Shown: one piece after another, positions 1 to 64,000 of the stretch | How positions within the stretch are numbered: position 1 is the stretch's first letter | Layout of the letters: each line of letters opens with the position of its first letter | Assembly: GCA_963726455.1 (NCBI GenBank) | Contig: CAVSCK010000003.1 | Coordinates: forward strand, 704,001-768,000 | Length of the DNA stretch: 64,000 nt | Direction: 5' to 3' | Source of the DNA: an uncultured bacterium | Lineage (GTDB): Bacteria; Zixibacteria; MSB-5A5; CAIYYT01 | Position numbers and translations under genes: made by a program | Notes under the pieces: generated by a model | What the model saw: the letters and a program-made list of their open reading frames with translations, nothing else | Told to the model about the DNA's origin: nothing | Databases searched by the model: none

Positions 1-216
1 CTTGGTGATTGCGGCTTTCTCGTCATCGGGTGATTCACGATACCACTGAACCGAAATTGACGACTTGAATTCCTCGTTCTTGCAGTCACCAAACTGGTCA
101 TAGAGATTTATCAGCCAGACCTGTAGCGCCTCCGTAATGCCATCGGACCGGTAGATCACATGCTGCGATCCCGGTGTATCGGGAAATGTACCGTATATCA
201 GGTGGTCGATCTTCAT
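1..216 (-). CDS. Partial CDS running off the window edge; N-terminus resembles GTPase-associated protein 1 N-terminal (GAP1-N) domains
   Basis: Manual translation from ATG at 216: MKIDHLIYGTFPDTPGSQHVIYRSDGITEALQVWLINLYDQFGDCKNEEFKSSISVQWYRESPDDEKAAITK, open to base 1, directly downstream of the GTPase gene. Family call is by motif resemblance only. Confidence 0.55.
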   Translation of the reverse strand, partial: MKIDHLIYGTFPDTPGSQHVIYRSDGITEALQVWLINLYDQFGDCKNEEFKSSISVQWYRESPDDEKAAITK

Positions 217-287
217 TGGTGCATGGAAGATTGATGAGCCGGTGGCGAGCTTATCATGTTCACACACGGAACGGTGTAGCAGACATA

Positions 288-2150
288 TTAGGGTAACTTG
301 GGTGGCTGTCCCGATTTGAGCTTGACGACAATCCCGTAATCCTTTCCGAAATCAAGGGTGTAGCCCTCGGTGAGCTTCGGATAGAAAGTTTCAATCGGAT
401 TCTCGACGTCCTGTGGCACCGGTTCACCCGTGCTGGAAGGACTGAGGTCGATGAACTTCGCGTGCACCGGGGCGTTGCCTATTCCGGTCACCTGCTTTTC
501 CACTTTGGGTGAATCACCTAGAAGATTCGCGAAGTCGACCGGTGGATTGTCACCGACCTGAATCACGACCTTGCTTTTCGGACGGAGGTTCTCGACTGCC
601 AGAGTGATCTGGAACGGTAGTATCTGTGCCGTCGCCATGCCGGCCTTGAGTTGCGCAGGAGACGCCTCTACTTGCTTCACGAATACAGCATCGAGACTAT
701 CCTTGGGATGATCCTGGAAAAGTTTGGTGATACCGGCTTCAAGCGCCGCCTGTTTATCGGTAGCCGGCAAAGTTGCCACCGAATCTTTCAGCCGCTTGAA
801 ATCATCAGCAGCGGCTTTGGTTTTTTCATCGTAATTCGGCTTCGGCGGTTCTTTCTTTTCCTGTTCGGTTTTCTCGACAGAAATGCGACTATCAATAAAC
901 TGCTGTCGTTCTTTTACAAACTGAATCAGCGGCGCGGCGCCGAAGAACTTGCTGACAGGCGTCTTGTCGTAGTAAGCGGTGTATTTCTCTTTGATGACTT
1001 TGGCCTGGTTCTCGGTGAATTGGCCGTTACTCGTCCGCAACTCGTCCACCAACTTGGTCTCCGCGCGGTCCAGCATGCTATAGAGCTTCAACTGATTGTA
1101 CAGGTTGACAATGCAGAACAGTGCCACCCACATCAAGCAGAGTGCAAACACCCACTTCACCAGGTATCGCCAGAATGCTTTGCGCTTATTGAACATGATG
1201 CGCCGGAATGCCCACTGGAGCGGATCGGCTACGCCGGACGAAGTCAAATCGCGCGGTGGCTCAATATCGCCAGTCGGCCGCTTGGCGATCGCGCCGGTCG
1301 AAGACACGAAGAAGACCTGGAAATCGAGCGTATAGGCACTCACCGAGTCAATGAAATTCGCCAAGGTGTGGCTGATACGCTCGGTCGTCTTGGCCCATAC
1401 CTCGCCAAAACGGCGGTTGTTGACTTTGACAAGTCCGCGGATGAAACTATCCTTGCGCCGGCCTTTGTATAGAGATGCACCACCCGGCACGAGATCGACG
1501 GGATTGATCTTTGAGAATCCGTCCAGGAAATCGGCCTTGGTAATCACGATACCCACCGGCACGCGCTTGGGCACGCAGTCATGCAGGTCGTGCAGGATGG
1601 TCTGAAATGCGGCGATCTGCTCCCGCAACAAGACATCAGTCTCTAGCACCGAAGCGTCAAGGAAGAACAAAGCCGCGCGCGCAAAGGGGAAGAAGCGCGC
1701 GAACTGTTTGCGTAACTCGCCCGGCTGGGCAATCGAGAGGGTTTCTCCCTTATAATCAACGGTATAGAACTTCACGCCTTTGCGAACCGACATGTCGAGG
1801 CCGAATCTGAGAATGCGCGTTTCGGACGTCATCGTCGGGAATTTGCGCTCCCCTTCGATCTCAACTTGCCGGCCTTCTTTGATGCGCAGCAATTTCCCGC
1901 GCATCATATTGTAGTTCTCGATCAGATTGGCGGCGGTATCATTGTCCAGAGGGGACAGTTTGAAATCTTCGTTGCCCTTTAACAATTCGTAGAGCACTGA
2001 GAAGTAAACCGTCTTGCCCGCGTTGGAATGCCCGAAGACGAGCACAACATTATCGTCATGATCAAATGGCGCGTCCGCTGCCTTGGGAGGCGCAGCCGAC
2101 TGCTTCTTGAAAATACCGAAGGCCTTCTTGACAAGTTCCAATGGGCTCAT
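288..2150 (-). CDS. Membrane-anchored TRAFAC-class GTPase-domain protein (N-terminal GTPase, one TM helix, C-terminal extracytoplasmic region)
   Basis: G1 GHSNAGKT, G2-like FPTMTS, G3 DYKGE, G4 TKAD; hydrophobic segment WVFALCLMWVALFCIVNLY; start overlaps the stop of the upstream gene. Confidence 0.8.
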   Translation of the reverse strand: MSPLELVKKAFGIFKKQSAAPPKAADAPFDHDDNVVLVFGHSNAGKTVYFSVLYELLKGNEDFKLSPLDNDTAANLIENYNMMRGKLLRIKEGRQVEIEGERKFPTMTSETRILRFGLDMSVRKGVKFYTVDYKGETLSIAQPGELRKQFARFFPFARAALFFLDASVLETDVLLREQIAAFQTILHDLHDCVPKRVPVGIVITKADFLDGFSKINPVDLVPGGASLYKGRRKDSFIRGLVKVNNRRFGEVWAKTTERISHTLANFIDSVSAYTLDFQVFFVSSTGAIAKRPTGDIEPPRDLTSSGVADPLQWAFRRIMFNKRKAFWRYLVKWVFALCLMWVALFCIVNLYNQLKLYSMLDRAETKLVDELRTSNGQFTENQAKVIKEKYTAYYDKTPVSKFFGAAPLIQFVKERQQFIDSRISVEKTEQEKKEPPKPNYDEKTKAAADDFKRLKDSVATLPATDKQAALEAGITKLFQDHPKDSLDAVFVKQVEASPAQLKAGMATAQILPFQITLAVENLRPKSKVVIQVGDNPPVDFANLLGDSPKVEKQVTGIGNAPVHAKFIDLSPSSTGEPVPQDVENPIETFYPKLTEGYTLDFGKDYGIVVKLKSGQPPKLP

Positions 2151-3061
2151 CGGTACGTCTCCACGACACTATTGGTCTGTTTCAATTCAAGTATTTTCGC
2201 GCGGTGTTGCTTTTCCCAGAATGGACGCACACTCACCGCGGCATAAAGAAATAAGAGAGTCAGAACCAGATAGACGATGTAAACCGGCCAGCGGTCGCGA
2301 AGCACATGAAACACAAAGCGGTAATTGACCACCGACGTAATTGCCGAACCGATCGAATCGAAGAATTTCTTAATCGCCAGGACAAACCGGCTCTTGCCAC
2401 GATAGATATCGTTAACATTGAGATACCACGCCGCAAATTCGCTTTGGTCAGACATTCGACGAAGTTCTTCCTCGGGTGCAAACGAGCGAATGTCAGCTTT
2501 GCGCCCTTGCAATGTGCTGGCGGCGATGTGCAGCATCTTTTTCTGCCATGAATCAGTGCGAACAATTCTCGTAGCGGAGGAAGACACCTGATCTGTTTCG
2601 CGGAAATTGGCCGCAATTTGCGCGTAGCGATTCAGGAGCATCGACTTTAGCGCGTTTTCCTGCTTGCCAAAACGGCGGATTTTCTCGCCAAAAATCAGCG
2701 GCGCTACGGTCATTTCGATGAATTGGCTGTCGTCGGACGTGCCGCGCAATTTCTTGGCGGCCAAAAATGCGTTCTGGCATTGTTGCGGGGGGCGTCTGAC
2801 ATACCAGAAATACAGTGGCAGCAGGTTGGCTACCACCAGCGACAACGGCTGTGCCTGCCGGGGAACGGTATTGACGCGAAGCTTCAAGTGCTCGTCAATT
2901 ATGTTTCCATTTTCACCGGTCATGTCGAGGCGGTCCAGTTCATTGAAGTATGCCTCACTCTCGCGCAGAAACACGTCGGCCGAAAAATCCGGCTGTTGCT
3001 TCTCATAGCGATTGAGCTGGATGAAGATCGAATTGATCAGCGCTTTCAGTTTTTCCGACAT
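2147..3061 (-). CDS. Hypothetical T6SS-associated protein with a C-terminal membrane anchor
   Basis: 304 aa, soluble helical N-terminus, single TM WPVYIVYLVLTLLFLYAAVSV near the C-terminus; 6 nt after tssK. Confidence 0.65.
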   Translation of the reverse strand: MSEKLKALINSIFIQLNRYEKQQPDFSADVFLRESEAYFNELDRLDMTGENGNIIDEHLKLRVNTVPRQAQPLSLVVANLLPLYFWYVRRPPQQCQNAFLAAKKLRGTSDDSQFIEMTVAPLIFGEKIRRFGKQENALKSMLLNRYAQIAANFRETDQVSSSATRIVRTDSWQKKMLHIAASTLQGRKADIRSFAPEEELRRMSDQSEFAAWYLNVNDIYRGKSRFVLAIKKFFDSIGSAITSVVNYRFVFHVLRDRWPVYIVYLVLTLLFLYAAVSVRPFWEKQHRAKILELKQTNSVVETYR

Positions 3062-3067
3062 ACGCTC

Positions 3068-4543
3068 TTATCGCGACCTGCTGAAGATCGCCACATGGTT
3101 CATCTTGACCGCTTCCAGCGCGGCGCGATCCACCTGTCCGTCGATAATTATATTCAGACGATCCAGCCGACTGCTCTTAAGCGGGAAATATTCGTTGGGC
3201 TGAATCAGCCAGAAGTCGGGATTTGTAACGTCGTCGACCGGCTTGCGTGCCACCGATGCGGCGGCGATGTCGTCAACTTCGTTGGCACCCAGGTATATGA
3301 TAACGTTGCTGGCATATTGAATCGGGAGCACCTTTTTGTCGAGCCGCACAATCACGTCCTCGGTACCGCGCGGATCGACACCGTCAATGATGATGTGGTG
3401 CCGATTGTTGCGGAATGAATACTTGACGGCGCCGTGATGTTGCAGAAGGAACCGGAAGCCGTCACGTTCGATTGAATCGGCAGCCCTTCCAGCGGCGCCA
3501 GAGGCATAATAGCTCAGAATTGCCGCGACAAACTTGAGCGCCTTCTCGGTGTCGTCAAAGAATTGCGTCATTTGATCGTAACCGTACTGGCGAGTCTGGT
3601 AGTCACGCAATTCAGGAAGGACCGTTCCGCCGGCAACAGTGCCCGAATCTACGGTCACTTGCGCATTGCGGACATATTCCCGCAACTCGGGATAAATCAG
3701 AAATCCCTGCTGAAATCCGCCCACGAGATCAGTAAAGGAATCTATCAAGGCGCGGCTGCCAACACCGGCAAAACCGTCGAACAAGCGATTGTAGCAGTAA
3801 TTCACAAAATGCAGCAGTGTCTCGGCCTGCAGGAAGACGCCGCGAATGGTTTCTTCCTCGGCTGCCGAGGGCCGGCTCTTCGTCTTGGCACGAACCTCGG
3901 CAATTGCCGCCAATCCGACCCGCTGAATCTCGTCGACCACTTTGCGGAGGCGCTCCATGCGCGAAACCACGGCCTTGCCACAGGTAGTATTCAGCACGGC
4001 AGGAACAAAGTCGGATCTGATTTCGAAGTCGTTTCCGGCGCGTACCAACTCCGTAATTTGAAATCCGCAGGATGAACTAAGACTCTCGGACGGGCCTACC
4101 GAAAGAGTCAGCCGCGGAACCTGGAACGGAAACCGACTCAACTGTTCGCCCGGAAGCGGGTCGCCAAACATTGTCCGATCTTGCGGCGCGGCATATAAGA
4201 AGATCGGCAGTCGCTCGCGAGATTCTTTGGCCAGATCGATCTTCAGTTCCACGGAGTGATACTTGGTGAAATCTTCATTGACATGTATCGGAGTTCCATT
4301 CGGCATCAGTGCGACGCACCGGGTTACTGATAAATAAAGGATGTTGCCGTCGCGGCGTAATTGCAGTTCCAGCGGTTCGTTGCGTATGGTCGCGGGTTTC
4401 GCAATACCATAGCCGCCGGCCAAGTTCGATGCCGCCCAGCGGTTGAGGTTGAGTGCGAAAGTCTCCTGCTGGTTCAGATGGACGCTGGATACCAGCATGC
4501 CATCAATCCAGTTAACTCCCCAAACATTGAATTCATCCATCAT
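3068..4543 (-). CDS. tssK: T6SS baseplate protein TssK (subtype iii-like)
   Basis: N-terminal VNWIDGMLVSSVHL motif, later SDFVPAVL motif; position after tssG; start taken at MMDEF (4543). Confidence 0.75.
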   Translation of the reverse strand: MMDEFNVWGVNWIDGMLVSSVHLNQQETFALNLNRWAASNLAGGYGIAKPATIRNEPLELQLRRDGNILYLSVTRCVALMPNGTPIHVNEDFTKYHSVELKIDLAKESRERLPIFLYAAPQDRTMFGDPLPGEQLSRFPFQVPRLTLSVGPSESLSSSCGFQITELVRAGNDFEIRSDFVPAVLNTTCGKAVVSRMERLRKVVDEIQRVGLAAIAEVRAKTKSRPSAAEEETIRGVFLQAETLLHFVNYCYNRLFDGFAGVGSRALIDSFTDLVGGFQQGFLIYPELREYVRNAQVTVDSGTVAGGTVLPELRDYQTRQYGYDQMTQFFDDTEKALKFVAAILSYYASGAAGRAADSIERDGFRFLLQHHGAVKYSFRNNRHHIIIDGVDPRGTEDVIVRLDKKVLPIQYASNVIIYLGANEVDDIAAASVARKPVDDVTNPDFWLIQPNEYFPLKSSRLDRLNIIIDGQVDRAALEAVKMNHVAIFSRSR

Positions 4544-4583
4544 CAGTTTCACCCATTTAGAACTTGAGGTGCAATATATCTTG

Positions 4584-5501
4584 TCATGCTGTTTCCCGCA
4601 AGAACGTCGAGAAACCCAGGTAAGCCGTACGAGATTCTTCCCCCGGCACAAACGGAGACACGCCGGGAACGAAGTTGTATCGCACCAGAGCGCGCTGATG
4701 CGCGGGCGCGAACAACACTGTCAGATTATCTACCAGATCCCGGCGCGTTCCGGTCGGCGCGAGATCGCGGATATCGGATATTTCGAGGCCATTTACATTT
4801 ATCATGAAAGTGGAGAAATTCTCCTCAAAGGTTGATCCCGGGACAAAATCACGTCCGAGCCGGGAGTTCGCCTTGCCGAGAGAATTTCGAAAAGGCTCGG
4901 GCACGAGATTCTCCTCCGGAATGTTTTCATCGACCGTAACCTGCTTCTTCAGGAATGCCGGCAGTACTCTCTCATAAAGCAGTTTCCTGCCACGGAAGAA
5001 CGGCGCGAAGAAACGTAGCAGGAGCAGGAATCGCCGGTCTTCCTTCGCTATGGACGGCAGATCGCCGCCGAAACGGTCCCAGTATAATAGCTCTGCATCG
5101 CTGTCGTCGATACAGAATAACAGTCTGAGTTTGAGAATGTGGAAGGCAATCCAGAAACGGTACGTGATAGTATCGAAGGCGCTCCAGAACTCAAGGTACT
5201 TGTTTTCCATGACTCCCGGGTGGTGGTCCGACTCATCCATCTGTTCCACGAAAAAGGTGTCAGGGAAATGGTTCTTGAAAGACGGCAGATATGCCGCCAC
5301 CACGCGCTCCTCACGCCTGGACGTACGCGCCGTAAGGGTGCGGATCGCCTCAATGTCGGTTACGAAACCGCCCTGAGCTTCATGACTGATAAATGCGAAT
5401 TCCGCCGCATCAATTCCCAGCGAAGCCAGCAGAAGTGAAAACTCGGTGAGACGGATATGCTCGTTGATGCGGTAATCTGTGGCGACAAAACCGGTTTTCA
5501 T
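4584..5501 (-). CDS. tssG: T6SS baseplate protein TssG
   Basis: LGKANSRLGRDFVPG and FMINVNGL resemble the TssG C-terminal motif; translationally coupled to tssF. Confidence 0.7.
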   Translation of the reverse strand: MKTGFVATDYRINEHIRLTEFSLLLASLGIDAAEFAFISHEAQGGFVTDIEAIRTLTARTSRREERVVAAYLPSFKNHFPDTFFVEQMDESDHHPGVMENKYLEFWSAFDTITYRFWIAFHILKLRLLFCIDDSDAELLYWDRFGGDLPSIAKEDRRFLLLLRFFAPFFRGRKLLYERVLPAFLKKQVTVDENIPEENLVPEPFRNSLGKANSRLGRDFVPGSTFEENFSTFMINVNGLEISDIRDLAPTGTRRDLVDNLTVLFAPAHQRALVRYNFVPGVSPFVPGEESRTAYLGFSTFLRETA

Positions 5502-7252
5502 GCTTCCACCAATCGCGCTTCCAGATGCAGGTTAAGCGGCGTGTAGCTATCGAGATATTCTGAAAGGCGTTGAACCAGGAATCGCCGTTCATCATCGGAA
5601 ATCTTCACGTCAGTACGAAGTCGCACATCAACTATCACCGACGGCAACAACCCGCCGGCGGTGCGGCTGACTCCGCGCGCGGCTTTGGCTTCGACAATTC
5701 GACTGTCAAAGTTGCGCGTCAGATATTCGATTTCTCCCTCTGACAATGCCACGCCGTGGTTGCGCAGGAAGAACCCCGTCAGGCGCTTCATCTCTTCGCG
5801 CGAACGAACGTCCGAGCCACCCGACGAAGTCACCAGATTGCGGATAGTTTGTATCTGCGGATGCGGCTTTGCCAGTTCAAAATCGATTTCGGCGCCGATC
5901 CCGTTGCCACTGTTGCCCTCAGTCACGGAGTATTCTACCACCACGAAATCGGGCGACGCTTTGCCGGTGGGAACAAAATCAAATTTGATTTTCAGCCCGT
6001 CTTCTTCTTCCACAATCATATATTTGCGAGGATTTCCAAAGGCCGTGAGGTCGAGATGGTTCGAATACTCGTCGTCATTGGAATCCCAGACGCGGTCGAT
6101 CGAAAACAGCCGGTCCGGCAACGAACCCGCTTCTTCATCTTCATACTCGAAGAGGTTAACTTCCAGCACCGGCTGGCCCATCGTGTACTTATTGCGATGA
6201 TTTTTGCGGCGGTTGATCGCCAGAATCGTGTTGCTGTCGAAGAAACGGAACTTACGCAAATCGCCTACACGTTCGTCTCTGGCCAGATCGATTCGCAGCC
6301 ACAGACGCGGTGCCTTAAGGCCGCTGAAGTCGATGTGCGAAAACTTGCTTTGCAACTGAGGCGGCAAGAGCATCTTCTCTGCCTTCGCATATTGTTCCTG
6401 CGGAACATGCACAAAACCCTTGGCGGGCGCCAAATAGTGCTTGAAATGCCAGAGCAGACGGCCCGCAGTCAAGAAATCTGAACTGTACAGCCGACTCTGA
6501 AAACTGCTTTCGAGCTCAAATTCGCGGATATCGAGATGCTTGAATATCTCCAGTCGGTCATGGAAGTTTCCCGGCTTGAACGGTGGGGTACGTTGCCCCG
6601 TCGTCTCGACATGCCAATCTACCCAGTTGAGCATCTGTCCGGCCGGCAAGTCCGGTCCGGTATACAGTCTGATGGCGTCGATATCCTCAAGAGGCAAGCC
6701 GGTGGTTATTCCTATATATATGGTACCGCCCAATGGTGGTGGGGCGCTTCGCTGCATCGTGCGGTAGTGCGATGACTGCAGCGTTTCTTCCCACTTGTCC
6801 GCCTCCGGCGGGAGCGCCTTGAGCACGCGGAAATAGTCGCCCGATACGAAAAATACCAGATCGGCGTTGATATCGAAAATGTCCTGGTCATGAAGAGGAT
6901 AGAACGAATAATCGCGCTGCTGCGCGCCTGGCAAGCGACAGATGAATTCCATTTCGGTGTCGACCTGTGCGCGCTTGTCGGAGCAGGAACAAGATAACAT
7001 GGTGAATGCCGGTATGGGCCGACGCAGTCCCGTGACAAAGAAATTCGTGATCATCGTGTCGATGACGGTCTCGGCGGCCTGCTTGAGTTTGTCTTCAGTC
7101 TGAATCGCGTGGAAGGCGAAGCCCTTGAGCATGAGCAGAAGCGCCGGATCCAACTGTTTCTCGCCTGATGGAACCTGATAGCCCCAGAAACGCAGCCGGT
7201 CTACAAGTTCATTATATACGCGCTCTTCGCGATCTGTCCACTTGGCGTTCAA
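5498..7252 (-). CDS. tssF: T6SS baseplate protein TssF
   Basis: 584 aa; N-terminal LDPALLLMLKGFA and RRPIPAFTM; C-terminal YSVTEGNSGNGI and SSGGSD baseplate-wedge motifs; between tssE and tssG. Confidence 0.8.
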   Translation of the reverse strand: MNAKWTDREERVYNELVDRLRFWGYQVPSGEKQLDPALLLMLKGFAFHAIQTEDKLKQAAETVIDTMITNFFVTGLRRPIPAFTMLSCSCSDKRAQVDTEMEFICRLPGAQQRDYSFYPLHDQDIFDINADLVFFVSGDYFRVLKALPPEADKWEETLQSSHYRTMQRSAPPPLGGTIYIGITTGLPLEDIDAIRLYTGPDLPAGQMLNWVDWHVETTGQRTPPFKPGNFHDRLEIFKHLDIREFELESSFQSRLYSSDFLTAGRLLWHFKHYLAPAKGFVHVPQEQYAKAEKMLLPPQLQSKFSHIDFSGLKAPRLWLRIDLARDERVGDLRKFRFFDSNTILAINRRKNHRNKYTMGQPVLEVNLFEYEDEEAGSLPDRLFSIDRVWDSNDDEYSNHLDLTAFGNPRKYMIVEEEDGLKIKFDFVPTGKASPDFVVVEYSVTEGNSGNGIGAEIDFELAKPHPQIQTIRNLVTSSGGSDVRSREEMKRLTGFFLRNHGVALSEGEIEYLTRNFDSRIVEAKAARGVSRTAGGLLPSVIVDVRLRTDVKISDDERRFLVQRLSEYLDSYTPLNLHLEARLVEA

Positions 7253-7255
7253 ATG

Positions 7256-7603
7256 CTAGATCTCCCAGGAAAGGTCAAAGCGTTGCCCGTCACGAGCGGT
7301 GCCATATACGCGACAAGTAAAGGTGGCAGTGATGGTCTCTTCAACCTTGTCGGATATTGTCACGTTTACGGAGATGCCCATGTACCGCCGGAATTGTTCG
7401 ATGACGTGATTGCGAACTTCAGTCTTAAGGTCGGTGGAATATTCGGGAGTAAAGTATGCCGAACGACAGCCCAACTCGGGATCAGGGCGATAGCTGCCCA
7501 GCTCGGTTTCAATGAGAAACCGGGCAAATTCCTCCGATTGGCTGCTGCGCAGGAAGCGGCAGTCTTTTATTTCTAATGGTACCCGAAGCGCTTCGTCGGC
7601 CAT
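7256..7603 (-). CDS. tssE: T6SS gp25-like baseplate protein TssE
   Basis: 115 aa; LIETELGSYRPDPELGC resembles the gp25 T..GE...P.FG motif. Confidence 0.7.
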   Translation of the reverse strand: MADEALRVPLEIKDCRFLRSSQSEEFARFLIETELGSYRPDPELGCRSAYFTPEYSTDLKTEVRNHVIEQFRRYMGISVNVTISDKVEETITATFTCRVYGTARDGQRFDLSWEI

Positions 7604-7606
7604 AGT

Positions 7607-9466
7607 TTAGTTTAGTGAAATCGGCGATCCCTTGACGGTAACCGGTCCTTTCCCGCTAATATCCATCATTGCCGCACTCTGTTGCAGGTTCCCCTGCGCA
7701 TCCAGCGTCATCATGCCGCTGCTTTTGACTTCGGCGCCGCCGCCGCCTGCTTTGATCTTGCAGGAAGTCTTGGCGTCAATCGACACGTTCTGCGCCTCCA
7801 ACTTGAAATCACCGTCGGCCTTAAGAGTAATATTACCTTTGACGGTGAGGTTGTAATCTTTATCGGCAGTGATGTTGATTGTATTCTCTTTCGAATCTAT
7901 GATCATCGTGTTCTTGCCGGTGCGATCTATAATCTTGATCTTACCCGAGCCATCTTTATCATCGATGGCGATCTGGTGCCCCGAACGTGTATAGATAACC
8001 TTGAGATCATTCTTGCTGGCTTCGCCGTCGCTGCCCTTCGGATCGATTGCACTTTGCGGCGGCTTGTCGGTGCCATTCCACATCGCCCCCAGCACGATCG
8101 GCATGTTGGGATCGCCCATTTCAAAGGCGACCAAAACCTCGTCCGCAATTTCGGGCATGAAGTAGATACCTCTATTATTTCCGGCATACCCACTGATCGT
8201 GCGCAGCCAGGGACTGATCAGGTCGCTGCCATTTTCACCCTTGGCAGGGAATTTTACTTTGACGCGTCCGCGTAAGTCCGGATCAACATTATCGGTGACG
8301 ATCGCGGTTATCGGATCGGTACGCACTTCATGCTTGACCTGCGGCCAGGGCGGACAGGCGCTTTCCAGCGGGCTTGCGGTCACAAAATTATGGTAATCGG
8401 TGCCGGTCTCGATATGGTGCATGATTGAGGTTATGATAAAGACGCCCGTGTAGGTGTCGCCCATGCCTTCAAGTTGAATCGCGTCCCCAACCTTCAGTGA
8501 CGGGACGTTAGTTTGCAGGTGACATTCAGTCAACGAGCCAAGTTGCTCGGCCTGCATCGCTTCCGTGACTTGCTTTTCTTGCGCCGCCTTGGAATCGCCG
8601 CGCGTGGGAAGTATCGCTGACGACACCTTGCCCATATTCTGTCCCGAGGCGTTGTAGGCCTTCTTGGCTATCCCCGAGAATTGCGTTTGGGGAGCCGGCT
8701 GGTTCTTTTCGATTACGCTCTTGGCGGCCTCGTCCCAGGTGTAGTTCTTGTACTTGAAGCCGGTCACATTCATTTTGAGATTCGCCGAGCCAATGTGTTT
8801 CTGCCAGGTCAGAGTATGAGTGTTCCGGCTTTTCTTCTCCTCGACGACCAGCTTCTTGCCGTCATAGAACACCCAGCCCGGATAAGTCTTCCATCCAGAT
8901 GTCAGATATTCCCAGTCGGTCAAGCCCCATTTGGTCCAGAAATCTCTGGTGGCGGCGCCGCTAACTGAGATTGACCCGGTATCGATATTGTATTGACCCA
9001 TAATCGTGCGGACGATGTCCTCAAATGACATATTCTCAAAGAAGACGTATCCCCGGCTCTGATCGGTGAGAATCGTCGGGCTCATGGCTTCGATTACGAT
9101 TCTGTTCATTTCACCGCCGGTGTTGGAAAACCCGACGTTCGTAATCAATCCAAAAAATTCAAGTGCCTCTCCGGCGGCGACATACTCGTCGGCGGGAGTG
9201 ATCTTAAGACTCACGCTTTTGCCGATCGTATCCTGATACTTGGTGGTCGACACAAACTCCCGGCCCTGGTTGGCGGCCTCGATGTCGAGCGAAAATTCCA
9301 GCACCAACCGATGATGAGCAAAGACGCTTTGCTCAAGCCGGAACGACTGCAACGGCCAGTTGACGGCGACGTTGGCTATCATAACCGTGGCTGACACCAC
9401 GCAGCGTGAGTGCACGTCGGCTTCAGTCATTTGCGGTCGGTTACTATTGGGATCAAGTTCCGGCAT
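7607..9466 (-). CDS. vgrG: T6SS spike protein VgrG/TssI
   Basis: gp27-like N-terminus, gp5 OB-fold VTDNVDPDLRGRVKV...PEIADEVLVAFEMGDPNMPIVLG, short beta-helix tail; no effector extension. Confidence 0.92.
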   Translation of the reverse strand: MPELDPNSNRPQMTEADVHSRCVVSATVMIANVAVNWPLQSFRLEQSVFAHHRLVLEFSLDIEAANQGREFVSTTKYQDTIGKSVSLKITPADEYVAAGEALEFFGLITNVGFSNTGGEMNRIVIEAMSPTILTDQSRGYVFFENMSFEDIVRTIMGQYNIDTGSISVSGAATRDFWTKWGLTDWEYLTSGWKTYPGWVFYDGKKLVVEEKKSRNTHTLTWQKHIGSANLKMNVTGFKYKNYTWDEAAKSVIEKNQPAPQTQFSGIAKKAYNASGQNMGKVSSAILPTRGDSKAAQEKQVTEAMQAEQLGSLTECHLQTNVPSLKVGDAIQLEGMGDTYTGVFIITSIMHHIETGTDYHNFVTASPLESACPPWPQVKHEVRTDPITAIVTDNVDPDLRGRVKVKFPAKGENGSDLISPWLRTISGYAGNNRGIYFMPEIADEVLVAFEMGDPNMPIVLGAMWNGTDKPPQSAIDPKGSDGEASKNDLKVIYTRSGHQIAIDDKDGSGKIKIIDRTGKNTMIIDSKENTINITADKDYNLTVKGNITLKADGDFKLEAQNVSIDAKTSCKIKAGGGGAEVKSSGMMTLDAQGNLQQSAAMMDISGKGPVTVKGSPISLN

Positions 9467-9496
9467 TTGTTCCTCTGGTTTTGTCCGTGTGGCGGC

Positions 9497-9534
9497 TAAA
9501 AGAGCGGGAAGGGAGCGTGTACTCGCCTTCCCGC
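9497..9534 (-). terminator. Intrinsic terminator-like hairpin after hcp
   Basis: On the minus strand GCGGGAAGGCGAG-TACACG-CTCCCTTCCCGC followed by TCTTTT. Confidence 0.65.
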
Positions 9535-9558
9535 CACTATCTCAGTGCCCCGATGGGC

Positions 9559-9973
9559 TCATTTGCCTTTCCAGTCCTTCTTGTACTCGACACCGTTGAC
9601 ATCCACCAACTCGGCGGAAATCTCGAAGTACTCGTACATCTGCTCGTTCGGCATGGCCGACGTGGACGGAACGTGCTCTTCGTAGTGCGTGACAAAGCCG
9701 TTCTGCCACTTGAGAACCTTCAGTTCCTTCTTCAGGTTGGGATCCTTGAAGGTGATCTCACCGGCCTTGCGATTGACCTGCGAAGAGTCAAATGCCCAGC
9801 TGCGCGATGCCGACGTTGTCATCTGACTCGCGGCTGATCTTGATCTTCAGACCACACGGGATCGAACTGGGCTTGCCGTCCGTGGTGTCATGAGGCGTGA
9901 AGATTTCATAACTGACCGAGCGCACTTTGTCGAACTTCTCGCCGTCAATCTTGAGTTCTACTTCTTGTGCCAT
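9559..9973 (-). CDS. tssD: T6SS tube protein TssD/Hcp (subtype iii); one apparent +1 insertion near 9799
   Basis: ORFs 9788-9973 and 9559-9822 join into 137 aa on removing one base (GIAQ-WAFDS). Motifs SVSYE..DGKPSS..G.KI and GEITF..LKW..GFVTHYEE are typical of Bacteroidota-type TssD. Confidence 0.85.
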
Positions 9974-10082
9974 TGGTTGGCTTCCTCCTACTATCGTTTA
10001 CAGTCTCTGTTTCTCTGTTTCTGGGCTTCTTCCTGCCGCTTTCACCCATAACTGTCGAGATACCCCTCGGAGCGGTTCAGAA

Positions 10083-11497
10083 TTATTTTACCGCCGCCTG
10101 ACCCGACTCGTCGACCAGCGCTTCCAGCTTGACGACGTACTGCTTGATCGGCGTCTTGGTGTTGAGCGCCACTTCCAGCAACATCTGCTGGTTTTCGATC
10201 ATTTCGTTGGTCGCAATCACGTTGCAGGTAAAACCGTTGATCACTTTGTTCCGCTGCAGCAGACTCAGGAACTTGTTCAGATCGCCGTCGATCGACTTCT
10301 TCAGCTTGTCGTCGAAAGCCCTTGTAGACCTGCTGGTTGAGATAATTGCGCATCGTCTTGTAGATGTAATCGTAGGTGCGCTTGATCGTATAGTTGCGGA
10401 ACTTGGGATCCTTGCTCAGCGTGTCGGCGCCCATCGCCACGACATCACCCACATCACCCTGCCAGTTGAGCACGCAGTTGACACCCTTCTCGTTGATCTT
10501 GGTATTCTTGGCTTCCGACAATTTGATTCGAGTTCGCGAAACTCCGCCCAGCTTGCCGTTGGCTTTACCGGCGGACGGCGCCTGGATACCGATCTCGTTA
10601 TCATTTTTGTATATCAGGCCGGCTACCATCGGTGACGGCGGCAGCCACATCGCTTCTTTGTCGAAACGGCTTTCCGGCTTCTCGGCCTTGACGTAGTTGC
10701 CGAATACCGAGATGTACGCCTTGTACTCGTCGTTGCCACGCAGATCATCGTAAGCCGGATCGTCCAATTCGTCCGACCAGTTCTTCGTAAGTGTCGAAAT
10801 GTTTGAAGTCGGTCAGAATGTGCAGCTTGTTCGGCAGTCCCATATCGCGGGCGACCGTATCGATGTCTTTCACTGACCCCAGATAACCGGGAATAGCAGC
10901 AGAGGGCGTAGCTGTTCTTGATGTCGTAAAGCCCGTAGATATCGTGAATCTGCCGGTTGATATACTCGAACTTTTCACGATCGTTTGGATCGGTCAGATC
11001 GCTGATACCGACATTGGCGAAATAGGCATAGATTTCCGAATCCGGGCGCGCCGCAGCGTTCTGGAAGAACAGATCGATGCCGCGGATAGGCGGTTTCCAG
11101 CGGACGAATCGTTTCGTGAATGTTCTTCATGTTCTCGACGAGATTCTTGTCCGCCGCTTCTGATCATGTTGTCCAGTTTGTCCTTGAATTCGTCAGAGGT
11201 GACGTCATTCGGCCCTAACTGTTCAGCCCAAACTTGCAGACGCTGTTTCAGTTGGTTACGGCGATCTTTGAATTCGTCGGAAGTGAGAAACTTATTAAAT
11301 GATTCGTTCTTGGGATCGAGGAACTTTACACCCTCGATGTGTAAACCATCCTGGCTCTTGAAATGAGACAGGTGGTCTTTGACAAGCTCGTAGCCGACAA
11401 AACCGACTCCGAGGATGTCTTTTAGGTCAGCTTTTTCCTTGACCTTGGCTTCGGCTTGTGCCGATTCCTTTTGCAGATCTTTTTCTTCGTCAGCCAT
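10083..11497 (-). CDS. tssC: T6SS sheath large subunit TssC (DUF5458-like); five apparent +1 insertions
   Basis: Removing single bases near 11161, 11085, 10901, 10774 and 10320 gives a 469-aa ORF containing LETAYRGIDLFFQN, IPGYLGS, ILTDF and LPPSPMVAGLIY. Confidence 0.85.
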
Positions 11498-11514
11498 GAC
11501 TTCCTCGCAGCGGT

Positions 11515-11970
11515 TTACAGTTGATCGATATATGATTTAATGACCTTCATGAATTCCGCCTTCTTCTCCGGCGATGACAGGTCTTTTTTCAGCTTGGAAT
11601 TCGGTTTTTCCAGCAGGTTTTTCAGATTGCGCAGGATTTCCACTTCGTTGTACTTCGACTGAAGGTACTCATTCTTCTGAATGATCTCCATCGAACCGAA
11701 ATCCTTCATCGCGTTGAATTCCAGTTCGACCGTTTCTTCCGAGCCATCCTGCTTCTGGACGGTAACTTCCTGCGACGGACGGAAGGTCGTGAAGACTTCC
11801 TTGAGATTCTTGCAGCGGGTCAATTCCGGTTCGCTCTCTTCGCGCGAATTCAATTTGGTCAAGTAGACCATTTTGTTCGACGGAAGCAGATCGACCGGAA
11901 TAGAATCGCTCTTTTCCTTGTACTCCGTAGTGCCGATATGGGGAGCGGCAATACGATACTGGTCTGCCAT
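11515..11970 (-). CDS. tssB: T6SS sheath small subunit TssB (subtype iii)
   Basis: NKMVYLTKL..EPE..LKEVFTTFRPSQEV..ELEFNAMKDF matches Bacteroidota-type TssB; immediately before tssC. Confidence 0.85.
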   Translation of the reverse strand: MADQYRIAAPHIGTTEYKEKSDSIPVDLLPSNKMVYLTKLNSREESEPELTRCKNLKEVFTTFRPSQEVTVQKQDGSEETVELEFNAMKDFGSMEIIQKNEYLQSKYNEVEILRNLKNLLEKPNSKLKKDLSSPEKKAEFMKVIKSYIDQL

Positions 11971-11986
11971 ATAACCTCCTTAGAAT

Positions 11987-13069
11987 CTATACTTTCACAA
12001 TTTCAAATTCGTCTTTGTTCATCCGCACTTCGACCTGCGAACCTTCCGGAAAGCGGCCGTCAATGATCGCCATCGAGAGCGGATTGAGAATCTCCTTTTC
12101 AATAAGCCGCTGCAATGGGCGCGCACCCATTTCGAAATTATACCCCCGGTCAGCCAGCGCCTTCTTGGCGTCAGCCGCACAGGTAATGGTCATCTTCTGA
12201 TCTTTAAGAATTCCATTGATCACTTTCAACTGGATATCGACGATAGCGCCGATGCCGACTTCTGACAACGGCCGGAAGATAATCCATTCCAGACGGTTCA
12301 GAAATTCGGGACGGAACTTGGTCTTCAGCACGTTCATCATTTCTTCCCGCTCGACCGGCTTGTTTTCGCGATAACAGTCCAGAATATAGTGGGCGCCGAA
12401 GTTCGAGGTCAGAATTATCATCGCGTTGGTGAAATCGATCGTGTTCCCCTGCCCGTCGGTCAGTCGGCCGTCGTCCATGATCTGCAGCATGATGTTGAAA
12501 ACATCGGGGTCCGCCTTTTCGACTTCGTCGAAAAGTACTACCGAAAAAGGATTGCGCCGCACTTTTTCGGTCAACAAACCACCCTGATCGTAGCCGACAT
12601 ATCCCGGCGGCGCGCCGATCAGCTTGGCGACGGAGTGCTTCTCCATATATTCCGACATATCAAACCGGACGATATTCGATTCATCGTTAAAAAGATATTC
12701 CGCCAATGTCTTCGCCAATTCGGTCTTGCCGGTACCGGTCGGTCCCAGGAATAGGAATGAGCCAATCGGGCGGTTATGCCGCTTGATTCCCGAGCGGGAA
12801 CGCCGTACCGCTTCCGAAATTGTCTTGATCGCGGAATCCTGGTCGACCACGCGTTTCTGCAGGTAGTCTTCCATATGCAGCAGCTTGGTCTTTTCATCTT
12901 CCATCATTCGCGACACCGGAATTTTGGTCCAGCGGGAAATGACAAAGGCCACGTCTTCAGGAGACAGTGTGGGATCGGTCTTGAAGACGAACTGTTCCAG
13001 TCGCTCCATCTTCTGAATGTTTTCCTTAAACCTGCTTATTTGCGTTTGTTCTTTTTCCATATTTCCCAC
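11987..13069 (-). CDS. tssH: ClpV/ClpB-family ATPase, second AAA+ module (D2) only
   Basis: RPIGSFLFLGPTGTGKTELAK, DMSEY, GAPPGYVGY, FDEVEKA, FRPEFLNR, GARPL. Confidence 0.85.
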   Translation of the reverse strand: MGNMEKEQTQISRFKENIQKMERLEQFVFKTDPTLSPEDVAFVISRWTKIPVSRMMEDEKTKLLHMEDYLQKRVVDQDSAIKTISEAVRRSRSGIKRHNRPIGSFLFLGPTGTGKTELAKTLAEYLFNDESNIVRFDMSEYMEKHSVAKLIGAPPGYVGYDQGGLLTEKVRRNPFSVVLFDEVEKADPDVFNIMLQIMDDGRLTDGQGNTIDFTNAMIILTSNFGAHYILDCYRENKPVEREEMMNVLKTKFRPEFLNRLEWIIFRPLSEVGIGAIVDIQLKVINGILKDQKMTITCAADAKKALADRGYNFEMGARPLQRLIEKEILNPLSMAIIDGRFPEGSQVEVRMNKDEFEIVKV

Positions 13070-13098
13070 TCAGTTTGATCGTGCTATCAAAGCAACGC

Positions 13099-14517
13099 TT
13101 ACTTGACCCGATCTTTCCAGGGTGCAAAGAGCTCATCGAATTCTTCATTAAACGCCTGTAGCTTCGACTTGATTTCCGGAGCGATCTTGGCGTCACTGTC
13201 GGTCTTAATACTGTCGCCTAGTTCCTGATTTAGTTCAGCGGCCATCTTCTTCAGCCCTTCCAGACTGTTTTTTGTGCGCGTACAGTTGAGTCGGAACGAC
13301 GCACAGGCCTCATCCAAAAGATCAATGGCCTTGTCGGGAAGGAAGCGGTCGCCGATGTATCGTTGCGACAGCCGAATTGACTCGTCCACGACCGAATCGG
13401 GAATGGCCAGACTGTGATGCTTGCTATACACGTTTCGGACGCCGGCCAGGATTTCCTGGGCTTCGTTGAATTTCGGCTCTTCCACCATCACACGTTGGAA
13501 ACGCCGATCAAGCGCCTTATCCTTTTCGATATATTTGCGATATTCTTCGTTCGTAGTCGCACCGATAACCTTAAACGCACCGCGTGCCAGTGCCGGTTTC
13601 AGCAGGTTCGCTGCATCCATACCACCGGCAGGATTGCCCGCCCCTACCAGCGTATGCACCTCATCGATGAACAATACGAGGTTACCTTTGCCTTTGGACA
13701 ATCTGGATACGAGGTTGTTGAATCTTTCCTCGAATTCGCCTTTATATTTGGCTCCAGCCACCAATTGTCCCAAATCGAGATTTAGAATGACTGAATCGTG
13801 AAGTTCGGGGGTGGTCTGCTTGTTGACGATCTGTAGCGCCAGTCCTTCCACCAGAGCCGACTTGCCAACTCCCGGCGGACCAACCAGAATCGGGTTGTTT
13901 TTCCGGCGGCGAATCAGCACCCGGCTGATATTGTAAATATCTTCCTGCCGCCCAAAAAAGTTGTCCAGCTCGCCTTTGCGGGCCTTCTCCGTAAGGTCTA
14001 CGCAGTACTTTACACCTTCGATGCCGACAGCGGTTTCACCGTCCTCGGTCGTGACCTGTGTTCCAGCGATTGACTGCACGACCTTCATGTCAGCCATCGC
14101 GTCAATTATCTTGCCTTCATCGAAATCGAGTCGGCGTAGGATTTGTTCCGATAGTGGCGAATCCTTTGAGACCAGCACCATCAGCACATGCTCTGGACGA
14201 ACTTCGGAATCGGAGTACTTCTCGGCTTTGTTGCCGGACGCAACCAACAGAGACTGCAGCGCCGGAGCTGCGGCGGGTTTGACTTCGTCGGTGGACAGCT
14301 TGCGCATTTTCGACAACTCATCCGCCAGCAAAGCTTCAAAATACTCGGGCTTCTTCCCAAGTTGCTTGAAAATGGCAGCGAGTTCGCCCCCTTCGTCGCG
14401 CAGCAACACGAGGAAGAAGTGGTTGGGAGTGATCTCGGCATGGAAGTAACTCTTCGCAAGTTCCTGAGCCCGCCGAATGCAATTTGTCAAGGTCGCAGAA
14501 TACGATCCTAAATCCAT
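13099..14517 (-). CDS. tssH: ClpV/ClpB-family ATPase, Clp-N repeats plus first AAA+ module (D1)
   Basis: Clp-N helices, [39 protein letters not shown]; ends in the coiled-coil linker region. Confidence 0.85.
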
Positions 14518-14570
14518 ATGCTTCCTACCGTCTTTTCTGAACTATGTGCATTTAATGCGCTTAGCGATCT

Positions 14571-14599
14571 AACTTACCGCTCGCCATGTCAAGTGTCAA
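14571..14599 (-). promoter_or_regulatory. Sigma70-type promoter of the T6SS operon
   Basis: TTGACA-N17-TAAGTT on the minus strand about 55 nt upstream of the first ATG. Confidence 0.55.
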
Positions 14600-14847
14600 G
14601 GTTTTAGTTAGTTCAATTTCCCTAGTTAGCTAAACCGGCACAAAAACTTACCCAGTCAATATCCGCCACAAGTAAGGTATTTTCTGAAGGCACTGAGTCG
14701 CGGAGCGCCAATGGCTTAACGTATTCGCAGTGCTCCTTGTTTGCCGGCGTGCCTGTTTCCCCCAATCTTCGAATTTTGCTTTTCCAAACTGTCGCCTGGT
14801 GGTAAACTGCCGTCATCGGTGGCGTCAGCCCGGAAAGGTCAGTAATT

Positions 14848-15909
14848 GTGCAGTATTCTCCAGCCCAGCGATCTTGCATAGCCATTCTACCGCAAGTTTC
14901 GCGCTCGTTCGCCCTCAATATACGGGTTCTCGGGGGCGACCTGTACTGGTCCGTGCTGACGGCCTATTTATTCTGCCGCATAGTCGATACGGTCGAGGAT
15001 TCCGAGCAGCTATCCAGCGACACCCGGGAAAAATTGCTGACTGAGTACATCGGATTGTTCAAAAGCCGGGACATCTCAATCAGTCAGGTCGGTAAGTGGG
15101 CTACCACATTTGGCTCAAACGACGAGAGCAACCCTGAGCACGTGCTGATTGCGAAGTGCCCTTCAGTTTTCGAAGTGTTTCTCCAACTGCCTGATTCATC
15201 CAGACAGGCGATATCAGAATGCGTCATCGAGATGGCCACCGGCATGCGAAAAGCTGTCGCCGGCGGGCCCGCTGACGGAAAACTACATGTTTTGGAGACC
15301 ATGGCGGAACTGGAGGAATACTGCTACTACGTCGCCGGAACCGTCGGCAAAATGCTGACCCGGCTGTTTGTGTCGCATTCGCCGTCGATCAAACCCTCTA
15401 TTGTCAGGAAACTTGAACAATTGCAGGTGTCGTTTGCGCTGGGATTGCAGATGACCAATATCATCAAGGATTGTCATGACGATTTCGAGCGCGGTTGGTG
15501 TTATGTACCGGTCGAAATCGCGCAGAAACACGACGCCTCGATTGTAGAATTCCTTGAATTGCAAAATCGCGAAAGGTCGCTGAAGACTCTTGACGAGCTT
15601 ATCCGGGAGGCGGCGCGGCATCTCGATGACGCGATATCCTACACGCTGCTGATACCGCGCCGGGAAGTCCGAATGCGGCTTTTCAATCTCTGGTCGTTAT
15701 TCTTCGCCATCAAGACATTAAACATGTCGTTTCACAACGCTGACTTGTTAACCGGTGAGCGGAAAGTCAAAATATCGAGGTTTGAAGTCTACCGGACGTT
15801 GGTACAGACTGGCTTGAGAGTCTTCAGCAACTCGCTGCTGCGGTCGCTATACAAAAAACTCCGCGCCAAAATACCGGACAAAGCCGCAGATTTGATGTCA
15901 CAGATATAG
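14848..15909 (+). CDS. Squalene/phytoene synthase family protein (squalene synthase-like)
   Basis: VSRSFA, DTVED, YCYYVAGTVG, LQMTNIIKD, VKISR motifs. Confidence 0.9.
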   Translation: MQYSPAQRSCIAILPQVSRSFALNIRVLGGDLYWSVLTAYLFCRIVDTVEDSEQLSSDTREKLLTEYIGLFKSRDISISQVGKWATTFGSNDESNPEHVLIAKCPSVFEVFLQLPDSSRQAISECVIEMATGMRKAVAGGPADGKLHVLETMAELEEYCYYVAGTVGKMLTRLFVSHSPSIKPSIVRKLEQLQVSFALGLQMTNIIKDCHDDFERGWCYVPVEIAQKHDASIVEFLELQNRERSLKTLDELIREAARHLDDAISYTLLIPRREVRMRLFNLWSLFFAIKTLNMSFHNADLLTGERKVKISRFEVYRTLVQTGLRVFSNSLLRSLYKKLRAKIPDKAADLMSQI

Positions 15910-15938
15910 TTTCGGGCAGGCAAAACTCGAAAGCTTAG

Positions 15939-16652
15939 CTAACGATTATTCATCGTCGCTGGGCCCTGGAAATTCGTGTCGTAGTTCCGGCGAAACTTGT
16001 TGACCATGATATGGGCCAGACGTAGCGGCTCCGGAAGTCGATAACCGCGCAGCAGGTCAATGATAGTCTTGACCGCAACTTCAACATCGACCTTGTGACC
16101 CGGCGACACGTAAAGCGGCTTAACTCCCTCTCGTGACCTGATGGAGCGTCCCACCTCGACATTACCGTTGAAGATAGCGGCGGTATCACCGACCTCGTTG
16201 CCCACCGGTTCGGCCGTCCCGCATAGCAACTTCTTGGCGCAGCCAATGGTCGGCATCTCAAGCATAATTCCCATTAACGAGGCCATACCGATGCCTTTGG
16301 GGTGATCAATACCGTGCCCGTCAAAGATAAAGCAGTCGGGGACGAATTTCAACCGGCTTAACGCCTTGAAAATGATAGGACCTTCGCGGAAGAAGAACAG
16401 TCCCGGCACAAACGGGAAAGTAACCTCTCCCTGTCCGCGAACCCGTTCAAGCAACTCCATTTCGGGCACTTTCATGACAACTACAACGGCAAATGCCGTA
16501 TTGTCTTTCTTGGAATAGGCAACGTCCACACCGCCGACCAGTCTGAAGCTGTTCTTTTCCGGCTTGGTAATAACTTCGCTGCGATATCTATCGAGAGTCT
16601 TTTCCGCCTCGCGGACGTCATCCGTCCAGATATGGGGACGAGAAAACTTCAT
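15939..16652 (-). CDS. nfi: Endonuclease V
   Basis: GVDVAY, PFVPG..FRE, DGHGIDHP, PLYVSPGH, YRLPEPLRLAH. Confidence 0.93.
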   Translation of the reverse strand: MKFSRPHIWTDDVREAEKTLDRYRSEVITKPEKNSFRLVGGVDVAYSKKDNTAFAVVVVMKVPEMELLERVRGQGEVTFPFVPGLFFFREGPIIFKALSRLKFVPDCFIFDGHGIDHPKGIGMASLMGIMLEMPTIGCAKKLLCGTAEPVGNEVGDTAAIFNGNVEVGRSIRSREGVKPLYVSPGHKVDVEVAVKTIIDLLRGYRLPEPLRLAHIMVNKFRRNYDTNFQGPATMNNR

Positions 16653-16941
16653 TGCGTGTCCTTTTCACTTTCTGAAATGCATCATGTAGACGCGAACTTT
16701 GCGGCAGATTTCCAGGCGATCGCTTTATCGAGGCCTGATCGCCGCGCCCAGATCCTTTATTCAAATCCATTATACAAAGCTAGAATACCAAGTTCAAGAA
16801 ATGTTTTGCGTCCTTGCTGACCACTTCTTAGTACGTAACTTGCCTGCCGAACGTGCAATTGAATATGAATCCCCGATAAGGTCTTTTGTTGATTTTCTCA
16901 ACCTCCTGCGCTACACTTACGTAGTGTCAGGAGTGCGAATC

Positions 16942-18336
16942 ATGAAATCCAGAATATTCAGCTCGATTTCACTGACTGTCTTGTTGCTCGTGTGTCTGGC
17001 CGGCTGCACGGAAGAAGACCCGACGGTCAATCAGCCGCCCGCGAGTTCGACGGTCAGGTTCAAGGATGTGCAATCGTTTCTGCAGAAACCGTCGCAGGTG
17101 CAGTTCACCTTTCGTATGGTTGACAGCCGCGGCCATGCGGTAGTTATCGATCAGGGCCCGTTAAGCGCACCGTTTCGAGTTTTCGAGGATGGCGCCGAGA
17201 TTGACTATACGGAAACGTCATATTTCGTTCATCCGTCGGTGAGTCTCGAACTTGACATGGTAGTGCTGCTCGATTTCACGAATAGCATGGCTACCTGGAG
17301 AGAGGGCGACAGCACGGGCATAGATCTGGAAGTTACCTGGGCGCGCGATATGATTAGCCAACTCGCTCCGACTCATAGAATGGCGATCATGGAATATCAC
17401 GATCGCAACGTCGATGCCGGGCTGATTGCGCCATTTTCCAGCAACAAGGAATATCTCAACGCATCGCTTGACCAATTCCTGAGTCAGAATATCGATCACG
17501 GTTCGTCCCGTGTGTGGGACGCCCTATACTCGGCCGTCAACATCTTTGACGGCGACCTCGCGCCGAACAAGGAACGCACCGTGTTCATGATAACTGACGG
17601 CAAGGAGACCTCGTCGTCGAGATCGCCGGCGGATGTAATTTCCATCGCCAAACAGTGGCAGGCGAGTGTCTTTATCATTGGCACCGGCAGCATAGCCAAT
17701 GAGCAATCACTGACCCAGATCACGGACCAAACGGGCGGAGAGTTTTACTCTGCCGGGGATATCGCCGCCTTCCGTCAGAAATTGCAGCAGATCACTCGCG
17801 ATCTGGGCGGACAATACAAGCTCAGCTACACGACACTCAAGAGCACCGGCCAGCATAACGTTCAAGTGAAGTTTGCCTACAATGGTCTCAGCGGTCAATT
17901 TGATGCCAGACTCGACCTCGGTAGCGTCTACGGCGATGACCGGGTAGGCGTCATCTCATTTGACTCGCCGACGCTGGCGACCGGCGGAGTCCTGCAAGTT
18001 GTCATGCGGGCGCAATTCGTCCCCCGCAATATCGACCGTTTTCGTTTCAAGCTCGATACGCCAAAAACTTATTCCGTGAGCTTGATTTCCGCAGACGCCG
18101 GCGGCCTCTGCGCGGACTGGACAATCTCTGGTCCCGACACACTTGGTTACGTTTTGTTGACATCGCAGACGCCGTTGCAGTTCGGCGATTTTGGACCATT
18201 GATTCAGATAGACATTTCGCCGATCATCGAAACTTCCGCGACCATACCTTTCGAATTGGATAACGCAATATATTCTGAGAATAAGTCGTTCACTTACCCG
18301 GCCAACATCACCTGGACTGCGGTCGGCAGCGAATAG
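16942..18336 (+). CDS. VWA-domain lipoprotein
   Basis: Signal peptide with lipobox LAGC from MKSRIF (16942); LLDFTNSM MIDAS-like motif, MITDG, TGGEFY. Confidence 0.8.
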   Translation: MKSRIFSSISLTVLLLVCLAGCTEEDPTVNQPPASSTVRFKDVQSFLQKPSQVQFTFRMVDSRGHAVVIDQGPLSAPFRVFEDGAEIDYTETSYFVHPSVSLELDMVVLLDFTNSMATWREGDSTGIDLEVTWARDMISQLAPTHRMAIMEYHDRNVDAGLIAPFSSNKEYLNASLDQFLSQNIDHGSSRVWDALYSAVNIFDGDLAPNKERTVFMITDGKETSSSRSPADVISIAKQWQASVFIIGTGSIANEQSLTQITDQTGGEFYSAGDIAAFRQKLQQITRDLGGQYKLSYTTLKSTGQHNVQVKFAYNGLSGQFDARLDLGSVYGDDRVGVISFDSPTLATGGVLQVVMRAQFVPRNIDRFRFKLDTPKTYSVSLISADAGGLCADWTISGPDTLGYVLLTSQTPLQFGDFGPLIQIDISPIIETSATIPFELDNAIYSENKSFTYPANITWTAVGSE

Positions 18337-18365
18337 CTTCGCAGATAACAAAGGAGAGGACTCTA

Positions 18366-19025
18366 ATGAAACGCTTTATCATTTTCACTCTGACATCAAC
18401 ATTAATTGTGACAATGATATTTGGTGCTTTGGTTTCGACGTATGCCGACTCTACTGCCGTCAAGGCGCCGGCCCCAGTGATCAAGAGCGTTGTGCCTAAG
18501 GCCAAAATCGCTGATTTCGAGGGCAAAGTGACACCGCTGCAACTATTCTGGATGCCGGTAACCGACTCGATAATGCAGGGCAAGTCGACCGCAGATATCA
18601 GTATCGTCCCGGACGGCGCCTCCGGAACCAAGCAGTCACTTAGGATCAGCGGTAGTGTGAAACTGGGCAGTAATCCTTACGTCATGTTTGCCGGCGCCGG
18701 AACTCGGTTCTTCGGCGGAAAGGCAATCTTTGACGTCACTTCTTTTACTGGCATCAAGTTCTGGGCCAAGGGCGACGGCAACACCTACCGAATCGACCTG
18801 CCTGCCGCGGCTGTAACCGACTTCATGTTCCATTCATTCTCCTTCACTCCCCCGACAGGTGAATGGAAAGAGTTCAAGATCCCGTTTGTCGGTTTCAAAC
18901 AGATGCCCTACGGCAAGAAGGTAACCTGGACAGGCACCGATCTGCAAGGGGTGGATTTCTTTACGGTCGGCGGCCCGATAGAGAAATTCACGTTGCAGGT
19001 GGATGAGCTGGAGTTCTACAAGTAG
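18366..19025 (+). CDS. Secreted CIA30/CBM11-like carbohydrate-binding-fold protein
   Basis: Signal peptide; DVTSFTGIKFWAKGDG, WKEFKIPF, LQVDELEFY. Confidence 0.75.
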   Translation: MKRFIIFTLTSTLIVTMIFGALVSTYADSTAVKAPAPVIKSVVPKAKIADFEGKVTPLQLFWMPVTDSIMQGKSTADISIVPDGASGTKQSLRISGSVKLGSNPYVMFAGAGTRFFGGKAIFDVTSFTGIKFWAKGDGNTYRIDLPAAAVTDFMFHSFSFTPPTGEWKEFKIPFVGFKQMPYGKKVTWTGTDLQGVDFFTVGGPIEKFTLQVDELEFYK

Positions 19026-19058
19026 TCTGGAACCGAGATTTTTGACAAGCTTCGATAT

Positions 19059-19736
19059 TTAGCGTTCACCTGATCGACGGTGAACGATCACGGCAGGGCC
19101 CGTGATTGTGATATCTACCTCATCGCGTGCAAAGAAATTGCGAAGAGTCCAACTGGAGCCGAGCCGGGTCACTTGATCCATCAGTTCCCACTTGGTGCCA
19201 CGTAAAGTTACGCGCACTTCCTTGCCGACAGGAATCACCGACAGCGTGTCTCCGCGGGTGCCGATGAGGGCCAGGCCACCGTCCTCGACAAAATAGACTT
19301 CCTGGCAATGATCAACAAGCCGCGCAGTCAAATGGCGACCGGTCTGCCGTTCGAGGTCGGCCACCAGAGCCAGCAGGAAAACATTGGCGAGCATCTGGTC
19401 GCTTTCAAAAGCAGTATCAAAGGCGCCGAAAATTTCGATTTGGTCGCAGCCCTGGTCCAGAACGTAGCGGACCGCCAGTTCTCCGTCCGTAGCATCCTTG
19501 TCAACCGGGTATTCGATCCGGAGCAGGTCAGGATATTTCGACAAAACTCGCGGATCGACTGAATCAAAATCACCCAACACCACATTGGGTTTCGCACCGA
19601 GGCGTTCAAATAGATTCAGAGCCCCATCCACCGCGACGACCAAACCGAGTCGTCCGGCATCTTCGATTTCGGCTCGATAGAACTCCAGGTGAGCCACCGG
19701 ATAGGCGCCGTTGAGAAAGATAGCCGCCTGTTTCAT
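19059..19736 (-). CDS. thiN: Thiamine pyrophosphokinase
   Basis: VAVDGA, GDFDS, DKDATDGELA, LRGTKWEL. Confidence 0.9.
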   Translation of the reverse strand: MKQAAIFLNGAYPVAHLEFYRAEIEDAGRLGLVVAVDGALNLFERLGAKPNVVLGDFDSVDPRVLSKYPDLLRIEYPVDKDATDGELAVRYVLDQGCDQIEIFGAFDTAFESDQMLANVFLLALVADLERQTGRHLTARLVDHCQEVYFVEDGGLALIGTRGDTLSVIPVGKEVRVTLRGTKWELMDQVTRLGSSWTLRNFFARDEVDITITGPAVIVHRRSGER

Positions 19737-19817
19737 GTCATCTTCTCGATTTCAAAGTTGATGATCGGTTTCCTGCGCCTTATACTTCCCGCACGCAAAA
19801 TACGAGGAGATCTGTTG

Positions 19818-21590
19818 ATGCACAAATTAATATCGCTGGCAATTCTGCTTTGTTTCCTGGCGCCTGCCCTTACCGGCGCCAAACCGGCTGATGAATGGCT
19901 CACTTACTACGAGAAATCCAACTATCTCGAAACGCCTCGCTACGATGAGACGGCTGCATTCTGCAAGAGACTGGCCGATTTCTCGCCGATGGTCAAATTC
20001 ACTGACTTTGGCATCAGCCCCCAGGGGCGCAAGCTGCCGCTTTTGATCGTCGACAAGGACAAGGAATTCGATCCCAGGAAGGCGCATGATCGGGGTAAAG
20101 TCGTGCTGCTGGTTCAGGGTGGGATCCATGCCGGCGAGATCGAGGGCAAAGACGCCGGATTGACGTTGATTCGCGATATGATCGTGCGCGGCAAGTATGC
20201 GCAGGACTTGGATCACGTCGTCCTGTTGTTTATCCCGATCTTCAACGTCGACGGTCATGAGCGGTTCGGCCCTTACAATCGCATTAACCAGGACGGACCG
20301 GTCGAGATGGGATGGCGTACGACGGCACAGAATCTGAATCTCAATCGCGATTTCGTCAAAGCCGACGCTCCCGAAATGCGAAGCTGGCTCGGCTTATTCA
20401 ATCAGTGGCTCCCTGACTTCCTGATCGACATACACACTACTGACGGAGCCGACTTCCAGTATGTGATTACCTACACCTTGGAAACGAACAGCAACGTTGT
20501 CAAGCCGTTGGCCGAGTGGTGCGATGGCGTCTTTCTGCCCGAGCTGAATAAGAGAATGACAAAATCGGGTTTCCCGATGTCGCCTTATGTCGTGACGCGC
20601 AACGGCAATGATGTCACGAGCGGTCTGATGTCCTGGACGGCGACACCGCGTTTCTCCAACGGCTATGGCGCGGCGCAAAACCGCCCGTTTATGTTGATCG
20701 AGACGCACATGCTCAAGACCTATCGGCAGCGGGTCGAATCGAGCTACGAACTGGTGCGGAATGTCCTGGACTATCTCAATTCCAACGCGAATTCATTCAC
20801 GCGAATGATCGCAAAGGGCGACAGTCTGACGGCCGCCATGACTGGAAGTTACTATCCGCTCGGCTTCCGTCCAACGCGCGACAGCACGATGATCGACTTC
20901 CTCGGCGTGGACTTTCACTTTGAGCATTCGCCGATTTCCGACACTCAGACGATAGTCTGGGGCAAGAAGAAAGTAACGTACCATATTCCCTTCTTTGACA
21001 AGAATGCAATCTCCGATTCGGCGCTGACTCCCTACGCCTACATTATCCCGAAAGAATGGCAGGAGGAAATCAATCGGCTGACATTGCAGGGAATCAAGAT
21101 TGACTATCTCGCCCGCGACACTGAGTTGCTCGTCGACAGTTACAAATTCGATAGTCCCAGATGGAGCACCGAGCCGTTCGAGGGACGACATTCGTTGCGC
21201 GTCAAAACAACGCCTCTTGCCGAAAAGCGAATCTATCCGGCGGGAACGGCGGTCGTATTTCTCAACCAGCGGACAAATCGCCTTATCATCCACATGTTGG
21301 AACCGCGCGGCTCCGATTCATTTGTATCGTGGGGTTTCTTTGATGCGATATTGGAGCAGAAAGAGTACTCCGAAAATTACATTACGGAGAAAATGGCTCC
21401 CGCGATGCTGGCCAAAGATCCGGCGCTGAAAGCCGAGTTCGAAAGCAAGCTGGCGTCCGATACAACGTTTGCCAGGAGCCCCGATGCAAGATTGCAATTC
21501 TTTTATGAACGCTCGCCATACTGGGACAGACAGTTGAACGTCTATCCGGTTGGGAAATTGATGAACGCGGTGGGACTGCCGGTCAAGTAG
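19818..21590 (+). CDS. Secreted M14 zinc carboxypeptidase-family protein
   Basis: Signal peptide from MHKLIS (GAGGAG RBS); GIHAGE, NVDGHER, NLNRD, DIHTTDG. Confidence 0.9.
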   Translation: MHKLISLAILLCFLAPALTGAKPADEWLTYYEKSNYLETPRYDETAAFCKRLADFSPMVKFTDFGISPQGRKLPLLIVDKDKEFDPRKAHDRGKVVLLVQGGIHAGEIEGKDAGLTLIRDMIVRGKYAQDLDHVVLLFIPIFNVDGHERFGPYNRINQDGPVEMGWRTTAQNLNLNRDFVKADAPEMRSWLGLFNQWLPDFLIDIHTTDGADFQYVITYTLETNSNVVKPLAEWCDGVFLPELNKRMTKSGFPMSPYVVTRNGNDVTSGLMSWTATPRFSNGYGAAQNRPFMLIETHMLKTYRQRVESSYELVRNVLDYLNSNANSFTRMIAKGDSLTAAMTGSYYPLGFRPTRDSTMIDFLGVDFHFEHSPISDTQTIVWGKKKVTYHIPFFDKNAISDSALTPYAYIIPKEWQEEINRLTLQGIKIDYLARDTELLVDSYKFDSPRWSTEPFEGRHSLRVKTTPLAEKRIYPAGTAVVFLNQRTNRLIIHMLEPRGSDSFVSWGFFDAILEQKEYSENYITEKMAPAMLAKDPALKAEFESKLASDTTFARSPDARLQFFYERSPYWDRQLNVYPVGKLMNAVGLPVK

Positions 21591-21614
21591 CAGTCATCGC
21601 AATTGACAAAATGA

Positions 21615-21642
21615 AATGGCCGCCCCTGATGGAGCGGCCATT
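21615..21642 (+). terminator. Hairpin after the M14 peptidase gene
   Basis: AATGGCCGC...GCGGCCATT inverted repeat. Confidence 0.55.
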
Positions 21643-21687
21643 GATTTATCGTGCTGGTGGATTAGCTGATTACCTCAGCGGCATAAC

Positions 21688-21774
21688 CTACTGACAAATG
21701 TACTGCCAGAACACCGCCTCACAAGGTGCCGCTCCTCCTGAGAAGATGTAGCTGATCAGAAAGACCACATTCGG
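21688..21774 (-). pseudogene. Orphan half-dockerin-like fragment
   Basis: Translates as PNVVFLISYIFSGGAAPCEAVFWQYICQ*, with an in-frame stop upstream; resembles the C-terminus of the adjacent 21857-25024 protein. Confidence 0.6.
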
Positions 21775-21802
21775 CTATTCGGTGTTAGCAACCCCAAATA
21801 GC

Positions 21803-21828
21803 CAGACCGCCCCTTGCGGGGCGGTCTG
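21803..21828 (-). terminator. Hairpin after the large dockerin-bearing gene
   Basis: CAGACCGCCCC-TTGC-GGGGCGGTCTG perfect stem. Confidence 0.6.
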
Positions 21829-21856
21829 TGAGGGGAAGTAAGCCGTCCTTTGAGGT

Positions 21857-24800
21857 CTACTCCTTATGCGGTGGGCCGTACTGGTAGAACCAGTCTGCAC
21901 AACTGCAGGGGGCCGCACCACCGGAGAAAATATACTGGATCAGATACACGGCGTCCGAAATGTCCACGGAGCCATCGCAATTCGCATCTCCCGAGCAAAC
22001 CGCGTATGGTGTGGGAGCCGGACCGCCGGCAAAAATGTACTGGATCAAATAGACGGCATCGGAAATATCCAGCGCGCCGTCGCCATTGGCATCACCCGGA
22101 TAGCAATCACAGAAGGTGCAGCAGTGACCTATGTGCAGTGCAAAGATCGTGGCATCATTGAGATCGACGATGCCGTTGCAGTCATAATCGTTGCACGGAC
22201 CGCCGACAAAGTCGGGCTGCTTCACGCACAAGTCACCGTTGATGTCAAAGAAGCTCACCGGTACCGTACGTAAGAACTGACCGTTGACTATCAGTCCGGC
22301 CACGCATGGCCCGCACATCAACCCTCCGGCATCAACACTGAAGTAGTGGACACCGTTCCTGCAGGAATCCGGGAATACGCGCGGCCACGCCGGTTCCTCA
22401 TTCGGGCACGGTCTCGCCGGGCACTGGCTGAAATCAAGCCAGGTTCCGGTCAGGTCGCACACCAGGTTCCCGCAACTGTCTTTCTCCGTGACCGTGAATA
22501 TCGCATCCGATCTCGGGCATACCAGAATGCATGGGTCATTCGTGGTACTGTCACCGTACGCAGGACCCGGAGGACACGGTTTGGTTGGGCATACTACTGT
22601 CGCCCACTCGATCATCGTGTAGACAGGTAATCCCGGCTGAGGCGTCCCAATCAGAGGCGGTTCAATCGGCTGGTTCATCCGTTCGAATTGAATGATGTCC
22701 GCAAAGTTGTCCGGATAGTCGGTAATTTCCAGACCCAGCGGAATCGGCTGATTCGGGCACTGGAACAGGCGCGGCGCAACATTGTAGACGTCATGATTCA
22801 TTGTTCCGTGCGGACCCGACACAAACTGGGCGTCGTTGTGCACGATGGACGGATGCGCAGATCCAGCCGGCGGCTCACCCTCGGCATGATCGAAGTACGG
22901 ATCAGAGATGCAAATTCTGGTCGAGGTTGTGCAGACACCGGCAACCGTGACATAGTGTCCGCCGATGCGCGTGCAATACGGCGGATTGCCCGGAATTTCC
23001 TGCCAGAAACCCAGCAACAGAATCACATCCTGGCTGTGCAACACGCTATCACGTATTTGCTCGAACGTCGGCGCCGGGTGCTGCGAAATGATATACCGGG
23101 ACTGAAGGCCGGCGTTGGTGATCCACTGTTGCATGCCGAGCGCGAGCTGATGAATGTTGGTTCCGAAACCGCCCGGCAGGCAGTTCATCATCGGCGAGAG
23201 CATATTCACGTAATTGGGAACATTGCTCTGATCGTGATCATCCACCACCAGCGACGGACTTTGCAGCAGCGGATAATTGTCAATGACCGATGGCGGCGGA
23301 ATGGTGTTCGGCTCGAACTTGGAATCAAACCACCACAGGCAGTTGAGCGCGGCGAGCGGGCCGCAGAAACTCCAGCCGCCATTCCAACCTATCCAGCCGT
23401 TCTGCTTCTGGTCAAAATCAGGCATGCCGACTGGCGCATAATCAGGATATGGGAGCTTGTAGTATTCACAGGTCGATGGTGCCGGTTTCGGACACAGAAC
23501 CTCGGCGTTCTCTACGATAGCCCACATCGGCCCGGGCGGAGGTGGAAACGGACAGGTGGCCCCGCCGTTTTGATTATAGAAATCCGTGATGAATTGAGCG
23601 ACCGGATAGCCCGGCATGAACAAACATCCCTGATGCGGCTCGCACATCATCGGACCCATCGGTATCATATCCCAGATGTCATGGGATACAATTGCCGCAT
23701 CGTTGTGGGGAATGGCGGAAGGTGTGGCGTCGTAGTACGGATCAGAAAATGCAATTTTGCGATTGAGTGAGTCAATGCCCGCCACTGTGACATAGTGCCC
23801 ACCGATACGGCAGCAGTTGTTCGGATTGCCGTCGACCGAGACATAGAATCCGATCAGCAGTATCACATCCTGACTCCTCCGCACTTCATGTGCCAACAGA
23901 TCCCAGGTCAAACCCTGGCAATCATACTGCGTCAAGATGTAGTCGTTCTGCAATTGTCTCGATGCCAGCCACGCCAGAATACCGTTGTGCATATCGACGA
24001 TGTTGGTTCCCGGCGCGGTGATATTCGTGTTGAAGGCAGTTCCGAGCGCATTGATAAACGGAACGGGGTTCAGAGGATCATGGTCATCCCATAGCGGAGG
24101 CATTGTGGCGTAGGTTTGAACCAGCGGATATCCGTCATTGTAGGTTGGTGGTGGCACGGGATTAGGTTCAAACTTGGAATCGAACCACCAGAAGCAGTTG
24201 GCGACCGCCGTCGGGCCGCAATAGCCGTGGTCGATCAGTCCGTCAGGGGGAATACTGAAATCCTGTTTCTGATCGAAATCCGGCATACCATTTGGGCAAT
24301 AGTCAACATATCCCGGTTTGTAATAGAAACTCTGCGGACACGCCTGCGATACCGTTTCACCGGCAACCGATAAAATAGGGTTACCCGGTACCGGCGGATT
24401 CCAGAGGTCGTACCATTCGACCCATTGACCGGTCATATAGAACCAGTTCACGCAGGTATCGGCCGTGGCGTTGTCAAACAGTATCGACGGAAATGGTCCG
24501 GCACCGGCATCGGTATATTCGAGACCAACATAGAAAGGTCCGTTAACGCAGCAGGGCGCAGGAAAAGTCGCCGTTCCCACTGCCGGATAGCCAAATTCTG
24601 CTTGACCGCAGGTTACGGTAAAGCGAGAGAGTTCCGTTCCCGGCCCTCCGCATACGTTTCCAGCCGTGGACATTCCGTAAACTACGACGTCCATCGTAAC
24701 CGGCCAGACCGCGCCTGTGAATCCGTAGAGCGTGAAGCTCAGACTGTTCAACTGCAGCGGATATTGTGGAGCCGCGCAGAGCACGCTCGGGTCAAGATAA

Positions 24801-25024
24801 GTGACATTCCGCATCCCGGCTCCATAGGCGCTGTAATAGCCGGCCGGAGTGCCATTGGTGCGGGTCAAACTGCATGCCGCTCTTGGAGCGGGAAAATTCA
24901 GCGTTTGAACATCCTGAGGGGAAAGGTACTCGGCTTGTTGTTTTGTAGTAGTTGCGAATGCCAGCACTGCACACAGCATGAGCACTGACACCCCTACCCA
25001 AACCCTTAGCAACTTCGTCCGCAT
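21857..25024 (-). CDS. Large secreted protein with two tandem C39/papain-like peptidase domains and C-terminal dockerin-like domain
   Basis: Signal peptide MRTKLL after GGAGGT; duplicated GMPDFDQKQ...CGP.A..NC.WWFDSKFEP...GGHYVTVAG...SDPY; two [19 protein letters not shown] repeats. Confidence 0.8.
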   Translation of the reverse strand: MRTKLLRVWVGVSVLMLCAVLAFATTTKQQAEYLSPQDVQTLNFPAPRAACSLTRTNGTPAGYYSAYGAGMRNVTYLDPSVLCAAPQYPLQLNSLSFTLYGFTGAVWPVTMDVVVYGMSTAGNVCGGPGTELSRFTVTCGQAEFGYPAVGTATFPAPCCVNGPFYVGLEYTDAGAGPFPSILFDNATADTCVNWFYMTGQWVEWYDLWNPPVPGNPILSVAGETVSQACPQSFYYKPGYVDYCPNGMPDFDQKQDFSIPPDGLIDHGYCGPTAVANCFWWFDSKFEPNPVPPPTYNDGYPLVQTYATMPPLWDDHDPLNPVPFINALGTAFNTNITAPGTNIVDMHNGILAWLASRQLQNDYILTQYDCQGLTWDLLAHEVRRSQDVILLIGFYVSVDGNPNNCCRIGGHYVTVAGIDSLNRKIAFSDPYYDATPSAIPHNDAAIVSHDIWDMIPMGPMMCEPHQGCLFMPGYPVAQFITDFYNQNGGATCPFPPPPGPMWAIVENAEVLCPKPAPSTCEYYKLPYPDYAPVGMPDFDQKQNGWIGWNGGWSFCGPLAALNCLWWFDSKFEPNTIPPPSVIDNYPLLQSPSLVVDDHDQSNVPNYVNMLSPMMNCLPGGFGTNIHQLALGMQQWITNAGLQSRYIISQHPAPTFEQIRDSVLHSQDVILLLGFWQEIPGNPPYCTRIGGHYVTVAGVCTTSTRICISDPYFDHAEGEPPAGSAHPSIVHNDAQFVSGPHGTMNHDVYNVAPRLFQCPNQPIPLGLEITDYPDNFADIIQFERMNQPIEPPLIGTPQPGLPVYTMIEWATVVCPTKPCPPGPAYGDSTTNDPCILVCPRSDAIFTVTEKDSCGNLVCDLTGTWLDFSQCPARPCPNEEPAWPRVFPDSCRNGVHYFSVDAGGLMCGPCVAGLIVNGQFLRTVPVSFFDINGDLCVKQPDFVGGPCNDYDCNGIVDLNDATIFALHIGHCCTFCDCYPGDANGDGALDISDAVYLIQYIFAGGPAPTPYAVCSGDANCDGSVDISDAVYLIQYIFSGGAAPCSCADWFYQYGPPHKE

Positions 25025-25373
25025 AAGCCTACCTCCTTGCAGACACAAAGTATGAGTTTTTGAACTGGCGAAATGACCTCGCCAGTAGACTTATTTGATT
25101 TTTCTGACCGCTATAGGAATGCTCGGGGGTTCCTGCCCGAATCCATCTACAATGTCGCGTTCCACGTCCGATTTGTCAAGTGGAAAAGTGTACCTCCGGC
25201 ACCACATCTTGAGCACATGAGTTTGAGTTGTGGACGCCAAAGTCTCCGATTGCACGACGAATACTTGACGGCTCGGACTCGTCGCGGTCGTTCGATATGA
25301 TGTCGAATATCCCCGGCGATAGCTGAGGCATTCACAGATAACTTATTGCTACACAGTATATTTCAAATAATAC

Positions 25374-25402
25374 TTGCATTTTCCGATCGGATTTATTATA
25401 GT
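25374..25402 (+). promoter_or_regulatory. Sigma70 promoter with a palindrome in the spacer (candidate Rrf2 operator)
   Basis: TTGCAT-N17-TATAGT containing TCCGATCGGA at 25382-25391. Confidence 0.6.
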
Positions 25403-25448
25403 TGAGTCAAAGATTCTGCGTGAATCTCCGTATTTACACCGGTAGTAT

Positions 25449-25883
25449 ATGATATCAAATAAGTCATACTATGGAATCAGCGCCTTGGTTTACCTCGCGC
25501 TCAACGCTCGCGGCGGACACGTCGGTGTCAAAGACATCGCGACAAATCAGAATATCCCGTTAAGGTTTTTGGAATTGATCTTTTCGCGCCTGAAGGCATC
25601 CGAGATTGTTACCTCGGTTCGCGGCGCCGGTGGCGGTTACTATCTTGCCAAGCCCCCCGAGCAAATCACGCTGGCGGATGTGATATTCGCCTGTGAGGGC
25701 GCCTCGGAATTCGCGGTGCCGGCTGCGCTGGCGGAGCGGATGAACAACGGCGATCCCATCGGTCAGACATTGGTCAAGATCATTAACATGCAACTGGAGA
25801 ATCTTCAGCTCGGACTGCGTTCCGTGACCTTATCGGATGTTATTCAATCAGCAGGTTTGTCATCAGAAATGTACTGGATTTGA
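25449..25883 (+). CDS. Rrf2-family regulator, CymR-like
   Basis: IATNQNIPLRFLELI, SVRGAGGGYYLAKPPEQITL; no three-Cys Fe-S motif; ends MYWI; directly upstream of cysK. Confidence 0.9.
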   Translation: MISNKSYYGISALVYLALNARGGHVGVKDIATNQNIPLRFLELIFSRLKASEIVTSVRGAGGGYYLAKPPEQITLADVIFACEGASEFAVPAALAERMNNGDPIGQTLVKIINMQLENLQLGLRSVTLSDVIQSAGLSSEMYWI

Positions 25884-25907
25884 GGGGCTGAACAGAGGAG
25901 TGCTACC

Positions 25908-26843
25908 ATGAGAATCGCGAACAGCATTACCGATCTGATCGGTAAGACACCACTGGTCTACTTAGACCGCGCGACCGGCACGCTGCCGGGACGAGTTGCC
26001 GCCAAGCTGGAATCGTTCAACCCATGTTCATCGGTGAAAGACCGCATCGGGTTGGCGATGATCGAGGCCGCCGAGCATGAGGGCAAGATTCATAAGAATA
26101 CCATCATTGTCGAGCCGACATCGGGCAATACCGGTATTGCGCTGGCCTTTGTGTGTGCGATCAAGGGATACCGCTTGGTGCTGTTTATGCCCGAAACCAT
26201 GTCGGTTGAACGGCGCAATCTGCTAAAGGCATTTGGCGCTGAGCTCGTGTTGACTCCGGGACCCGAGGGAATGCCAGGAGCCGTCAAGCGCGCTGAAGAG
26301 CTGGTCGCGAGCGATTCGAAGTATTTCATGCCTCAGCAATTCAATAATCCCGCAAATCCCGCTATACATGCGAAAACTACTGCGGAAGAGATCTGGAACG
26401 ATACCGAAGGCAAGGTCGACGTCATTGTGTCCGGCATCGGTACCGGCGGAACCTTCACCGGTTGCGCTCAGGTATTAAAGCCGCGCAAACCGGGCCTCAA
26501 GATGATCGCCGTCGAACCGGCTGCTTCGCCGTTTCTCTCGAAGGGTACACGCGGCCCGCATCCGATTCAGGGAATCGGCGCCGGATTTAAACCCGACATT
26601 TTTGCGCAGGAATTGGCGGACGAAATCCTCACGGTCGAAAATGAGGAAGCCATCCAGATGACGCGTAAAGTCGTGCGCAGTGAGGGCATGCTAATCGGCA
26701 TTTCTTCCGGAGCAAATGTGGCGGCCGCAATGAAGGTGGCTTCGCGCCCGGAAAGCAAGGGCAAGCTGATCGTGACCTTCGTCTGCGATACTGGCGAACG
26801 CTATTTGTCGACGCCGACGTACACCGAACTGTCCTCCAACTGA
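25908..26843 (+). CDS. cysK: Cysteine synthase A (O-acetylserine sulfhydrylase)
   Basis: SVKDRIG (PLP lysine), [40 protein letters not shown]. Confidence 0.97.
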
Positions 26844-26964
26844 AACACTTGTTTCACAATTTGTTTCAGACTTTGAACCACGGCTATTCCTGACGGTGCA
26901 CGAACTGTCCCGCACTGCCATAGACCCTGTTGGCCTGCATGTGCTTGTATTTTTTTTCGCAAGA

Positions 26965-26979
26965 CGGCACAGCCATTGC
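26965..26979 (+). promoter_or_regulatory. Candidate sigma54 -24/-12 promoter
   Basis: CGGCAC-AGCCA-TTGC (GG-N10-GC); TGAAACA/TGTTTCA repeats at 26841-26868 lie at enhancer distance upstream. Confidence 0.55.
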
Positions 26980-26990
26980 GTAAGAAATAG

Positions 26991-27105
26991 GCAAGACCAA
27001 AAAGGGTGGCGCAAAAACGGGCAACTGCATCGGGGCTAGCAAAGAGGGGAAGATCAAGTCCGTCCGTGTCAGAACTAGTTGGGGAGTTCTGACACGGTTT
27101 TTTTT
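26991..27105 (+). ncRNA. Candidate ~115-nt small RNA
   Basis: Lies between the sigma54-like promoter and a strong terminator; no credible ORF; repeated A-tract/G-tract motifs. Confidence 0.45.
27064..27105 (+). terminator. Strong intrinsic terminator
   Basis: CCGTGTCAGAACT-N8-AGTTCTGACACGG (13-bp perfect stem) followed by T8. Confidence 0.85.
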
Positions 27106-27218
27106 GCCTGCAACATTCTGACAAGAAGGCGCCGGCCTGTTGTCAGCAATCTGCTGCGATCCCGCCAGAATTCATGATTCTCGCAGGCTGATCTTCGTCA
27201 ATAGTTGGCCCATAAATC

Positions 27219-27251
27219 ACGAAGCCCCGCCTGTGCCGGACGGGGCTTCGT
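27219..27251 (-). terminator. Hairpin after the S8 protease gene
   Basis: ACGAAGCCCCG...CGGGGCTTCGT inverted repeat. Confidence 0.6.
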
Positions 27252-27298
27252 TGTTGTAAGACGTTCGCTGCGTGATGCAGCAGGTTGTCAAGAGGGGT

Positions 27299-29944
27299 TT
27301 ACTTCATCAACAGCATCTTTCTGGTGTCGACGATTCCGCCCGAAGTCATCCGATAGAAATAGACTCCCGAGGCAACCGCAGTACCGTTGGCATCTCTGCC
27401 GTCCCAGACAGCACTGTGCTGACCGGCAGACTGATACTCGTCGACCAGCGTTCTGATCTGCTGGCCAAGCAAGTTGATCACCACCAATTCCACATCGGCG
27501 GAATTCACCAACGAGTAGCTGATAGTCGTCGTCGGGTTGAACGGGTTCGGATAGTTCTGATTCAACTCGAACTGCGACGGCACCGGCGCGGTCTTGGCCA
27601 TCGGCTCCGAGGAAATGACTGCGTCGTCACCGGCGAATGACAGCGCCACGGTCGAACTCACGCAGAAATCATCGAAATCGCTATTTGAATTGTTGTATCC
27701 GCAGCCAACCTGTCCGGCGCGAACCGCGGCGAACTTGTACGTCTTCACCGAGGTGGTTCCGACCTTGGCGGTAACATTACCGTCTGCAGCGGCAACCACA
27801 GTTACGGCATACCAAGTACCGGAACTAAACGAGTAACTCGCGTAACCTCTGGTATAGTTCGTGCCGCTGGTTCTCTCAATGATGTTCACGCGATTGGAAA
27901 CGTCATCGAACTCGACCATGCGATAGTTGCTGGCATCGGTATATCCGAAAATGATGCGCGCCTTGCGCTGCGTGCGACCGGTGTTCATGCGCACGTCGGC
28001 GTTGATGGTGGCTGTCGTGAAGGAGCCAAACGGTGACGTCGTCTTGGCATTAGACGTTGTCGAGTTACCCTTCATATAGCCACCGGTCGCGGTCCAGGTG
28101 CCGGTCTTGTTCAGCCAGTTGGTGATGTTGCCATCGGCAAAATCATCACACTGTTGAGCCGGCGGAGTGGTGACCGTAATGTAGCCGGTCTTGGTCAAGG
28201 TGTTGGAACCATAGGCATTGGTCGCCGTCAGCGCGACTGTGTACGTTCCGGCAGTTGTGTAAATGTAGGACGGATTCTGCGCGGTCGAAGTGCCACCGTC
28301 GCCGAAAGTCCAACTCCAGCTTGTCGGAGTATTAGTCGACTGATCGGTGAAGGCCACGGTCAACGGCGCATTGCCCGACAATGGCGTGCCCGTAAAGGCC
28401 GCCACCGGCGGGTTCGTGTTCGGCGCCGACACAGTGATATAACCAGTCTTCGTAAGCGTGTTCGAACCGTATGCGTTGGTCGCGGTCAGAGCGACAGTGT
28501 AGGTACCGGCGGTGGTGTAAGTGTACGACGGATTCTTCAGAGTCGAGGTGCCACCGTCGCCAAAGGTCCAGGACCAACTGGTCGGAGTGTTAGTGGACGC
28601 ATCCGTGAAAGCGACTGTCAGTGGCGCAATGCCCGAAAGCGGAGTGCCAGAGAATGCTGCGACCGGCGGATTGTTTCCAATCGTCGCCAGCGCGGCGGCC
28701 GGGTTGACCAGGCCGTAACCGTAATACTGGTCCCAGCCCGCGGCGCCGAGATCCGTTGCCGTATTTTGCAGCGCAGCTCTGACGGCATCAGGGGTCATGC
28801 TGCCACCCGCTTTGGCAATTAACAATGCTGCCGCACCGGCCACGTGCGGGCAGGCCATGGACGTTCCGTCCATGAAGTAGTAACCGAAAGTAGTGTAGTT
28901 GACGCCATCATGCGTTTGCTGCAGCACGCCGTCAACGTATCCGTCACCGTTCTGGTCGACGGCCACATCTCCGCCGGGGGCGCAGATGTCGATTGTCGAG
29001 CCGTAGCTGGTGTACCACGTATAGGTACGATCGTAGCGAACGGCCGATACCGAGATGCACTGCGTATACGCTGCCGGATACTGGGCAGCAGAAGTTCCGG
29101 CATTACCGGCCGCGCAAACGATCGTAACGCCCGCGTTGTAAGCATAGATCACGGCGTTTTGCAGGGTCGATGAGCCCGCCGCACCGCCGAGACTCATGTT
29201 GATCACCTTCGCGCCGTTGTCGGCAGCATAGGTGATACCATTGGCAATGGCAGTATAAGTGCCCGAACCGGCTGAGTTCAGCACCTTCACCGGCATGATG
29301 CTGCAGTCGAAGGCCACGCCGGTCACGCCGAGACTGTTGTTAGTGGTCTGCGCAATGGTACCGGTAACGTGTGTGCCGTGACCGCAGTCATCGTTCGGAT
29401 GGCTGTCATTATTCACGAAATCATATCCGGGAACAAAATGGGTGCCGGCCAAATCCGGCGCCTGTGCGAACGAGCCATAGTTTTCGTAGGCCACGCCGCA
29501 GTCGATCACTGCAACCACGACGCCGGTGCCGGTCGATTGATCCCACGCCGCCGGCATGTTAATCAGCGGCATGTGCCACTGATAGACGTAGTATGGATCA
29601 TTCGGAGTCATGAACGCATAAGCGATGTAGTTTGGCTCAGCATATTCTACATCGGGCCGGGCTTTGAAAGCGGCGACCATATCTTCGACTGTCTTGCCCG
29701 CAGGGACTCCGAGCTGATTGAATCCCAACTGGGCATTAGTCGAAATCAATTTCGTGCCGAGCTCAGTAATAGCAGAATTCACCTGCGCCTTACTTACACC
29801 GTCTTTGAATTTCACAACAACTTCGCCTGGAGCGTACTCCTGGCTCATCGTGGTGACGCAGGACTTACCGATCTGGAATTTCTCAGCGGCGGGGGCAATA
29901 CTGAACAATGCAAACAGTAGAATTATCGTAGTAAATACTCTCAT
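27299..29944 (-). CDS. Secreted S8 subtilase with two PKD domains and FlgD-Ig/T9SS-like C-terminal domain
   Basis: VAVIDCG, HGTHVTG, AAGN, GTSMACPHVAG; two SWSWTFGDG PKD repeats; C-terminal LNQNYPNPFNPTTTI...YFYRM...KMLLMK. Confidence 0.93.
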   Translation of the reverse strand: MRVFTTIILLFALFSIAPAAEKFQIGKSCVTTMSQEYAPGEVVVKFKDGVSKAQVNSAITELGTKLISTNAQLGFNQLGVPAGKTVEDMVAAFKARPDVEYAEPNYIAYAFMTPNDPYYVYQWHMPLINMPAAWDQSTGTGVVVAVIDCGVAYENYGSFAQAPDLAGTHFVPGYDFVNNDSHPNDDCGHGTHVTGTIAQTTNNSLGVTGVAFDCSIMPVKVLNSAGSGTYTAIANGITYAADNGAKVINMSLGGAAGSSTLQNAVIYAYNAGVTIVCAAGNAGTSAAQYPAAYTQCISVSAVRYDRTYTWYTSYGSTIDICAPGGDVAVDQNGDGYVDGVLQQTHDGVNYTTFGYYFMDGTSMACPHVAGAAALLIAKAGGSMTPDAVRAALQNTATDLGAAGWDQYYGYGLVNPAAALATIGNNPPVAAFSGTPLSGIAPLTVAFTDASTNTPTSWSWTFGDGGTSTLKNPSYTYTTAGTYTVALTATNAYGSNTLTKTGYITVSAPNTNPPVAAFTGTPLSGNAPLTVAFTDQSTNTPTSWSWTFGDGGTSTAQNPSYIYTTAGTYTVALTATNAYGSNTLTKTGYITVTTPPAQQCDDFADGNITNWLNKTGTWTATGGYMKGNSTTSNAKTTSPFGSFTTATINADVRMNTGRTQRKARIIFGYTDASNYRMVEFDDVSNRVNIIERTSGTNYTRGYASYSFSSGTWYAVTVVAAADGNVTAKVGTTSVKTYKFAAVRAGQVGCGYNNSNSDFDDFCVSSTVALSFAGDDAVISSEPMAKTAPVPSQFELNQNYPNPFNPTTTISYSLVNSADVELVVINLLGQQIRTLVDEYQSAGQHSAVWDGRDANGTAVASGVYFYRMTSGGIVDTRKMLLMK

Positions 29945-30387
29945 TGTACTTGCCTTTCTTCAACGATGAGGTTCGTTGAATAAACAAAACGACGTTTGCC
30001 GATTACCGACTGTCAATACCTTTCCCTCGAATCAAACATCGGGGACAGGAGACATTCTCTGTCAAATACAATAGCATTGATCTCTTAGCTGCTCCCGATC
30101 ACCCCCTTCGCGCCAGAGACAAATTCAAGCGCATCGTTAGCTGCTCGATTATTGGGATGACAATAACTTCTTAAGCGAGTTCGCGACCGAAGTCGAAAAC
30201 CAAGCATCACTCGTCCTATGTTAGTTTTGACCCGAATACCGGGGATGTTGCACTAAATTTGATCGAAATTAAGGGTATTGAAAATCATTGTCAAGACGAA
30301 AGCGTTATCACTGCATAAGAATCTTGACAAAATAAGTCATTGATGTTATATTTGTTATGCTCACGAAAGAAAGGCAGGAAACTTCAA

Positions 30388-32031
30388 ATGCAAGAGAGAC
30401 CCAAAATCTGGGTGGCGCTGGTATTAGCAGTCATGGCGCTGTGCCCGTACACGACCACTTATTCCCAGCAAAGTACGACCGGACCGATACCACCGGCGAA
30501 TATGGACCTTGGACTCAGGGCGCCAACCAAGTCGCAGCATCTAATCTACGGAGTGCCGATATACTTGTGGCAACACGGATGCGGACCAACGGCGCTGGGC
30601 ATGGTGATCGGATTTTGGGACGCCAACGGCTACGGCGATCTTGTGGTTGGCGACGCCTCGACTCAGACGGCCGAAGCAAACGCCATGATTGCAGACGATC
30701 ACGGATCCCCCAATTGTACTTCCGGACCACAGGACAACTATCGCGACTATGCTTGCCCGATTGACAACGCGCCGGGACCGTTGCTGACTGATCGTTCCCA
30801 GACGGGCGGCGCCCATACGAGCAACTGCGTCGCGGACTTCATGAAGACCTCGCAAAGTGCCTATTACAACTACTATGGCTGGAGCTGGTTCGAGGATATT
30901 CAGAATGCGTTTCTGGCTTACGTTGCCTACAAGATTCCAACGGCGAATCCCGCCGCTACCAGTTGGTCGTATTCCAGCTTTAGCTTCAATGACTACAAGA
31001 ATGAAATTGACCATCGTCGTCCGGTGGTGTTGCTCGTAGATAGTGACCAGGACGGAAACACTGATCACTTTGTACCGGGTATCGGTTATGACGATGCAAC
31101 ATTTTCCTATGCCGTGTACAACACCTGGGATATGAACATTCACTGGTATCCGTGGCGGCCCATGTCGCCCGGAGCGGCCTTCGGTATCTATGGTGTAACG
31201 ACTTTGGTGCTGGATGTCATTTGCACGGATTCCGACAGCGACGGTCTTGGCGATCCGGGACATCCCGAGAACACCTGCGCTACTGATAATTGCCCCTATG
31301 CCTACAATCCTGATCAGAAAGATGTGGACGGCGACGGACTGGGAGATGCTTGCGATCCCGATATTGACGGCGACGGCATTCTCAATGCTACCGACAACTG
31401 TCCGCACGTTATCAACCCCGGACAGGAGAACAGCGACACCGACAGCGTAGGCGACGCCTGCGACAACTGCCTGTTCGTTTATAATCCTGACCAGTTGGAT
31501 GAGAACAATGACGGTGTCGGCGACTGGTGCGACGGCTTGGTTCATATTCACAGTCAGGACATGCCGAATGCCTACTATGGAGTGCCGTATTACTATCGGT
31601 TCCATGTTGCCGGCGGCACCGCACCACTTAACTGGACGTATATCGGTGGGGATCTTCCCTATGGTCTTAACTTCGTTGGCGATACTACCGGCGTCCTCAG
31701 CGGCTCGCCAACCTACCGGGCTACCTTCTATTTCACGGTGGCCGTTGCCGACAATGAACCGATTCCTCGTTGCGATACGGTCGACATTACCATGAAGATT
31801 ACCGACCCGCCACCACCGCCGTACATTTGTGGTGACGCCAACGGGGATAAGGCGATTGACATATCTGACGTTGTCTTCTTGATCCAGTATATTTTCGCCG
31901 GCGGTCCCGCGCCGTCACCATTGGCAGCAGGCGACGCCAACTGCGATTTGTTCGTCGACATCTCCGATGCCGTCTACCTGATCGCCTACATCTTCGCGAG
32001 CGGCCCGAATCCCTGCGCCGCTTGCCCTTAG
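30388..32031 (+). CDS. Secreted C39-like peptidase with thrombospondin type-3 repeats, Ig-like domain and dockerin-like C-terminus
   Basis: [29 protein letters not shown]; DNCP..NPDQ.D.D.DG.GDACD repeats; [22 protein letters not shown]. Confidence 0.8.
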
Positions 32032-32169
32032 ACATTTCGAGGGAACCCGGCAGACACAACCTATTAGATTGCAGCAGGATACGCTAGGGCTGAATCTCTC
32101 TAGGAATCTGCGCCGCCTCGAAAAATCCGCTTGACCATTGCAACCCCATCCATATCTTTGCGTACAATG

Positions 32170-32196
32170 TTAGCACTCGACTGAGAGGAGTGCTAA
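32170..32196 (+). promoter_or_regulatory. CIRCE element (HrcA operator)
   Basis: Perfect TTAGCACTC-N9-GAGTGCTAA upstream of groES. Confidence 0.97.
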
Positions 32197-32264
32197 CAGA
32201 AGTTAAAAGGCAGAATAGCTACATACATGCAATCAGTAACTAATAAACACAAGGAGCGTTGTTA

Positions 32265-32555
32265 ATGAACATCCAACCGTTGCAAGACCGCGTTCTGGTC
32301 AAGCCGCTTGAAACCGGTGAGATGAAGAAAGGCGGAATCATTATCCCCGATACCGCCAAGGAAAAACCGCAGGAAGCAGAAGTGATCGCCATCGGTCCGG
32401 GACGCGTCTCGGATGACGGCAAGCTGATCCCCGTCAACGTCAAAGTCGGCGACAAGATTCTGTTCGGCAAATACTCCGGCACCGAAGTTACGGTGGACGG
32501 AATCGAATACCTGTTTATGCGCGAGTCCGATATTCTCGCGGTGCTCAAGAAGTAA
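32265..32555 (+). CDS. groES: Co-chaperonin GroES
   Basis: [31 protein letters not shown]. Confidence 0.98.
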
Positions 32556-32565
32556 GGAGAGGTGA

Positions 32566-34205
<1,640 letters not shown>

Positions 34206-34225
34206 ACCAAATTGGTTTGACAATC

Positions 34226-34256
34226 AGACGGCGGGTCGCAAGACCCGCCGTTTTTT
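34226..34256 (+). terminator. groESL terminator
   Basis: ACGGCGGGTC-GCAA-GACCCGCCGT followed by a T-tract. Confidence 0.85.
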
Positions 34257-34330
34257 GCTTCCTGTAGAATGATCTCTGAGGCCCTGAATAAGAGTCGGGC
34301 TTCAGTTATTTCGCGGCCAATTGAGGTTAC

Positions 34331-34834
34331 CTACTCACGCGCCTTTGGATACGCAGTAATAAAAAGTGGGAGAATGACGTTTCGAATCCCCATTCTTGTC
34401 ATGGTAGATTGAATAAACTCTCTAAAGTAAGGGTTCACAATTAAGGGAAAACTCGTGCCCTTATAGATTTTGATGAACTCCTCATTTACGGTAATCTCGG
34501 AAGTATAGGTTACTGAGAATGTGGCACTCATGTCCGAGATCACCCGCGTCTCATACTTAATAGAGACACCCATTTCTGCCCGAATCTCGAAAACCTTCGC
34601 ATCATTGCCCAAATTGCTTTCCACAACCACATCGTCGATTGAAACGTTTAAGGGGCTCTTACCAGATACCGGAGCTAGAACCGTGGGTTTGCGAATGCCT
34701 CTGAACTTTACCAATGCCACTTCAACAGGTCGAATACCGGAGAGCATACTCGAATATGCTTCAGGGGTCATTGAGAATTTTGAGCGGTTCTCCGTAGGAT
34801 TGTTAGCTGACTTCTCTATTTTGGATCTTGCCAT
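34331..34834 (-). CDS. SecB-like chaperone of a toxin-antitoxin-chaperone module
   Basis: C-terminal PYFREFIQSTMTRMG..VILP matches the SecB-family signature helix; third gene of the hicAB-like operon. Confidence 0.75.
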   Translation of the reverse strand: MARSKIEKSANNPTENRSKFSMTPEAYSSMLSGIRPVEVALVKFRGIRKPTVLAPVSGKSPLNVSIDDVVVESNLGNDAKVFEIRAEMGVSIKYETRVISDMSATFSVTYTSEITVNEEFIKIYKGTSFPLIVNPYFREFIQSTMTRMGIRNVILPLFITAYPKARE

Positions 34835-34842
34835 AGCAGACC

Positions 34843-35340
34843 TCAGGCCGCTTCAGGATATGGATGTTTTGGATTACCGCCACACTTTGCGCCCGGTACA
34901 GGCGGTTTTGCTTGGTCACCGTAGTGAAGACCTGTGGTTGTCGGGGAGGTTTCAATTGCGATTGGCAATGCCACGGCATTCCACAGCGCAGCAACCACAA
35001 ATGAGTTGAGGCTCTGATTTTCCAGTTTGGCTCTCTGAGAGAGCTTTTTGTGAAGCTCCGGTCCTGTTCGAACTACGAATTTTCCACTGTAGTCGTAATC
35101 TTCTTCTTCTGGCAACGGGATTGTGACACCGTTCTCATAGTAATATGTTAGGAGTTCGTCTTTGACCTCCGCCAGCATTTCGAGCGCCTGATCGACGGTC
35201 TCTCCTGTGCCATAACAGGACAGCTTCCCAAGTTCAGCTATGAAAGCCGTGTACCTGTCTTCATCGTCATCATGGTGCTTCTCGAGCACGACTTTATACT
35301 CGAGAGCCTTGTATTGCTCCAATGTGAGTTTGTCTTTCAC
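34843..35340 (-). CDS. hicB: HicB-family antitoxin with C-terminal extension
   Basis: YTAFIAEL..CYGTGETVDQAL, IPLP, YSGKFVVRTGPELHKKL..SLNSFV (ribbon-helix-helix), then ~45-aa tail ending EAA. Confidence 0.88.
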   Translation of the reverse strand: MKDKLTLEQYKALEYKVVLEKHHDDDEDRYTAFIAELGKLSCYGTGETVDQALEMLAEVKDELLTYYYENGVTIPLPEEEDYDYSGKFVVRTGPELHKKLSQRAKLENQSLNSFVVAALWNAVALPIAIETSPTTTGLHYGDQAKPPVPGAKCGGNPKHPYPEAA

Positions 35341-35678
35341 ACTTCCTCCGTTATCGTCTGAATAATCAGTCGGACTGGCCGATCCAAATACCTTCTAATG
35401 TTTTGGACACGAACCATCCTATTATGCTTGCTCTTCCCTCCTATTAATGCCACCTGAAATATCCCCAGAGGCCCGTGGCATCCGTGATTGACCAATGCAT
35501 CATGCCTGTACGAAAGATGCGATCCGCCTTTAGCGGGCAATTGCAGGCATCCAAGTCTCTCTCTCAGATATTTATCAAGATCCCCGAAATTCTTCTCAGG
35601 TGGCTTGCTAGTAAGAAATACTTCCCATTCCTCCGTTAGGGCTTCTCGCTCATTGACATTATCGTCACAGAAAAGCAC
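35337..35678 (-). CDS. Divergent HicA-like toxin
   Basis: KGGSHLSYRH motif; stop overlaps the hicB start; start codon uncertain. Confidence 0.65.
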   Translation of the reverse strand: MLFCDDNVNEREALTEEWEVFLTSKPPEKNFGDLDKYLRERLGCLQLPAKGGSHLSYRHDALVNHGCHGPLGIFQVALIGGKSKHNRMVRVQNIRRYLDRPVRLIIQTITEEV

Positions 35679-35688
35679 TTGAATTAGT

Positions 35689-35726
35689 GTAGTACTAAAT
35701 ATAGTACTACTTCCTTTCTACGTCAA
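35689..35726 (-). promoter_or_regulatory. Promoter and palindromic operator of the hicAB-secB operon
   Basis: TTGACG-N17-TATATT on the minus strand; perfect inverted repeat GTAGTACTA-N4-TAGTACTAC (35689-35710) overlaps the -10. Confidence 0.75.
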
Positions 35727-36242
35727 TAATATTGTTATTTCTGGTAAAAACATATGATTTCCCGCCGCATTCGAGTGTTCTTGAGCTCCAACGCTTCAGT
35801 TAAACTCTAGTTTAAGGTCAAGAATTATGTTCGACAAGTCAAGACTTTATTGGTTGGTTTCTTGTCTTTACGGATATGTTCTTGATTTCAAATAACTTAC
35901 GAGCACCTCCTTTTCTGTTCGTTCGAAGCTTCAACACTCTGATTCCACTTCTCCCGACCGTTTGGTCGCCGAATAGGACGTTCAGCCCCCCATATATACA
36001 GCCAGTCAGTACTCTTCCTCCTTGTCGTAAACCAGAATTTCCGCCAGTCGTCTACCTAAGTGCATACCGCCTAGCGAATTAGCTGGCCCATACTTTGGCC
36101 GATAGAGTCAATTGTAGAATATAACGGTCTTTGCAATACGCCGCTGCTGGGTTCCAACCAGCCGGTAGCCCAGCTATCCCCTTGATCCCATTGGTTTGCA
36201 TCCTACCCAAAGCCTTGCGGCAGGTGGGTTTTTCATTCTCTG

Positions 36243-36294
36243 GGTACAGACTCACCAGATGGGTTACAGATTAGGCTCATCACATAGGTAACAG
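36243..36294. mobile_element. IS481-like terminal sequence remnant (longest copy)
   Basis: Reverse complement TGTTACCTATGTGATGAGCCTAATCTGTAACCCATCTGGTGAGTCTGTACC has the tandem TGT(T/A)ACC-ATxT boxes typical of IS481-type ends; no transposase adjacent. Confidence 0.5.
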
Positions 36295-36389
36295 TTATAC
36301 TGCGTCGCGAATAAGGAGGTGACGCAGTGTGCCGAAGAGGTTTTGATGTCCAAGCTATCAACAAGCCAATCTTGCAGATACAGCGACAA

Positions 36390-37511
36390 CTACTTGATAT
36401 GGTAGCGGACTAAACGGGATACAGTGCAGGACGCATCATAATTCCAAAGGGCGTGAGAATACCTCTCGATAATGCCCACGCCTTTCGCGAAAATCAAACA
36501 ATCACCAAAGGAAGGGGAGAGCCCATGCAGTGTGCATCTTTCATACGTTGGGTAGAATCTACCGGCTGGAACAGAGTCGACACGGTCCGGCCATACGAGA
36601 GGCACAACGATTCCATCCCCATAGAAGATGCTGTCATTGCGAGCGCCGACATAACTTCCGTCGGACAGTAACCATCGAATGATACCGCCACTCTGGCTGC
36701 CAGACCGTACGTAAATGCTGTCTATTCGCACTTGGGTTGAGTCCCACAAGTACCACCACGTGGGAATGCCAGTGATGTTGGTGTCGTAGTGGCAGGTTTC
36801 ATAGACCCAGTAGTTGCCAACGGCCAGCGGCCAGTTTTCGCTCGGTCTGTAGGGCACGACAGTAATCCTGACCGATTCCGTGTCAGCCAGTTCACCATCG
36901 GAAGCCACAAACACAGGTTCGAAAACACCAAGTTGGGTTGAATCAGGAGTGAAGCTGAAGACACCGGTGCCATTGTTATCGGGGACGAAACTTGCATTCA
37001 CCGGCAGATCATAGGCTGCGACGCTGGGGAAGATGTAGTCGCTGTCATCAGCCATGATCATAAAGCTCAGTGCGATCGTGGTAACGCATGGTTGTGGCGC
37101 TATGGGGAGAAGAACGGGGCGATGTTCGTTTGCCTGAGTTACAGATATGATAGAGACGATCTCGCTGTCAGCGAGTTCACCGTCGGAGGCGTAGAATAAG
37201 ACAGAGTACGTCCCAACCTGACCAGTATCTGGAACGAACATAAAGCGGCCCTTGTTATCGCCCGCGGATGTGAAACTGGAGTGGTCGGGAAGGTTTTGGG
37301 CGGAGAGGGAAGGGATTGTACCGTCTTGATCGTTGGCAGTAACATCGAATCTTAGAGTGTCGCCGGCTCGGACGGCTTGGGGGCCAATCTCTTCCAAGAT
37401 TGGGGCGTGGTTCGACTTCGTCGGTCTTGACGGATTATCCGCGCATTGACACAGCAGAGCCAAGCCCGCCAGAACCAGCGTTAGTCTTAAGAAATGACGC
37501 ATGAATCGCAC
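36390..37511 (-). CDS. Lipoprotein with two Ig/cadherin-like repeats
   Basis: Lipoprotein-like signal (LLCQC); duplicated A.NLP..SSF..G.F.F.PD..Q.G....ASDGELADSE. Confidence 0.75.
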   Translation of the reverse strand: MRFMRHFLRLTLVLAGLALLCQCADNPSRPTKSNHAPILEEIGPQAVRAGDTLRFDVTANDQDGTIPSLSAQNLPDHSSFTSAGDNKGRFMFVPDTGQVGTYSVLFYASDGELADSEIVSIISVTQANEHRPVLLPIAPQPCVTTIALSFMIMADDSDYIFPSVAAYDLPVNASFVPDNNGTGVFSFTPDSTQLGVFEPVFVASDGELADTESVRITVVPYRPSENWPLAVGNYWVYETCHYDTNITGIPTWWYLWDSTQVRIDSIYVRSGSQSGGIIRWLLSDGSYVGARNDSIFYGDGIVVPLVWPDRVDSVPAGRFYPTYERCTLHGLSPSFGDCLIFAKGVGIIERYSHALWNYDASCTVSRLVRYHIK

Positions 37512-37563
37512 CCTCCATACATAATATAGCCAGACTCCGCGATTTTGTCAAGCAGGTTCGTCA

Positions 37564-37635
37564 AGCCGGTAGCCCCGCAATCTTCGTGATCGTCTCGAGG
37601 TACAGCCGGTAGCCCCGCAATCTTCGTGATCGTCT
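37564..37635. repeat. Tandem pair of 32-bp REP-like units
   Basis: AGCCGGTAGCCCCGCAATCTTCGTGATCGTCT at 37564 and 37604. Confidence 0.9.
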
Positions 37636-37895
37636 TGATTCGTAATTTGTAGCCCACCCAAAGGCTTCCGACGGGTGGGTTTTTCTTTGATCGATGAATG
37701 GTCGGCGCAGGCAAGAAAGTTCCGTAGGTCGAAACCCCGTACGGTAGCACGTCCGCACCTACGACCGCTTCTCCGTGGGTTTCGACACTTCCCTTCTTGT
37801 TTTCTGCTTGACATCGACTCGCCGATTATCCCATATTAGACATAAATGTCAGCGCTTACAGCGCAAAACGCCTCTACGAAAGGCAGGTTGAAATC

Positions 37896-38279
37896 GTGAA
37901 GAGAGCTATCGCCGCCCTCATTGTGTCGTGTTTTCTGTTCATTAATTGCGCCGCAATTTTCAAAGGCACGTCCAGCAAGCTGGATCTTTCCTCTGAACCA
38001 GACGGCGCGAGTGTATACGTGAATGGAAACTCGTGGGGCAAGACGCCAATCAAGTTGAAGCTTGAATCCAAGAAGACCTATGTGCTCGAGTTCAAGAAAG
38101 AGGGTTACGAAACGAAGACCTTCAACATCACTAACAGCGTTGGCGCCGGTTGGATTATTCTCGATATTCTCGGTGGCCTATTCCCAATCGTGATAGACGC
38201 TGCCACAGGAGCTTGGTACGATCTTGACATGGACAATATCAATGCAATCCTTGAGCAGCAAGCACAGACTCAACAGTAG
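37896..38279 (+). CDS. PEGA-domain lipoprotein
   Basis: NCAAIFKG, SSEPDGASVYVNG..GKTP, FKKEGY, IDAATGAWY. Confidence 0.85.
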   Translation: MKRAIAALIVSCFLFINCAAIFKGTSSKLDLSSEPDGASVYVNGNSWGKTPIKLKLESKKTYVLEFKKEGYETKTFNITNSVGAGWIILDILGGLFPIVIDAATGAWYDLDMDNINAILEQQAQTQQ

Positions 38280-38363
38280 CTTGGGTTCCGTCAGGTCTTG
38301 CGCCGCGACGATCTCTGCGTCCCTGTGTACCATTTGTTTCCGCGGCGTGTGACCTGACGGCCG

Positions 38364-38427
38364 AGCCGGTAGCCCCGCGATCTTCGTGATCGTCTGGTAC
38401 AGACTCATCAGAAGGGTTACAGATTGG
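38364..38427. repeat. REP-like unit fused to IS481-like end
   Basis: AGCCGGTAGCCCCGCGATCTTCGTGATCGTCT-GGTACAGACTCATCAGAAGGGTTACAGATTGG. Confidence 0.85.
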
Positions 38428-38447
38428 CTGCAAATGAGATGAAAACG

Positions 38448-38897
38448 ATGAAAACAACAAATCACATAATGGCCCTCGCGCTCTTGCTCATCGTTGGTTG
38501 TAGCGAGCGACCCATCGGCCGAGCAGAACTCATCGGAACGTGGACGATGAGAGCTTCCTGTACAGAATTCTTGCCGGAAACGTTTCACGCCAAGCCTCCG
38601 CATCTGACTCTTAAAGGTGATGGCACCTTCTTGGCTGAAGACTTACCTGCTTCAATATTTGGTGCATCGTTTGAGCTCGAGAATTCGCATGTTGGTGGCG
38701 CAGGCAAGTGGCTTATGCGAGAAGTTGACGGATTCCAGAGACTTGAATTGGAGTTTCGCTCATCAGACTCTCCGCTGCTGAAGAGAATGCCATTCCTGGT
38801 TCGCCTGTGGTCGGAGCGGGAGAGCGGCAAAGCTGTAATCTACTTCTATCATGGCGATATCGATGGTAGCCCTCGGATCTATCTTGACCGAGGATAG
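38448..38897 (+). CDS. Hypothetical lipoprotein (beta-barrel/lipocalin-like)
   Basis: Lipobox IVGC, ELIGTW, LTLKGDGTF, GKW; start could also be 38439. Confidence 0.65.
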   Translation: MKTTNHIMALALLLIVGCSERPIGRAELIGTWTMRASCTEFLPETFHAKPPHLTLKGDGTFLAEDLPASIFGASFELENSHVGGAGKWLMREVDGFQRLELEFRSSDSPLLKRMPFLVRLWSERESGKAVIYFYHGDIDGSPRIYLDRG

Positions 38898-38980
38898 TCG
38901 AAGAGGTCAAGAGCGCTCATGCGAATGTGACAGGTTCAGTGACACGCCTCAGCCAGGTTTCTGTATTTTTGGGTTCCGTC

Positions 38981-39043
38981 AGCCGGTAGCACCGCCCTCT
39001 TCGTGATCTTCGGTACAGACTCATCAGATGGGTTACAGATTGG
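38981..39043. repeat. Diverged REP-like unit fused to IS481-like end
   Basis: AGCCGGTAGCACCGCCCTCTTCGTGATCTTC-GGTACAGACTCATCAGATGGGTTACAGATTGG. Confidence 0.85.
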
Positions 39044-39088
39044 ATTGGGTTTGGCGCTTCGCTGCGAACCCTGACCTACCCGACTAGG

Positions 39089-39587
39089 TCAATGTCCCGC
39101 TTTTTGGTCAATCGAAATTACGAATTCGCATCGCTTGTCCCCTTGAATGATCGAACCGACAAGACTCACTGCAACGGGAAATCCGAGCACCTGCTCGAAC
39201 AACTGTTTCAGCCAGCCGCAACTGCAGTGGCAGAAGGTGTTACTGAATGGTTCTCGGGTTTGGCTGACGCTGCCGCAGTAGCACTTGTCGTAAACTGCAA
39301 TAATTTGCTTGCCCTGTCGTGACAAGTGACCGCCGCCAATATCCGTTCTCATTCATTTTTGACAGCCAGTCATCGATGGTTGCTGATTCTCGATAGAGAC
39401 GTGCGGCCTTCTCAATGACCGATTGCCCCAGACAATTGCAGTCCTGCATGATGCGAAGACAGTCCTCACGCGAGCACTGTTGTTCGATCAACTCGATGGC
39501 TTCGCGGATAAGCGCCGCCTTTAGGTGTGGCTTTCTCTCCTGTTCGATTTCTGCTGCGATTCTGCTGCAGTTTGCGAACTGACTCAT
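39089..39587 (-). CDS. DUF6144/V4R-like Cys-rich protein; one apparent +1 insertion near 39342
   Basis: ORFs 39240-39596 and 39089-39352 join (NENG-IGGG); YDKCYC, FCHCSCGW, SIIQGDKRCEF. Confidence 0.7.
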
Positions 39588-39738
39588 TCCCCTCAAGATA
39601 CGGGGATGCCGCTTGTCGAAATTTGTCGATGCTGAAAGGCATACATCTCTAAGTTAGCCGGCCTCAAAGGAATAGTCAATATTACCCGTTCCGTCAGGTC
39701 AGGAGGTCAGGTGAACCGGCTGCAAACCCCAACAACAG

Positions 39739-39951
39739 GAAGTGTATAACAATTTAACACTTCGGGAAATCTTGCTAACTCGTTGATTTCTATCACATTG
39801 GTGGCATACTCAAGAGTGGTTCGACAGGTCGATGTAGCAATAACCGACATTCGTGGCTAATTCACACTGAGTAAGCGGTTTTTTTCTGGCGGATAACCCA
39901 TTCATAATGAATTGGTTGGGACTACTCAAGCTGCTTGGCACGCAGATTGAT
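39739..39951 (+). promoter_or_regulatory. Enhancer sites, IHF site and sigma54-like promoter of PEP-CTERM gene
   Basis: GAAGTGT-N11-ACACTTC (39739-39763); ATGT-N11-ACAT (39832-39850); IHF consensus match at 39776-39788; TGGCAC-N5-TTGA (39936-39950). Confidence 0.65.
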
Positions 39952-40025
39952 ACGATAGAGATGGATTGATGTAGTCCTTAACTATTTAGGCAGAAAAGAT
40001 TAACTCAATTTTCATCGGAGGAATA

Positions 40026-40670
40026 ATGACAAAACTCTTCAAGGCGATGCTCGCTGTGGGAATGGTTCTGGCGCTTGCCGGCCCCAGCTTTGCATGGAAT
40101 CTTAACTTCGAGTGGGGCTTGGGCCAAGACGGTCAGAACGTTGCTGCCGGAGTTCCGGGCCTGCAGTTCACCACTACGGACGGTCTCGATTGGAAGTATG
40201 GCGACGCGACCACCAACAACTACAACGTAAGAAATCAGCTTGGTCAGACGTGGGGCGGTGCCTGGTTTTACATGGAAGATTATGTATTTACCTGGTTAGG
40301 CACAACTCAGGGTTCCGGCAGAATCGATTTCCTCAATCAGGACGGAACGTTCTTCAGAACCGGATATTGTTCCGCCAGCAATTTCTATTTGGAAGCCTAC
40401 GATGCCGGCGGCAATCTGCTTGATTCGCAATTTGGTCTGTCCAACTACACGCTGAACGATCAGACTCCAGGTATCGGTCTTGATTACCTGCAGGTAAGCG
40501 GCACCAACATTGCCTACGTGCTGATGCATGACACAGGTAACCAATGGCTTGCCGACAATATGTCGGGCGATGCCACTGGCGTAAATGTTCCGGGCGTCCC
40601 TGAACCGGGTACTTTGGTGCTCCTTGGTCTGGGTCTGGTTGCGATGGGGATCTTTGTCAGACGTTTCTAG
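40026..40670 (+). CDS. PEP-CTERM sorting-domain protein
   Basis: Signal peptide; C-terminal VPEPGTLVLLGLGLVAMGIFVRRF. Confidence 0.93.
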   Translation: MTKLFKAMLAVGMVLALAGPSFAWNLNFEWGLGQDGQNVAAGVPGLQFTTTDGLDWKYGDATTNNYNVRNQLGQTWGGAWFYMEDYVFTWLGTTQGSGRIDFLNQDGTFFRTGYCSASNFYLEAYDAGGNLLDSQFGLSNYTLNDQTPGIGLDYLQVSGTNIAYVLMHDTGNQWLADNMSGDATGVNVPGVPEPGTLVLLGLGLVAMGIFVRRF

Positions 40671-40702
40671 TAGTTACATCTAGTCTCTAGATTCAAAATT
40701 CT

Positions 40703-40730
40703 AAGGCAGCCGATTGGCTGCCTTTTTTTT
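40703..40730 (+). terminator. Intrinsic terminator
   Basis: AAGGCAGCC-GATT-GGCTGCCTT followed by a T-tract. Confidence 0.85.
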
Positions 40731-40976
40731 GGTCCGTTCCGGCGGCTCTTTCACTCTGCGACACAGTATTCTCTCAACTCAGCCAACCAGTTCTTTGTGA
40801 TTGTAGATCGAAACCCCGTTCGATGCGCTTCTGCATCCTCGACAAGGTCACAATGGATTTCGAGATTTCCCTTAATGCTCTCTGCCACAGGGCATCTCGG
40901 CTTGCATATCCACTGAACCTCCTGCATGGCGCGCTCGAGCACTGCAGACATTTGTACTGCAACAGCATCGCAACAA

Positions 40977-41004
40977 AAAGAGCCCCGGTATAACCAGGGC
41001 TCTT
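40977..41004 (-). terminator. Intrinsic terminator of the second PEP-CTERM gene
   Basis: AAGAGCCC...GGGCTCTT stem with a T-tract on the minus strand. Confidence 0.7.
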
Positions 41005-41034
41005 CCACTCAGTAAGATAAATCGAAGTCTGTGA

Positions 41035-41709
41035 TTAGTTGCGGAATCTGATCACGAGCTCACCTGCCAACAAGCCCAAGCATATCAGAGTTAATGATGC
41101 CGGTTCAGGCACCACATTGCCATCCGGGCCGCTGAGTTCAAAAGCCAAATCACCACCATTTACATTCGCCCAATAGCTGGGATCCTGTTGCATAGACTGG
41201 TGCTGCCAGTCGGGGCTACCACTAACGCCGGATGACTGCGCCCAGAACCAATTCTCACCGTAATTGTGCGCCAAAATACTGAACCAGTATTTGCCTGCAC
41301 CCAAGGTAAAGGGAGTATCAAGGTTCAACGAGTACTGGTAAATATCGCCAATGCTAGCATTCGTTTCGAAGTATGTCTCGCCGGCATTCCCGGACAGAAA
41401 CTGGTCGTAGACTTTGGTCATCGGTTTACCAGTAGATTCATCGTTCGACCAAATCTCGAAGGTGAAACCCGTGAGGTTGTTCGTGGCCCCACCGTAGCTG
41501 CCCCACCAGTGGAAGTCGGTGATACTGCCGCTGCCGCCCCAATCATAGTCGGCGAACGACTGATGGTACGGTCCGAAGCTATTGTACCAGAAAGAGGATA
41601 AGGCGTTGGTGCTGGAAGAACTGTAAGGGTTGGAGAAAATGACGGTCGCATTGGCAGCGCCGGATGCGAGCAGAATGACTAGGAATGCGAAAGTTATGAT
41701 TGTCTTCAA
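41035..41709 (-). CDS. PEP-CTERM sorting-domain protein
   Basis: Signal peptide; C-terminal VPEPASLTLICLGLLAGELVIRFRN. Confidence 0.9.
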   Translation of the reverse strand: MKTIITFAFLVILLASGAANATVIFSNPYSSSSTNALSSFWYNSFGPYHQSFADYDWGGSGSITDFHWWGSYGGATNNLTGFTFEIWSNDESTGKPMTKVYDQFLSGNAGETYFETNASIGDIYQYSLNLDTPFTLGAGKYWFSILAHNYGENWFWAQSSGVSGSPDWQHQSMQQDPSYWANVNGGDLAFELSGPDGNVVPEPASLTLICLGLLAGELVIRFRN

Positions 41710-41769
41710 GTGATTCCTCCTGTGAATCAGTCAAATGCTAGGGAACATCAGTAGGGTCAAGTACTCGGA

Positions 41770-41834
41770 GCAAAACCCCTGCCACCACTACCTGAGTTGC
41801 GCCAACATTTTCTATCGCCGTTAATGCATTGATA
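41770..41834 (-). promoter_or_regulatory. Sigma54 promoter and IHF site of the second PEP-CTERM gene
   Basis: TGGCAGGGGTTTTGC (GG-N10-GC) at 41784-41770; TATCAA-TGCA-TTA at 41834-41822. Confidence 0.65.
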
Positions 41835-42127
41835 GTTAATGTGTTGCAGGAATGATCCAGCATTAAATCTGGAGATTTATTCCGACATTCAGGACGCAAA
41901 TAGCCCGATTTCCGGACGACTATTGGCCGAGCATTCCGGACTATCCGGTTAATAAATTGTCCTGCAATAAAATACGGCAGGTCGCAGATTGTCCTGCTTC
42001 TGAACGGTGCGGACCGGCCGGCATCCAAGACCTTGTGCCTGCGGGGCTTGGACATTCTCATTGATTTGATTTGCCCAGCCATCCTCGACTGCCTAACTTT
42101 CCAGTCAATAACGAAAGGCAGGGATCA

Positions 42128-42856
42128 ATGCTCACCGACAAACAAGATGCCTACGGGCATGAAGTCTACGACTACCTTCACGGCATACCAAGTCGCGAAA
42201 TCGTCGAACGTGACGACGGTTACTTCGATATCAGTTCTGGCGCACCGGCATACTTTGCTCCGTTCAAACACTGGTTAACTTATGAGAAGAAGGCGATTCG
42301 TTATGCCCGCGGCCGGGTACTGGACATCGGTTGCGGCGCCGGCAGAGTGCTGTTGCATTTGCAGGAGCGCGGGCACGAATGTGTCGGGATCGATATCTCA
42401 CCGTTGGCGATCAAGACCTGCAAAGAACGCGGCGCCAAGGATGCCCGAATAATGCCAATCACTCAGATCAGTCAGCGCCTGGGACAGTTCGATTCGATTG
42501 TGATGTTCGGAAACAATTTCGGCCTGATGGGAGGACGCCGTCGCGGCAAATGGCTGCTGCGGAAATTGTATCTCATCACCACACCAGGTGCGCGAATAAT
42601 TGCGGCGAGCGCGGATCCCTACCCGACGAAGGAGCCCGATCACCTCTTGTACCAAAAACTTAACCGCAAGCGCGGACGTATGGGCGGACAAATCCGTATC
42701 AGGATCAGATACAAGACGTATGTAACGCCCTGGTTCGACTACCTGCTGGCGTCACGCGAGGAAATTATCGACTTGCTTGCAGGCACGGGCTGGCAGGTGA
42801 AGACCTTCATTGACTCGGGAGCGTATTATTACGCTGCGATAATTGAGAAGAAGTAA
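42128..42856 (+). CDS. Class I SAM-dependent methyltransferase
   Basis: VLDIGCGAGR, GIDISP, FDSIVMFGNN. Confidence 0.88.
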   Translation: MLTDKQDAYGHEVYDYLHGIPSREIVERDDGYFDISSGAPAYFAPFKHWLTYEKKAIRYARGRVLDIGCGAGRVLLHLQERGHECVGIDISPLAIKTCKERGAKDARIMPITQISQRLGQFDSIVMFGNNFGLMGGRRRGKWLLRKLYLITTPGARIIAASADPYPTKEPDHLLYQKLNRKRGRMGGQIRIRIRYKTYVTPWFDYLLASREEIIDLLAGTGWQVKTFIDSGAYYYAAIIEKK

Positions 42857-42858
42857 CA

Positions 42859-43707
42859 TTGAGTTTCGACCTGCCGAACTCGTGTAATAAGGATATGACC
42901 AGGAAGACCGATACTGACGCCAAAACGCGTCGTGTACTCGAGCGCATGGGTGGCTCGCTGAAGGCGTTCTCAACGAAGGCAGCCGATTACTCCGCGTCGA
43001 GACCTGACTATCCCGCAGCGTTTTTCGATACGCTGGTTTCAGATTGTGGATTAAAGACCCATGCAGTGATAGCCGACCTTGGCGCGGGCACCGGATTGCT
43101 GACCCTGGGATTCCTGCAAAGGGGGTATTCCGTAGTTGCCGTTGAGCCGAATGTTGCGATGCGGGAAACTTGCGACAAATTCCTGGGTAAGTTCCCCGGA
43201 TACCGAAGTATCGAGGGCACTGCCGAGTCTAACCCACTTGAGAATTCCTCCGTTGATCTGGTAACTGCGGCCCAGGCATTCCATTGGTTCGATATCGAGA
43301 AGGCAAGAACCGAGTGTTTGCGGATACTCCGGCCGCTGGGCAGTGTCGCCATAGTTTGGAACGACCGGGCTCGTGAGGATCCGCTGCAAGAATCGCTCGA
43401 CAAGATATTTGCCGAATTTGGCGGTGCCAGAAGAGCGGCGTTAGCTGCTCGCGAGAAGGTCAATCGACTACTGGAATTTTTCGGAACGGCGGTTCCGCGC
43501 GAGTATTCGTGGCCCCACCAGCACCTGCTCGGCGAGGAAGGTCTGATCAGCCTGGCTTTTTCCCGTTCCTATATGCCCGGGAGGGAATCGGCCGCAGGTA
43601 AGAAGATCACGTCACGAGTGCGACGCCTGTTCGAACAATTCTCTGAGAACTACCAAGTAACAGTCCGATACAGGACAATCGCGATGACTGGCCGGCCGGT
43701 TAAATAG
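42859..43707 (+). CDS. Class I SAM-dependent methyltransferase
   Basis: RPDYP, ADLGAGTG, AVEPN, AAQAFHWFD; start uncertain. Confidence 0.88.
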   Translation: MSFDLPNSCNKDMTRKTDTDAKTRRVLERMGGSLKAFSTKAADYSASRPDYPAAFFDTLVSDCGLKTHAVIADLGAGTGLLTLGFLQRGYSVVAVEPNVAMRETCDKFLGKFPGYRSIEGTAESNPLENSSVDLVTAAQAFHWFDIEKARTECLRILRPLGSVAIVWNDRAREDPLQESLDKIFAEFGGARRAALAAREKVNRLLEFFGTAVPREYSWPHQHLLGEEGLISLAFSRSYMPGRESAAGKKITSRVRRLFEQFSENYQVTVRYRTIAMTGRPVK

Positions 43708-43852
43708 GTCGCGATTCTTCGCGAAGTGATGCCGGAAACCTTGCAGGTCTGAACTCCTTACGAATTACTGCTGACGCAGGGTTACGCCGGAGAAACGAAG
43801 CGGTAACGAAAGTTTGGCCCACAATCACAATTTGACGCGACCCAACTTCAAC

Positions 43853-44347
43853 TCACACCCCGCTTTTCACCGTCTCTTTGCCATCGTAGGCCCGCTGCAG
43901 GCCTTTGATGTCCAGCTTGTTCATCTGCATCATCGCCAGGAAGACTCGCTTCGACTTTTCCGCGTCTTTGTCTTCCATCATTTCGCCCAAGATGGTAGGG
44001 ACGATGTTCCACGACACGCCGTACTTGTCCAGCAACCATCCACAGCCAAGCGTCTTACCCCCGGCCGACAACTTCTCCCAGTATTCATCGACTTCTTCCT
44101 GGGTCTTGCAGTTGACGAAGAACGACGGCGCCGGTGTGTAGTTGATTTGCGAACCGGCGTTGAGGGCGTAGAATTCCTCGCCGTCGAGTTGGAATGTCAC
44201 AAACAGAACAGAACCTTTCGGCCCGGGACCGACCTCGGTGTGGCGCTGGATTTTTTCAATCTTTGAGTTCTTGAATATCGAGGTGTAGAATTGCGCCGCT
44301 TCTTCGGCCTCGTCATTAAACAACATAAACGGGACGATTTTCCGCAT
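43853..44347 (-). CDS. VOC/PhnB-like protein (3-demethylubiquinone-9 3-methyltransferase family)
   Basis: KIVPFMLFNDEAEEAAQFY, CGWLLDKYGVSW, MMQMNKLDI. Confidence 0.9.
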   Translation of the reverse strand: MRKIVPFMLFNDEAEEAAQFYTSIFKNSKIEKIQRHTEVGPGPKGSVLFVTFQLDGEEFYALNAGSQINYTPAPSFFVNCKTQEEVDEYWEKLSAGGKTLGCGWLLDKYGVSWNIVPTILGEMMEDKDAEKSKRVFLAMMQMNKLDIKGLQRAYDGKETVKSGV

Positions 44348-44462
44348 AACGACTCCTCTCGGTGAGATTCGATTTCCGTGCGAACCGTGCGCATCGTCAA
44401 AAGCGGGCGCCGGCTTTAAGTAGAGTACGAGGAAACAGGAGAGATTTGCGTCACATTTGACT

Positions 44463-44894
44463 TTAGTATTGCCAAAAAACACGGGCGTAGAAGCTCTGAC
44501 GCCCGTCAACGAAAGAATCACTCAGGACCAGCGTGTCGCCGGCCAGGAGTTCGATAATCTCATAGGGAGAATTCGGTTTGGGAATGCTGTCAAAGACAAT
44601 GACTTCGGCCACCGTGTGGCGCCCGATATCGCGGGATCCCGTCCAATATTTTCCGCGAGATACCTCCGTTCCTTCGCTGTAATTGACGAAGTTACATCGC
44701 CAGTCCAATAACAAAACCCTGGAAGGGCCAAACACACCTACCTGACTGCAGCCACCAGTCCAACCACCGCATGTACGCACCCACTTCCAATATCCTGTAT
44801 ATGACGTATTACACGAATCGAACGTGATTTCGTCAGCATGGACGGCGATTGCGGCCACCATGACCAAAATTCCGAGCAACGCTGCGCGCCACAT
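44463..44894 (-). CDS. Hypothetical secreted protein
   Basis: Signal peptide, GGAGG RBS; GYWKWVRTCGGWTG, DTLVLSD. Confidence 0.6.
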   Translation of the reverse strand: MWRAALLGILVMVAAIAVHADEITFDSCNTSYTGYWKWVRTCGGWTGGCSQVGVFGPSRVLLLDWRCNFVNYSEGTEVSRGKYWTGSRDIGRHTVAEVIVFDSIPKPNSPYEIIELLAGDTLVLSDSFVDGRQSFYARVFWQY

Positions 44895-45015
44895 AATAGA
44901 CCTCCCGTTGATATAGATCCCGAGTCACCACTTGCGGAATGTGCTTATTCGGCCTGCCGAGGTGCACCAGGAATGAAGTCTTACAATCTGTTTGACAGCG
45001 CGCCCCAGAATTGTC

Positions 45016-45393
45016 CTACGTAGTAATTTGACTGGATGCCGGATCATCCCCCGGAGATCGCGGCGGCAAGTAACCGTCGGTCAAGTGTCGTGGTGGATAT
45101 CCGGTCGGCGGCCAGCGCAAAACCAGGCACGCGAAACCGCATTCCCCATCTTCGTCGCCATCTTCATTACCTTCATCGTCGTCACCCTCGGCGACTCCGA
45201 CAGTTGAGGGAGTTCCCTGACCCGATCTGTGTCTTGGCGACCTGTTGGTCGCTACCTTGTGGCAGGATCGGCATCGTCTGGGATCGTCCTTGTAGCCCTT
45301 TTCGTTAAAGTACTCTTGCGCCGATGCAGGAAAGACAAACTCCTCTTTACAGTCGACACAAATGAGGATCTTATCCGTAAAACGTCCTTGCAT
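45016..45393 (-). CDS. Zinc-ribbon domain protein with acidic tail
   Basis: DKILICVDCKEEFVF..QEYF.EKGY..PRRCRSC. Confidence 0.75.
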   Translation of the reverse strand: MQGRFTDKILICVDCKEEFVFPASAQEYFNEKGYKDDPRRCRSCHKVATNRSPRHRSGQGTPSTVGVAEGDDDEGNEDGDEDGECGFACLVLRWPPTGYPPRHLTDGYLPPRSPGDDPASSQITT

Positions 45394-45618
45394 GAAACTG
45401 GCCCTCCCTTCCCTGAGATGAAGCCCGCAAGTAGTTCGGTTGACTTGTGCGAAATATCACAATCTCAACGACATACGCAAGCGTTTTCTTGTCCGGAACC
45501 GGCAGTCGGCAGTACTTTCCCATGCTTCATTCGCGGTCACTTTTCCGCGGCTGCAACTTCCGGAGGGATTTTCCGTAGAGAAAACTAATCGCTGATAGAA
45601 ACAACCGCGGAGGTTCAG

Positions 45619-46233
45619 ATGAGAGCATTTAGCATACTAATTTTGGCCGGCATGCTGACGCTGCCGACGGTGGCGTTTGGGCATACCGTCCATGTCGACC
45701 GTTCGAAAGTGCACCGGCACGAGAGCACGATTAAGCACGATCATAAGGACAACAACCCTACGTGTATCTTTGGTGACGAAGTCCGCAACTTTAGCTTCAA
45801 GCACAATACCGTCATCATTACTTACTCTGAAGGTGTTCCCGAGGAACTTGAGATCAATGATCGGCACGAGCTCTATGTCGATGGCAAACGAGTGAATCTG
45901 AATGGTGACCAACAGAAATTGGTGGGCGAGTTCTACGAAAAGATCAGGGAGCTGATCGACGACGCCAAGGAAGTCGGCCTTGAAGGAGCTGGCGTCGGAC
46001 TGCAAGGAGCCAAGGTCGCCGTCAAAGCCATGGCTGGCGTGTTCGCAATGCTTTGCACCAGCTATACCAGTGACGATTTGGAACGTGACATGGAGCGTGA
46101 GTCGGCCAAGATCGAGCATCGTGCGGCGGAATTGGAAGCCAAAGCGAGCAAGATCGAGGATCGCGCCAACGAGGCCGAACGACTTTACGAAAAGATGGAA
46201 GAGAGTATTCCGGAACTACATCGCGGCATTTAA
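45619..46233 (+). CDS. Secreted DUF2884/YggN-like protein
   Basis: Signal peptide; LYVDGKRVNLNGDQQKLV..FY followed by a long coiled coil. Confidence 0.65.
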   Translation: MRAFSILILAGMLTLPTVAFGHTVHVDRSKVHRHESTIKHDHKDNNPTCIFGDEVRNFSFKHNTVIITYSEGVPEELEINDRHELYVDGKRVNLNGDQQKLVGEFYEKIRELIDDAKEVGLEGAGVGLQGAKVAVKAMAGVFAMLCTSYTSDDLERDMERESAKIEHRAAELEAKASKIEDRANEAERLYEKMEESIPELHRGI

Positions 46234-46239
46234 CCTTGC

Positions 46240-46998
46240 ATGAGCGACACAGCAAAACTCAAACTCTACTCCGATCTCGCAGAGTGGTGGCCGCTGTTGT
46301 CATCTCCGGCCGAATACCTGGAAGAAGCTGCGATCTATAAAGATCTTCTGATCTCTGCCTGTGCCATTCCTCCGAAAACCTTGCTCGAATTAGGCAGCGG
46401 CGGAGGCAATAACGCGTCACACCTCAAGAAACATTTCCAAATGACACTGGTTGACCTCTCTGAGAACATGCTCGATGTCAGCCGCAAACTCAATCCCGAG
46501 TGCGAGCACGTTCAGGGAGACATGCGCTCGGTGAGATTGGGGCGCGAGTTTGACGCTGTGTTCGTTCAGGATGCTGTCTCGTACATCGCGACTGAATCAG
46601 ACCTGCAGTCTACGATCCAAACGGTCTGGGTTCATTGCCGCCCGGGAGGCGCTGCCCTGTTTGCACCGGACCGGATTCGCGAGTCCTTCCGAACTACGAC
46701 CGATCACGGCGGTCACGATGCGGCCAACCGCAGTCTTCGATATCTGGAATATGCGTGGGATCCTGATCCCACGGACTCCACCTATATCTCCGACATGGTT
46801 TATCTACTTCGTGATGAGCGAGGACAGATCCGAATCGAATACGATCGCCATGTTCTCGGGCTGTTTTCTCGCGACGTGTGGCTGCGCCTGATTACAAGTG
46901 TCGGCTTCAATGTGCGAGCCGTACCTCTTGTCCACAGCGAAGTCGAGCGCGGATTGCACGAGCTGTTTGTATGCAGCAAGCCACTGGTCACTAAGTGA
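46240..46998 (+). CDS. Class I SAM-dependent methyltransferase
   Basis: LLELGSGGG, VDLSENML, GDMR, FDAVF. Confidence 0.9.
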   Translation: MSDTAKLKLYSDLAEWWPLLSSPAEYLEEAAIYKDLLISACAIPPKTLLELGSGGGNNASHLKKHFQMTLVDLSENMLDVSRKLNPECEHVQGDMRSVRLGREFDAVFVQDAVSYIATESDLQSTIQTVWVHCRPGGAALFAPDRIRESFRTTTDHGGHDAANRSLRYLEYAWDPDPTDSTYISDMVYLLRDERGQIRIEYDRHVLGLFSRDVWLRLITSVGFNVRAVPLVHSEVERGLHELFVCSKPLVTK

Positions 46999-47020
46999 AC
47001 TGCTAGTTCGACAGTCGAAG

Positions 47021-47914
47021 TTATTCCACCGTGCTTTTCGGCTGACCGCGTCCGCTTCGTCTTTCAGCCCAATACACGCCGCCAAGAATCAGCAGTGCAC
47101 CAACCGCCGAGGCGACGCCAAATTCCTCGTCAAGGTACGACACCGCCAGAATTGTCGTAGATATCGGCTCAAGGTAGAGGAATATGCCGGCCTTGGCGGC
47201 GCCGACCTTGGCTAAACCCTCTTGCCAGAACCATTGCCCCAACGCCATTCCCAGAATTCCCAGAAAGAGTAACGAAAGTGTAGCCGACATCGGCATCTGC
47301 AAGAAGCGGCTCCAGTCTGACGTCAACAGCATGTAAATGGTAAGTCCAACCGTCGCCGGCAGCAGGACAGCAATCGTCACTACGACGGGATCATGCGCGC
47401 GCGAAAGGTCGCGCGTGGTCACGGTGTATATTGCCCAGGTAAACGCAGACGCGAGCACCAGCCAATCGCCAACATTGCGCAACCAGCCGAGGTGAGTCAG
47501 ATCGCCGTGCGACACCAGGGCGACAACGCCGCACGTCGCGATAGTAATGCCGATAATTTCTCGCTTCCCGATCTTCTCGCGCAAGAATACGGAAGACAAC
47601 ACTGCCAGCACGAGTGGTGTGCAGGCAATCAGCCAGCCGGTGTTGGTCGCTGACGTGTACTTGATGCCGGTTATCTGGATCAGGAAGTGGGCACAAATTA
47701 CGGTAGAGCTTGCAAGGACAACCCACAGTTCCTTGGTGCTGAATCTGAATCGTACGCGCTTGGCAACTGCAATCAGCGCCAGAATCGGCATGGCTATTAT
47801 GAGCCGCAGACCGATCAATTCCGCGGGGTTTACATACGCAACCACGATCTTGGTCGCGACGAAGGTCGCTCCCCAGATGATTACTGTTATCAGAAGTAGA
47901 AAGCGGGCTGGCAT
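47021..47914 (-). CDS. DMT/EamA-family transporter
   Basis: IWGATF, about ten TM helices, LREK, YLEPI. Confidence 0.9.
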   Translation of the reverse strand: MPARFLLLITVIIWGATFVATKIVVAYVNPAELIGLRLIIAMPILALIAVAKRVRFRFSTKELWVVLASSTVICAHFLIQITGIKYTSATNTGWLIACTPLVLAVLSSVFLREKIGKREIIGITIATCGVVALVSHGDLTHLGWLRNVGDWLVLASAFTWAIYTVTTRDLSRAHDPVVVTIAVLLPATVGLTIYMLLTSDWSRFLQMPMSATLSLLFLGILGMALGQWFWQEGLAKVGAAKAGIFLYLEPISTTILAVSYLDEEFGVASAVGALLILGGVYWAERRSGRGQPKSTVE

Positions 47915-47992
47915 TGAGTCAATTTGCTATGCTCAAGGACATTGTGCCACGCCTAATTGACGTCGTGACCGGAGTTGCTCGCCGGCAACTCG

Positions 47993-49396
47993 TTATTGAG
48001 TGTAGCGCTTCTTGAATTCCTCGATCGCTTTCTTTCTAGCTTCCTTTACGTCGGCGGGTATATTGCCCGAGAACCATTGGTGGTCATCCATTTCGAGCGT
48101 CGTGCGAACTACTGCTGCAACTTCATTGGCCGCTCTTGCCTTGTCGCCGCCATCGCTTTTCGCTTTCTCGATGATAGCGTTCACCTGCGGCAGGAACTCG
48201 CTGTAGAAACGATCTGCGACTTCGAACATCCCGTGCCACTGGGTATAATCAGGCGCAAACATTGCGGTACCCATGCGGGCGCGTCTGCCCTCGTGGTGCC
48301 AAAGCAGAAAATAGGTCCACTCAATTTCGTCGTCGAACTGTATGTCGGGAGTGATCAATTTCCTGGTGAGCAGCAGATTGTAGATCTTAGTGGCCGGCAC
48401 CGCAAACTTGGTGTTGTAAAGTTGGACGACATCATCGTACTGCTGATAGAAGTTGTCGACGTAACTTGAGGCATGGCAATTATCACAAACCGCCTTCATA
48501 TCAGCCCGCCTGGCCTGCCAGGATTTCACCTGTAAACCCGCCTTGATAGCTGAGGTGTCGATTTTCTCGGAAATTGCCGGTCTGAGCGTCCAACTGATCC
48601 GGTCCCCGACATTGTGTGTTGTCGGCAAATCCATTGTCGCCCCCATATGGCAGGTCGCGCAAGTGGGCGCCGCGGAATAGTCCTTGCCGATTACCCACGA
48701 GGAGTTCGACAAGTTCATGCGACCGATATTGGCGTAATAAGCGATGCCGTGTTTTGACTCCTCGAAAATTTCCTTTTGCGGATGGTCTGGCCCCAGATGG
48801 CACTTGCCACAGTTTTCCGGTTGCCGCGCCAACGCCACGTCGAAGGAATGTCGGCTATGGCAGGCAGCGCAGGAACCTTTGGAACCGTCTGGGTTCAACC
48901 GCCCCATACCGGAATTCGGCCAAGTAGCGGCAGCAAGCTTTCCTTCCGGCAGAACCTTGACGACCGAGCCATGACACTGGTTGCAGCCGCTTACAGCCAC
49001 GGCTTCGCCTTCAACATCCTGTCCCAGAATATTGTCTGTGGAGCCGAGAATCCTGCCGGCATCGGCGTGGTGGGAGGCCTCGAATTGAGTTACCTCGTCG
49101 GTATGACATCTGGCACAGTCGTTGGGAGATACGATCAAGGCGATGAAAGAGCCGTTGTGTTCAAAGGCATCAGCATCTTTCGGATCGGCGGCGTGGCACT
49201 CGTAACAGCCAACGTTCACTGCGCAATGGCGGCTGTATCGCCATTCGCTAAGCAGGCCGGGCATCAACGATTCATGGCACCTGATGCAAGACGCAGACTC
49301 ATCCGACAGTCGTGTCGGAATGACCCTCTCAGTTTGGTCTGCGAAGACAGCGGTTACTGACATCCCAAGCAGTAACCAAATGACTAGCCCTTTCAT
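47993..49396 (-). CDS. Octaheme cytochrome c, hydroxylamine oxidoreductase-like family
   Basis: Signal peptide; eight CxxCH (CIRCH, CYECH, CARCH, CNQCH, CAACH, CGKCH, CATCH, CDNCH); HLGPDHPQKEIFEESKHG; WHHEGRRAR. Confidence 0.9.
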   Translation of the reverse strand: MKGLVIWLLLGMSVTAVFADQTERVIPTRLSDESASCIRCHESLMPGLLSEWRYSRHCAVNVGCYECHAADPKDADAFEHNGSFIALIVSPNDCARCHTDEVTQFEASHHADAGRILGSTDNILGQDVEGEAVAVSGCNQCHGSVVKVLPEGKLAAATWPNSGMGRLNPDGSKGSCAACHSRHSFDVALARQPENCGKCHLGPDHPQKEIFEESKHGIAYYANIGRMNLSNSSWVIGKDYSAAPTCATCHMGATMDLPTTHNVGDRISWTLRPAISEKIDTSAIKAGLQVKSWQARRADMKAVCDNCHASSYVDNFYQQYDDVVQLYNTKFAVPATKIYNLLLTRKLITPDIQFDDEIEWTYFLLWHHEGRRARMGTAMFAPDYTQWHGMFEVADRFYSEFLPQVNAIIEKAKSDGGDKARAANEVAAVVRTTLEMDDHQWFSGNIPADVKEARKKAIEEFKKRYTQ

Positions 49397-49667
49397 AGTA
49401 GTTACTCCTCTCTGGCTCTAGCTCCCGTTAGATATGCGACTGGAGGTGTCGCCTATCGTTTCTCGATGTTGTATCCCCGAAATCAAGTCGGTCAACAGAT
49501 CCACGTCAACAAACATTTCCAGCGTCGGCGCACACTCTTTTCACTTGCGGAACGGCAAATGGCGGCATAGATTAAGGTATAGACAAAAGAAAATACATCA
49601 CGCTGAGAGGATAAAGCAATCCCTGCTGTTGGGAGTTGGATTTCTAATTCGTCACAGGAGGACGCAG

Positions 49668-50741
49668 ATGAAAATCATAGGTCTTTTCCTCGCAATAACG
49701 CTGGCGGCACTGGCCGCAGGTTGTTCAGACAAACCTGTCAGCACCAATTCGGTTGACAATCAGTCCTTGACGGCGCGCCCGATCCCGCCCGAAGTTCAGG
49801 AGCTTATCGATCAAAATGCTCTGAATGTGACTGCGCTCGCAGGCGATCAGTCCGCCCGGTCGCTCGGATACAATACTCCGGCTGACAATGCGCAATATGA
49901 TGCGTACATCGTGACCTTCATCTGGGGCAGTCTGCTCAATGTTTCGAACCAATCCACGATTCTGCCGATCACAGACTGGTCGGGATCGCTGACCGCTCAT
50001 GCCGGCGGCCGGATTACGACCACCAAGACGATTGCCTTCGAAAGCGGGCAGGATTATCTGCTGCCCGTGTCGACTCCCGGAGTCGTTGCCTGGGTGTCAT
50101 GGACGGGTGCAGAATTTGACGGCATCAGCTCCATCGTGCTTCTGAATCGAAACTCGCCGGCTGCGAACGCCACCGCGATCACATTTGCCACTGCGCCATT
50201 TACTCTGCGCCTGACCGCCCCGCAAATGGCGTACTTCGCTGCCTACTATCAAATCAGCAATACGAGCGGTATCGCCGTATTTTCGCAGAAGATACCGATT
50301 AGCAGTGTCTGCCCGTCTGGTATTATGGCGGGACATTGGATCAAGTCTGATGTCGGCGGCACCAGCGGATCGTTCAGTGGCCTCTGGATGGAGCAGAACG
50401 GTGATACGTCCGGAGTCTTCAGCGGAGCATTCTGGACTGACTCCGACGGCAGCCGCCATTTCAGTGGCAACGTATCCGGAGTCTTCACCGATCAAATCAT
50501 CGCCTACCTGGACGGCACCTGGTACTATGACGATCCCCGGCTATGCCCGATGTGCGGCGCCGGCTTCGGCAAGTTCAAGGGTTTCTTCCGCTATCCTGAT
50601 CACAATGCAAACGATGGTGTTATCAAAGGCGAATTTGGCAGTCTGACTCTTCCTCCCGATCAGCTTGACATGCCGCTGTCGGGCGTCTGGGCGAAATTCT
50701 GTTACTGGACAACTCCCACGGCGGACGCCGCTGGACAATGA
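49668..50741 (+). CDS. Hypothetical lipoprotein
   Basis: AGGAGG RBS, lipobox AAGC; Gly/Trp-rich beta repeats in the C-terminal half. Confidence 0.7.
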   Translation: MKIIGLFLAITLAALAAGCSDKPVSTNSVDNQSLTARPIPPEVQELIDQNALNVTALAGDQSARSLGYNTPADNAQYDAYIVTFIWGSLLNVSNQSTILPITDWSGSLTAHAGGRITTTKTIAFESGQDYLLPVSTPGVVAWVSWTGAEFDGISSIVLLNRNSPAANATAITFATAPFTLRLTAPQMAYFAAYYQISNTSGIAVFSQKIPISSVCPSGIMAGHWIKSDVGGTSGSFSGLWMEQNGDTSGVFSGAFWTDSDGSRHFSGNVSGVFTDQIIAYLDGTWYYDDPRLCPMCGAGFGKFKGFFRYPDHNANDGVIKGEFGSLTLPPDQLDMPLSGVWAKFCYWTTPTADAAGQ

Positions 50742-50871
50742 GCCGGCGTCATTCGTATCTGTGATACTTTTGCTTTACCAAAATTACCGATTACACTCTG
50801 GGGCGACTGATCATCGCCCCGTTTGTCATCTGAGCCAACGAATTGCCTTTTTGCCGGAGCTTGAATAATGC

Positions 50872-51798
50872 ATGTTTGCGAACTGCGTCTGTCAAAGAGG
50901 AGCAAACGTGGAAAGAGCGTTGCAGATAACCGATCACATCACCCCCATCAAACAAATTCTCGCCAGAGACAACGAGTTCAGACAACTAGAACTACATCGT
51001 CTGATCCATCGACTTCGTAAATTAAACAGCAAACACTTCTACAAGAGCATGTCTGTCGACGAGGCAGTAGACAGAATTTTGGAGCCAGAATGGCGGCGGC
51101 GCGTTAAAGATTTCAGCATAAAGGAGTGGCAGGCCACCACCGAAGTTATCTGGCGGTATGCGCGCAAACTCCTGGGCGATGTCCCGCCTCCCGAGATCAT
51201 ACTGTATCCCGGCTTTAACCGCTGTAATGGGAGAGTCTACCGAGTTGACGACAGGCCGGTAATCGTTTGCTGCCCCGACTTTCCTGCCACAACGAGCAGG
51301 AGCGTAAAGCTGATAATCGCGCACGAGTACGTTCACTTCGCTCGATGGCGCATAACCGGCGTGGCTTCCGACAATCTTCCTATCTACGCCAACCTTTACG
51401 AGGAAGGTCTTGCCACCTGGATCTCGTCGCAGTTGCTTCCAGACTATAAACAAGCAGAAATCTTCATGTCTAACTTGCATCGGCTCGTGGGCCGGCCAAA
51501 TCCTGAGGGTGGTTATCAACTGTGGTGCCGAAGAAATGTAGAAGAGATCGCGAAGTTGGCGCAGCGCAACTTGCACGCTCGGAGCGGCAATGAGACAGGC
51601 CGATTGTTCCAGGGCGCTCGATTCCGTGGCGACAATACGCCAATTCGGACCGGATACTATTTGGGGTACCGCATAGTCGAAATGCTCGCTAAGGATACAA
51701 GGCCGAGAGAACTCCTGACATTGAGACCGACTGCGCGGCTCGTTTCTCATTGGCTTGAGCAATTGACCGACAGCGGCCAGGTCGGTGGAATCTGCTGA
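50872..51798 (+). CDS. DUF2268-like zinc metalloprotease
   Basis: AHEYVH, EEGLAT, RTGYYLGY; start uncertain. Confidence 0.75.
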   Translation: MFANCVCQRGANVERALQITDHITPIKQILARDNEFRQLELHRLIHRLRKLNSKHFYKSMSVDEAVDRILEPEWRRRVKDFSIKEWQATTEVIWRYARKLLGDVPPPEIILYPGFNRCNGRVYRVDDRPVIVCCPDFPATTSRSVKLIIAHEYVHFARWRITGVASDNLPIYANLYEEGLATWISSQLLPDYKQAEIFMSNLHRLVGRPNPEGGYQLWCRRNVEEIAKLAQRNLHARSGNETGRLFQGARFRGDNTPIRTGYYLGYRIVEMLAKDTRPRELLTLRPTARLVSHWLEQLTDSGQVGGIC

Positions 51799-51912
51799 TC
51801 GGCTTCATTCTCGCGATAGTTCTGTCTCCTCATACTCCCATAGGATATATTGGAGTAGCCCTGCCAGGGATGGAAGCGCGCGTAGTTGCCGCAACAGAAC
51901 GGAGATTATCAA

Positions 51913-52749
51913 ATGAAATCACTGTGCATTTTCCTGCTATGCCTGCTAATGTCTTATCCCTCAAACATATTAGGCCAGGCGCGCAAAGACCGGCCGTCAG
52001 GTCTGGCGCTCACCGTAATAAACGACTCGGCTTACTCCTGGCGTGCCTTGAGTACACCGCACTTCCGTCTGCACTATCTCGCCAAGACCTATGCCGCAGT
52101 ACATCTTCGTGAACTGGCATCCGGCTTGGAGGATGCCCGCACCAATGCGTTGAAGATTCTGGAAGAAGGGGCTTTCGATTCTAAAATTGACGTTTTGTTC
52201 TTCTCGTCACCCGAAGAGATCGAGCGATTCACTCATAAACTGGTCCGAGCACGCAGTGATGAGTCGTCCCGAACCATATTACTGGCCGTAACGGCGCCCG
52301 TTAAATTCGCGATCAGGCAGGAAGTTATGCGCGTGATCAGCTATAACCTCTGGAGATCGCCTAACGAGGCAGCCAACAATGGCTTCATGTCCCAGGGTCT
52401 CGCCACATGGGCCGGTTCCCCTTGCGGTGAGAAGAGCGTCGATGAAATCGCTGCCTACATTCTCAAGGGAGGAAAGCCGGTGGAAATTGATTCTCTCGCG
52501 ACCAGGTTCGGCGCTTATCCCGACACCACTTCATCATTTCAGGCTGCTAGTTTTCTCGGCTATCTCATCCGCACATTCGGTACTGCAAAACTGCACGCTC
52601 TGTGGACGGAAGGTTTTGAGGAATTTCCGGCCGTTTTCGGCAAAGACCTGAAGGCCGTCAGCAGCGAATGGCGTACGAAGCTATTGAAAGATTATCCAAG
52701 TCCGAAAGTCGAGTGGAATCGCATCACCGAAAAGGGATGCGACCAATAG
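51913..52749 (+). CDS. Secreted peptidase MA-like protein with degenerate zinc motif
   Basis: STPHFRLHY; RQEVMR where HExxH is expected; MSQGLAT where EGLA is expected; AASFLGYL...FG. Confidence 0.6.
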   Translation: MKSLCIFLLCLLMSYPSNILGQARKDRPSGLALTVINDSAYSWRALSTPHFRLHYLAKTYAAVHLRELASGLEDARTNALKILEEGAFDSKIDVLFFSSPEEIERFTHKLVRARSDESSRTILLAVTAPVKFAIRQEVMRVISYNLWRSPNEAANNGFMSQGLATWAGSPCGEKSVDEIAAYILKGGKPVEIDSLATRFGAYPDTTSSFQAASFLGYLIRTFGTAKLHALWTEGFEEFPAVFGKDLKAVSSEWRTKLLKDYPSPKVEWNRITEKGCDQ

Positions 52750-52866
52750 AAGGAATCGCGGAAGCTCGGCGCCAGTCAATGCTGCATTTGCTTACGTGAT
52801 CGGGACGCCGTCATTTGGCGGCTGATCGCTTGACTAGGGAGTCAGATTAGCATATATATAGTTGTC

Positions 52867-53544
52867 ATGTCCGGCACGCACACCCATCCCCATACTCACG
52901 ATCATGTCCACCCGCATTCCCACGCGCGGGTTCATGAGCGCAAAACTCGTCTTGTCGTTTACCTCACTGCCGTCACAATGGTCGCGGAAATTATCTTCGG
53001 ATATTACACTAATTCGATGGCTCTGCTGGCCGATGGTTGGCACATGTCGTCACATGCGCTGGCACTGGGTCTCTCCTGGGTGGCCTATGTCCTCACACGC
53101 CGCCACGCCGAAAATCCGCACTTTCGCAACGGCACCGCCAAGATCCTGTCGCTCGCCGGATACACTAGTGCTCTTCTTCTGCAAGTAATAGCGATCTGGA
53201 TGGCGGTCGAATCAACGCGGCGCTTCTTCAACCCGGTGGCGATAAAATTCCACGAAGCGATCTTTGTTGCCGTGGTCGGCTTGCTTGTCAATGGCCTCAG
53301 CGCTGTCCTGCTGCATCACAAGCAGGAACACGGTGACCACAACATTCGCTCGGCATACTTGCATGTTCTCGCCGACGGCCTGACCAGCGTGACTGCCATA
53401 ATTGCGTTGACAGCCGGGATGTTTTGGAAGCTGTATGCACTTGATCCCATCTCAGGAATCATATCGTCGGTGATTATCACGCGCTGGGCCATCGGATTGG
53501 CGATAAACTCGGGCAAGGATTTACTCGACTATCACAAGGACTGA
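52867..53544 (+). CDS. Cation diffusion facilitator transporter, DmeF-like, short form
   Basis: His-rich N-terminus, SMALLADGWHM, HNIRSAYLHVLAD; no C-terminal cytosolic domain. Confidence 0.88.
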   Translation: MSGTHTHPHTHDHVHPHSHARVHERKTRLVVYLTAVTMVAEIIFGYYTNSMALLADGWHMSSHALALGLSWVAYVLTRRHAENPHFRNGTAKILSLAGYTSALLLQVIAIWMAVESTRRFFNPVAIKFHEAIFVAVVGLLVNGLSAVLLHHKQEHGDHNIRSAYLHVLADGLTSVTAIIALTAGMFWKLYALDPISGIISSVIITRWAIGLAINSGKDLLDYHKD

Positions 53545-53601
53545 CGCAAGGGTGCTGTCATGATCGGCATACCAGCCGGTCGATCCCGGTCGAATTTAGA
53601 C

Positions 53602-53629
53602 TTGACAGTGTACGTTGCTTCGCTATATT
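53602..53629 (+). promoter_or_regulatory. Sigma70-type promoter
   Basis: TTGACA-N16-TATATT upstream of 53763. Confidence 0.5.
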
Positions 53630-53762
53630 GAATCCGCTGTTAAGAATGACAGAGCAACTTTAGTTACTTACAAATCATTTTCACAGGTTAGCATCAGATC
53701 GATTCTTCGCTAACGTTTTAGACTTTCATCTTAAGGGAGGAACCCCAATCAGAGGAGGTTTT

Positions 53763-55259
53763 ATGTCTAAACGTTGCTCCCCGCTTTCCAGATGCCTGAC
53801 ACTGCCAGGCACGGCCTTTGCACTTTTGCTGCTGGTTGTTCTCACTTTCCACACTGGTGGTCTGGCCAGCGAGTGCACGTTAGGTACGCCGACGGTGTAT
53901 ATCATGAGTCAAGGTGATGTGGCTCTCGGGTCAGTGTTCGATCTCGGCATCGGTATGTGCAATGACACAACACTCGCGCATGGTTTTGGCGGTTTTGACC
54001 TCCTGATCACTTATGATCCGCAAGCTTTGACTTTTCTCGGAGCGTCGAAGGGAGCTTTGCTTGATTCGTGCGGATGGGAGTATCTGGAATATAGGCAAGG
54101 ATTATTGGTCCCGGGTAAATATGCTGTGCGGATCGTGGCCGTAGCCGACACAGGCAATGACGGGAATCACCCCAGTTGTCATCTGGAAGGCAGGCTCGGC
54201 GAGTTAGCTTCACTACAATTCCGCATGACTTCTGACTCGGCCTATATGTTCAACAACATAACTTATGCCAGTTTCTACTGGAACGATTGCGGAGACAATG
54301 TCCTGATATCTCCCGCGAATGATTCAGTCTTCTTGTCGAAAGGAGTGACGGATTGGGGCGGTGGTCCCTATCCGCCACCTTCGAGTCTTGGCACGACGCA
54401 TGGCGCACCGGATACGTGTCTCCAAACTTCGTCTGGGCGAATCCCTTTTCGCCTGACTTATTTCATGGCCGGGTTCGTGAACACGTGGCCGCATTCCGAC
54501 TCGATTTCTCCTCGGGGAGATCTCAATCTTAACGGCATCGCCTACGAAATCGCCGACTTTCTCGTGTACGAAAACTATTTTCTCCATGGTCTGGATGCGC
54601 TGCCTGAAATAGGCCGTGCTATGTCCATCGCGGCTTCCGATATCAATGCCGACGGGGCAACTCTAACTTATCGAGATCTGGTATACATGCAGAAGATTAT
54701 CGTCGGCGACACCCTGCCCAACCCGAAGCAATTCAATGGGAAGGCAATTACGGCGCGATTTTTTCAGGACACAACGGCACATACGATTGGCTCGAGTTCT
54801 CCTGCAGGTCTGGCGGGTGCATACATGTTGGTTAAGGGCGACATTATCCCTACCTTCGTCATTCCAGCCGGAATGGCTCAGAACTATTACTTTGATGGCG
54901 TCTATACCCGCATTGTCATTGTCGGAAGTATGAGTATGCCGTATGCCACTGGAACTTGGCTGACTTACCAGGGCAATGGCACACTGGAATATGTCTCGAC
55001 CACTGACTGGCATAACGCGGAGATGATCGCCCAAATCAACGGTGATATTTTCAATTGCGGCGACTTCAACGGTGACGGCGGCCTCGACATTTCAGATGCA
55101 GTTTATCTTATCTATTTCATCTTCAGCGGTGGCCCGTCCCCTCTTGATAATCGGTATGGCGACATCAACTGCGACGGTGTCTGTGACATCAGCGACGCTG
55201 TGTACCTGATGCAGTTCATCTTCGCAGGCGGGGCAGTTCCCTGCGCTAGCTGTAAATAG
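53763..55259 (+). CDS. Secreted cohesin-like plus dockerin-like domain protein
   Basis: GGFDLLITYDPQALTF cohesin-like strand; internal RGDLNLNGIAYEIAD/SDINADG EF-hand-like pair; terminal [18 protein letters not shown] repeats. Confidence 0.75.
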   Translation: MSKRCSPLSRCLTLPGTAFALLLLVVLTFHTGGLASECTLGTPTVYIMSQGDVALGSVFDLGIGMCNDTTLAHGFGGFDLLITYDPQALTFLGASKGALLDSCGWEYLEYRQGLLVPGKYAVRIVAVADTGNDGNHPSCHLEGRLGELASLQFRMTSDSAYMFNNITYASFYWNDCGDNVLISPANDSVFLSKGVTDWGGGPYPPPSSLGTTHGAPDTCLQTSSGRIPFRLTYFMAGFVNTWPHSDSISPRGDLNLNGIAYEIADFLVYENYFLHGLDALPEIGRAMSIAASDINADGATLTYRDLVYMQKIIVGDTLPNPKQFNGKAITARFFQDTTAHTIGSSSPAGLAGAYMLVKGDIIPTFVIPAGMAQNYYFDGVYTRIVIVGSMSMPYATGTWLTYQGNGTLEYVSTTDWHNAEMIAQINGDIFNCGDFNGDGGLDISDAVYLIYFIFSGGPSPLDNRYGDINCDGVCDISDAVYLMQFIFAGGAVPCASCK

Positions 55260-55347
55260 TAGACGAAAATTCCCTGGAGCGGCCGGATTCGGCCGCCCCT
55301 TTCACTTTCCAGACCTATATTCGCACCAATCGACTAACAAAAAATCG

Positions 55348-56412
55348 TTGCCGTATCGATTCCGAGACGATATCGTCACATCGATGTCTGATTACGATCG
55401 ATCTCAGCAGTTTGCCGCAGTCGACGACCCGCAGTTGCCGGAACGGTTTCAGAACTATGCTCTCGATAAGAATGTAATCGGCGAGGGCCCGGCCAGTTTC
55501 TCGTATCGTGCCACTCGCATTGACGGCAATCGCGAAGTGCGTCTGAAAGTGCTGCGCAAGCGCGTTTGTGAGTTGCCGGCAATTGCCGAGGTTTTTCAGC
55601 AACTGAAGCTGGCACAGCCGCAATTCACGGGTGATAACATCCTGAGATTCACGGGCGCAACGGTTCACAACGGCATACTGATCTTCGAATATGAATACTT
55701 CGATTCTCTAAGTCTGCGTTCCGTGATGGACACCGACGCGCCATTCCATCCCGACCTGGTTGCGCTTCTGGCCATGGAAATCATTTGCGGACTCAATCAA
55801 ATCCACGGCGTCCGCCCCTCTCCCGGCTTGGGAAGTCTCGTCCCCTTACATCGAAATCTCAAACCGGAAAATGTGCTGGTATCTTCGACGGGTTGGGCAA
55901 AGCTGACCGACATCGGCATGATTGATGTCCCGGTATACTGCGATGCTGCGCGACTGGGCCTTCCCTACGACAATCGTGTTTATCAGTCGCCGGAGCAACT
56001 GTTGCGCGATGGGTACGCCGACCGCCGCACCGATGTCTATGCGCTCGGACTGATCATGCTGGAAATGGCAACCGCACGATTTCCGTTCCGAGGCGTTGAC
56101 ATCTTCGAAGTCCGACAGAACATCAGAGAGAACCATCGTGAACCGTCTGATTCACTTTATCCCGCCACTCGCGACCGCAATCGTCGTGAACTAATGCATG
56201 ATCTCGGGAAGATCGTCGAAAGAATGATATCGACCGATTCTGAAAAGCGAATTCAGAGTCTGGTCGACGTTGAGGGATCCCTGATTCGCTACCTCGACGG
56301 CTCCAACTACTCGAATCGAAATCGCGCGATTGCCGACTTTCTCAAGGCGCGCTCATTCGAGGTCCAACGTCTGCGCAAACGTGGATTTATCGAGCGTCTG
56401 TTCGGTGGCTGA
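55348..56412 (+). CDS. Hanks-type Ser/Thr kinase-like protein (possible pseudokinase)
   Basis: IGEGPAS, VRLKVL, HRNLKPENVL, LTDIG, YQSPEQ, TDVYALG; start may be 55384. Confidence 0.8.
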   Translation: MPYRFRDDIVTSMSDYDRSQQFAAVDDPQLPERFQNYALDKNVIGEGPASFSYRATRIDGNREVRLKVLRKRVCELPAIAEVFQQLKLAQPQFTGDNILRFTGATVHNGILIFEYEYFDSLSLRSVMDTDAPFHPDLVALLAMEIICGLNQIHGVRPSPGLGSLVPLHRNLKPENVLVSSTGWAKLTDIGMIDVPVYCDAARLGLPYDNRVYQSPEQLLRDGYADRRTDVYALGLIMLEMATARFPFRGVDIFEVRQNIRENHREPSDSLYPATRDRNRRELMHDLGKIVERMISTDSEKRIQSLVDVEGSLIRYLDGSNYSNRNRAIADFLKARSFEVQRLRKRGFIERLFGG

Positions 56413-56499
56413 TTCGAATGTACTATTTGCTGTTCAACGGGAGAGAGGGCATACCAAGAATTGACTTGACCATTTTACTTTGGAATTATTATTAGCAGT

Positions 56500-57066
56500 A
56501 TGATACGATTGATTGTTGGTCTCGGAAATCCTGGCAAAGGTTATGCTCGTACACGGCACAATCTCGGATTCATGGTTGTAGACAGCATGATCGACAAGAA
56601 GCGGGGCCGGTTCGCGGTCCAGAAGAACGACTACCATTTGGCCGTGCTGCGCCTGCGAAGCGAACAAGTCAACTTCGCCAAACCGATGACCTTCATGAAC
56701 TTATCTGGAAAAGCGGTTAAGACACTGTTGGCATTCCTGGAGATTAAGTCCCAGGCAATGCTGGTAATTTGTGATGATTTCGCCCTGCCGTTCGGTAAGG
56801 TACGTGTACGGCTCAGTGGCTCGGATGGTGGCCATAATGGACTGGCTTCGATCATCGAAGAGATTGGAACCGATGACTTTCCGCGGCTTCGCATGGGGAT
56901 TGGACCGTTGCCCGAAGGCGTTGCGGCTCACGAGTTCGTGCTGGAACAATTTTCACCGGAAGAGGTTGACAATCTCGAGTCGTTTGTTAAATTGGGGGCC
57001 ACTTGCGTCGAGACAGCAATCTACAGCGGGCTGACTGATGCAATGAACAAATACAACGGTTTATAG
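56500..57066 (+). CDS. pth: Peptidyl-tRNA hydrolase
   Basis: LIVGLGNPG..TRHNLGF, KPMTFMNLSG, GGHNGL. Confidence 0.97.
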   Translation: MIRLIVGLGNPGKGYARTRHNLGFMVVDSMIDKKRGRFAVQKNDYHLAVLRLRSEQVNFAKPMTFMNLSGKAVKTLLAFLEIKSQAMLVICDDFALPFGKVRVRLSGSDGGHNGLASIIEEIGTDDFPRLRMGIGPLPEGVAAHEFVLEQFSPEEVDNLESFVKLGATCVETAIYSGLTDAMNKYNGL

Positions 57067-57134
57067 CCGTTCCCTGTCTTCCGGAAATACCGGAAGACCT
57101 ATGGTTTCAACTATAGTCCGGAGGGAGGTCATTC
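57067..57134 (+). promoter_or_regulatory. Structured rpsF leader (candidate S6:S18-responsive element)
   Basis: GTCTTCCGG/CCGGAAGAC 9-bp stem, second CTATGG/CTATAG stem, and TTCCCT able to pair with the AGGGAG ribosome-binding site. Confidence 0.45.
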
Positions 57135-57527
57135 TTGCGACTTTACGAAACCACATTCATTACCGACGCACAGCTTTCCGACAACGAAATCGAATCCGAA
57201 GTTAGGAAGGTCGAGGAATTAATCACGGCCAATGGTGGCGAGATCGTCGAGATCCAGCGCTGGGGCATTCGTCGACTTGCTTACGAGATCAAGCACAAGC
57301 GTCAGGGCTTCTACACACATTTCCTTTATCGCGGCGAGACCGGCATGCCTGCCATCATCGAAAGCGCCTTCAAAGTTAACGAGCGAATCGTTCGTTTTCT
57401 GACGGTCGTTTCCGAAGTGGATCTTGAGGAGCGCCAGCAGCAGAAGGAAGCGCTTGAAGCGGCGGCCGCGAAGGTCGTTATCCCGCCGGTCGTCGAAGAA
57501 GGCGAAGCGGGCGAAGCAGAAATCTGA
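57135..57527 (+). CDS. rpsF: 30S ribosomal protein S6
   Basis: YETTFI, WGIRRLAYEI, GFY; TTG start after GGAGG. Confidence 0.97.
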   Translation: MRLYETTFITDAQLSDNEIESEVRKVEELITANGGEIVEIQRWGIRRLAYEIKHKRQGFYTHFLYRGETGMPAIIESAFKVNERIVRFLTVVSEVDLEERQQQKEALEAAAAKVVIPPVVEEGEAGEAEI

Positions 57528-57554
57528 CACTCAATCTTGGGAGAATAGTGAATC

Positions 57555-57791
57555 ATGGCTGAAGGATTTGATAGAAGACGGCGGAAACCGTGCCGTCTGT
57601 GCGAAAACAAGATCAAGAGCATTGATTATAAAGACGATAAGTTACTGCGCCGATTCATGTTGGAGCGCGGCAAAATTGTGCCTCGGCGCGTCACGGGGAA
57701 TTGCGCCAAGCATCAACGGATGTTGACTACCGCGATCAAACGCGCCCGTCACATTGCGCTGCTGCCTTACACGGCGGACACTTATCGTTAG
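57555..57791 (+). CDS. rpsR: 30S ribosomal protein S18 (Cys-containing, zinc-binding form)
   Basis: [32 protein letters not shown]. Confidence 0.98.
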
Positions 57792-57804
57792 CTCCGGCGT
57801 GGCG

Positions 57805-58722
57805 ATGCTGACGGACGACGGACATCGAATCGAATATGTCTGCGCGTTGGCAATTGCGCTGGCGTTCCCGCTTTCATTCAGGTTTCCCCCACTCCTGATG
57901 TTATCGACGTTGGGGATCAGCGGCATGTACTATCTCTGGTTCGCGCGACAATACTGGCTTCTGGGTCTGGCGTCGACGCTGTCAGTGATGGGAGTGTTTG
58001 CCTGGAGGGGATTCGTGCCGGGATTGCTGCTGGCCGGAGGAATAATAGTCCCGACGATGATTATGGTTGTATTAAGACGACGAGGGCTTGGATCTGCAGC
58101 CTCAGTAGCTGCCGCCGTGGTAGTGCCGTTGGGTGCATTGGCAATCAACTACCAGTTTCTAAGTCGGATGCTCGCGTTTCTGGCAGAGGAAATGCGCCGC
58201 ACCGCTATCACGACAGTTGCGCCGGGAGTTTACACTCCGGACCAGCAGCGGTTGCTGATGAACACGTTTGGTCAACTGGCCGACAAGCTCCCGTACTACT
58301 TCCCGGCGACTCTGGTTTTCCTGATCGTATCCTTGTTCGCGATCGGCCTGATCGTCGGTAATCACATTGTGCGGATCAAGGGAGTATTCGCCCGGCCGAT
58401 AACCGACTTTTCGTTCTGGAAAATGCCTGAATGGGCGGTGATACCGGTCGGGATCGTGGCGATAATGGTGTTGACTAATCACCCCCTGTTAGCGATTATT
58501 GGCTGGAACGCGCTGCTGTTTCTGGCAGTGCTGTATTCAGTTTGCGGCTTATCGCTCGTCGAGTATGCGTTGCGAATGCGCCATGCGCCGACCGCGATTA
58601 GAGTTGCTGTATATGTGCTTCTGTTTTTGACGCAGTTGGTGGCGGGGATTCTCCTGCCGCTGCTGGCGTTGTTCGACTCGAAATTTGATTTCCGCAAAAT
58701 TCGGGCAAAACAGCTGGGTTAA
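57805..58722 (+). CDS. DUF2232/YybS-family membrane protein
   Basis: Multiple TM helices, FSFWKMP, FDSKFDFRK; conserved position between rpsR and rplI. Confidence 0.85.
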   Translation: MLTDDGHRIEYVCALAIALAFPLSFRFPPLLMLSTLGISGMYYLWFARQYWLLGLASTLSVMGVFAWRGFVPGLLLAGGIIVPTMIMVVLRRRGLGSAASVAAAVVVPLGALAINYQFLSRMLAFLAEEMRRTAITTVAPGVYTPDQQRLLMNTFGQLADKLPYYFPATLVFLIVSLFAIGLIVGNHIVRIKGVFARPITDFSFWKMPEWAVIPVGIVAIMVLTNHPLLAIIGWNALLFLAVLYSVCGLSLVEYALRMRHAPTAIRVAVYVLLFLTQLVAGILLPLLALFDSKFDFRKIRAKQLG

Positions 58723-58756
58723 CACGTAAAAAGAATGAGTAATAGGAGATATAGCG

Positions 58757-59206
58757 ATGAAGGTGATCCTGAAAGAAGATGTCGATACTCTCGGCAAGTG
58801 CGGTGAGGTTGTGGAAGTGAAATCCGGCTACGGGCGCAATTTCCTGCTCCCGCGCAATCTGGCAATTTCGGCCACCAAAGGTAATATGCACGCGATTGAA
58901 GAGCTGCGCAGCCAGCAGCAACTGCGCCAGGCAAAGGTGCGCCGCGCGGCCGAAACGATCAAGTCGCGCATCGAAAAAGCGTCCTGCACCGCCGAAGTGA
59001 ATGTCGGCGAGGATGACAAAGTATTCGGTTCCGTAACTGCTCAAGCGATCGCCGATCTGCTGGCAACGCAGGGCATCGAGATTGACCGCAAGAAAATCAT
59101 GCTGGAAGAACCACTGAAAGCATTGGGTGTCTATACGATTCCGGTAAAGATTGCCTCCGAAGTGACGGCGAATCTCAAAGTTTGGGTGGTCAAGAAGGTC
59201 GAATGA
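58757..59206 (+). CDS. rplI: 50S ribosomal protein L9
   Basis: MKVILKEDV..LG..GYGRNFLLP, FGSVT. Confidence 0.98.
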   Translation: MKVILKEDVDTLGKCGEVVEVKSGYGRNFLLPRNLAISATKGNMHAIEELRSQQQLRQAKVRRAAETIKSRIEKASCTAEVNVGEDDKVFGSVTAQAIADLLATQGIEIDRKKIMLEEPLKALGVYTIPVKIASEVTANLKVWVVKKVE

Positions 59207-59697
59207 GCAAGGAAATGCTCCCTGCGAAGATTCACGGACTGGCTCTGGATACAGCGTCCAAGTCGCCGGTTGTGATACTCGCCGCCGAAGGTACCGACAA
59301 AGTTCTGCCGATCTGGATCGGACACTTCGAGGCCTGGGCAATCGCCATGGAGCTTTCCCAAATCAAGTCCAAGCGTCCACTCACCCATGACTTGATCGCT
59401 TCCGTTATCACCGAGCTGAAAGGCAAGGTTGAGAAAGTGGAGGTTACCGAATTGAAGGAACAAACCTTTTACGCCCGCATCTATATTTCCTGTGAGGGCG
59501 AGACCAGACAGATCGACGCTCGCCCTTCAGACTCTATCGCCATCGCGCTCAAGACCGGAGCGCCGATCTTCGTTGCCTCGGACTTGTTTAACATCCGTGA
59601 GGATGCCGGACTGCCGGAGCGGATAAACGATCCGGAAAACCTGAAAGAACGGCTGCGCAACATCAACCCCGAAGATTTTGGCAAGTATTCCCTCTAG
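59203..59697 (+). CDS. Bifunctional nuclease family protein (DUF151)
   Basis: LPIWIGHFEA, RPLTHDL, IDARPSDSIAIAL; ATGA overlap with rplI. Confidence 0.93.
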   Translation: MSKEMLPAKIHGLALDTASKSPVVILAAEGTDKVLPIWIGHFEAWAIAMELSQIKSKRPLTHDLIASVITELKGKVEKVEVTELKEQTFYARIYISCEGETRQIDARPSDSIAIALKTGAPIFVASDLFNIREDAGLPERINDPENLKERLRNINPEDFGKYSL

Positions 59698-59752
59698 ATC
59701 GGCACCGATGGCGACGGCCGATATCCCTTTGACGTTCGCGTAAGTTACGCGA

Positions 59753-60622
59753 ATGGAGCCACCAGCGATGAGTAATCTGACCGCGACACACGAAGCATTG
59801 AAGACCAAGTACGATACGCTCAAGACGATTCTGCGGTCGTACGAACGGGTCGTGATCGCGTTTTCCGGTGGCTTGGATTCATCTTTCCTGCTCTATGCCG
59901 CCATTGAGACACTGGGAGCGACTAATACGATCGCTGCCATCGGCATTTCCGAATCACTGGCGCGTTCTGAATACGAATCAGGGAGACAGTTCGCATTAGG
60001 TCTGGGACTGCCCGCGGATCACATTATGGAAATCGAAACGGCCGAACTCAGTGATCCGGACTACGTGCAGAATTCGCCCAACCGCTGCTTCTTCTGCAAA
60101 ACGGAACTGTTCCAGAAACTCAATGAGCTGGCTGAGAAATCCAAATTGATGGTTGTCTGCGACGGCGCCAACGCCTCCGATATCGGCGACTTCCGCCCCG
60201 GCATGAAAGCGGCCAAGGAAAAGAAAGTCAGATCCCCGCTGTTGGAGGCCGGGTTGTCGAAGGATGAGATTCGCGAACTGGCGAAGGGATTCGGGTTGTC
60301 GATCTGGGATAAACCGCAGTCGGCGTGCCTTGCCTCAAGGATACCATACGGCTCACAAGTGACGCGAGAGAAACTGGGACAGATAGAACAAGCCGAAGAG
60401 TATTTGCGCTCGCTCGGATTTCGGCAATTGCGCGTGCGGCACCATGACACAGTAGCGCGGATCGAATTGCCGCTGGAGGATTTACCCAGACTACTTGGAA
60501 ACGGCATCGGTGAAAAGATCGTTGAGCGTTTTCGCGAAATCGGTTTCCTGTTTTCCACTGTCGACCTGGCCGGATTTAAGTCGGGCGGCATGAACGTAAT
60601 GTTGAAAGGCGAAAAGAAATGA
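59753..60622 (+). CDS. larE: LarE-family ATP-dependent sulfur transferase
   Basis: AFSGGLDS PP-loop, RCFFCK, DFRPG, ACLASRIPYG, RVRHH. Confidence 0.92.
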   Translation: MEPPAMSNLTATHEALKTKYDTLKTILRSYERVVIAFSGGLDSSFLLYAAIETLGATNTIAAIGISESLARSEYESGRQFALGLGLPADHIMEIETAELSDPDYVQNSPNRCFFCKTELFQKLNELAEKSKLMVVCDGANASDIGDFRPGMKAAKEKKVRSPLLEAGLSKDEIRELAKGFGLSIWDKPQSACLASRIPYGSQVTREKLGQIEQAEEYLRSLGFRQLRVRHHDTVARIELPLEDLPRLLGNGIGEKIVERFREIGFLFSTVDLAGFKSGGMNVMLKGEKK

Positions 60623-60834
60623 CGGATCAGCAGAAACCAAACATCGCTATGAAAATGGTGGTTGACGGCGTAGAGCACTGTATCACCTTCGAGGAATTGA
60701 CGCTTTCGAATAATCTGGCGCAGGAAGCACTCGTGAGTCTGTTGATCAAGAAACAACTGATCCAGGGGCAGGAACTTCTCGATGAAATCTCCCGCATCCG
60801 CAAGGAGCGCTATCATCCTGAGCCGGAGAAGTAG
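60619..60834 (+). CDS. Small hypothetical protein
   Basis: ATGA-coupled to larE; 71 aa, EALVSLLIKKQLI..ELLDEI. Confidence 0.7.
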   Translation: MTDQQKPNIAMKMVVDGVEHCITFEELTLSNNLAQEALVSLLIKKQLIQGQELLDEISRIRKERYHPEPEK

Positions 60835-60854
60835 TCGAACCGGCTGGTATAGGA

Positions 60855-61328
60855 ATGACTGAACAATCGTCGCAAAATTCAGGGAGCGCTACCGCGCCGG
60901 CAGTGCCGGAAACGCCGCTGTTGACCTGGTCCACGCATCCGGCTAAGACCCGACCCACATTAACGGTGGGCGTAATAGCTCTTCTTCTGCTTTTGGTAGC
61001 GATCGTTTACTTTCTTACGAAAACACCATTGTTCACAGTCATGGCCGCGCTGTTGCTATACGGATCGCTCACACAATTCTTCACGTCGACGACTTTCGAA
61101 TTTACGAATTCGAAAATTCGTGTGAACTACATCGTGAACAAAGTAGAAAAGGATTGGTCGCAATACCGATCATATTATACTGACAAGAACGGTGTTCTGC
61201 TATCACCTTTCCCGGGGCCGTCACGACTGGAAAATTTCCGCGGCCTGTACGTGCGATTTGCCGGTAACAAGGATCAGGTGATGGCAATCGTCCGGCAAAA
61301 AATAAACTACGTCCCTGAAAAGGACTGA
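60855..61328 (+). CDS. Hypothetical membrane protein (two TM helices plus PH-like domain)
   Basis: LTWSTHP, two hydrophobic helices, GVLLSPF..SRLENFRGL. Confidence 0.75.
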   Translation: MTEQSSQNSGSATAPAVPETPLLTWSTHPAKTRPTLTVGVIALLLLLVAIVYFLTKTPLFTVMAALLLYGSLTQFFTSTTFEFTNSKIRVNYIVNKVEKDWSQYRSYYTDKNGVLLSPFPGPSRLENFRGLYVRFAGNKDQVMAIVRQKINYVPEKD

Positions 61329-61354
61329 CCAGCATCCGAGGTTGAACCGATACT

Positions 61355-61876
61355 ATGGGATTCTTTCCACTGAACTCCGCCGACGACATGCGCGCCGCCG
61401 ACAAGTACTCCGATCACGAGAAAGAGCTCCTCGACAAGCTCGCAAAGAAAGTGGTCTACTGGAAGATGACGGTGCCCGCGATCATGGCGCTGGAATCGGT
61501 CAAACCGCTGAATTACATCGGTTCGCAGGCAATGGTTTTCTTTGAGCCGATCGTCCAGTCAATATTCAATCTCAAAGATTACGACACGCTGCGACAGATG
61601 CTGGAACGCCGTGAGACTCTGGAGATGCTGCTGCTGCGGGTAGAGTTTTTCGACGCCATCGCGCGCCGCAAGGAAAAGCTGTTCAATAAACTGAAGAAAG
61701 AATACTTGAAGACGCAGACTCTTGGATTCCGTGTCAAATCATCGATCGTCGGTTTTCGCGTGCCCAAACATCTCGAGGCCGACTGGAAAGCCAAGATGGA
61801 TGCGATCGATGCAGAGGCAGCAGAGGCCGATAAAGGCAGCGCCTCGCAAACGCCCAAGACTGATTCCCCTTCTTAA
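61355..61876 (+). CDS. Conserved hypothetical protein
   Basis: MTVPAIMALESVKPLNYIGSQ; co-oriented with the operon. Confidence 0.75.
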   Translation: MGFFPLNSADDMRAADKYSDHEKELLDKLAKKVVYWKMTVPAIMALESVKPLNYIGSQAMVFFEPIVQSIFNLKDYDTLRQMLERRETLEMLLLRVEFFDAIARRKEKLFNKLKKEYLKTQTLGFRVKSSIVGFRVPKHLEADWKAKMDAIDAEAAEADKGSASQTPKTDSPS

Positions 61877-61909
61877 CTCCCTATTCGCCGAATTTCTATT
61901 ACACACAAT

Positions 61910-62356
61910 TCAGCTGATCGGAAGCACCAGTACAGGCACATGCGTGGCGGCCACAATGTGCTCGGCGCCACTTCCCTTGATATGCTCCAGCAAGTGATCG
62001 CGACCCGTGGTGGTTAGTATTATCAAGTCGCACCCGAGTTGCTCAGCTACCTCAAGAATCTCCTTGTGTGGATCGCCTTCGCGTATGAGAAACTGATGCG
62101 GAATGTCTTCGCCACCCGCCTGCCGCAATTCGGTTTCCATGATCTTCTGTGCGGCAACCGCGGTATCACTTTCATCGGCCACAAAATCATGCCGCGACAC
62201 TCGCAGCATAATCATCTCTTTCTTGTCCATAAATTCCGGGCGGACATTCAGCAACACCAACTCGGCTCCGCTTAATCGTGCGAGTTTGACACCGTAGCTG
62301 ATTGCAGCTATCGATCGTTCGCCCAGTTCGGTGGGACAGAGTATCTTTTTGAACAT
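61910..62356 (-). CDS. Universal stress protein
   Basis: FKKILCPT, GDPHKEIL, DLIIL, GSGAEHIV..PVLVL. Confidence 0.92.
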   Translation of the reverse strand: MFKKILCPTELGERSIAAISYGVKLARLSGAELVLLNVRPEFMDKKEMIMLRVSRHDFVADESDTAVAAQKIMETELRQAGGEDIPHQFLIREGDPHKEILEVAEQLGCDLIILTTTGRDHLLEHIKGSGAEHIVAATHVPVLVLPIS

Positions 62357-62370
62357 TCTGAATTCCTCCT

Positions 62371-63987
62371 CTAGATAAACGAAACCACGTCTATCAAAAT
62401 GAAGATCGGCACCAGAATGCCAATCGACCAGAGCATGTACCCGAAGAAGCTCGGCATACGTATGCGCGACGCCTCGGCAATGGAGCGCACCATGAAATTC
62501 GGTGCGTTACCAATATATGTCATGGCGCCAAAGAATACTGAACCGGTCGATATGGCCAGAAGTTCCTTCACGAATTGCGTTGCACCGGAATGCGCCAGGT
62601 TGCTGCTGAGGATATTGGTAACGTCGGCAGGATTGATGCCGAGATTGCCCAGCGACAGATTAAAGAATGTCAAATAAGTCGGCGCATTGTCCAGGAATGC
62701 TGACAGCCCTCCCGATGCCCAGAAGAAACGCGCCGGAGTGTCAACTGCATTTACCAAAAACGCAGCCGCGCCGTTCTGGCCGGCTCGCAGGATCAACAAC
62801 GGCGCGGAAATAGTAACGAAGATTCCGAAGAACAGGATGGCAACTTCGCGGATCGGCTCCCAGGTAAAGTCGTTGGCAGAGCGATATTCCTTTCGGGTAG
62901 TAACGAGACTGACAATCGCCAGAATCGCAATGGCCAGGTCGCGCAATACCGACTGATATGTGAATTGAATTCCGAGAAGCGAGAAGCTGCCCAGCGATAA
63001 ACTTCCCGACATCAGCACCGCCCCGACAATTCCGAGAGTAAGCAGCAAATTGTGCCATCCGAGAATTGTCAGTTTCTCGCCTTGATCCGAGTCGATCACA
63101 TCTTTCGCGCCTTCCTTGCGCAGCAAGACACTATCGACAATGAAATACGCAATCAGCAACGGCACGGCAGCCAACAACATCATTGACCATAGTTTCAGTG
63201 TCCAGAAAAATGGCACACCCCGAAGGAAGCCTAGAAACAACGGCGGATCACCCAGTGGGGTCAGTCCACCGCCGATATTCGCGACCAGAAAGATGAAGAA
63301 TACAATCGTATGCACCTTGTACTTGCGCCCTTTGTTTGCGCGAATGAGGGGGCGAATTAGCAACATCGCGGCTCCGGTCGTTCCCATCCACGACGCGAGC
63401 AACGTTCCAATCAAAAGTATGGACGTATTTACGATCGGTCTGCCAACGAGCGTACCGCGGAGATAGATACCACCCGACACGATGAACAGGCCCCCGATCA
63501 GAATGAGAAAAGGTACATAATCCGCCAACAGGACGTGCAGCAGTTCATAGATTCCCTCGCCTCGATACGCATAGATGAGGGGTATCGCCAGGATCAGCGC
63601 CCAAAACAACGAGATTTTCGGAAAATGATGATGCCAGAATGCCGGCGCCATCAACGGTACTATCGCAATCGAAAGCAGAATTCCGACAAAAGGCAGACCA
63701 CTCCAGAGGGGAAGCTGTCGGCCGATCTCTTCTCGTTCAGTTACATTGGCCGCCGCCGGTTGCTGGATCTGAACCATATTCTTAGGTGCAGGGTTTTCGC
63801 GCGTGGCACGTCCAAGTGCATTCGACGACAAGAGACAGATTAACAAGAAGAATATGGTCAGGGTAGACTGTCGTAATGAAGTACGAGTGCGGAATGCGGT
63901 TGCGGCTGTCATTGCGGCAATCATAATAGCCCAAGCGATACCAGATGGCAACAGGCAATTGCCCGTTCCCATGCTTGCATTTCGCAA
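62371..63987 (-). CDS. Putative Na+/H+ antiporter (ion transporter superfamily)
   Basis: LPFVGILLSIA, GTTGAAML, NIGGGLTPLGDPPLFLG, LDNAPTYL, TYIGNAPNFMV; true start probably downstream of 63987. Confidence 0.88.
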   Translation of the reverse strand: MRNASMGTGNCLLPSGIAWAIMIAAMTAATAFRTRTSLRQSTLTIFFLLICLLSSNALGRATRENPAPKNMVQIQQPAAANVTEREEIGRQLPLWSGLPFVGILLSIAIVPLMAPAFWHHHFPKISLFWALILAIPLIYAYRGEGIYELLHVLLADYVPFLILIGGLFIVSGGIYLRGTLVGRPIVNTSILLIGTLLASWMGTTGAAMLLIRPLIRANKGRKYKVHTIVFFIFLVANIGGGLTPLGDPPLFLGFLRGVPFFWTLKLWSMMLLAAVPLLIAYFIVDSVLLRKEGAKDVIDSDQGEKLTILGWHNLLLTLGIVGAVLMSGSLSLGSFSLLGIQFTYQSVLRDLAIAILAIVSLVTTRKEYRSANDFTWEPIREVAILFFGIFVTISAPLLILRAGQNGAAAFLVNAVDTPARFFWASGGLSAFLDNAPTYLTFFNLSLGNLGINPADVTNILSSNLAHSGATQFVKELLAISTGSVFFGAMTYIGNAPNFMVRSIAEASRIRMPSFFGYMLWSIGILVPIFILIDVVSFI

Positions 63988-64000
63988 AACGATTTCATAG

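Follow-up and report, generated by a model that had tools for sequence, protein, structure and literature searches.

The tssK gene of a type VI secretion system (T6SS) in Zixibacteria is followed by a set of membrane-associated proteins centred on a GTPase, and this arrangement is conserved throughout a T6SS lineage and is not a peculiarity of the window (the whole stretch of 64,000 nucleotides that was analysed). On balance, we consider it probable that a C-tail-anchored protein (called TA), the GTPase and a signal-peptide protein, joined in some clades by a GAP1-N2-like protein (called GAP1), together make up the membrane and switch module of a T6SS lineage in its own right. Beyond Zixibacteria, where it is common, this lineage occurs in one or more other phyla and in a high-GC lineage.

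Results and Discussion

The module genes and the T6SS core genes of the window all lie on the minus strand (Table 1). Since tssB, tssC, hcp, vgrG, tssE, tssF, tssG, tssK and clpV are found in one cluster, the system belongs to the contractile, ClpV-recycled T6SS.

Table 1. Features of the T6SS cluster and the adjoining module (window coordinates).
Feature	Position	Strand	Evidence or remark
GAP1-N2-like gene, N-terminal 72 codons	1..216	-	continues past window start; L002:13398-14216 in genome
membrane GTPase, 620 aa	288..2150	-	motifs, TM helix, DO-GTPase2 profile, structure model
TA, 304 aa, all-helical, C-tail-anchored	2147..3061	-	sequence and AF2 model; no known family matched
tssK (baseplate), 490 aa from conserved start	3068..4540	-	TIGR03353 E 1.1e-8, below the TIGR03353 cut-off; relatives' alignment; co-occurrence with GTPase
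tssG	4584..5501	-	PF06996 E 1.9e-9
tssF	5498..7252	-	PF05947 and TIGR02243 matches weak; position conserved in loci
tssE-like gp25 protein	7256..7603	-	conserved position; orthologue in L048 matches PF04965 at 9.8e-13
vgrG	7607..9466	-	PF04717 1.3e-22; PF05954 8.4e-13
hcp, broken in assembly	9562..9973	-	intact orthologue matches PF17642 at 3.6e-20
tssC, broken in assembly	10086..11497	-	intact orthologue matches PF17541 at 3.6e-50
tssB	11515..11970	-	PF05591 E 4.9e-6
clpV as two genes	11987..14517	-	N-domain and AAA-1 13099-14517; AAA-2 11987-13069

The tssK ORF covers 3068-4651, with its TAA stop at 3068-3070, and the conserved start at 4540 gives the same 490 aa as in the relatives. Six nucleotides past this stop comes the ATG of TA at 3061, and at its other end (2147) TA overlaps the GTPase gene by 4 nt, the ATGA there holding both the TGA stop of TA and the ATG of the GTPase. 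This short gap and overlap suggest that tssK, TA and GTPase are translationally coupled. The first-pass annotation had described this order and spacing at this place, with a 304-aa tail-anchored protein and an overlapping 620-aa GTPase, and these are confirmed.

In the assembly of this genome, comparison with the intact orthologues shows one inserted base in hcp and five single-base insertions in tssC. With both genes frameshifted, the machine of this particular genome may be non-functional. A frameshift as the cause of the split clpV was also considered and rejected, as the two-gene form is present in two other genomes.

From 117 relatives, 80 loci were kept; with the window's own included, 76 loci have a called GTPase ORF. 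The tssK gene lies upstream of the GTPase in 68 of the 76. The other eight consist of five whose flank is too short to decide, the window's own locus, which is cut short, and two (L047 and L065) whose T6SS core is elsewhere in the same genome and ends tssK-TA, the signal-peptide gene remaining beside the GTPase. TA thus keeps tssK as its neighbour even in genomes where the GTPase is located elsewhere. The gene order is fixed across the deep divergence of the loci, and the conservation of TA, GTPase and signal-peptide protein comes close to that of the core genes. A genome of 70% GC from another phylum has the order tssG-(four unassigned ORFs)-tssK-TA-GTPase-GAP1, and a scan with a single protein query found a metagenome contig with TA, GTPase, GAP1 and signal-peptide protein on one strand.

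The linkage is seen equally well at the level of whole genomes. Among 151 genomes sampled across the phylum, 79 contain the GTPase and 78 the window-type TssK, and the latter all fall within the 79. The sole genome with the GTPase only, G131, is 88% complete; none has the TssK only and 72 have neither. Canonical TssM is found in 16 of the 151, and only G112 has both TssM and the GTPase. The association with T6SS, on which the first-pass annotation had made its idea depend and for which it had proposed a co-occurrence analysis with tssK, therefore holds almost everywhere.

The GTPase begins with an amphipathic helix, followed by a cytoplasmic DO-GTPase2-type domain (ca 34-300) and one TM helix (ca 335-357), which is preceded by NKRKAFWR. 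The C-terminal ca 260 residues form a periplasmic part that the structure model divides into a helical bundle (380-510) and a beta-sandwich (512-613). The motifs GHSNAGKT (G1), DYKGE (G3) and TKAD (G4) are all present, and among related ORFs longer than 500 aa G1 is kept in 74/74, G3 in 74/74 and [NT]KxD in 70/74. Since the clades are only ca 25-30% identical, the motifs are not there by chance and appear to be under selection. The glutamate that follows the Walker-B DxxG, a defining trait of DO-GTPases, is found in 16/18 members of the window's clade but in only 8/53 of the main clade, which speaks against the family assignment there. A quick tree of the GTPases, with 72 rows, no outgroup and ORFs of 600 aa or less left out, is compatible with either loss or gain of GAP1. 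The motifs, the single TM helix and the extracytoplasmic part had all been read from the window at first pass, and each is upheld here.

As to its family, the GTPase appears nearest to DO-GTPase2 (PF19993). This profile matches 23/23 of the aligned relatives at E ≤ 0.01 (best E 1.7e-7), and PF19993 is also the precomputed annotation of 18 of 34 database relatives. The window GTPase itself is below the gathering score (19 vs 27 bits, E 0.0012, model positions 2-173 of 226). Three members from other lineages (L109, L112 and L113) reach 32.2-33.6 bits, above the cut-off of 27, and match the family profile of the window GTPase at 8.6e-76 to 5.7e-83. The fold search returns TRAFAC GTPases. The earlier suggestion of a conflict-system-type GTPase is thereby supported. 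Comparison of the GTPase profile with PDB sequences gave chance matches only (E ≥ 0.11), PADLOC (defence-system) and NCBIfam scans of TA, GTPase and GAP1 gave nothing meaningful, and only seven fragments turned up when shorter relatives of the GTPase that stand alone were sought.

The third gene begins with a conserved ATG at position 216, 71 nt past the GTPase stop, and codes for 272 aa. By its profile matches it is a short GAP1-N2-like protein, as had been guessed from the truncated piece in the window. The window protein matches GAP1-N2 (PF20013) with 17.7 bits (E 0.0037), below the gathering score of 24; the same family is found in 12/12 of its relatives at E ≤ 0.05, with a best E of 1.5e-5. 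A profile of the third gene retrieves 90 proteins at E ≤ 0.001, and out of ten picked by hand from these, seven are GAP1-N2, six of them above the cut-off; one picked match also gives a sub-threshold GAP1-M. The full three-domain architecture (GAP1-N, GAP1-M, GAP1-C) is not found in the 272-aa protein, which aligns to residues ca 25-270 of relatives of ca 1000 aa and has no C-terminal part. GAP1 thus comes in two forms, a soluble one of 272 aa here and one of ca 1000 aa with its own TM helix in the high-GC lineage, where the T6SS-linked relative of 1008 aa combines a TM helix with a long C-terminal region.

It is important to point out that GAP1 is limited to certain clades and is absent from the main Zixibacteria clade. 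A solid match is found in ca 14 of the 79 GTPase-positive genomes sampled and in 0/5 further genomes of the main clade, which means that a switch depending on GAP1 cannot be general. A complex prediction for residues 1-330 of the GTPase with GAP1 scored 0.18, below the mark of 0.32, a result that weighs neither for nor against binding.

The module also has a fourth partner, a signal-peptide protein of ca 175 aa, which adjoins the GTPase in 64/81 loci; where GAP1 is present, its gene sits between the two. The signal-peptide protein matches no Pfam family, and its look-alikes in the protein atlas are unnamed clusters only.

We now compare the module with the known conflict systems. A DO-GTPase together with GAP1-N2 is described as forming the core of conflict systems that stand alone and carry variable effectors, and these systems have been linked to the assembly of polymer-forming proteins such as tubulin and HSP70 (Kaur, Burroughs, Iyer, Aravind 2020, PMC7159879). 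According to the same source, a second GTPase copy is found in 38% of the systems and zinc ribbons in 60% of the DO-GTPases, being frequent but not universal, and the GAP1-N2 systems contain an FNIII-repeat protein; its main text, supplements aside, makes no mention of T6SS (PMC7159879). The module resembles these systems in having a DO-GTPase2-family GTPase with TRAFAC motifs followed directly by a GAP1-N2 gene, in the Walker-B glutamate, which the window GTPase and its clade possess, and in its membrane-associated proteins, including the C-terminal TM helix of GAP1 in one lineage. It differs from them in several respects. It has one GTPase only, PF19993 having no further match in this genome; domain scans found neither a zinc ribbon nor an FNIII domain in the T6SS cluster; the TM helix of the GTPase is C-terminal and not N-terminal; GAP1 is reduced to N and M domains and is missing from the main clade; and the linked "effector" is a complete T6SS.

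One could imagine, given such stand-alone cores (Kaur 2020, PMC7159879), that the module is an independent DO-GTPase/GAP1 defence system that merely lies next to the T6SS, perhaps as cargo of an island, with no role in injection, and the GTPase and signal-peptide genes are indeed sometimes away from the T6SS core. We regard this as highly improbable. The genome counts given above, the fixed gene order and the start and stop codons that overlap or nearly touch all argue against it, as do the missing FNIII-repeat component and zinc ribbons typical of GAP1-N2 systems and the lack of a second DO-GTPase. Furthermore, searches for TssM, DotU, TssN and TssO found no other membrane-complex genes in the genome, which is 100% complete: TssM was not detected above the cut-off and DotU not at all, with an E. 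coli control positive for both, while TssN (PF17555) and TssO (PF17561) had no match there and none above the cut-off in any control genome.

The closest parallel in organization is with TssJ-TssL-TssM. In canonical clusters of the same phylum the order is tssJ-tssK-tssL-tssM, such that the module takes the same position after tssK. Both combine a C-tail-anchored protein of the inner membrane with a second inner-membrane protein, whose GTPase-like NTPase domain is cytoplasmic and which also has a part in the periplasm, and both include a small exported third protein. In TA, the only hydrophobic helix is at residues ca 257-279, with ca 25 residues after it, in both the sequence and the AF2 model. 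These features bear out the C-tail anchor claimed earlier. Counted after the last TM helix of TssM, the layout of that protein shows the same order as the GTPase, that is, NTPase, TM, helical part, beta domain.

These likenesses raise the alternative that TA, the GTPase and the signal-peptide protein are extremely diverged TssL, TssM and TssJ, and that the system is an ordinary TssJLM-type T6SS. Besides the gene and domain order, a G4 neighbourhood TK[AC]D.L.GF is common to the window GTPase and TssM, and it is the only region that hhalign aligns between the two (18 columns at 31% and 17 columns at 17%, with a TssM profile that, like those of TssJ and TssL, was built from 7-10 sequences of one phylum). 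There is also a weak match to IcmF-related_N (PF14331) in 3/23 GTPase members, over 39 residues at 16.7-18 bits vs a cut-off of 25. DO-GTPase2, in contrast, is matched by all 23, and N-terminal regions of canonical TssM give 0/10 matches to DO-GTPase families at E ≤ 0.1. The GTPase has one TM helix and not the three of TssM, and its periplasmic part is small, full-length TssM of the phylum being ca 1120-1140 aa in all; by the IcmF models and the TM helices it is not a member of the TssM/IcmF family. The GAP1-N2 gene after the GTPase is, moreover, a hallmark of DO-GTPase systems.

The other two proteins give a similar picture. With the small TssL and TssJ profiles (7-10 sequences, one phylum), the hhalign probability is 0.4% for TA vs TssL and 1.4% for the signal-peptide protein vs TssJ. 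DotU matches 0/19 TA members in Pfam, and in the fold search with TA nothing reached E ≤ 0.001 and none of the 50 matches listed is TssL, so that TA has only the C-tail-anchored topology in common with TssL/DotU. TssJ is an outer-membrane lipoprotein of the SciN family, whereas a lipobox-like motif is seen in 1/64 of the signal-peptide proteins, which are thus not lipoproteins and do not belong to this family. Pfam scans of TA, GTPase and signal-peptide protein did not show the TssN or TssO families either. Judged by profile and fold, the proteins are therefore not detectably TssL, TssM, TssJ, TssN or TssO, and we find the diverged-TssJLM explanation quite unlikely.

The ancestry of the GTPase domain is a separate matter. 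TssM of Agrobacterium carries the motifs Walker A, DxxG and (N/T)KxD and can hydrolyse ATP as well as GTP; in mutants affected in nucleotide binding, neither the TssM-TssL-Hcp complex nor the secretion of Hcp is retained (Ma 2012, PMC3346141). As canonical TssM in that report has GTPase hallmarks itself, which also favours the diverged-TssJLM alternative, the view of the first-pass annotation that the genes copy the topology and order of TssL/TssM with different sequences has to be qualified. The order, the tail anchor and the difference in sequence by profile and fold stand, but they are compatible with GTPase domains that descend from a very remote shared ancestor.

The Bacteroidota type (T6SS-iii) offers a second comparison. 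The FCB group is a superphylum that includes Bacteroidota, and the source organisms here are labelled FCB-group. Sheath and tube match TssC (PF17541) and TssD (PF17642), which we take to be Pfam families built on Bacteroidales T6SS proteins, and in both systems the anchor is non-canonical and encoded within the T6SS locus. As characterized by Bongiovanni 2024 (PMC10781749), TssN has five TM helices, TssQ, TssO and TssP have an N-terminal TM and TssR is a lipoprotein; in that account none of the five has a GTPase domain, unlike the module.

As to function, we propose that TA, the GTPase and the signal-peptide protein would form an envelope-spanning anchor, as TssJLM or TssNQOPR do elsewhere. 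TA would dock the baseplate via TssK, and the nucleotide state of the GTPase could gate the assembly or firing of the T6SS, in parallel with the nucleotide-dependent role of TssM reported in Agrobacterium. Where present, GAP1 might set or read this nucleotide state. That the module acts as a firing switch is something we infer by analogy.

The proteins could instead belong specifically to the T6SS yet have a purely regulatory or assembly-chaperone role (for example positioning or a post-translational checkpoint), the anchor being missing or unrecognised. GTPases usually act as switches, no outer-membrane component of the module was recognised, and GAP1 is dispensable in most clades, all of which would fit. 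However, three of the four module proteins have membrane or periplasmic topology by sequence and structure models, which suits an envelope complex, TA, GTPase and signal-peptide protein match the core genes closely in conservation, and the clusters contain no other conserved genes for an anchor. We therefore consider a purely regulatory role unlikely and retain the membrane and switch module as the preferred reading.

A broader and more speculative scenario, which we judge to be unlikely as a whole, can also be formulated. Here, DO-GTPase2/GAP1-N2 would be the ancestral platform of this T6SS lineage and TssM would derive from the same stock, as hinted at by the GTPase hallmarks and the TKxD.L.GF signature that both possess. 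The conflict systems would be nucleotide-gated membrane platforms that nucleate polymeric weapons, and GTP binding or hydrolysis, tuned by a GAP1 that senses the state of the envelope, would set the time and place of sheath assembly and firing.

Conclusion

Our literature searches found nothing relevant that links T6SS with Zixibacteria, FCB-type phyla, DO-GTPase or TRAFAC, nor a novel T6SS subtype of this kind, and a widespread injection-machine lineage with a DO-GTPase membrane module thus appears to be undescribed in print. The DO-GTPase/GAP1 pair, so far a computational prediction of a conflict-system core, is here tied to a physical machine that can be assayed. For the origin of the NTPase domain of TssM, the GTPase of this lineage offers a possible relative for comparison. 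Up to now, two ways of anchoring and triggering a T6SS have been worked out, one with TssJLM in the proteobacterial type and, from 2024 on, one with TssNQOPR in the Bacteroidota type. If the present proposal is true, the module would be a third solution to T6SS anchoring, used in about half of the sampled Zixibacteria (79/151) and in at least one other phylum.

Organisation of the T6SS cluster

The window begins within the end portion of a minus-strand T6SS cluster, which reads, in the order of transcription, clpV (two genes), tssB, tssC, hcp, vgrG, a gp25-like tssE, tssF, tssG, tssK, a 304-aa tail-anchored ORF (TA), the 620-aa GTPase and an ORF truncated at the window start (GAP1). The first-pass annotation had described a 6-nt spacing and then an overlap after tssK, and both were borne out: 6 nt separate tssK from TA, and TA and the GTPase share an ATGA (see the table). 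With sequence fetched beyond the window start, the full third gene encodes 272 aa; downstream of it lie a convergent gene for a 178-aa signal-peptide protein and then housekeeping genes, malic enzyme first.

Features in and beside the window, and in compared loci (window positions unless a locus or residues are named)
Feature	Position	Strand	Remark
clpV, two genes	13099-14517 and 11987-13069	-	first in transcription order
tssC/hcp stretch with insertions	9550-11510
tssK stop	3068-3070	-	6 nt ahead of ATG (3061) of the 304-aa ORF
TA	2147-3061	-	304 aa
TA stop/GTPase start overlap	2147-2150	-	TGA and ATG shared as ATGA
GTPase	288-2150	-	620 aa
Third gene (GAP1) start	216	-	conserved ATG, 71 nt past the GTPase stop at 288
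Signal-peptide protein	L002:12748-13284		178 aa, window's own genome, just outside the window start
GTPase: N-terminal amphipathic helix	before the GTPase domain		AlphaFold2 model
GTPase: GTPase domain	residues 34-300		AlphaFold2 model
GTPase: long helix including TM segment	after the GTPase domain		AlphaFold2 model
GTPase: periplasmic helical bundle	residues 380-510		AlphaFold2 model
GTPase: beta-sandwich	residues 512-613		AlphaFold2 model
Dockerin protein	21857-25048		1063 aa
PEP-CTERM protein	L002:8490-9266		258 aa
Three tandem ORFs	L065:498-4373		397-402 aa each
T6SS-linked long GAP1 (P0061)	L112:608-3634		1008 aa

The two-gene clpV seems to be a natural split form of the disaggregase, with the N-domain and AAA-1 (~472 aa) in one gene and AAA-2 (~360-377 aa) in the other. 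The same arrangement recurs (loci L106 and L107; one genome of the same family and one of the main Zixibacteria clade), and at L108 a single 813-aa ORF occupies the clpV position. A genome of the same genus (G008) has, besides a full tssK, a second, partial match with an in-frame TAG on contig C229. Two further proteins are unrelated to the T6SS cluster, namely the dockerin-domain protein, with a weak peptidase C39-like match, and a protein with a PEP-CTERM sorting signal.

Compared to the intact orthologue at L004, the window has five single-base insertions in tssC and a single one in hcp. Either these represent real decay, by which the sheath and tube genes were recently inactivated, or they are consensus errors of the assembly. 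All six differences are insertions, the surrounding stretch is otherwise 92% identical with differences mostly at third positions, and the other cluster genes and other long ORFs examined in or beside the window are unsplit. Given this all-insertion pattern in a conserved stretch, consensus errors fit at least as well as decay.

The GTPase and its GAP1 partner

The 620-aa protein contains the motifs GHSNAGKT, DYKGE and TKAD. Against Pfam it scores 19 bits with DO-GTPase2, below the cut-off of 27, and matches IcmF-related_N over 39 residues. For the aligned relatives, DO-GTPase2 is found in 23/23 (best E 1.7e-7), DO-GTPase1 in 8/23 and IcmF-related_N in 3/23; 18 of 34 database relatives carry a precomputed DO-GTPase2 annotation, and in the protein atlas the closest clusters that bear a name are DO-GTPase2 (score 0.91, a lead only). 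The domain order in the table is that of an AlphaFold2 model with a mean pLDDT of 77, whose PDB fold matches are generic TRAFAC GTPases (G-alpha, atlastin, SR-beta, Rab and MglA).

The three motifs are kept in 74/74, 74/74 and 70/74 ORFs, across all clades, which speaks for a functional nucleotide site. The Walker-B glutamate is present in 16/18 members of the window's clade and in 8/53 of the main clade, where lysine is found in 31/53. As this residue differs between the clades, the catalytic details may differ as well.

The window's GAP1 scores 17.7 bits with Pfam GAP1-N2, below the cut-off of 24, and its aligned relatives match this family in 12/12 cases (best E 1.5e-5). A profile of these 12 sequences, run against 1.84 billion representative proteins, gave 90 matches at E<=0.001; 27 of these reach E<=1e-10 and 9 reach E<=1e-30. 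Many of the matched proteins are ~950-1000 aa long and align over their first ~270 residues. Ten of the 90 were picked; GAP1-N2 was found in seven, six of these above the cut-off, and one also had a sub-threshold GAP1-M match. The first-pass reading of the edge-cut gene as GAP1-N-like is upheld by the 12 relatives and these six picked matches. The window's protein is thus a short GAP1 of N and M regions. Judged by sequence, GTPase and GAP1 belong to the DO-GTPase2 and GAP1-N2 families of Kaur et al. 2020.

A T6SS-linked GAP1 of 1008 aa, which is among the long profile matches, has its own TM helix (near residue 340) and a long C-terminal region; it also contains an alanine-rich region, and its C-terminal part is beta-rich and ends in ...LPELP. 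The GTPase proteins end similarly, in ...PKLP or ...PELK, and the periplasmic parts of the two may be related.

In a quick GTPase tree (72 rows, midpoint-rooted, without outgroup), three deep clades are seen, with lengths of 620-640, 681-685 and 727-746 aa. GAP1 is present in 16/16 members of the first and 0/53 of the last; in the middle clade it was called in 1/3, and a second member has a partial tblastn match at a contig end. Among 151 sampled genomes of the phylum, GAP1 occurs in 15. The window's family accounts for 13 of these, its full number in the sample, and another family for one; the last is a weak match with a stop codon. GAP1 was found in 0/5 further main-clade genomes. It is clade-limited, yet no local oddity.

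Linkage to the T6SS

GTPase relatives were collected by a pattern scan with two peptide patterns and one genome per species, which favours close relatives. This gave 117 relatives, labelled mostly Zixibacteria, many 'Ignavibacteria' and a few Calditrichota, Latescibacterota and Krumholzibacteriales, and 80 loci were kept. With the window's proteins as tblastn queries, the same gene order was recovered, with tssK in 70, tssF in 66, vgrG in 61, tssG in 56, tssC in 55 and tssB in 54 of the 80 loci. When iterated profiles were run on the ORFs from 81 loci (the window's own included), TA was found in 78, the signal-peptide protein in 64 and GAP1 in 17.

The linkage of the module to the T6SS implied by the first-pass annotation holds in both comparisons made. 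tssK lies upstream in 68 of the 76 loci where a GTPase ORF was called, and five have a flank too short to tell; the others are the window's own locus, cut short, and L047 and L065, which lack T6SS genes upstream. In the phylum sample, the GTPase occurs in 79 genomes and this TssK type in 78, all 78 being among the 79 when compared by genome list. The extra genome (G131), whose GTPase sits on a short contig, is 88% complete.

The genomes of L047 and L065 have a T6SS core elsewhere, ending in tssK-TA, and the signal-peptide gene is still beside the GTPase. This split arrangement shows two pairings: TA goes with the baseplate genes, and with the GTPase goes the signal-peptide protein. At L065, three tandem ORFs lie directly upstream of the separate GTPase.

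The module extends beyond Zixibacteria. In the phylum of L071, 7/61 sampled genomes have the GTPase; one, with a GC content of 70%, has hcp-hcp-vgrG-tssE-tssF-tssG-(four unassigned ORFs)-tssK-TA-GTPase (814 aa)-GAP1 (1008 aa), and in a second the cluster likewise ends in tssK-TA-GTPase-GAP1, on a short contig. On a high-GC metagenome contig, TA, GTPase, GAP1 and signal-peptide protein follow one another in this order on the same strand. The GTPases of these lineages score 32.2-33.6 bits, above the Pfam DO-GTPase2 cut-off.

Relation to TssJ, TssL and TssM

It should be considered whether these genes are simply diverged TssL, TssM and TssJ. TA is predicted to be all-helical with a single C-terminal TM helix (pLDDT 83.5). 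No Pfam family was found in 19/19 TA relatives, the single listed match being due to chance, and no PDB fold match at E<=0.001. The signal-peptide protein, which is rich in glycine and lysine at its centre and has a hydrophobic segment close to the C-terminus, matches no known family. Its gene adjoins the GTPase in 64/81 loci, even with the GTPase away from the T6SS core, and a lipobox-like motif is present in 1/64 members.

Profiles of TssJ, TssL and TssM were built from canonical clusters of the same phylum (7-10 sequences each). With hhalign, the GTPase aligns with the TssM N-terminal region over 18 columns (probability 31%) and with full-length TssM over 17 (17%), only around G4, where (I/V)TKAD.L.GF faces FTKCDL..GF; TA gives 0.4% with TssL and the signal-peptide protein 1.4% with TssJ. 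By these comparisons the proteins are not recognisable as TssL and TssM, in line with the different sequences of the first-pass annotation. None of 10 canonical TssM N-terminal regions matches a DO-GTPase family at E<=0.1, and the window's genome (100% complete) has no TssM above the cut-off and no DotU, TssN or TssO match. Canonical TssM occurs in 16/151 genomes, in other families of the phylum and within tssJ-tssK-tssL-tssM clusters (seen in L098-L104, seven genomes); only G112 has both types.

In favour of a kinship, Ma et al. 2012 (PMC3346141) report DxxG and (N/T)KxD motifs in TssM itself, and hydrolysis by it of both ATP and GTP. Taken with the profile comparisons, this points to a function that is probably analogous to that of TssJ/TssL/TssM, and the GTPase domains may share an ancient common origin.

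Proposed role

Topology and gene pairing suggest that TA, the GTPase, the exported protein and GAP1 form an envelope module. In this module, TA would place its cytoplasmic domain at TssK, and the GTPase protein would cross the inner membrane and touch the exported signal-peptide protein with its periplasmic domains. Assembly or firing would be controlled by GTP binding or hydrolysis, and GAP1, where present, would modulate this control. The module is like the TssJLM-type anchor in topology and gene order, but unlike the Bacteroidota TssNQOPR anchor, whose components, according to Bongiovanni 2024 (PMC10781749), have other topologies and include no GTPase.

In the literature, we found no description of such a T6SS type or of a link between T6SS and DO-GTPases; in the main text of Kaur et al. 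2020 (PMC7159879), T6SS appears only in a reference, and the supplements may list such neighbourhoods. The system would represent a T6SS lineage whose membrane module is of another kind, centred on a GTPase.

Follow-up and report, generated by a model that had tools for sequence, protein, structure and literature searches.

The DNA analysed, hereafter the window, is a stretch of 64,000 nucleotides whose positions 1-14517 carry, on the minus strand, one T6SS operon that reads from a split ClpV through TssB-TssC-Hcp-VgrG-TssE-TssF-TssG-TssK to three further genes, which after TssK encode a tail-anchored helical protein of 304 aa (p304), a GTPase of 620 aa with one membrane helix, and a protein of 289 aa (p289). 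The order tssH (two ORFs)-tssB-tssC-tssD-vgrG-tssE-tssF-tssG-tssK is present on that strand just as the original prediction had it, according to the ORF reading and the family models; the features are the following.

14586..14599, minus: doubled TTGACA upstream of clpV, a candidate -35 box (direct reading)
13099..14517, minus: tssH/clpV part 1, 472 aa, with N-domain, first AAA+ module and lid (Pfam Clp_N 2.3e-13, AAA 5.1e-13, AAA_lid_9 1.9e-27)
11987..13069, minus: tssH/clpV part 2, 360 aa, with second AAA+ module and D2-small domain (Pfam AAA_2 1.9e-67, ClpB_D2-small 3e-22)
11515..11970, minus: tssB, small sheath subunit, 151 aa (Pfam T6SS_VipA 26.9 bits, cut-off 24)
10083..11497, minus: tssC, large sheath subunit, in pieces in five frames, the pieces matching PF17541
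9559..9973, minus: tssD/hcp, tube protein, in two pieces (PF17642 TssD, 2.4e-12 and 0.0057)
7607..9466, minus: vgrG/tssI, spike, 619 aa (Phage_base_V 1.3e-22, Phage_GPD 8.4e-13, NF033848 VgrG_rel 6.6e-50)
7256..7603, minus: tssE, gp25-like baseplate wedge, 115 aa (family profile A12 against gp25 structures, 4e-9)
5498..7252, minus: tssF-like baseplate protein, 584 aa (mainly position and weak matches)
4584..5501, minus: tssG, 305 aa (Pfam T6SS_TssG 37.7 bits, cut-off 24.6; TIGR03347 8.7e-10)
3068..4651, minus: tssK, ORF of 527 aa (TIGR03353 1.1e-8 over residues 46-245)
2147..3061, minus: p304, 304 aa, predicted all-helical cytoplasmic domain plus one C-terminal membrane helix (hydrophobic segment)
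288..2150, minus: membrane-anchored GTPase, 620 aa (G motifs and one membrane helix)
2010-2033, minus: G1 of the GTPase, GHSNAGKT (motif reading)
1743-1757, minus: G3, DYKGE (motif reading)
1530-1541, minus: G4, TKAD (motif reading)
1107-1163, minus: membrane helix of the GTPase (hydrophobic segment)
1..267, minus: first 89 codons of p289 (289 aa, GAP1-N2-like), the gene ending at G000:C3:703398, 602 bases left of the window
L003:3398-4267, minus: full ORF of p289 (ORF reading left of the window)

Between the two ClpV ORFs there is a stop at 13099-13101 and a new start 29-38 nt downstream in a different frame; ClpV is read as two ORFs in six of seven relatives, the seventh (L018) having both fused into one, and the split is real and conserved, not damage. 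TssB also matches TIGR03358 (4.6e-5), under that model's cut-off. TssE by itself had no match in Pfam, and its counterpart in L018 reached 56.4 bits on GPW_gp25. The weak matches of TssF are to T6SS_TssF (0.022) and TIGR02243 (0.0014), those of its profile to baseplate-J (0.042) and TssF 6giy (0.07), and all 20 genomes of the host's taxonomic family have the protein. The TssK start common to the relatives is residue 38, at about position 4540 of the window (alignment A7). The vgrG of the operon is the genome's only copy, and the soluble core T6SS proteins displayed neither a membrane helix nor a signal-peptide-like N-terminus in a hydrophobicity check.

The C-terminus of TssC also matches Phage_sheath_1C, and TssE matches the Afp9, Pvc9 and gp25 structures; such matches are expected from shared ancestry. 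They are likewise what one would cite in order to regard the cluster as an extracellular or cytoplasmic contractile injection system instead of a T6SS, which reading we consider scarcely credible: the two-part TssB/TssC sheath, ClpV, a fused gp27-gp5 VgrG, TssG and TssK are all there, and the cluster contains no tape-measure, tail-terminator or tail-fibre gene.

The operon had been thought to continue past the left edge and to have its own sigma70-like promoter. On extending the contig leftward, we found that p289 does cross that edge, but that the extension is short, since 602 bases further on the 3' end of the operon is marked by a strong hairpin with a 14-bp stem, beyond which come a small convergent gene on the opposite strand, encoding the secreted protein p178, and then maeB. 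As to the promoter, the doubled TTGACA is there, and CTTGACA recurs in the same-genus locus L020; but no good -10 box accompanies it, and nothing upstream of ClpV passes a consensus scan. Of the components suspected to lie outside the window, a PAAR plus a DUF4123-Rhs cassette were found in the same genome, though on a contig other than that of the operon, whereas TssN gave no match.

Frame-breaking insertions in tssC and hcp

Relative to L020, TssC has five extra single bases, near 11160, 11086, 10895, 10776 and 10314, and Hcp has one, near 9802. When read in register against the same locus, TssC is identical at 442 of 470 residues, with 141 synonymous versus 28 non-synonymous codon differences and no stop, and Hcp at 136 of 138 residues, which figures argue for purifying selection on both proteins. 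Were the frameshifts real, the cluster would be a decaying, non-functional remnant in this strain; and indeed the six insertions fall within 1.85 kb while some 13 kb of adjoining genes are intact, and no sequencing run of the same strain was found. We nevertheless judge that possibility very improbable. The two proteins, once in register, are the best conserved of the operon, without a stop and with a strong excess of synonymous changes; all six events are +1 insertions outside homopolymers, each beside a base one substitution away, a pattern suggestive of two alleles having been written out next to each other; and the insertions are missing from relatives in four other data sets. Furthermore, groEL, present as a sole copy, contains two insertions of the same kind. 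Because the only groEL of the genome is broken likewise, the five frameshifts of TssC and the one of Hcp are, as far as sequence comparison can tell, almost certainly assembly errors. A caution for annotation follows from this, in that a long-contig assembly with single-base insertions in its most conserved genes may give rise to false pseudogene calls.

Sequence type and conservation of the cluster

The assignment of sheath and tube to the T6SS-iii sequence type was borne out by the intact same-genus proteins, TssC scoring 171.6 bits on PF17541 and Hcp 72.6 bits on PF17642; tail and baseplate have the Bacteroidota (T6SS-iii) sequence type, with ClpV, the sheath recycler, made as two polypeptides. 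The window had also been said to lack any recognizable TssN/O/P-like or TssJ/L/M gene, which statement can now be extended to the whole genome for the models at hand. In the 100%-complete host genome, those of TssN, TssO and TssR (PF17555, PF17561, PF17643) found no match, the search for TssR being weak, with the controls also remaining without a hit; those of TssL (DotU), TssM (IcmF-related), TssJ (SciN) and TssA (ImpA_N) found none, an E. coli control scoring above each cut-off. Nothing TssN-like lies to the left of the window, and TssN exceeded its cut-off in none of the 285 species genomes sampled from the phylum.

In an IQ-TREE quick tree of TssC (43 rows, root not inferred), the Zixi-type clade obtained an SH-aLRT value of 99, and the three Bacteroidota-named representatives fell in a separate 21-row clade with support of 97; a FastTree of 120 rows gave the same picture. 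In these trees TssC is not part of the clade of the Bacteroidota-named sequences. The cluster, moreover, is conserved in 20 of the 20 searched members of the host's family, and therefore the contig is no Bacteroidota chimera.

The genes after tssK had been called unrelated, which description does not hold for two of them, p304 and the GTPase gene, these being the T6SS genes with the tightest linkage. The 80 related loci, defined by the presence of the GTPase, have all their detected genes in one order and on a single strand, and what gaps there are coincide with the ends of contigs or loci. With contig ends allowed for, TssK (itself present in 75) is followed by the p304-GTPase pair in each of the 80; 79 of them have p304 immediately between tssK and the GTPase gene, the 80th being cut by a contig end. 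In a sister-lineage locus, L108, the adjacency TssK-p310-GTPase persists even though the other T6SS genes are rearranged and divergent, p310 being a homologue of p304 (hhalign 99.1%, E 1.2e-18). The GTPase occurs in 145 of the 285 phylum genomes, in 107 of the 198 of good quality, and in 7 of 20 families. The original prediction of a distinct T6SS variant has withstood the tests that could have refuted it: what the locus encodes is a genuine and conserved variant of the T6SS, and with it comes a new candidate for an envelope module, whose role we infer. A literature search found no description of the p304/GTPase T6SS module.

The candidate envelope module and its relation to known systems

The membrane helix of p304 spans residues 260-278 (window 2228-2284). 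The protein belongs to no family of Pfam or NCBIfam, its AlphaFold model (pLDDT 85.3) has no fold match in the PDB, TssL included, and no relatives of known function were detected by family, profile or structure searches; we regard it as a candidate inner-membrane dock. The GTPase has, after its membrane helix, a helical bundle and a beta-sandwich that are presumably periplasmic. Its AlphaFold model (pLDDT 79.3) places the G domain close to the structures of SR-beta, G-alpha, MglA and Arl, with matches between 1.8e-6 and 1e-4. All 42 members of the GTPase family match DO-GTPase2 (Pfam PF19993; best 2.1e-7), the window's protein with 19 bits against a curated cut-off of 27 and the L108 homologue above it with 55.1 bits; the Atlas neighbours also come with DO-GTPase families. 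Weak IcmF-related_N matches appear in 23 of the 42 members (best 0.0019), that of the window's gene, at 18 bits against a cut-off of 25, being the only such signal in the genome.

The p178 gene, just outside the window, encodes a signal-peptide-like N-terminus in which no lipobox was seen; neither an outer-membrane lipoprotein nor a channel was identified among the operon genes. p178 is homologous to the gene after the GTPase in other families (hhalign 98%, E 2.6e-13), and counts as the third conserved partner of the p304-GTPase pair, although it is missing beside the operon in 4 of the 16 loci of the host's family that extend that far. A p289-like gene, by contrast, is restricted to the host's taxonomic family, being absent from the type-B loci and from most lineages; all 11 members of the p289 family match GAP1-N2, every one under the Pfam cut-off (best 9.4e-5).

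A GTPase of this kind followed by a GAP1-N2-like gene calls to mind the "GTPase-centric" DO-GTPase/GAP1 conflict systems (Kaur et al. 2020, PMC7159879), in which, in the parts of that paper accessible to us, GAP1 is typically encoded downstream of the GTPase; the two genes might then constitute an anti-phage system merely beside the T6SS. The nearest relationship of the G domain to DO-GTPase2 in all 42 members and the GAP1-N2 matches of all 11 p289 proteins speak for that idea, to which we nonetheless assign a very small probability. Such a system is recognized by paired GTPases, a full GAP1 (N, M and C domains) and variable effector genes, whereas here there is one GTPase gene, bearing a C-terminal membrane helix and a periplasmic domain, the GAP1-N2 region alone and under cut-off, and a neighbourhood of fixed T6SS genes without variable effectors. 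Likewise, p289 is confined to one family, whereas all 80 loci, and the rearranged L108 too, have the GTPase gene linked to tssK.

We favour, as probable, a working T6SS variant in which the envelope module consists of p304, the DO-GTPase2-type GTPase (its G domain in the cytoplasm) and p178 instead of TssJLM or TssNOPQR, p289 is a regulator, and the frameshifts are assembly errors. On this view the TssK baseplate would be docked at the inner membrane by those parts of p304 and the GTPase that lie in the cytoplasm; the periplasmic parts, together with p178, would span the periplasm; the switch licensing assembly or firing would be the binding and hydrolysis of GTP; p289 would regulate the GTPase in the host's family; and the cargo would include the PAAR and the DUF4123-Rhs cassette from the other contig.

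An alternative, less probable though of some weight, is a genuine T6SS in which p304, the GTPase and p289 regulate instead of anchoring, the true trans-envelope complex being encoded elsewhere. They could form an assembly or positioning switch, with a role like that of the TagQRST/PpkA/Fha pathway or of MglA-type polarity GTPases, and a candidate for the complex would be the operon for a Ser/Thr kinase, a CsgG-like protein, a TPR protein and two unknowns that adjoins the cluster, convergently, in other families (at least 20 of 25 long type-B loci), and in genus g2, as in L108, the gene immediately upstream of clpV encodes a kinase. The G domain is indeed of the switch type, with MglA, Arl, G-alpha and SR-beta folds, and DO-GTPases are proposed as switches in the portions of PMC7159879 at our disposal. 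In the present genome, however, the kinase-CsgG-TPR operon lies away from the cluster, on a different contig (C4:70773-76696), and exists in two copies, and therefore behaves as a general operon. Furthermore, p304 and the GTPase are membrane proteins encoded right after tssK in every locus, a place comparable to that of TssN, the TssK-binding anchor of T6SS-iii, which lies beside tssK (PMC10781749, as far as its accessible text goes), and for a pure regulator such constancy, 80 of 80 loci without exception, would be surprising.

More tentatively, and with somewhat less than even confidence, the envelope-module reading may be widened to a fifth architectural class of T6SS in non-Bacteroidota FCB phyla (the records carrying the cluster are labelled Zixibacteria, Krumholzibacteriota, Calditrichota and Eisenbacteria-like), with a GTP switch in the anchor, a minimal complex of inner-membrane GTPase, p304 and p178 that gates docking or firing, and a two-chain ClpV unfoldase. 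On the same reading the TssJLM complex, whose TssM has a P-loop domain that would be related to the G domain of the GTPase, though the similarity to the TssM N-domain is weak, could, like TssNQOPR, descend from the GTPase-p304-p178 complex or resemble it by convergence. Available sections of reviews up to August 2026 recognize four classes of T6SS and place the iii type in Bacteroidota alone (PMC13584744, PMC10781749); here, iii-type sheath and tube genes occur in half of the sampled species of a non-Bacteroidota phylum, accompanied by a candidate third, unrelated solution to membrane anchoring. The cluster bears on the origin of the membrane complex, for which the excerpts of PMC10781749 that we could consult offer an ancestral complex later replaced or independent acquisitions. 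The three-protein module also provides a simple test case of whether nucleotide hydrolysis gates T6SS assembly. In ecological terms, the cluster suggests that uncultured bacteria of sediments and soils commonly engage in contact-dependent antagonism.

In the T6SS-i of Pseudomonadota, which uses TssJ-TssL-TssM, TssL is a tail-anchored cytoplasmic protein, and TssJ a small exported partner, while TssM sits in the inner membrane, with a P-loop NTPase domain on the cytoplasmic side and another domain in the periplasm. The overall logic of the three anchor proteins proposed here parallels TssL/TssM/TssJ, and the weak IcmF-related_N matches point in the same direction; but the DotU, IcmF-related and SciN models find nothing, the p304 model resembles neither TssL nor any other structure, the periplasmic part of the GTPase is much shorter and its membrane helices number one instead of three, no lipobox is seen in p178, and sheath and tube are of another sequence type.

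The T6SS-iii of Bacteroidota was reportedly treated by Russell in 2014. It comprises TssB-K plus a TssNQOPR membrane complex, according to the parts of Bongiovanni 2024 (PMC10781749) open to us. With that system the present one shares TssC and Hcp of the same Pfam families (PF17541, PF17642), the lack of TssA and TssJLM, a membrane protein gene adjoining tssK, and a host lineage labelled as FCB group. It differs in its TssC, which is 25-28% identical to the nearest Bacteroidota-type sequences and branches outside their clade; in its split ClpV; and in its anchor, for which tail-anchored p304, the GTPase and secreted p178 are the candidates, while no TssN, TssO or (by a weak search) TssR is matched in the genome and none of the 285 phylum genomes has a TssN above the cut-off.

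The T6SS gene row and its ends

The source genome (3.64 Mb in 5 contigs, 100% complete) contains a single T6SS locus, with one VgrG and one Hcp, as judged by tblastn over the whole genome; and the co-oriented T6SS gene row originally predicted is indeed present, on the minus strand at window positions 1-14517, with the following core genes and grounds for their naming:

13099-14517, minus strand: ClpV, N-terminal part (family models)
11987-13069, minus strand: ClpV, C-terminal part (family models)
11515-11970, minus strand: TssB (family models)
10083-11497, minus strand: TssC (pieces match PF17541)
9559-9973, minus strand: Hcp (pieces match PF17642)
7607-9466, minus strand: VgrG (family models)
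7256-7603, minus strand: TssE (family profile against gp25 structures, 4e-9; counterpart from another family, 56.4 bits on GPW_gp25)
5498-7252, minus strand: TssF (position and weak matches only)
4584-5501, minus strand: TssG (family models)
3068-4651, minus strand: TssK (family models)

Against solved structures, the profiles of TssK and TssF gave weak matches only; TssF was nevertheless found in all 20 other genomes of the window's GTDB family, as against 2 of the 20 from other families in the first sample. The division of tssH into two ORFs held as well, the first being stopped and a new start following 29-38 nt on in a different frame. Two ORFs, of about 473 and 357 aa, were likewise present in six of the seven relatives read (loci L014-L017, L019, and L020, the last from the same genus), the ClpV of L018 being a single ORF of 852 aa; and the family models place the break after the lid of the first AAA+ module, ahead of the second. 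The two-ORF ClpV is thus a genuine arrangement.

The expectation that the operon would run on well past the left edge was not borne out: in the 40 kb on that side only the gene for p289 remains, and no TssN-like gene occurs there. The left end is constituted by the following features, given in the coordinates of the left-hand locus L003, beyond which lies a malic enzyme gene:

L003:3398-4267, minus strand: p289, next gene after the GTPase, whose first 89 codons are window 1-267
L003:3350-3380: hairpin with a 14-bp stem, between the p289 and p178 genes
L003:2748-3284 (contig C3, 702748-703284), plus strand: p178, 178 aa with a signal-peptide-like start, convergent to the operon and 716 bases left of the window

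At the opposite end, the supposed sigma70-like promoter was not confirmed, in that TTGACAcTTGACA at 14586-14599, upstream of clpV, is without a good -10 box and a consensus scan returned no promoter.

Frameshifts in tssC, hcp and groEL

Compared with the same-genus locus L020, tssC carries five extra single bases (near 11160, 11086, 10895, 10776, and 10314) and hcp one (near 9802), none of the six in a homopolymer context. When put in register, TssC contains no stop and is identical to its L020 counterpart at 442 of 470 positions (141 synonymous versus 28 non-synonymous codon changes), and Hcp at 136 of 138 (32 versus 2); which two proteins then become the best conserved of the operon. At the five sites covered, the extra base was absent from contigs about 90% alike from two other metagenomes; a search of sequencing runs yielded no match to this strain, the seven listed each sharing 0.05 of words and no RNA run being among the listings. 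The decisive control was groEL (window 32566-34205, plus strand, beside groES at 32247-32555), which has a single match in the genome. Two comparable single-base insertions, at about 32956 and 33848, spread it over three frames; in two same-genus genomes neither is present, and the gene is one frame of 546-547 aa. Because the sole groEL bears the same type of insertion, the tssC and hcp frameshifts are almost certainly assembly errors; in this assembly, in other words, highly conserved genes have received +1 errors. Two readings considered for tssC, programmed frameshifting and four-base decoding, were dropped, since the six sites have no common motif and groEL is broken likewise. In four of the six cases the extra base occupies a third codon position beside an alternative synonymous base (TAT+C, TGC+T, TTT+C, GCG+C), a pattern that looks like two alleles written in succession. 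Two further extra bases were noticed in the intergenic DNA flanking groEL, at 32248 and 32569. The gene set for tail, baseplate, and recycling is complete and under selection.

A membrane and secreted module tied to tssK

Behind tssK lie, ahead of p289, two genes on the same strand:

2147-3061, minus strand: p304, an all-helical domain plus one hydrophobic helix
288-2150, minus strand: GTPase of 620 aa, with G1 GHSNAGKT, G3 DYKGE, G4 TKAD, and a membrane helix at residues 330-348

A search of the species genomes with the GTPase alignment provided 80 loci, in all of which the detected T6SS genes were co-stranded and in the order (ClpV)-TssB-TssC-Hcp-VgrG-TssE-TssF-TssG-TssK-p304-GTPase. Among them p304 was present in 79, TssK in 75, TssG in 70, TssF in 69, TssE in 61, VgrG in 60, Hcp in 55, TssC in 54, and TssB in 52, the missing genes falling always at a contig or locus end. 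The GTPase itself occurs (E <= 1e-10) in 145 of the 285 genomes of the phylum, or 107 of the 198 of good quality, and in 7 of 20 families: every genome of families f1 and f12 has it, as do nearly all in f15, and 13 families gave none. Within the window's own family the GTPase is followed by p289, and a small secreted gene lies convergent behind it (12 of the 16 loci reaching that far); in all the other lineages a 175-aa secreted protein is encoded directly after the GTPase on the same strand. Homology between the 178-aa and 175-aa proteins (hhalign 98%, E 2.6e-13) makes p304, the GTPase, and p178 the conserved trio. The candidacy of p289 as a conserved component was rejected upon alignment, which revealed that p289 and the small gene product of the other families are different proteins; p289 is an addition specific to the window's family.

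A rearranged relative was reached through TssC, whose profile search gave 2317 cluster representatives at E <= 0.001, 165 of them reaching <= 1e-30: one cluster in the group nearest the Zixibacteria type holds a protein labelled Candidatus Eisenbacteria, with which we fetched metagenome loci. In one of these, the Eisenbacteria-like contig L108, the T6SS genes form two divergent rows (206-9271, minus strand; 9552-18732, plus strand), and tssK still adjoins genes for a 310-aa protein and a 794-aa GTPase. The former is a homologue of p304 (hhalign 99.1%, E 1.2e-18); the latter exceeds the DO-GTPase2 cut-off with 55.1 bits. That this adjacency to tssK was kept through the rearrangement constitutes the strongest argument for the p304-GTPase pair as part of the machine and not a neighbour by descent. 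Two membrane proteins and one exported protein are therefore tied to tssK in about 80 genomes and one rearranged relative; of the three genes after tssK originally called unrelated, p304 and the GTPase do not deserve that description, and p289 is the family-specific one. In L108, furthermore, ClpV is fused, a 626-aa kinase-like/FGE-sulfatase protein is encoded between clpV and tssK, and a 566-aa ORF joins PDZ domains to a gp25 domain behind them.

As to the proteins themselves, p304 matched no Pfam or NCBIfam family, whether searched singly or together with 43 relatives. Its model (pLDDT 85.3) comprises an all-helical domain and then one long hydrophobic helix (residues 260-278); a PDB fold search with that model found no similar solved structure (best match E 0.3, TM 0.22), and an Atlas search no usable match. 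A TssL-like identity for p304 was rejected on the fold, no TssL entry being among the PDB matches. The GTPase model (pLDDT 79.3) has a helical bundle and a beta-sandwich after the membrane helix; its G domain matched SR-beta, G-alpha, MglA, and Arl structures at 1.8e-6 to 1e-4. By sequence the nearest family is DO-GTPase2, matched by all 42 family members (best 2.1e-7), the window's own GTPase reaching 19 bits against a cut-off of 27. A weak likeness to IcmF-related_N, the TssM N-domain, appeared in 23 of the 42 (best 0.0019), and in the six-frame translation of the whole genome the GTPase gene gave the sole such signal, at 18 bits. For p289, all 11 family members weakly matched GAP1-N2 (best 9.4e-5, all below the cut-off), GAP1 being, according to PMC7159879, a DO-GTPase partner protein usually encoded just downstream. 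Searched as profiles against solved structures, p304, the GTPase, p178/p177b, and p289 had no significant match; and a complex prediction with GTPase 1-335, p304 1-258, and the C-terminal part of TssK (290-527) scored 0.00, 0.65, and 0.00, which values are evidence neither way.

The absence of recognizable TssN/O and TssJ/L/M genes, already remarked in the original prediction, extended to the whole genome: a six-frame search for TssN (PF17555), TssO (PF17561), and TssR (PF17643), with TssP and TssQ outside its range, was blank, as was that for IcmF-related (PF06761), DotU (PF09850), SciN (PF12790), and ImpA_N (PF06812). The E. coli control was above the cut-off for all four T6SS-i families; the TssR blank is weak, since no control genome matched either. 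TssN was above the cut-off in none of the 285 genomes of the phylum.

According to PMC10781749, a T6SS membrane complex requires a hub in the cytoplasm, helices in the membrane, a cage in the periplasm, and an anchor at the outer membrane. We propose that p304 and the GTPase would dock TssK through their cytoplasmic domains; that their membrane helices, together with the periplasmic part of the GTPase and p178, would form an envelope conduit or anchor; and that a GTP cycle may gate assembly or firing, with p289 as a putative family-specific regulator. In the candidate module no outer-membrane element is identifiable, and it is mainly for this reason that we still accord a real, if clearly minor, probability to the alternative that the module serves regulation only.

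Cargo, kinases, and other neighbours

The suggestion that PAAR, effectors, or TssN could lie outside the window proved right for a PAAR and an effector candidate, found elsewhere in the genome; for TssN the genome gave no match. DUF4123 is a T6SS adaptor domain, and the first of the following loci likely comprises a T6SS effector with adaptor and immunity genes:

Contig C5, 30092-34545 (L105 6092-10545), minus strand: orphan cassette of PAAR (123 aa), DUF4123-Rhs (1206 aa), and a 133-aa ORF
Contig C3, 481073-482149: second PAAR protein, 358 aa
Window 55348-56412, plus strand: Ser/Thr kinase (Pkinase, 86.6 bits)
L043:12746-19341 (another family), minus strand: five-gene operon of Ser/Thr kinase with PEGA domain, CsgG-like protein, TPR protein, and two unknowns

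The window's kinase lies 41 kb from the operon; as an orthologue (55390-56409) it is 52% identical to the kinase whose gene immediately precedes clpV in the sister genus g2 (L014:1892-2926). A kinase, CsgG-like, and TPR operon lies convergent beside the T6SS in at least 20 of the 25 long loci where the small secreted gene directly follows the GTPase, and a Ser/Thr kinase gene also accompanies the L108 cluster; in the source genome the kinase-CsgG-TPR operon is unlinked to the T6SS (C4:70773-76696, with a partial second copy at C3:234149-236540). The window further encodes large secreted proteins at 21857-25048, 27299-29944, 30340-32031, and 53763-55259, three with dockerin type I and one a subtilase with PKD and Por_Secre_tail (T9SS-type, 27.3 bits), as well as a multi-haem cytochrome at 47993-49396 on the minus strand (Multi-haem_cyto, 85.2 bits; MtrC/MtrF-like domain, 41.4 bits).

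Lineage and relation to known systems

The intact same-genus TssC reached 171.6 bits on PF17541, and the nearest Bacteroidota-named sequence to TssC was 25% identical. In a FastTree of 120 rows and a quick IQ-TREE of 43 rows (LG+C20), the TssCs of Zixibacteria and Krumholzibacteriota formed one clade with support 99, the three Bacteroidota-named representatives (Chitinophagaceae, Hoylesella, and Spirosoma), along with one from KSB1, grouping separately with support 97. Nesting within a named Bacteroidota group was not seen in these trees, which are unrooted and have most rows without an organism name, so that they support neither "sister" nor "ancestral". The public labels of the 80 loci are Zixiibacteriota in 27, Ignavibacteria in 25 (all third-party automated assemblies), no phylum in 22, Krumholzibacteriota in 4, and Calditrichota and Deferrimicrobiota in 1 each. 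Loci of the window's own family are labelled both "candidate division Zixibacteria" and "uncultured Ignavibacteria"; one of the two label sets must accordingly be wrong. We retain the designation Zixibacteria-like, since a GTDB phylum of only 285 species genomes and without TssN is a misfit to Bacteroidota.

Full-text searches, with most subscription journals and supplements outside their reach, found no literature on T6SS in Zixibacteria, Krumholzibacteriota, Calditrichota, Eisenbacteria, or KSB1, and none tying DO-GTPases to T6SS; a split ClpV likewise did not come up in this reading, which was directed at other questions. The automatic annotation of NCBI names some related sheath proteins TssC in KSB1 and Eisenbacteria records, and T6SS-like sheath genes of these phyla are thus already visible in the databases; what appears to be undescribed is the module and its linkage to T6SS. 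Judged from its genes, the system is a conserved T6SS variant whose candidate envelope module went undescribed in the full-text literature searched.

In topology the trio of p304, GTPase, and p178 resembles TssL, TssM, and TssJ, demonstrable homology not going beyond a weak P-loop similarity. By sheath and tube the closest system is T6SS-iii, one of four T6SS classes and found only in Bacteroidota according to PMC10781749 (2024) and the review PMC13584744 (August 2026); but the system described here gave no match to the genes searched (TssN, TssO, and TssR) of the membrane complex that defines T6SS-iii, and it lies beyond the taxonomic limit of that class.
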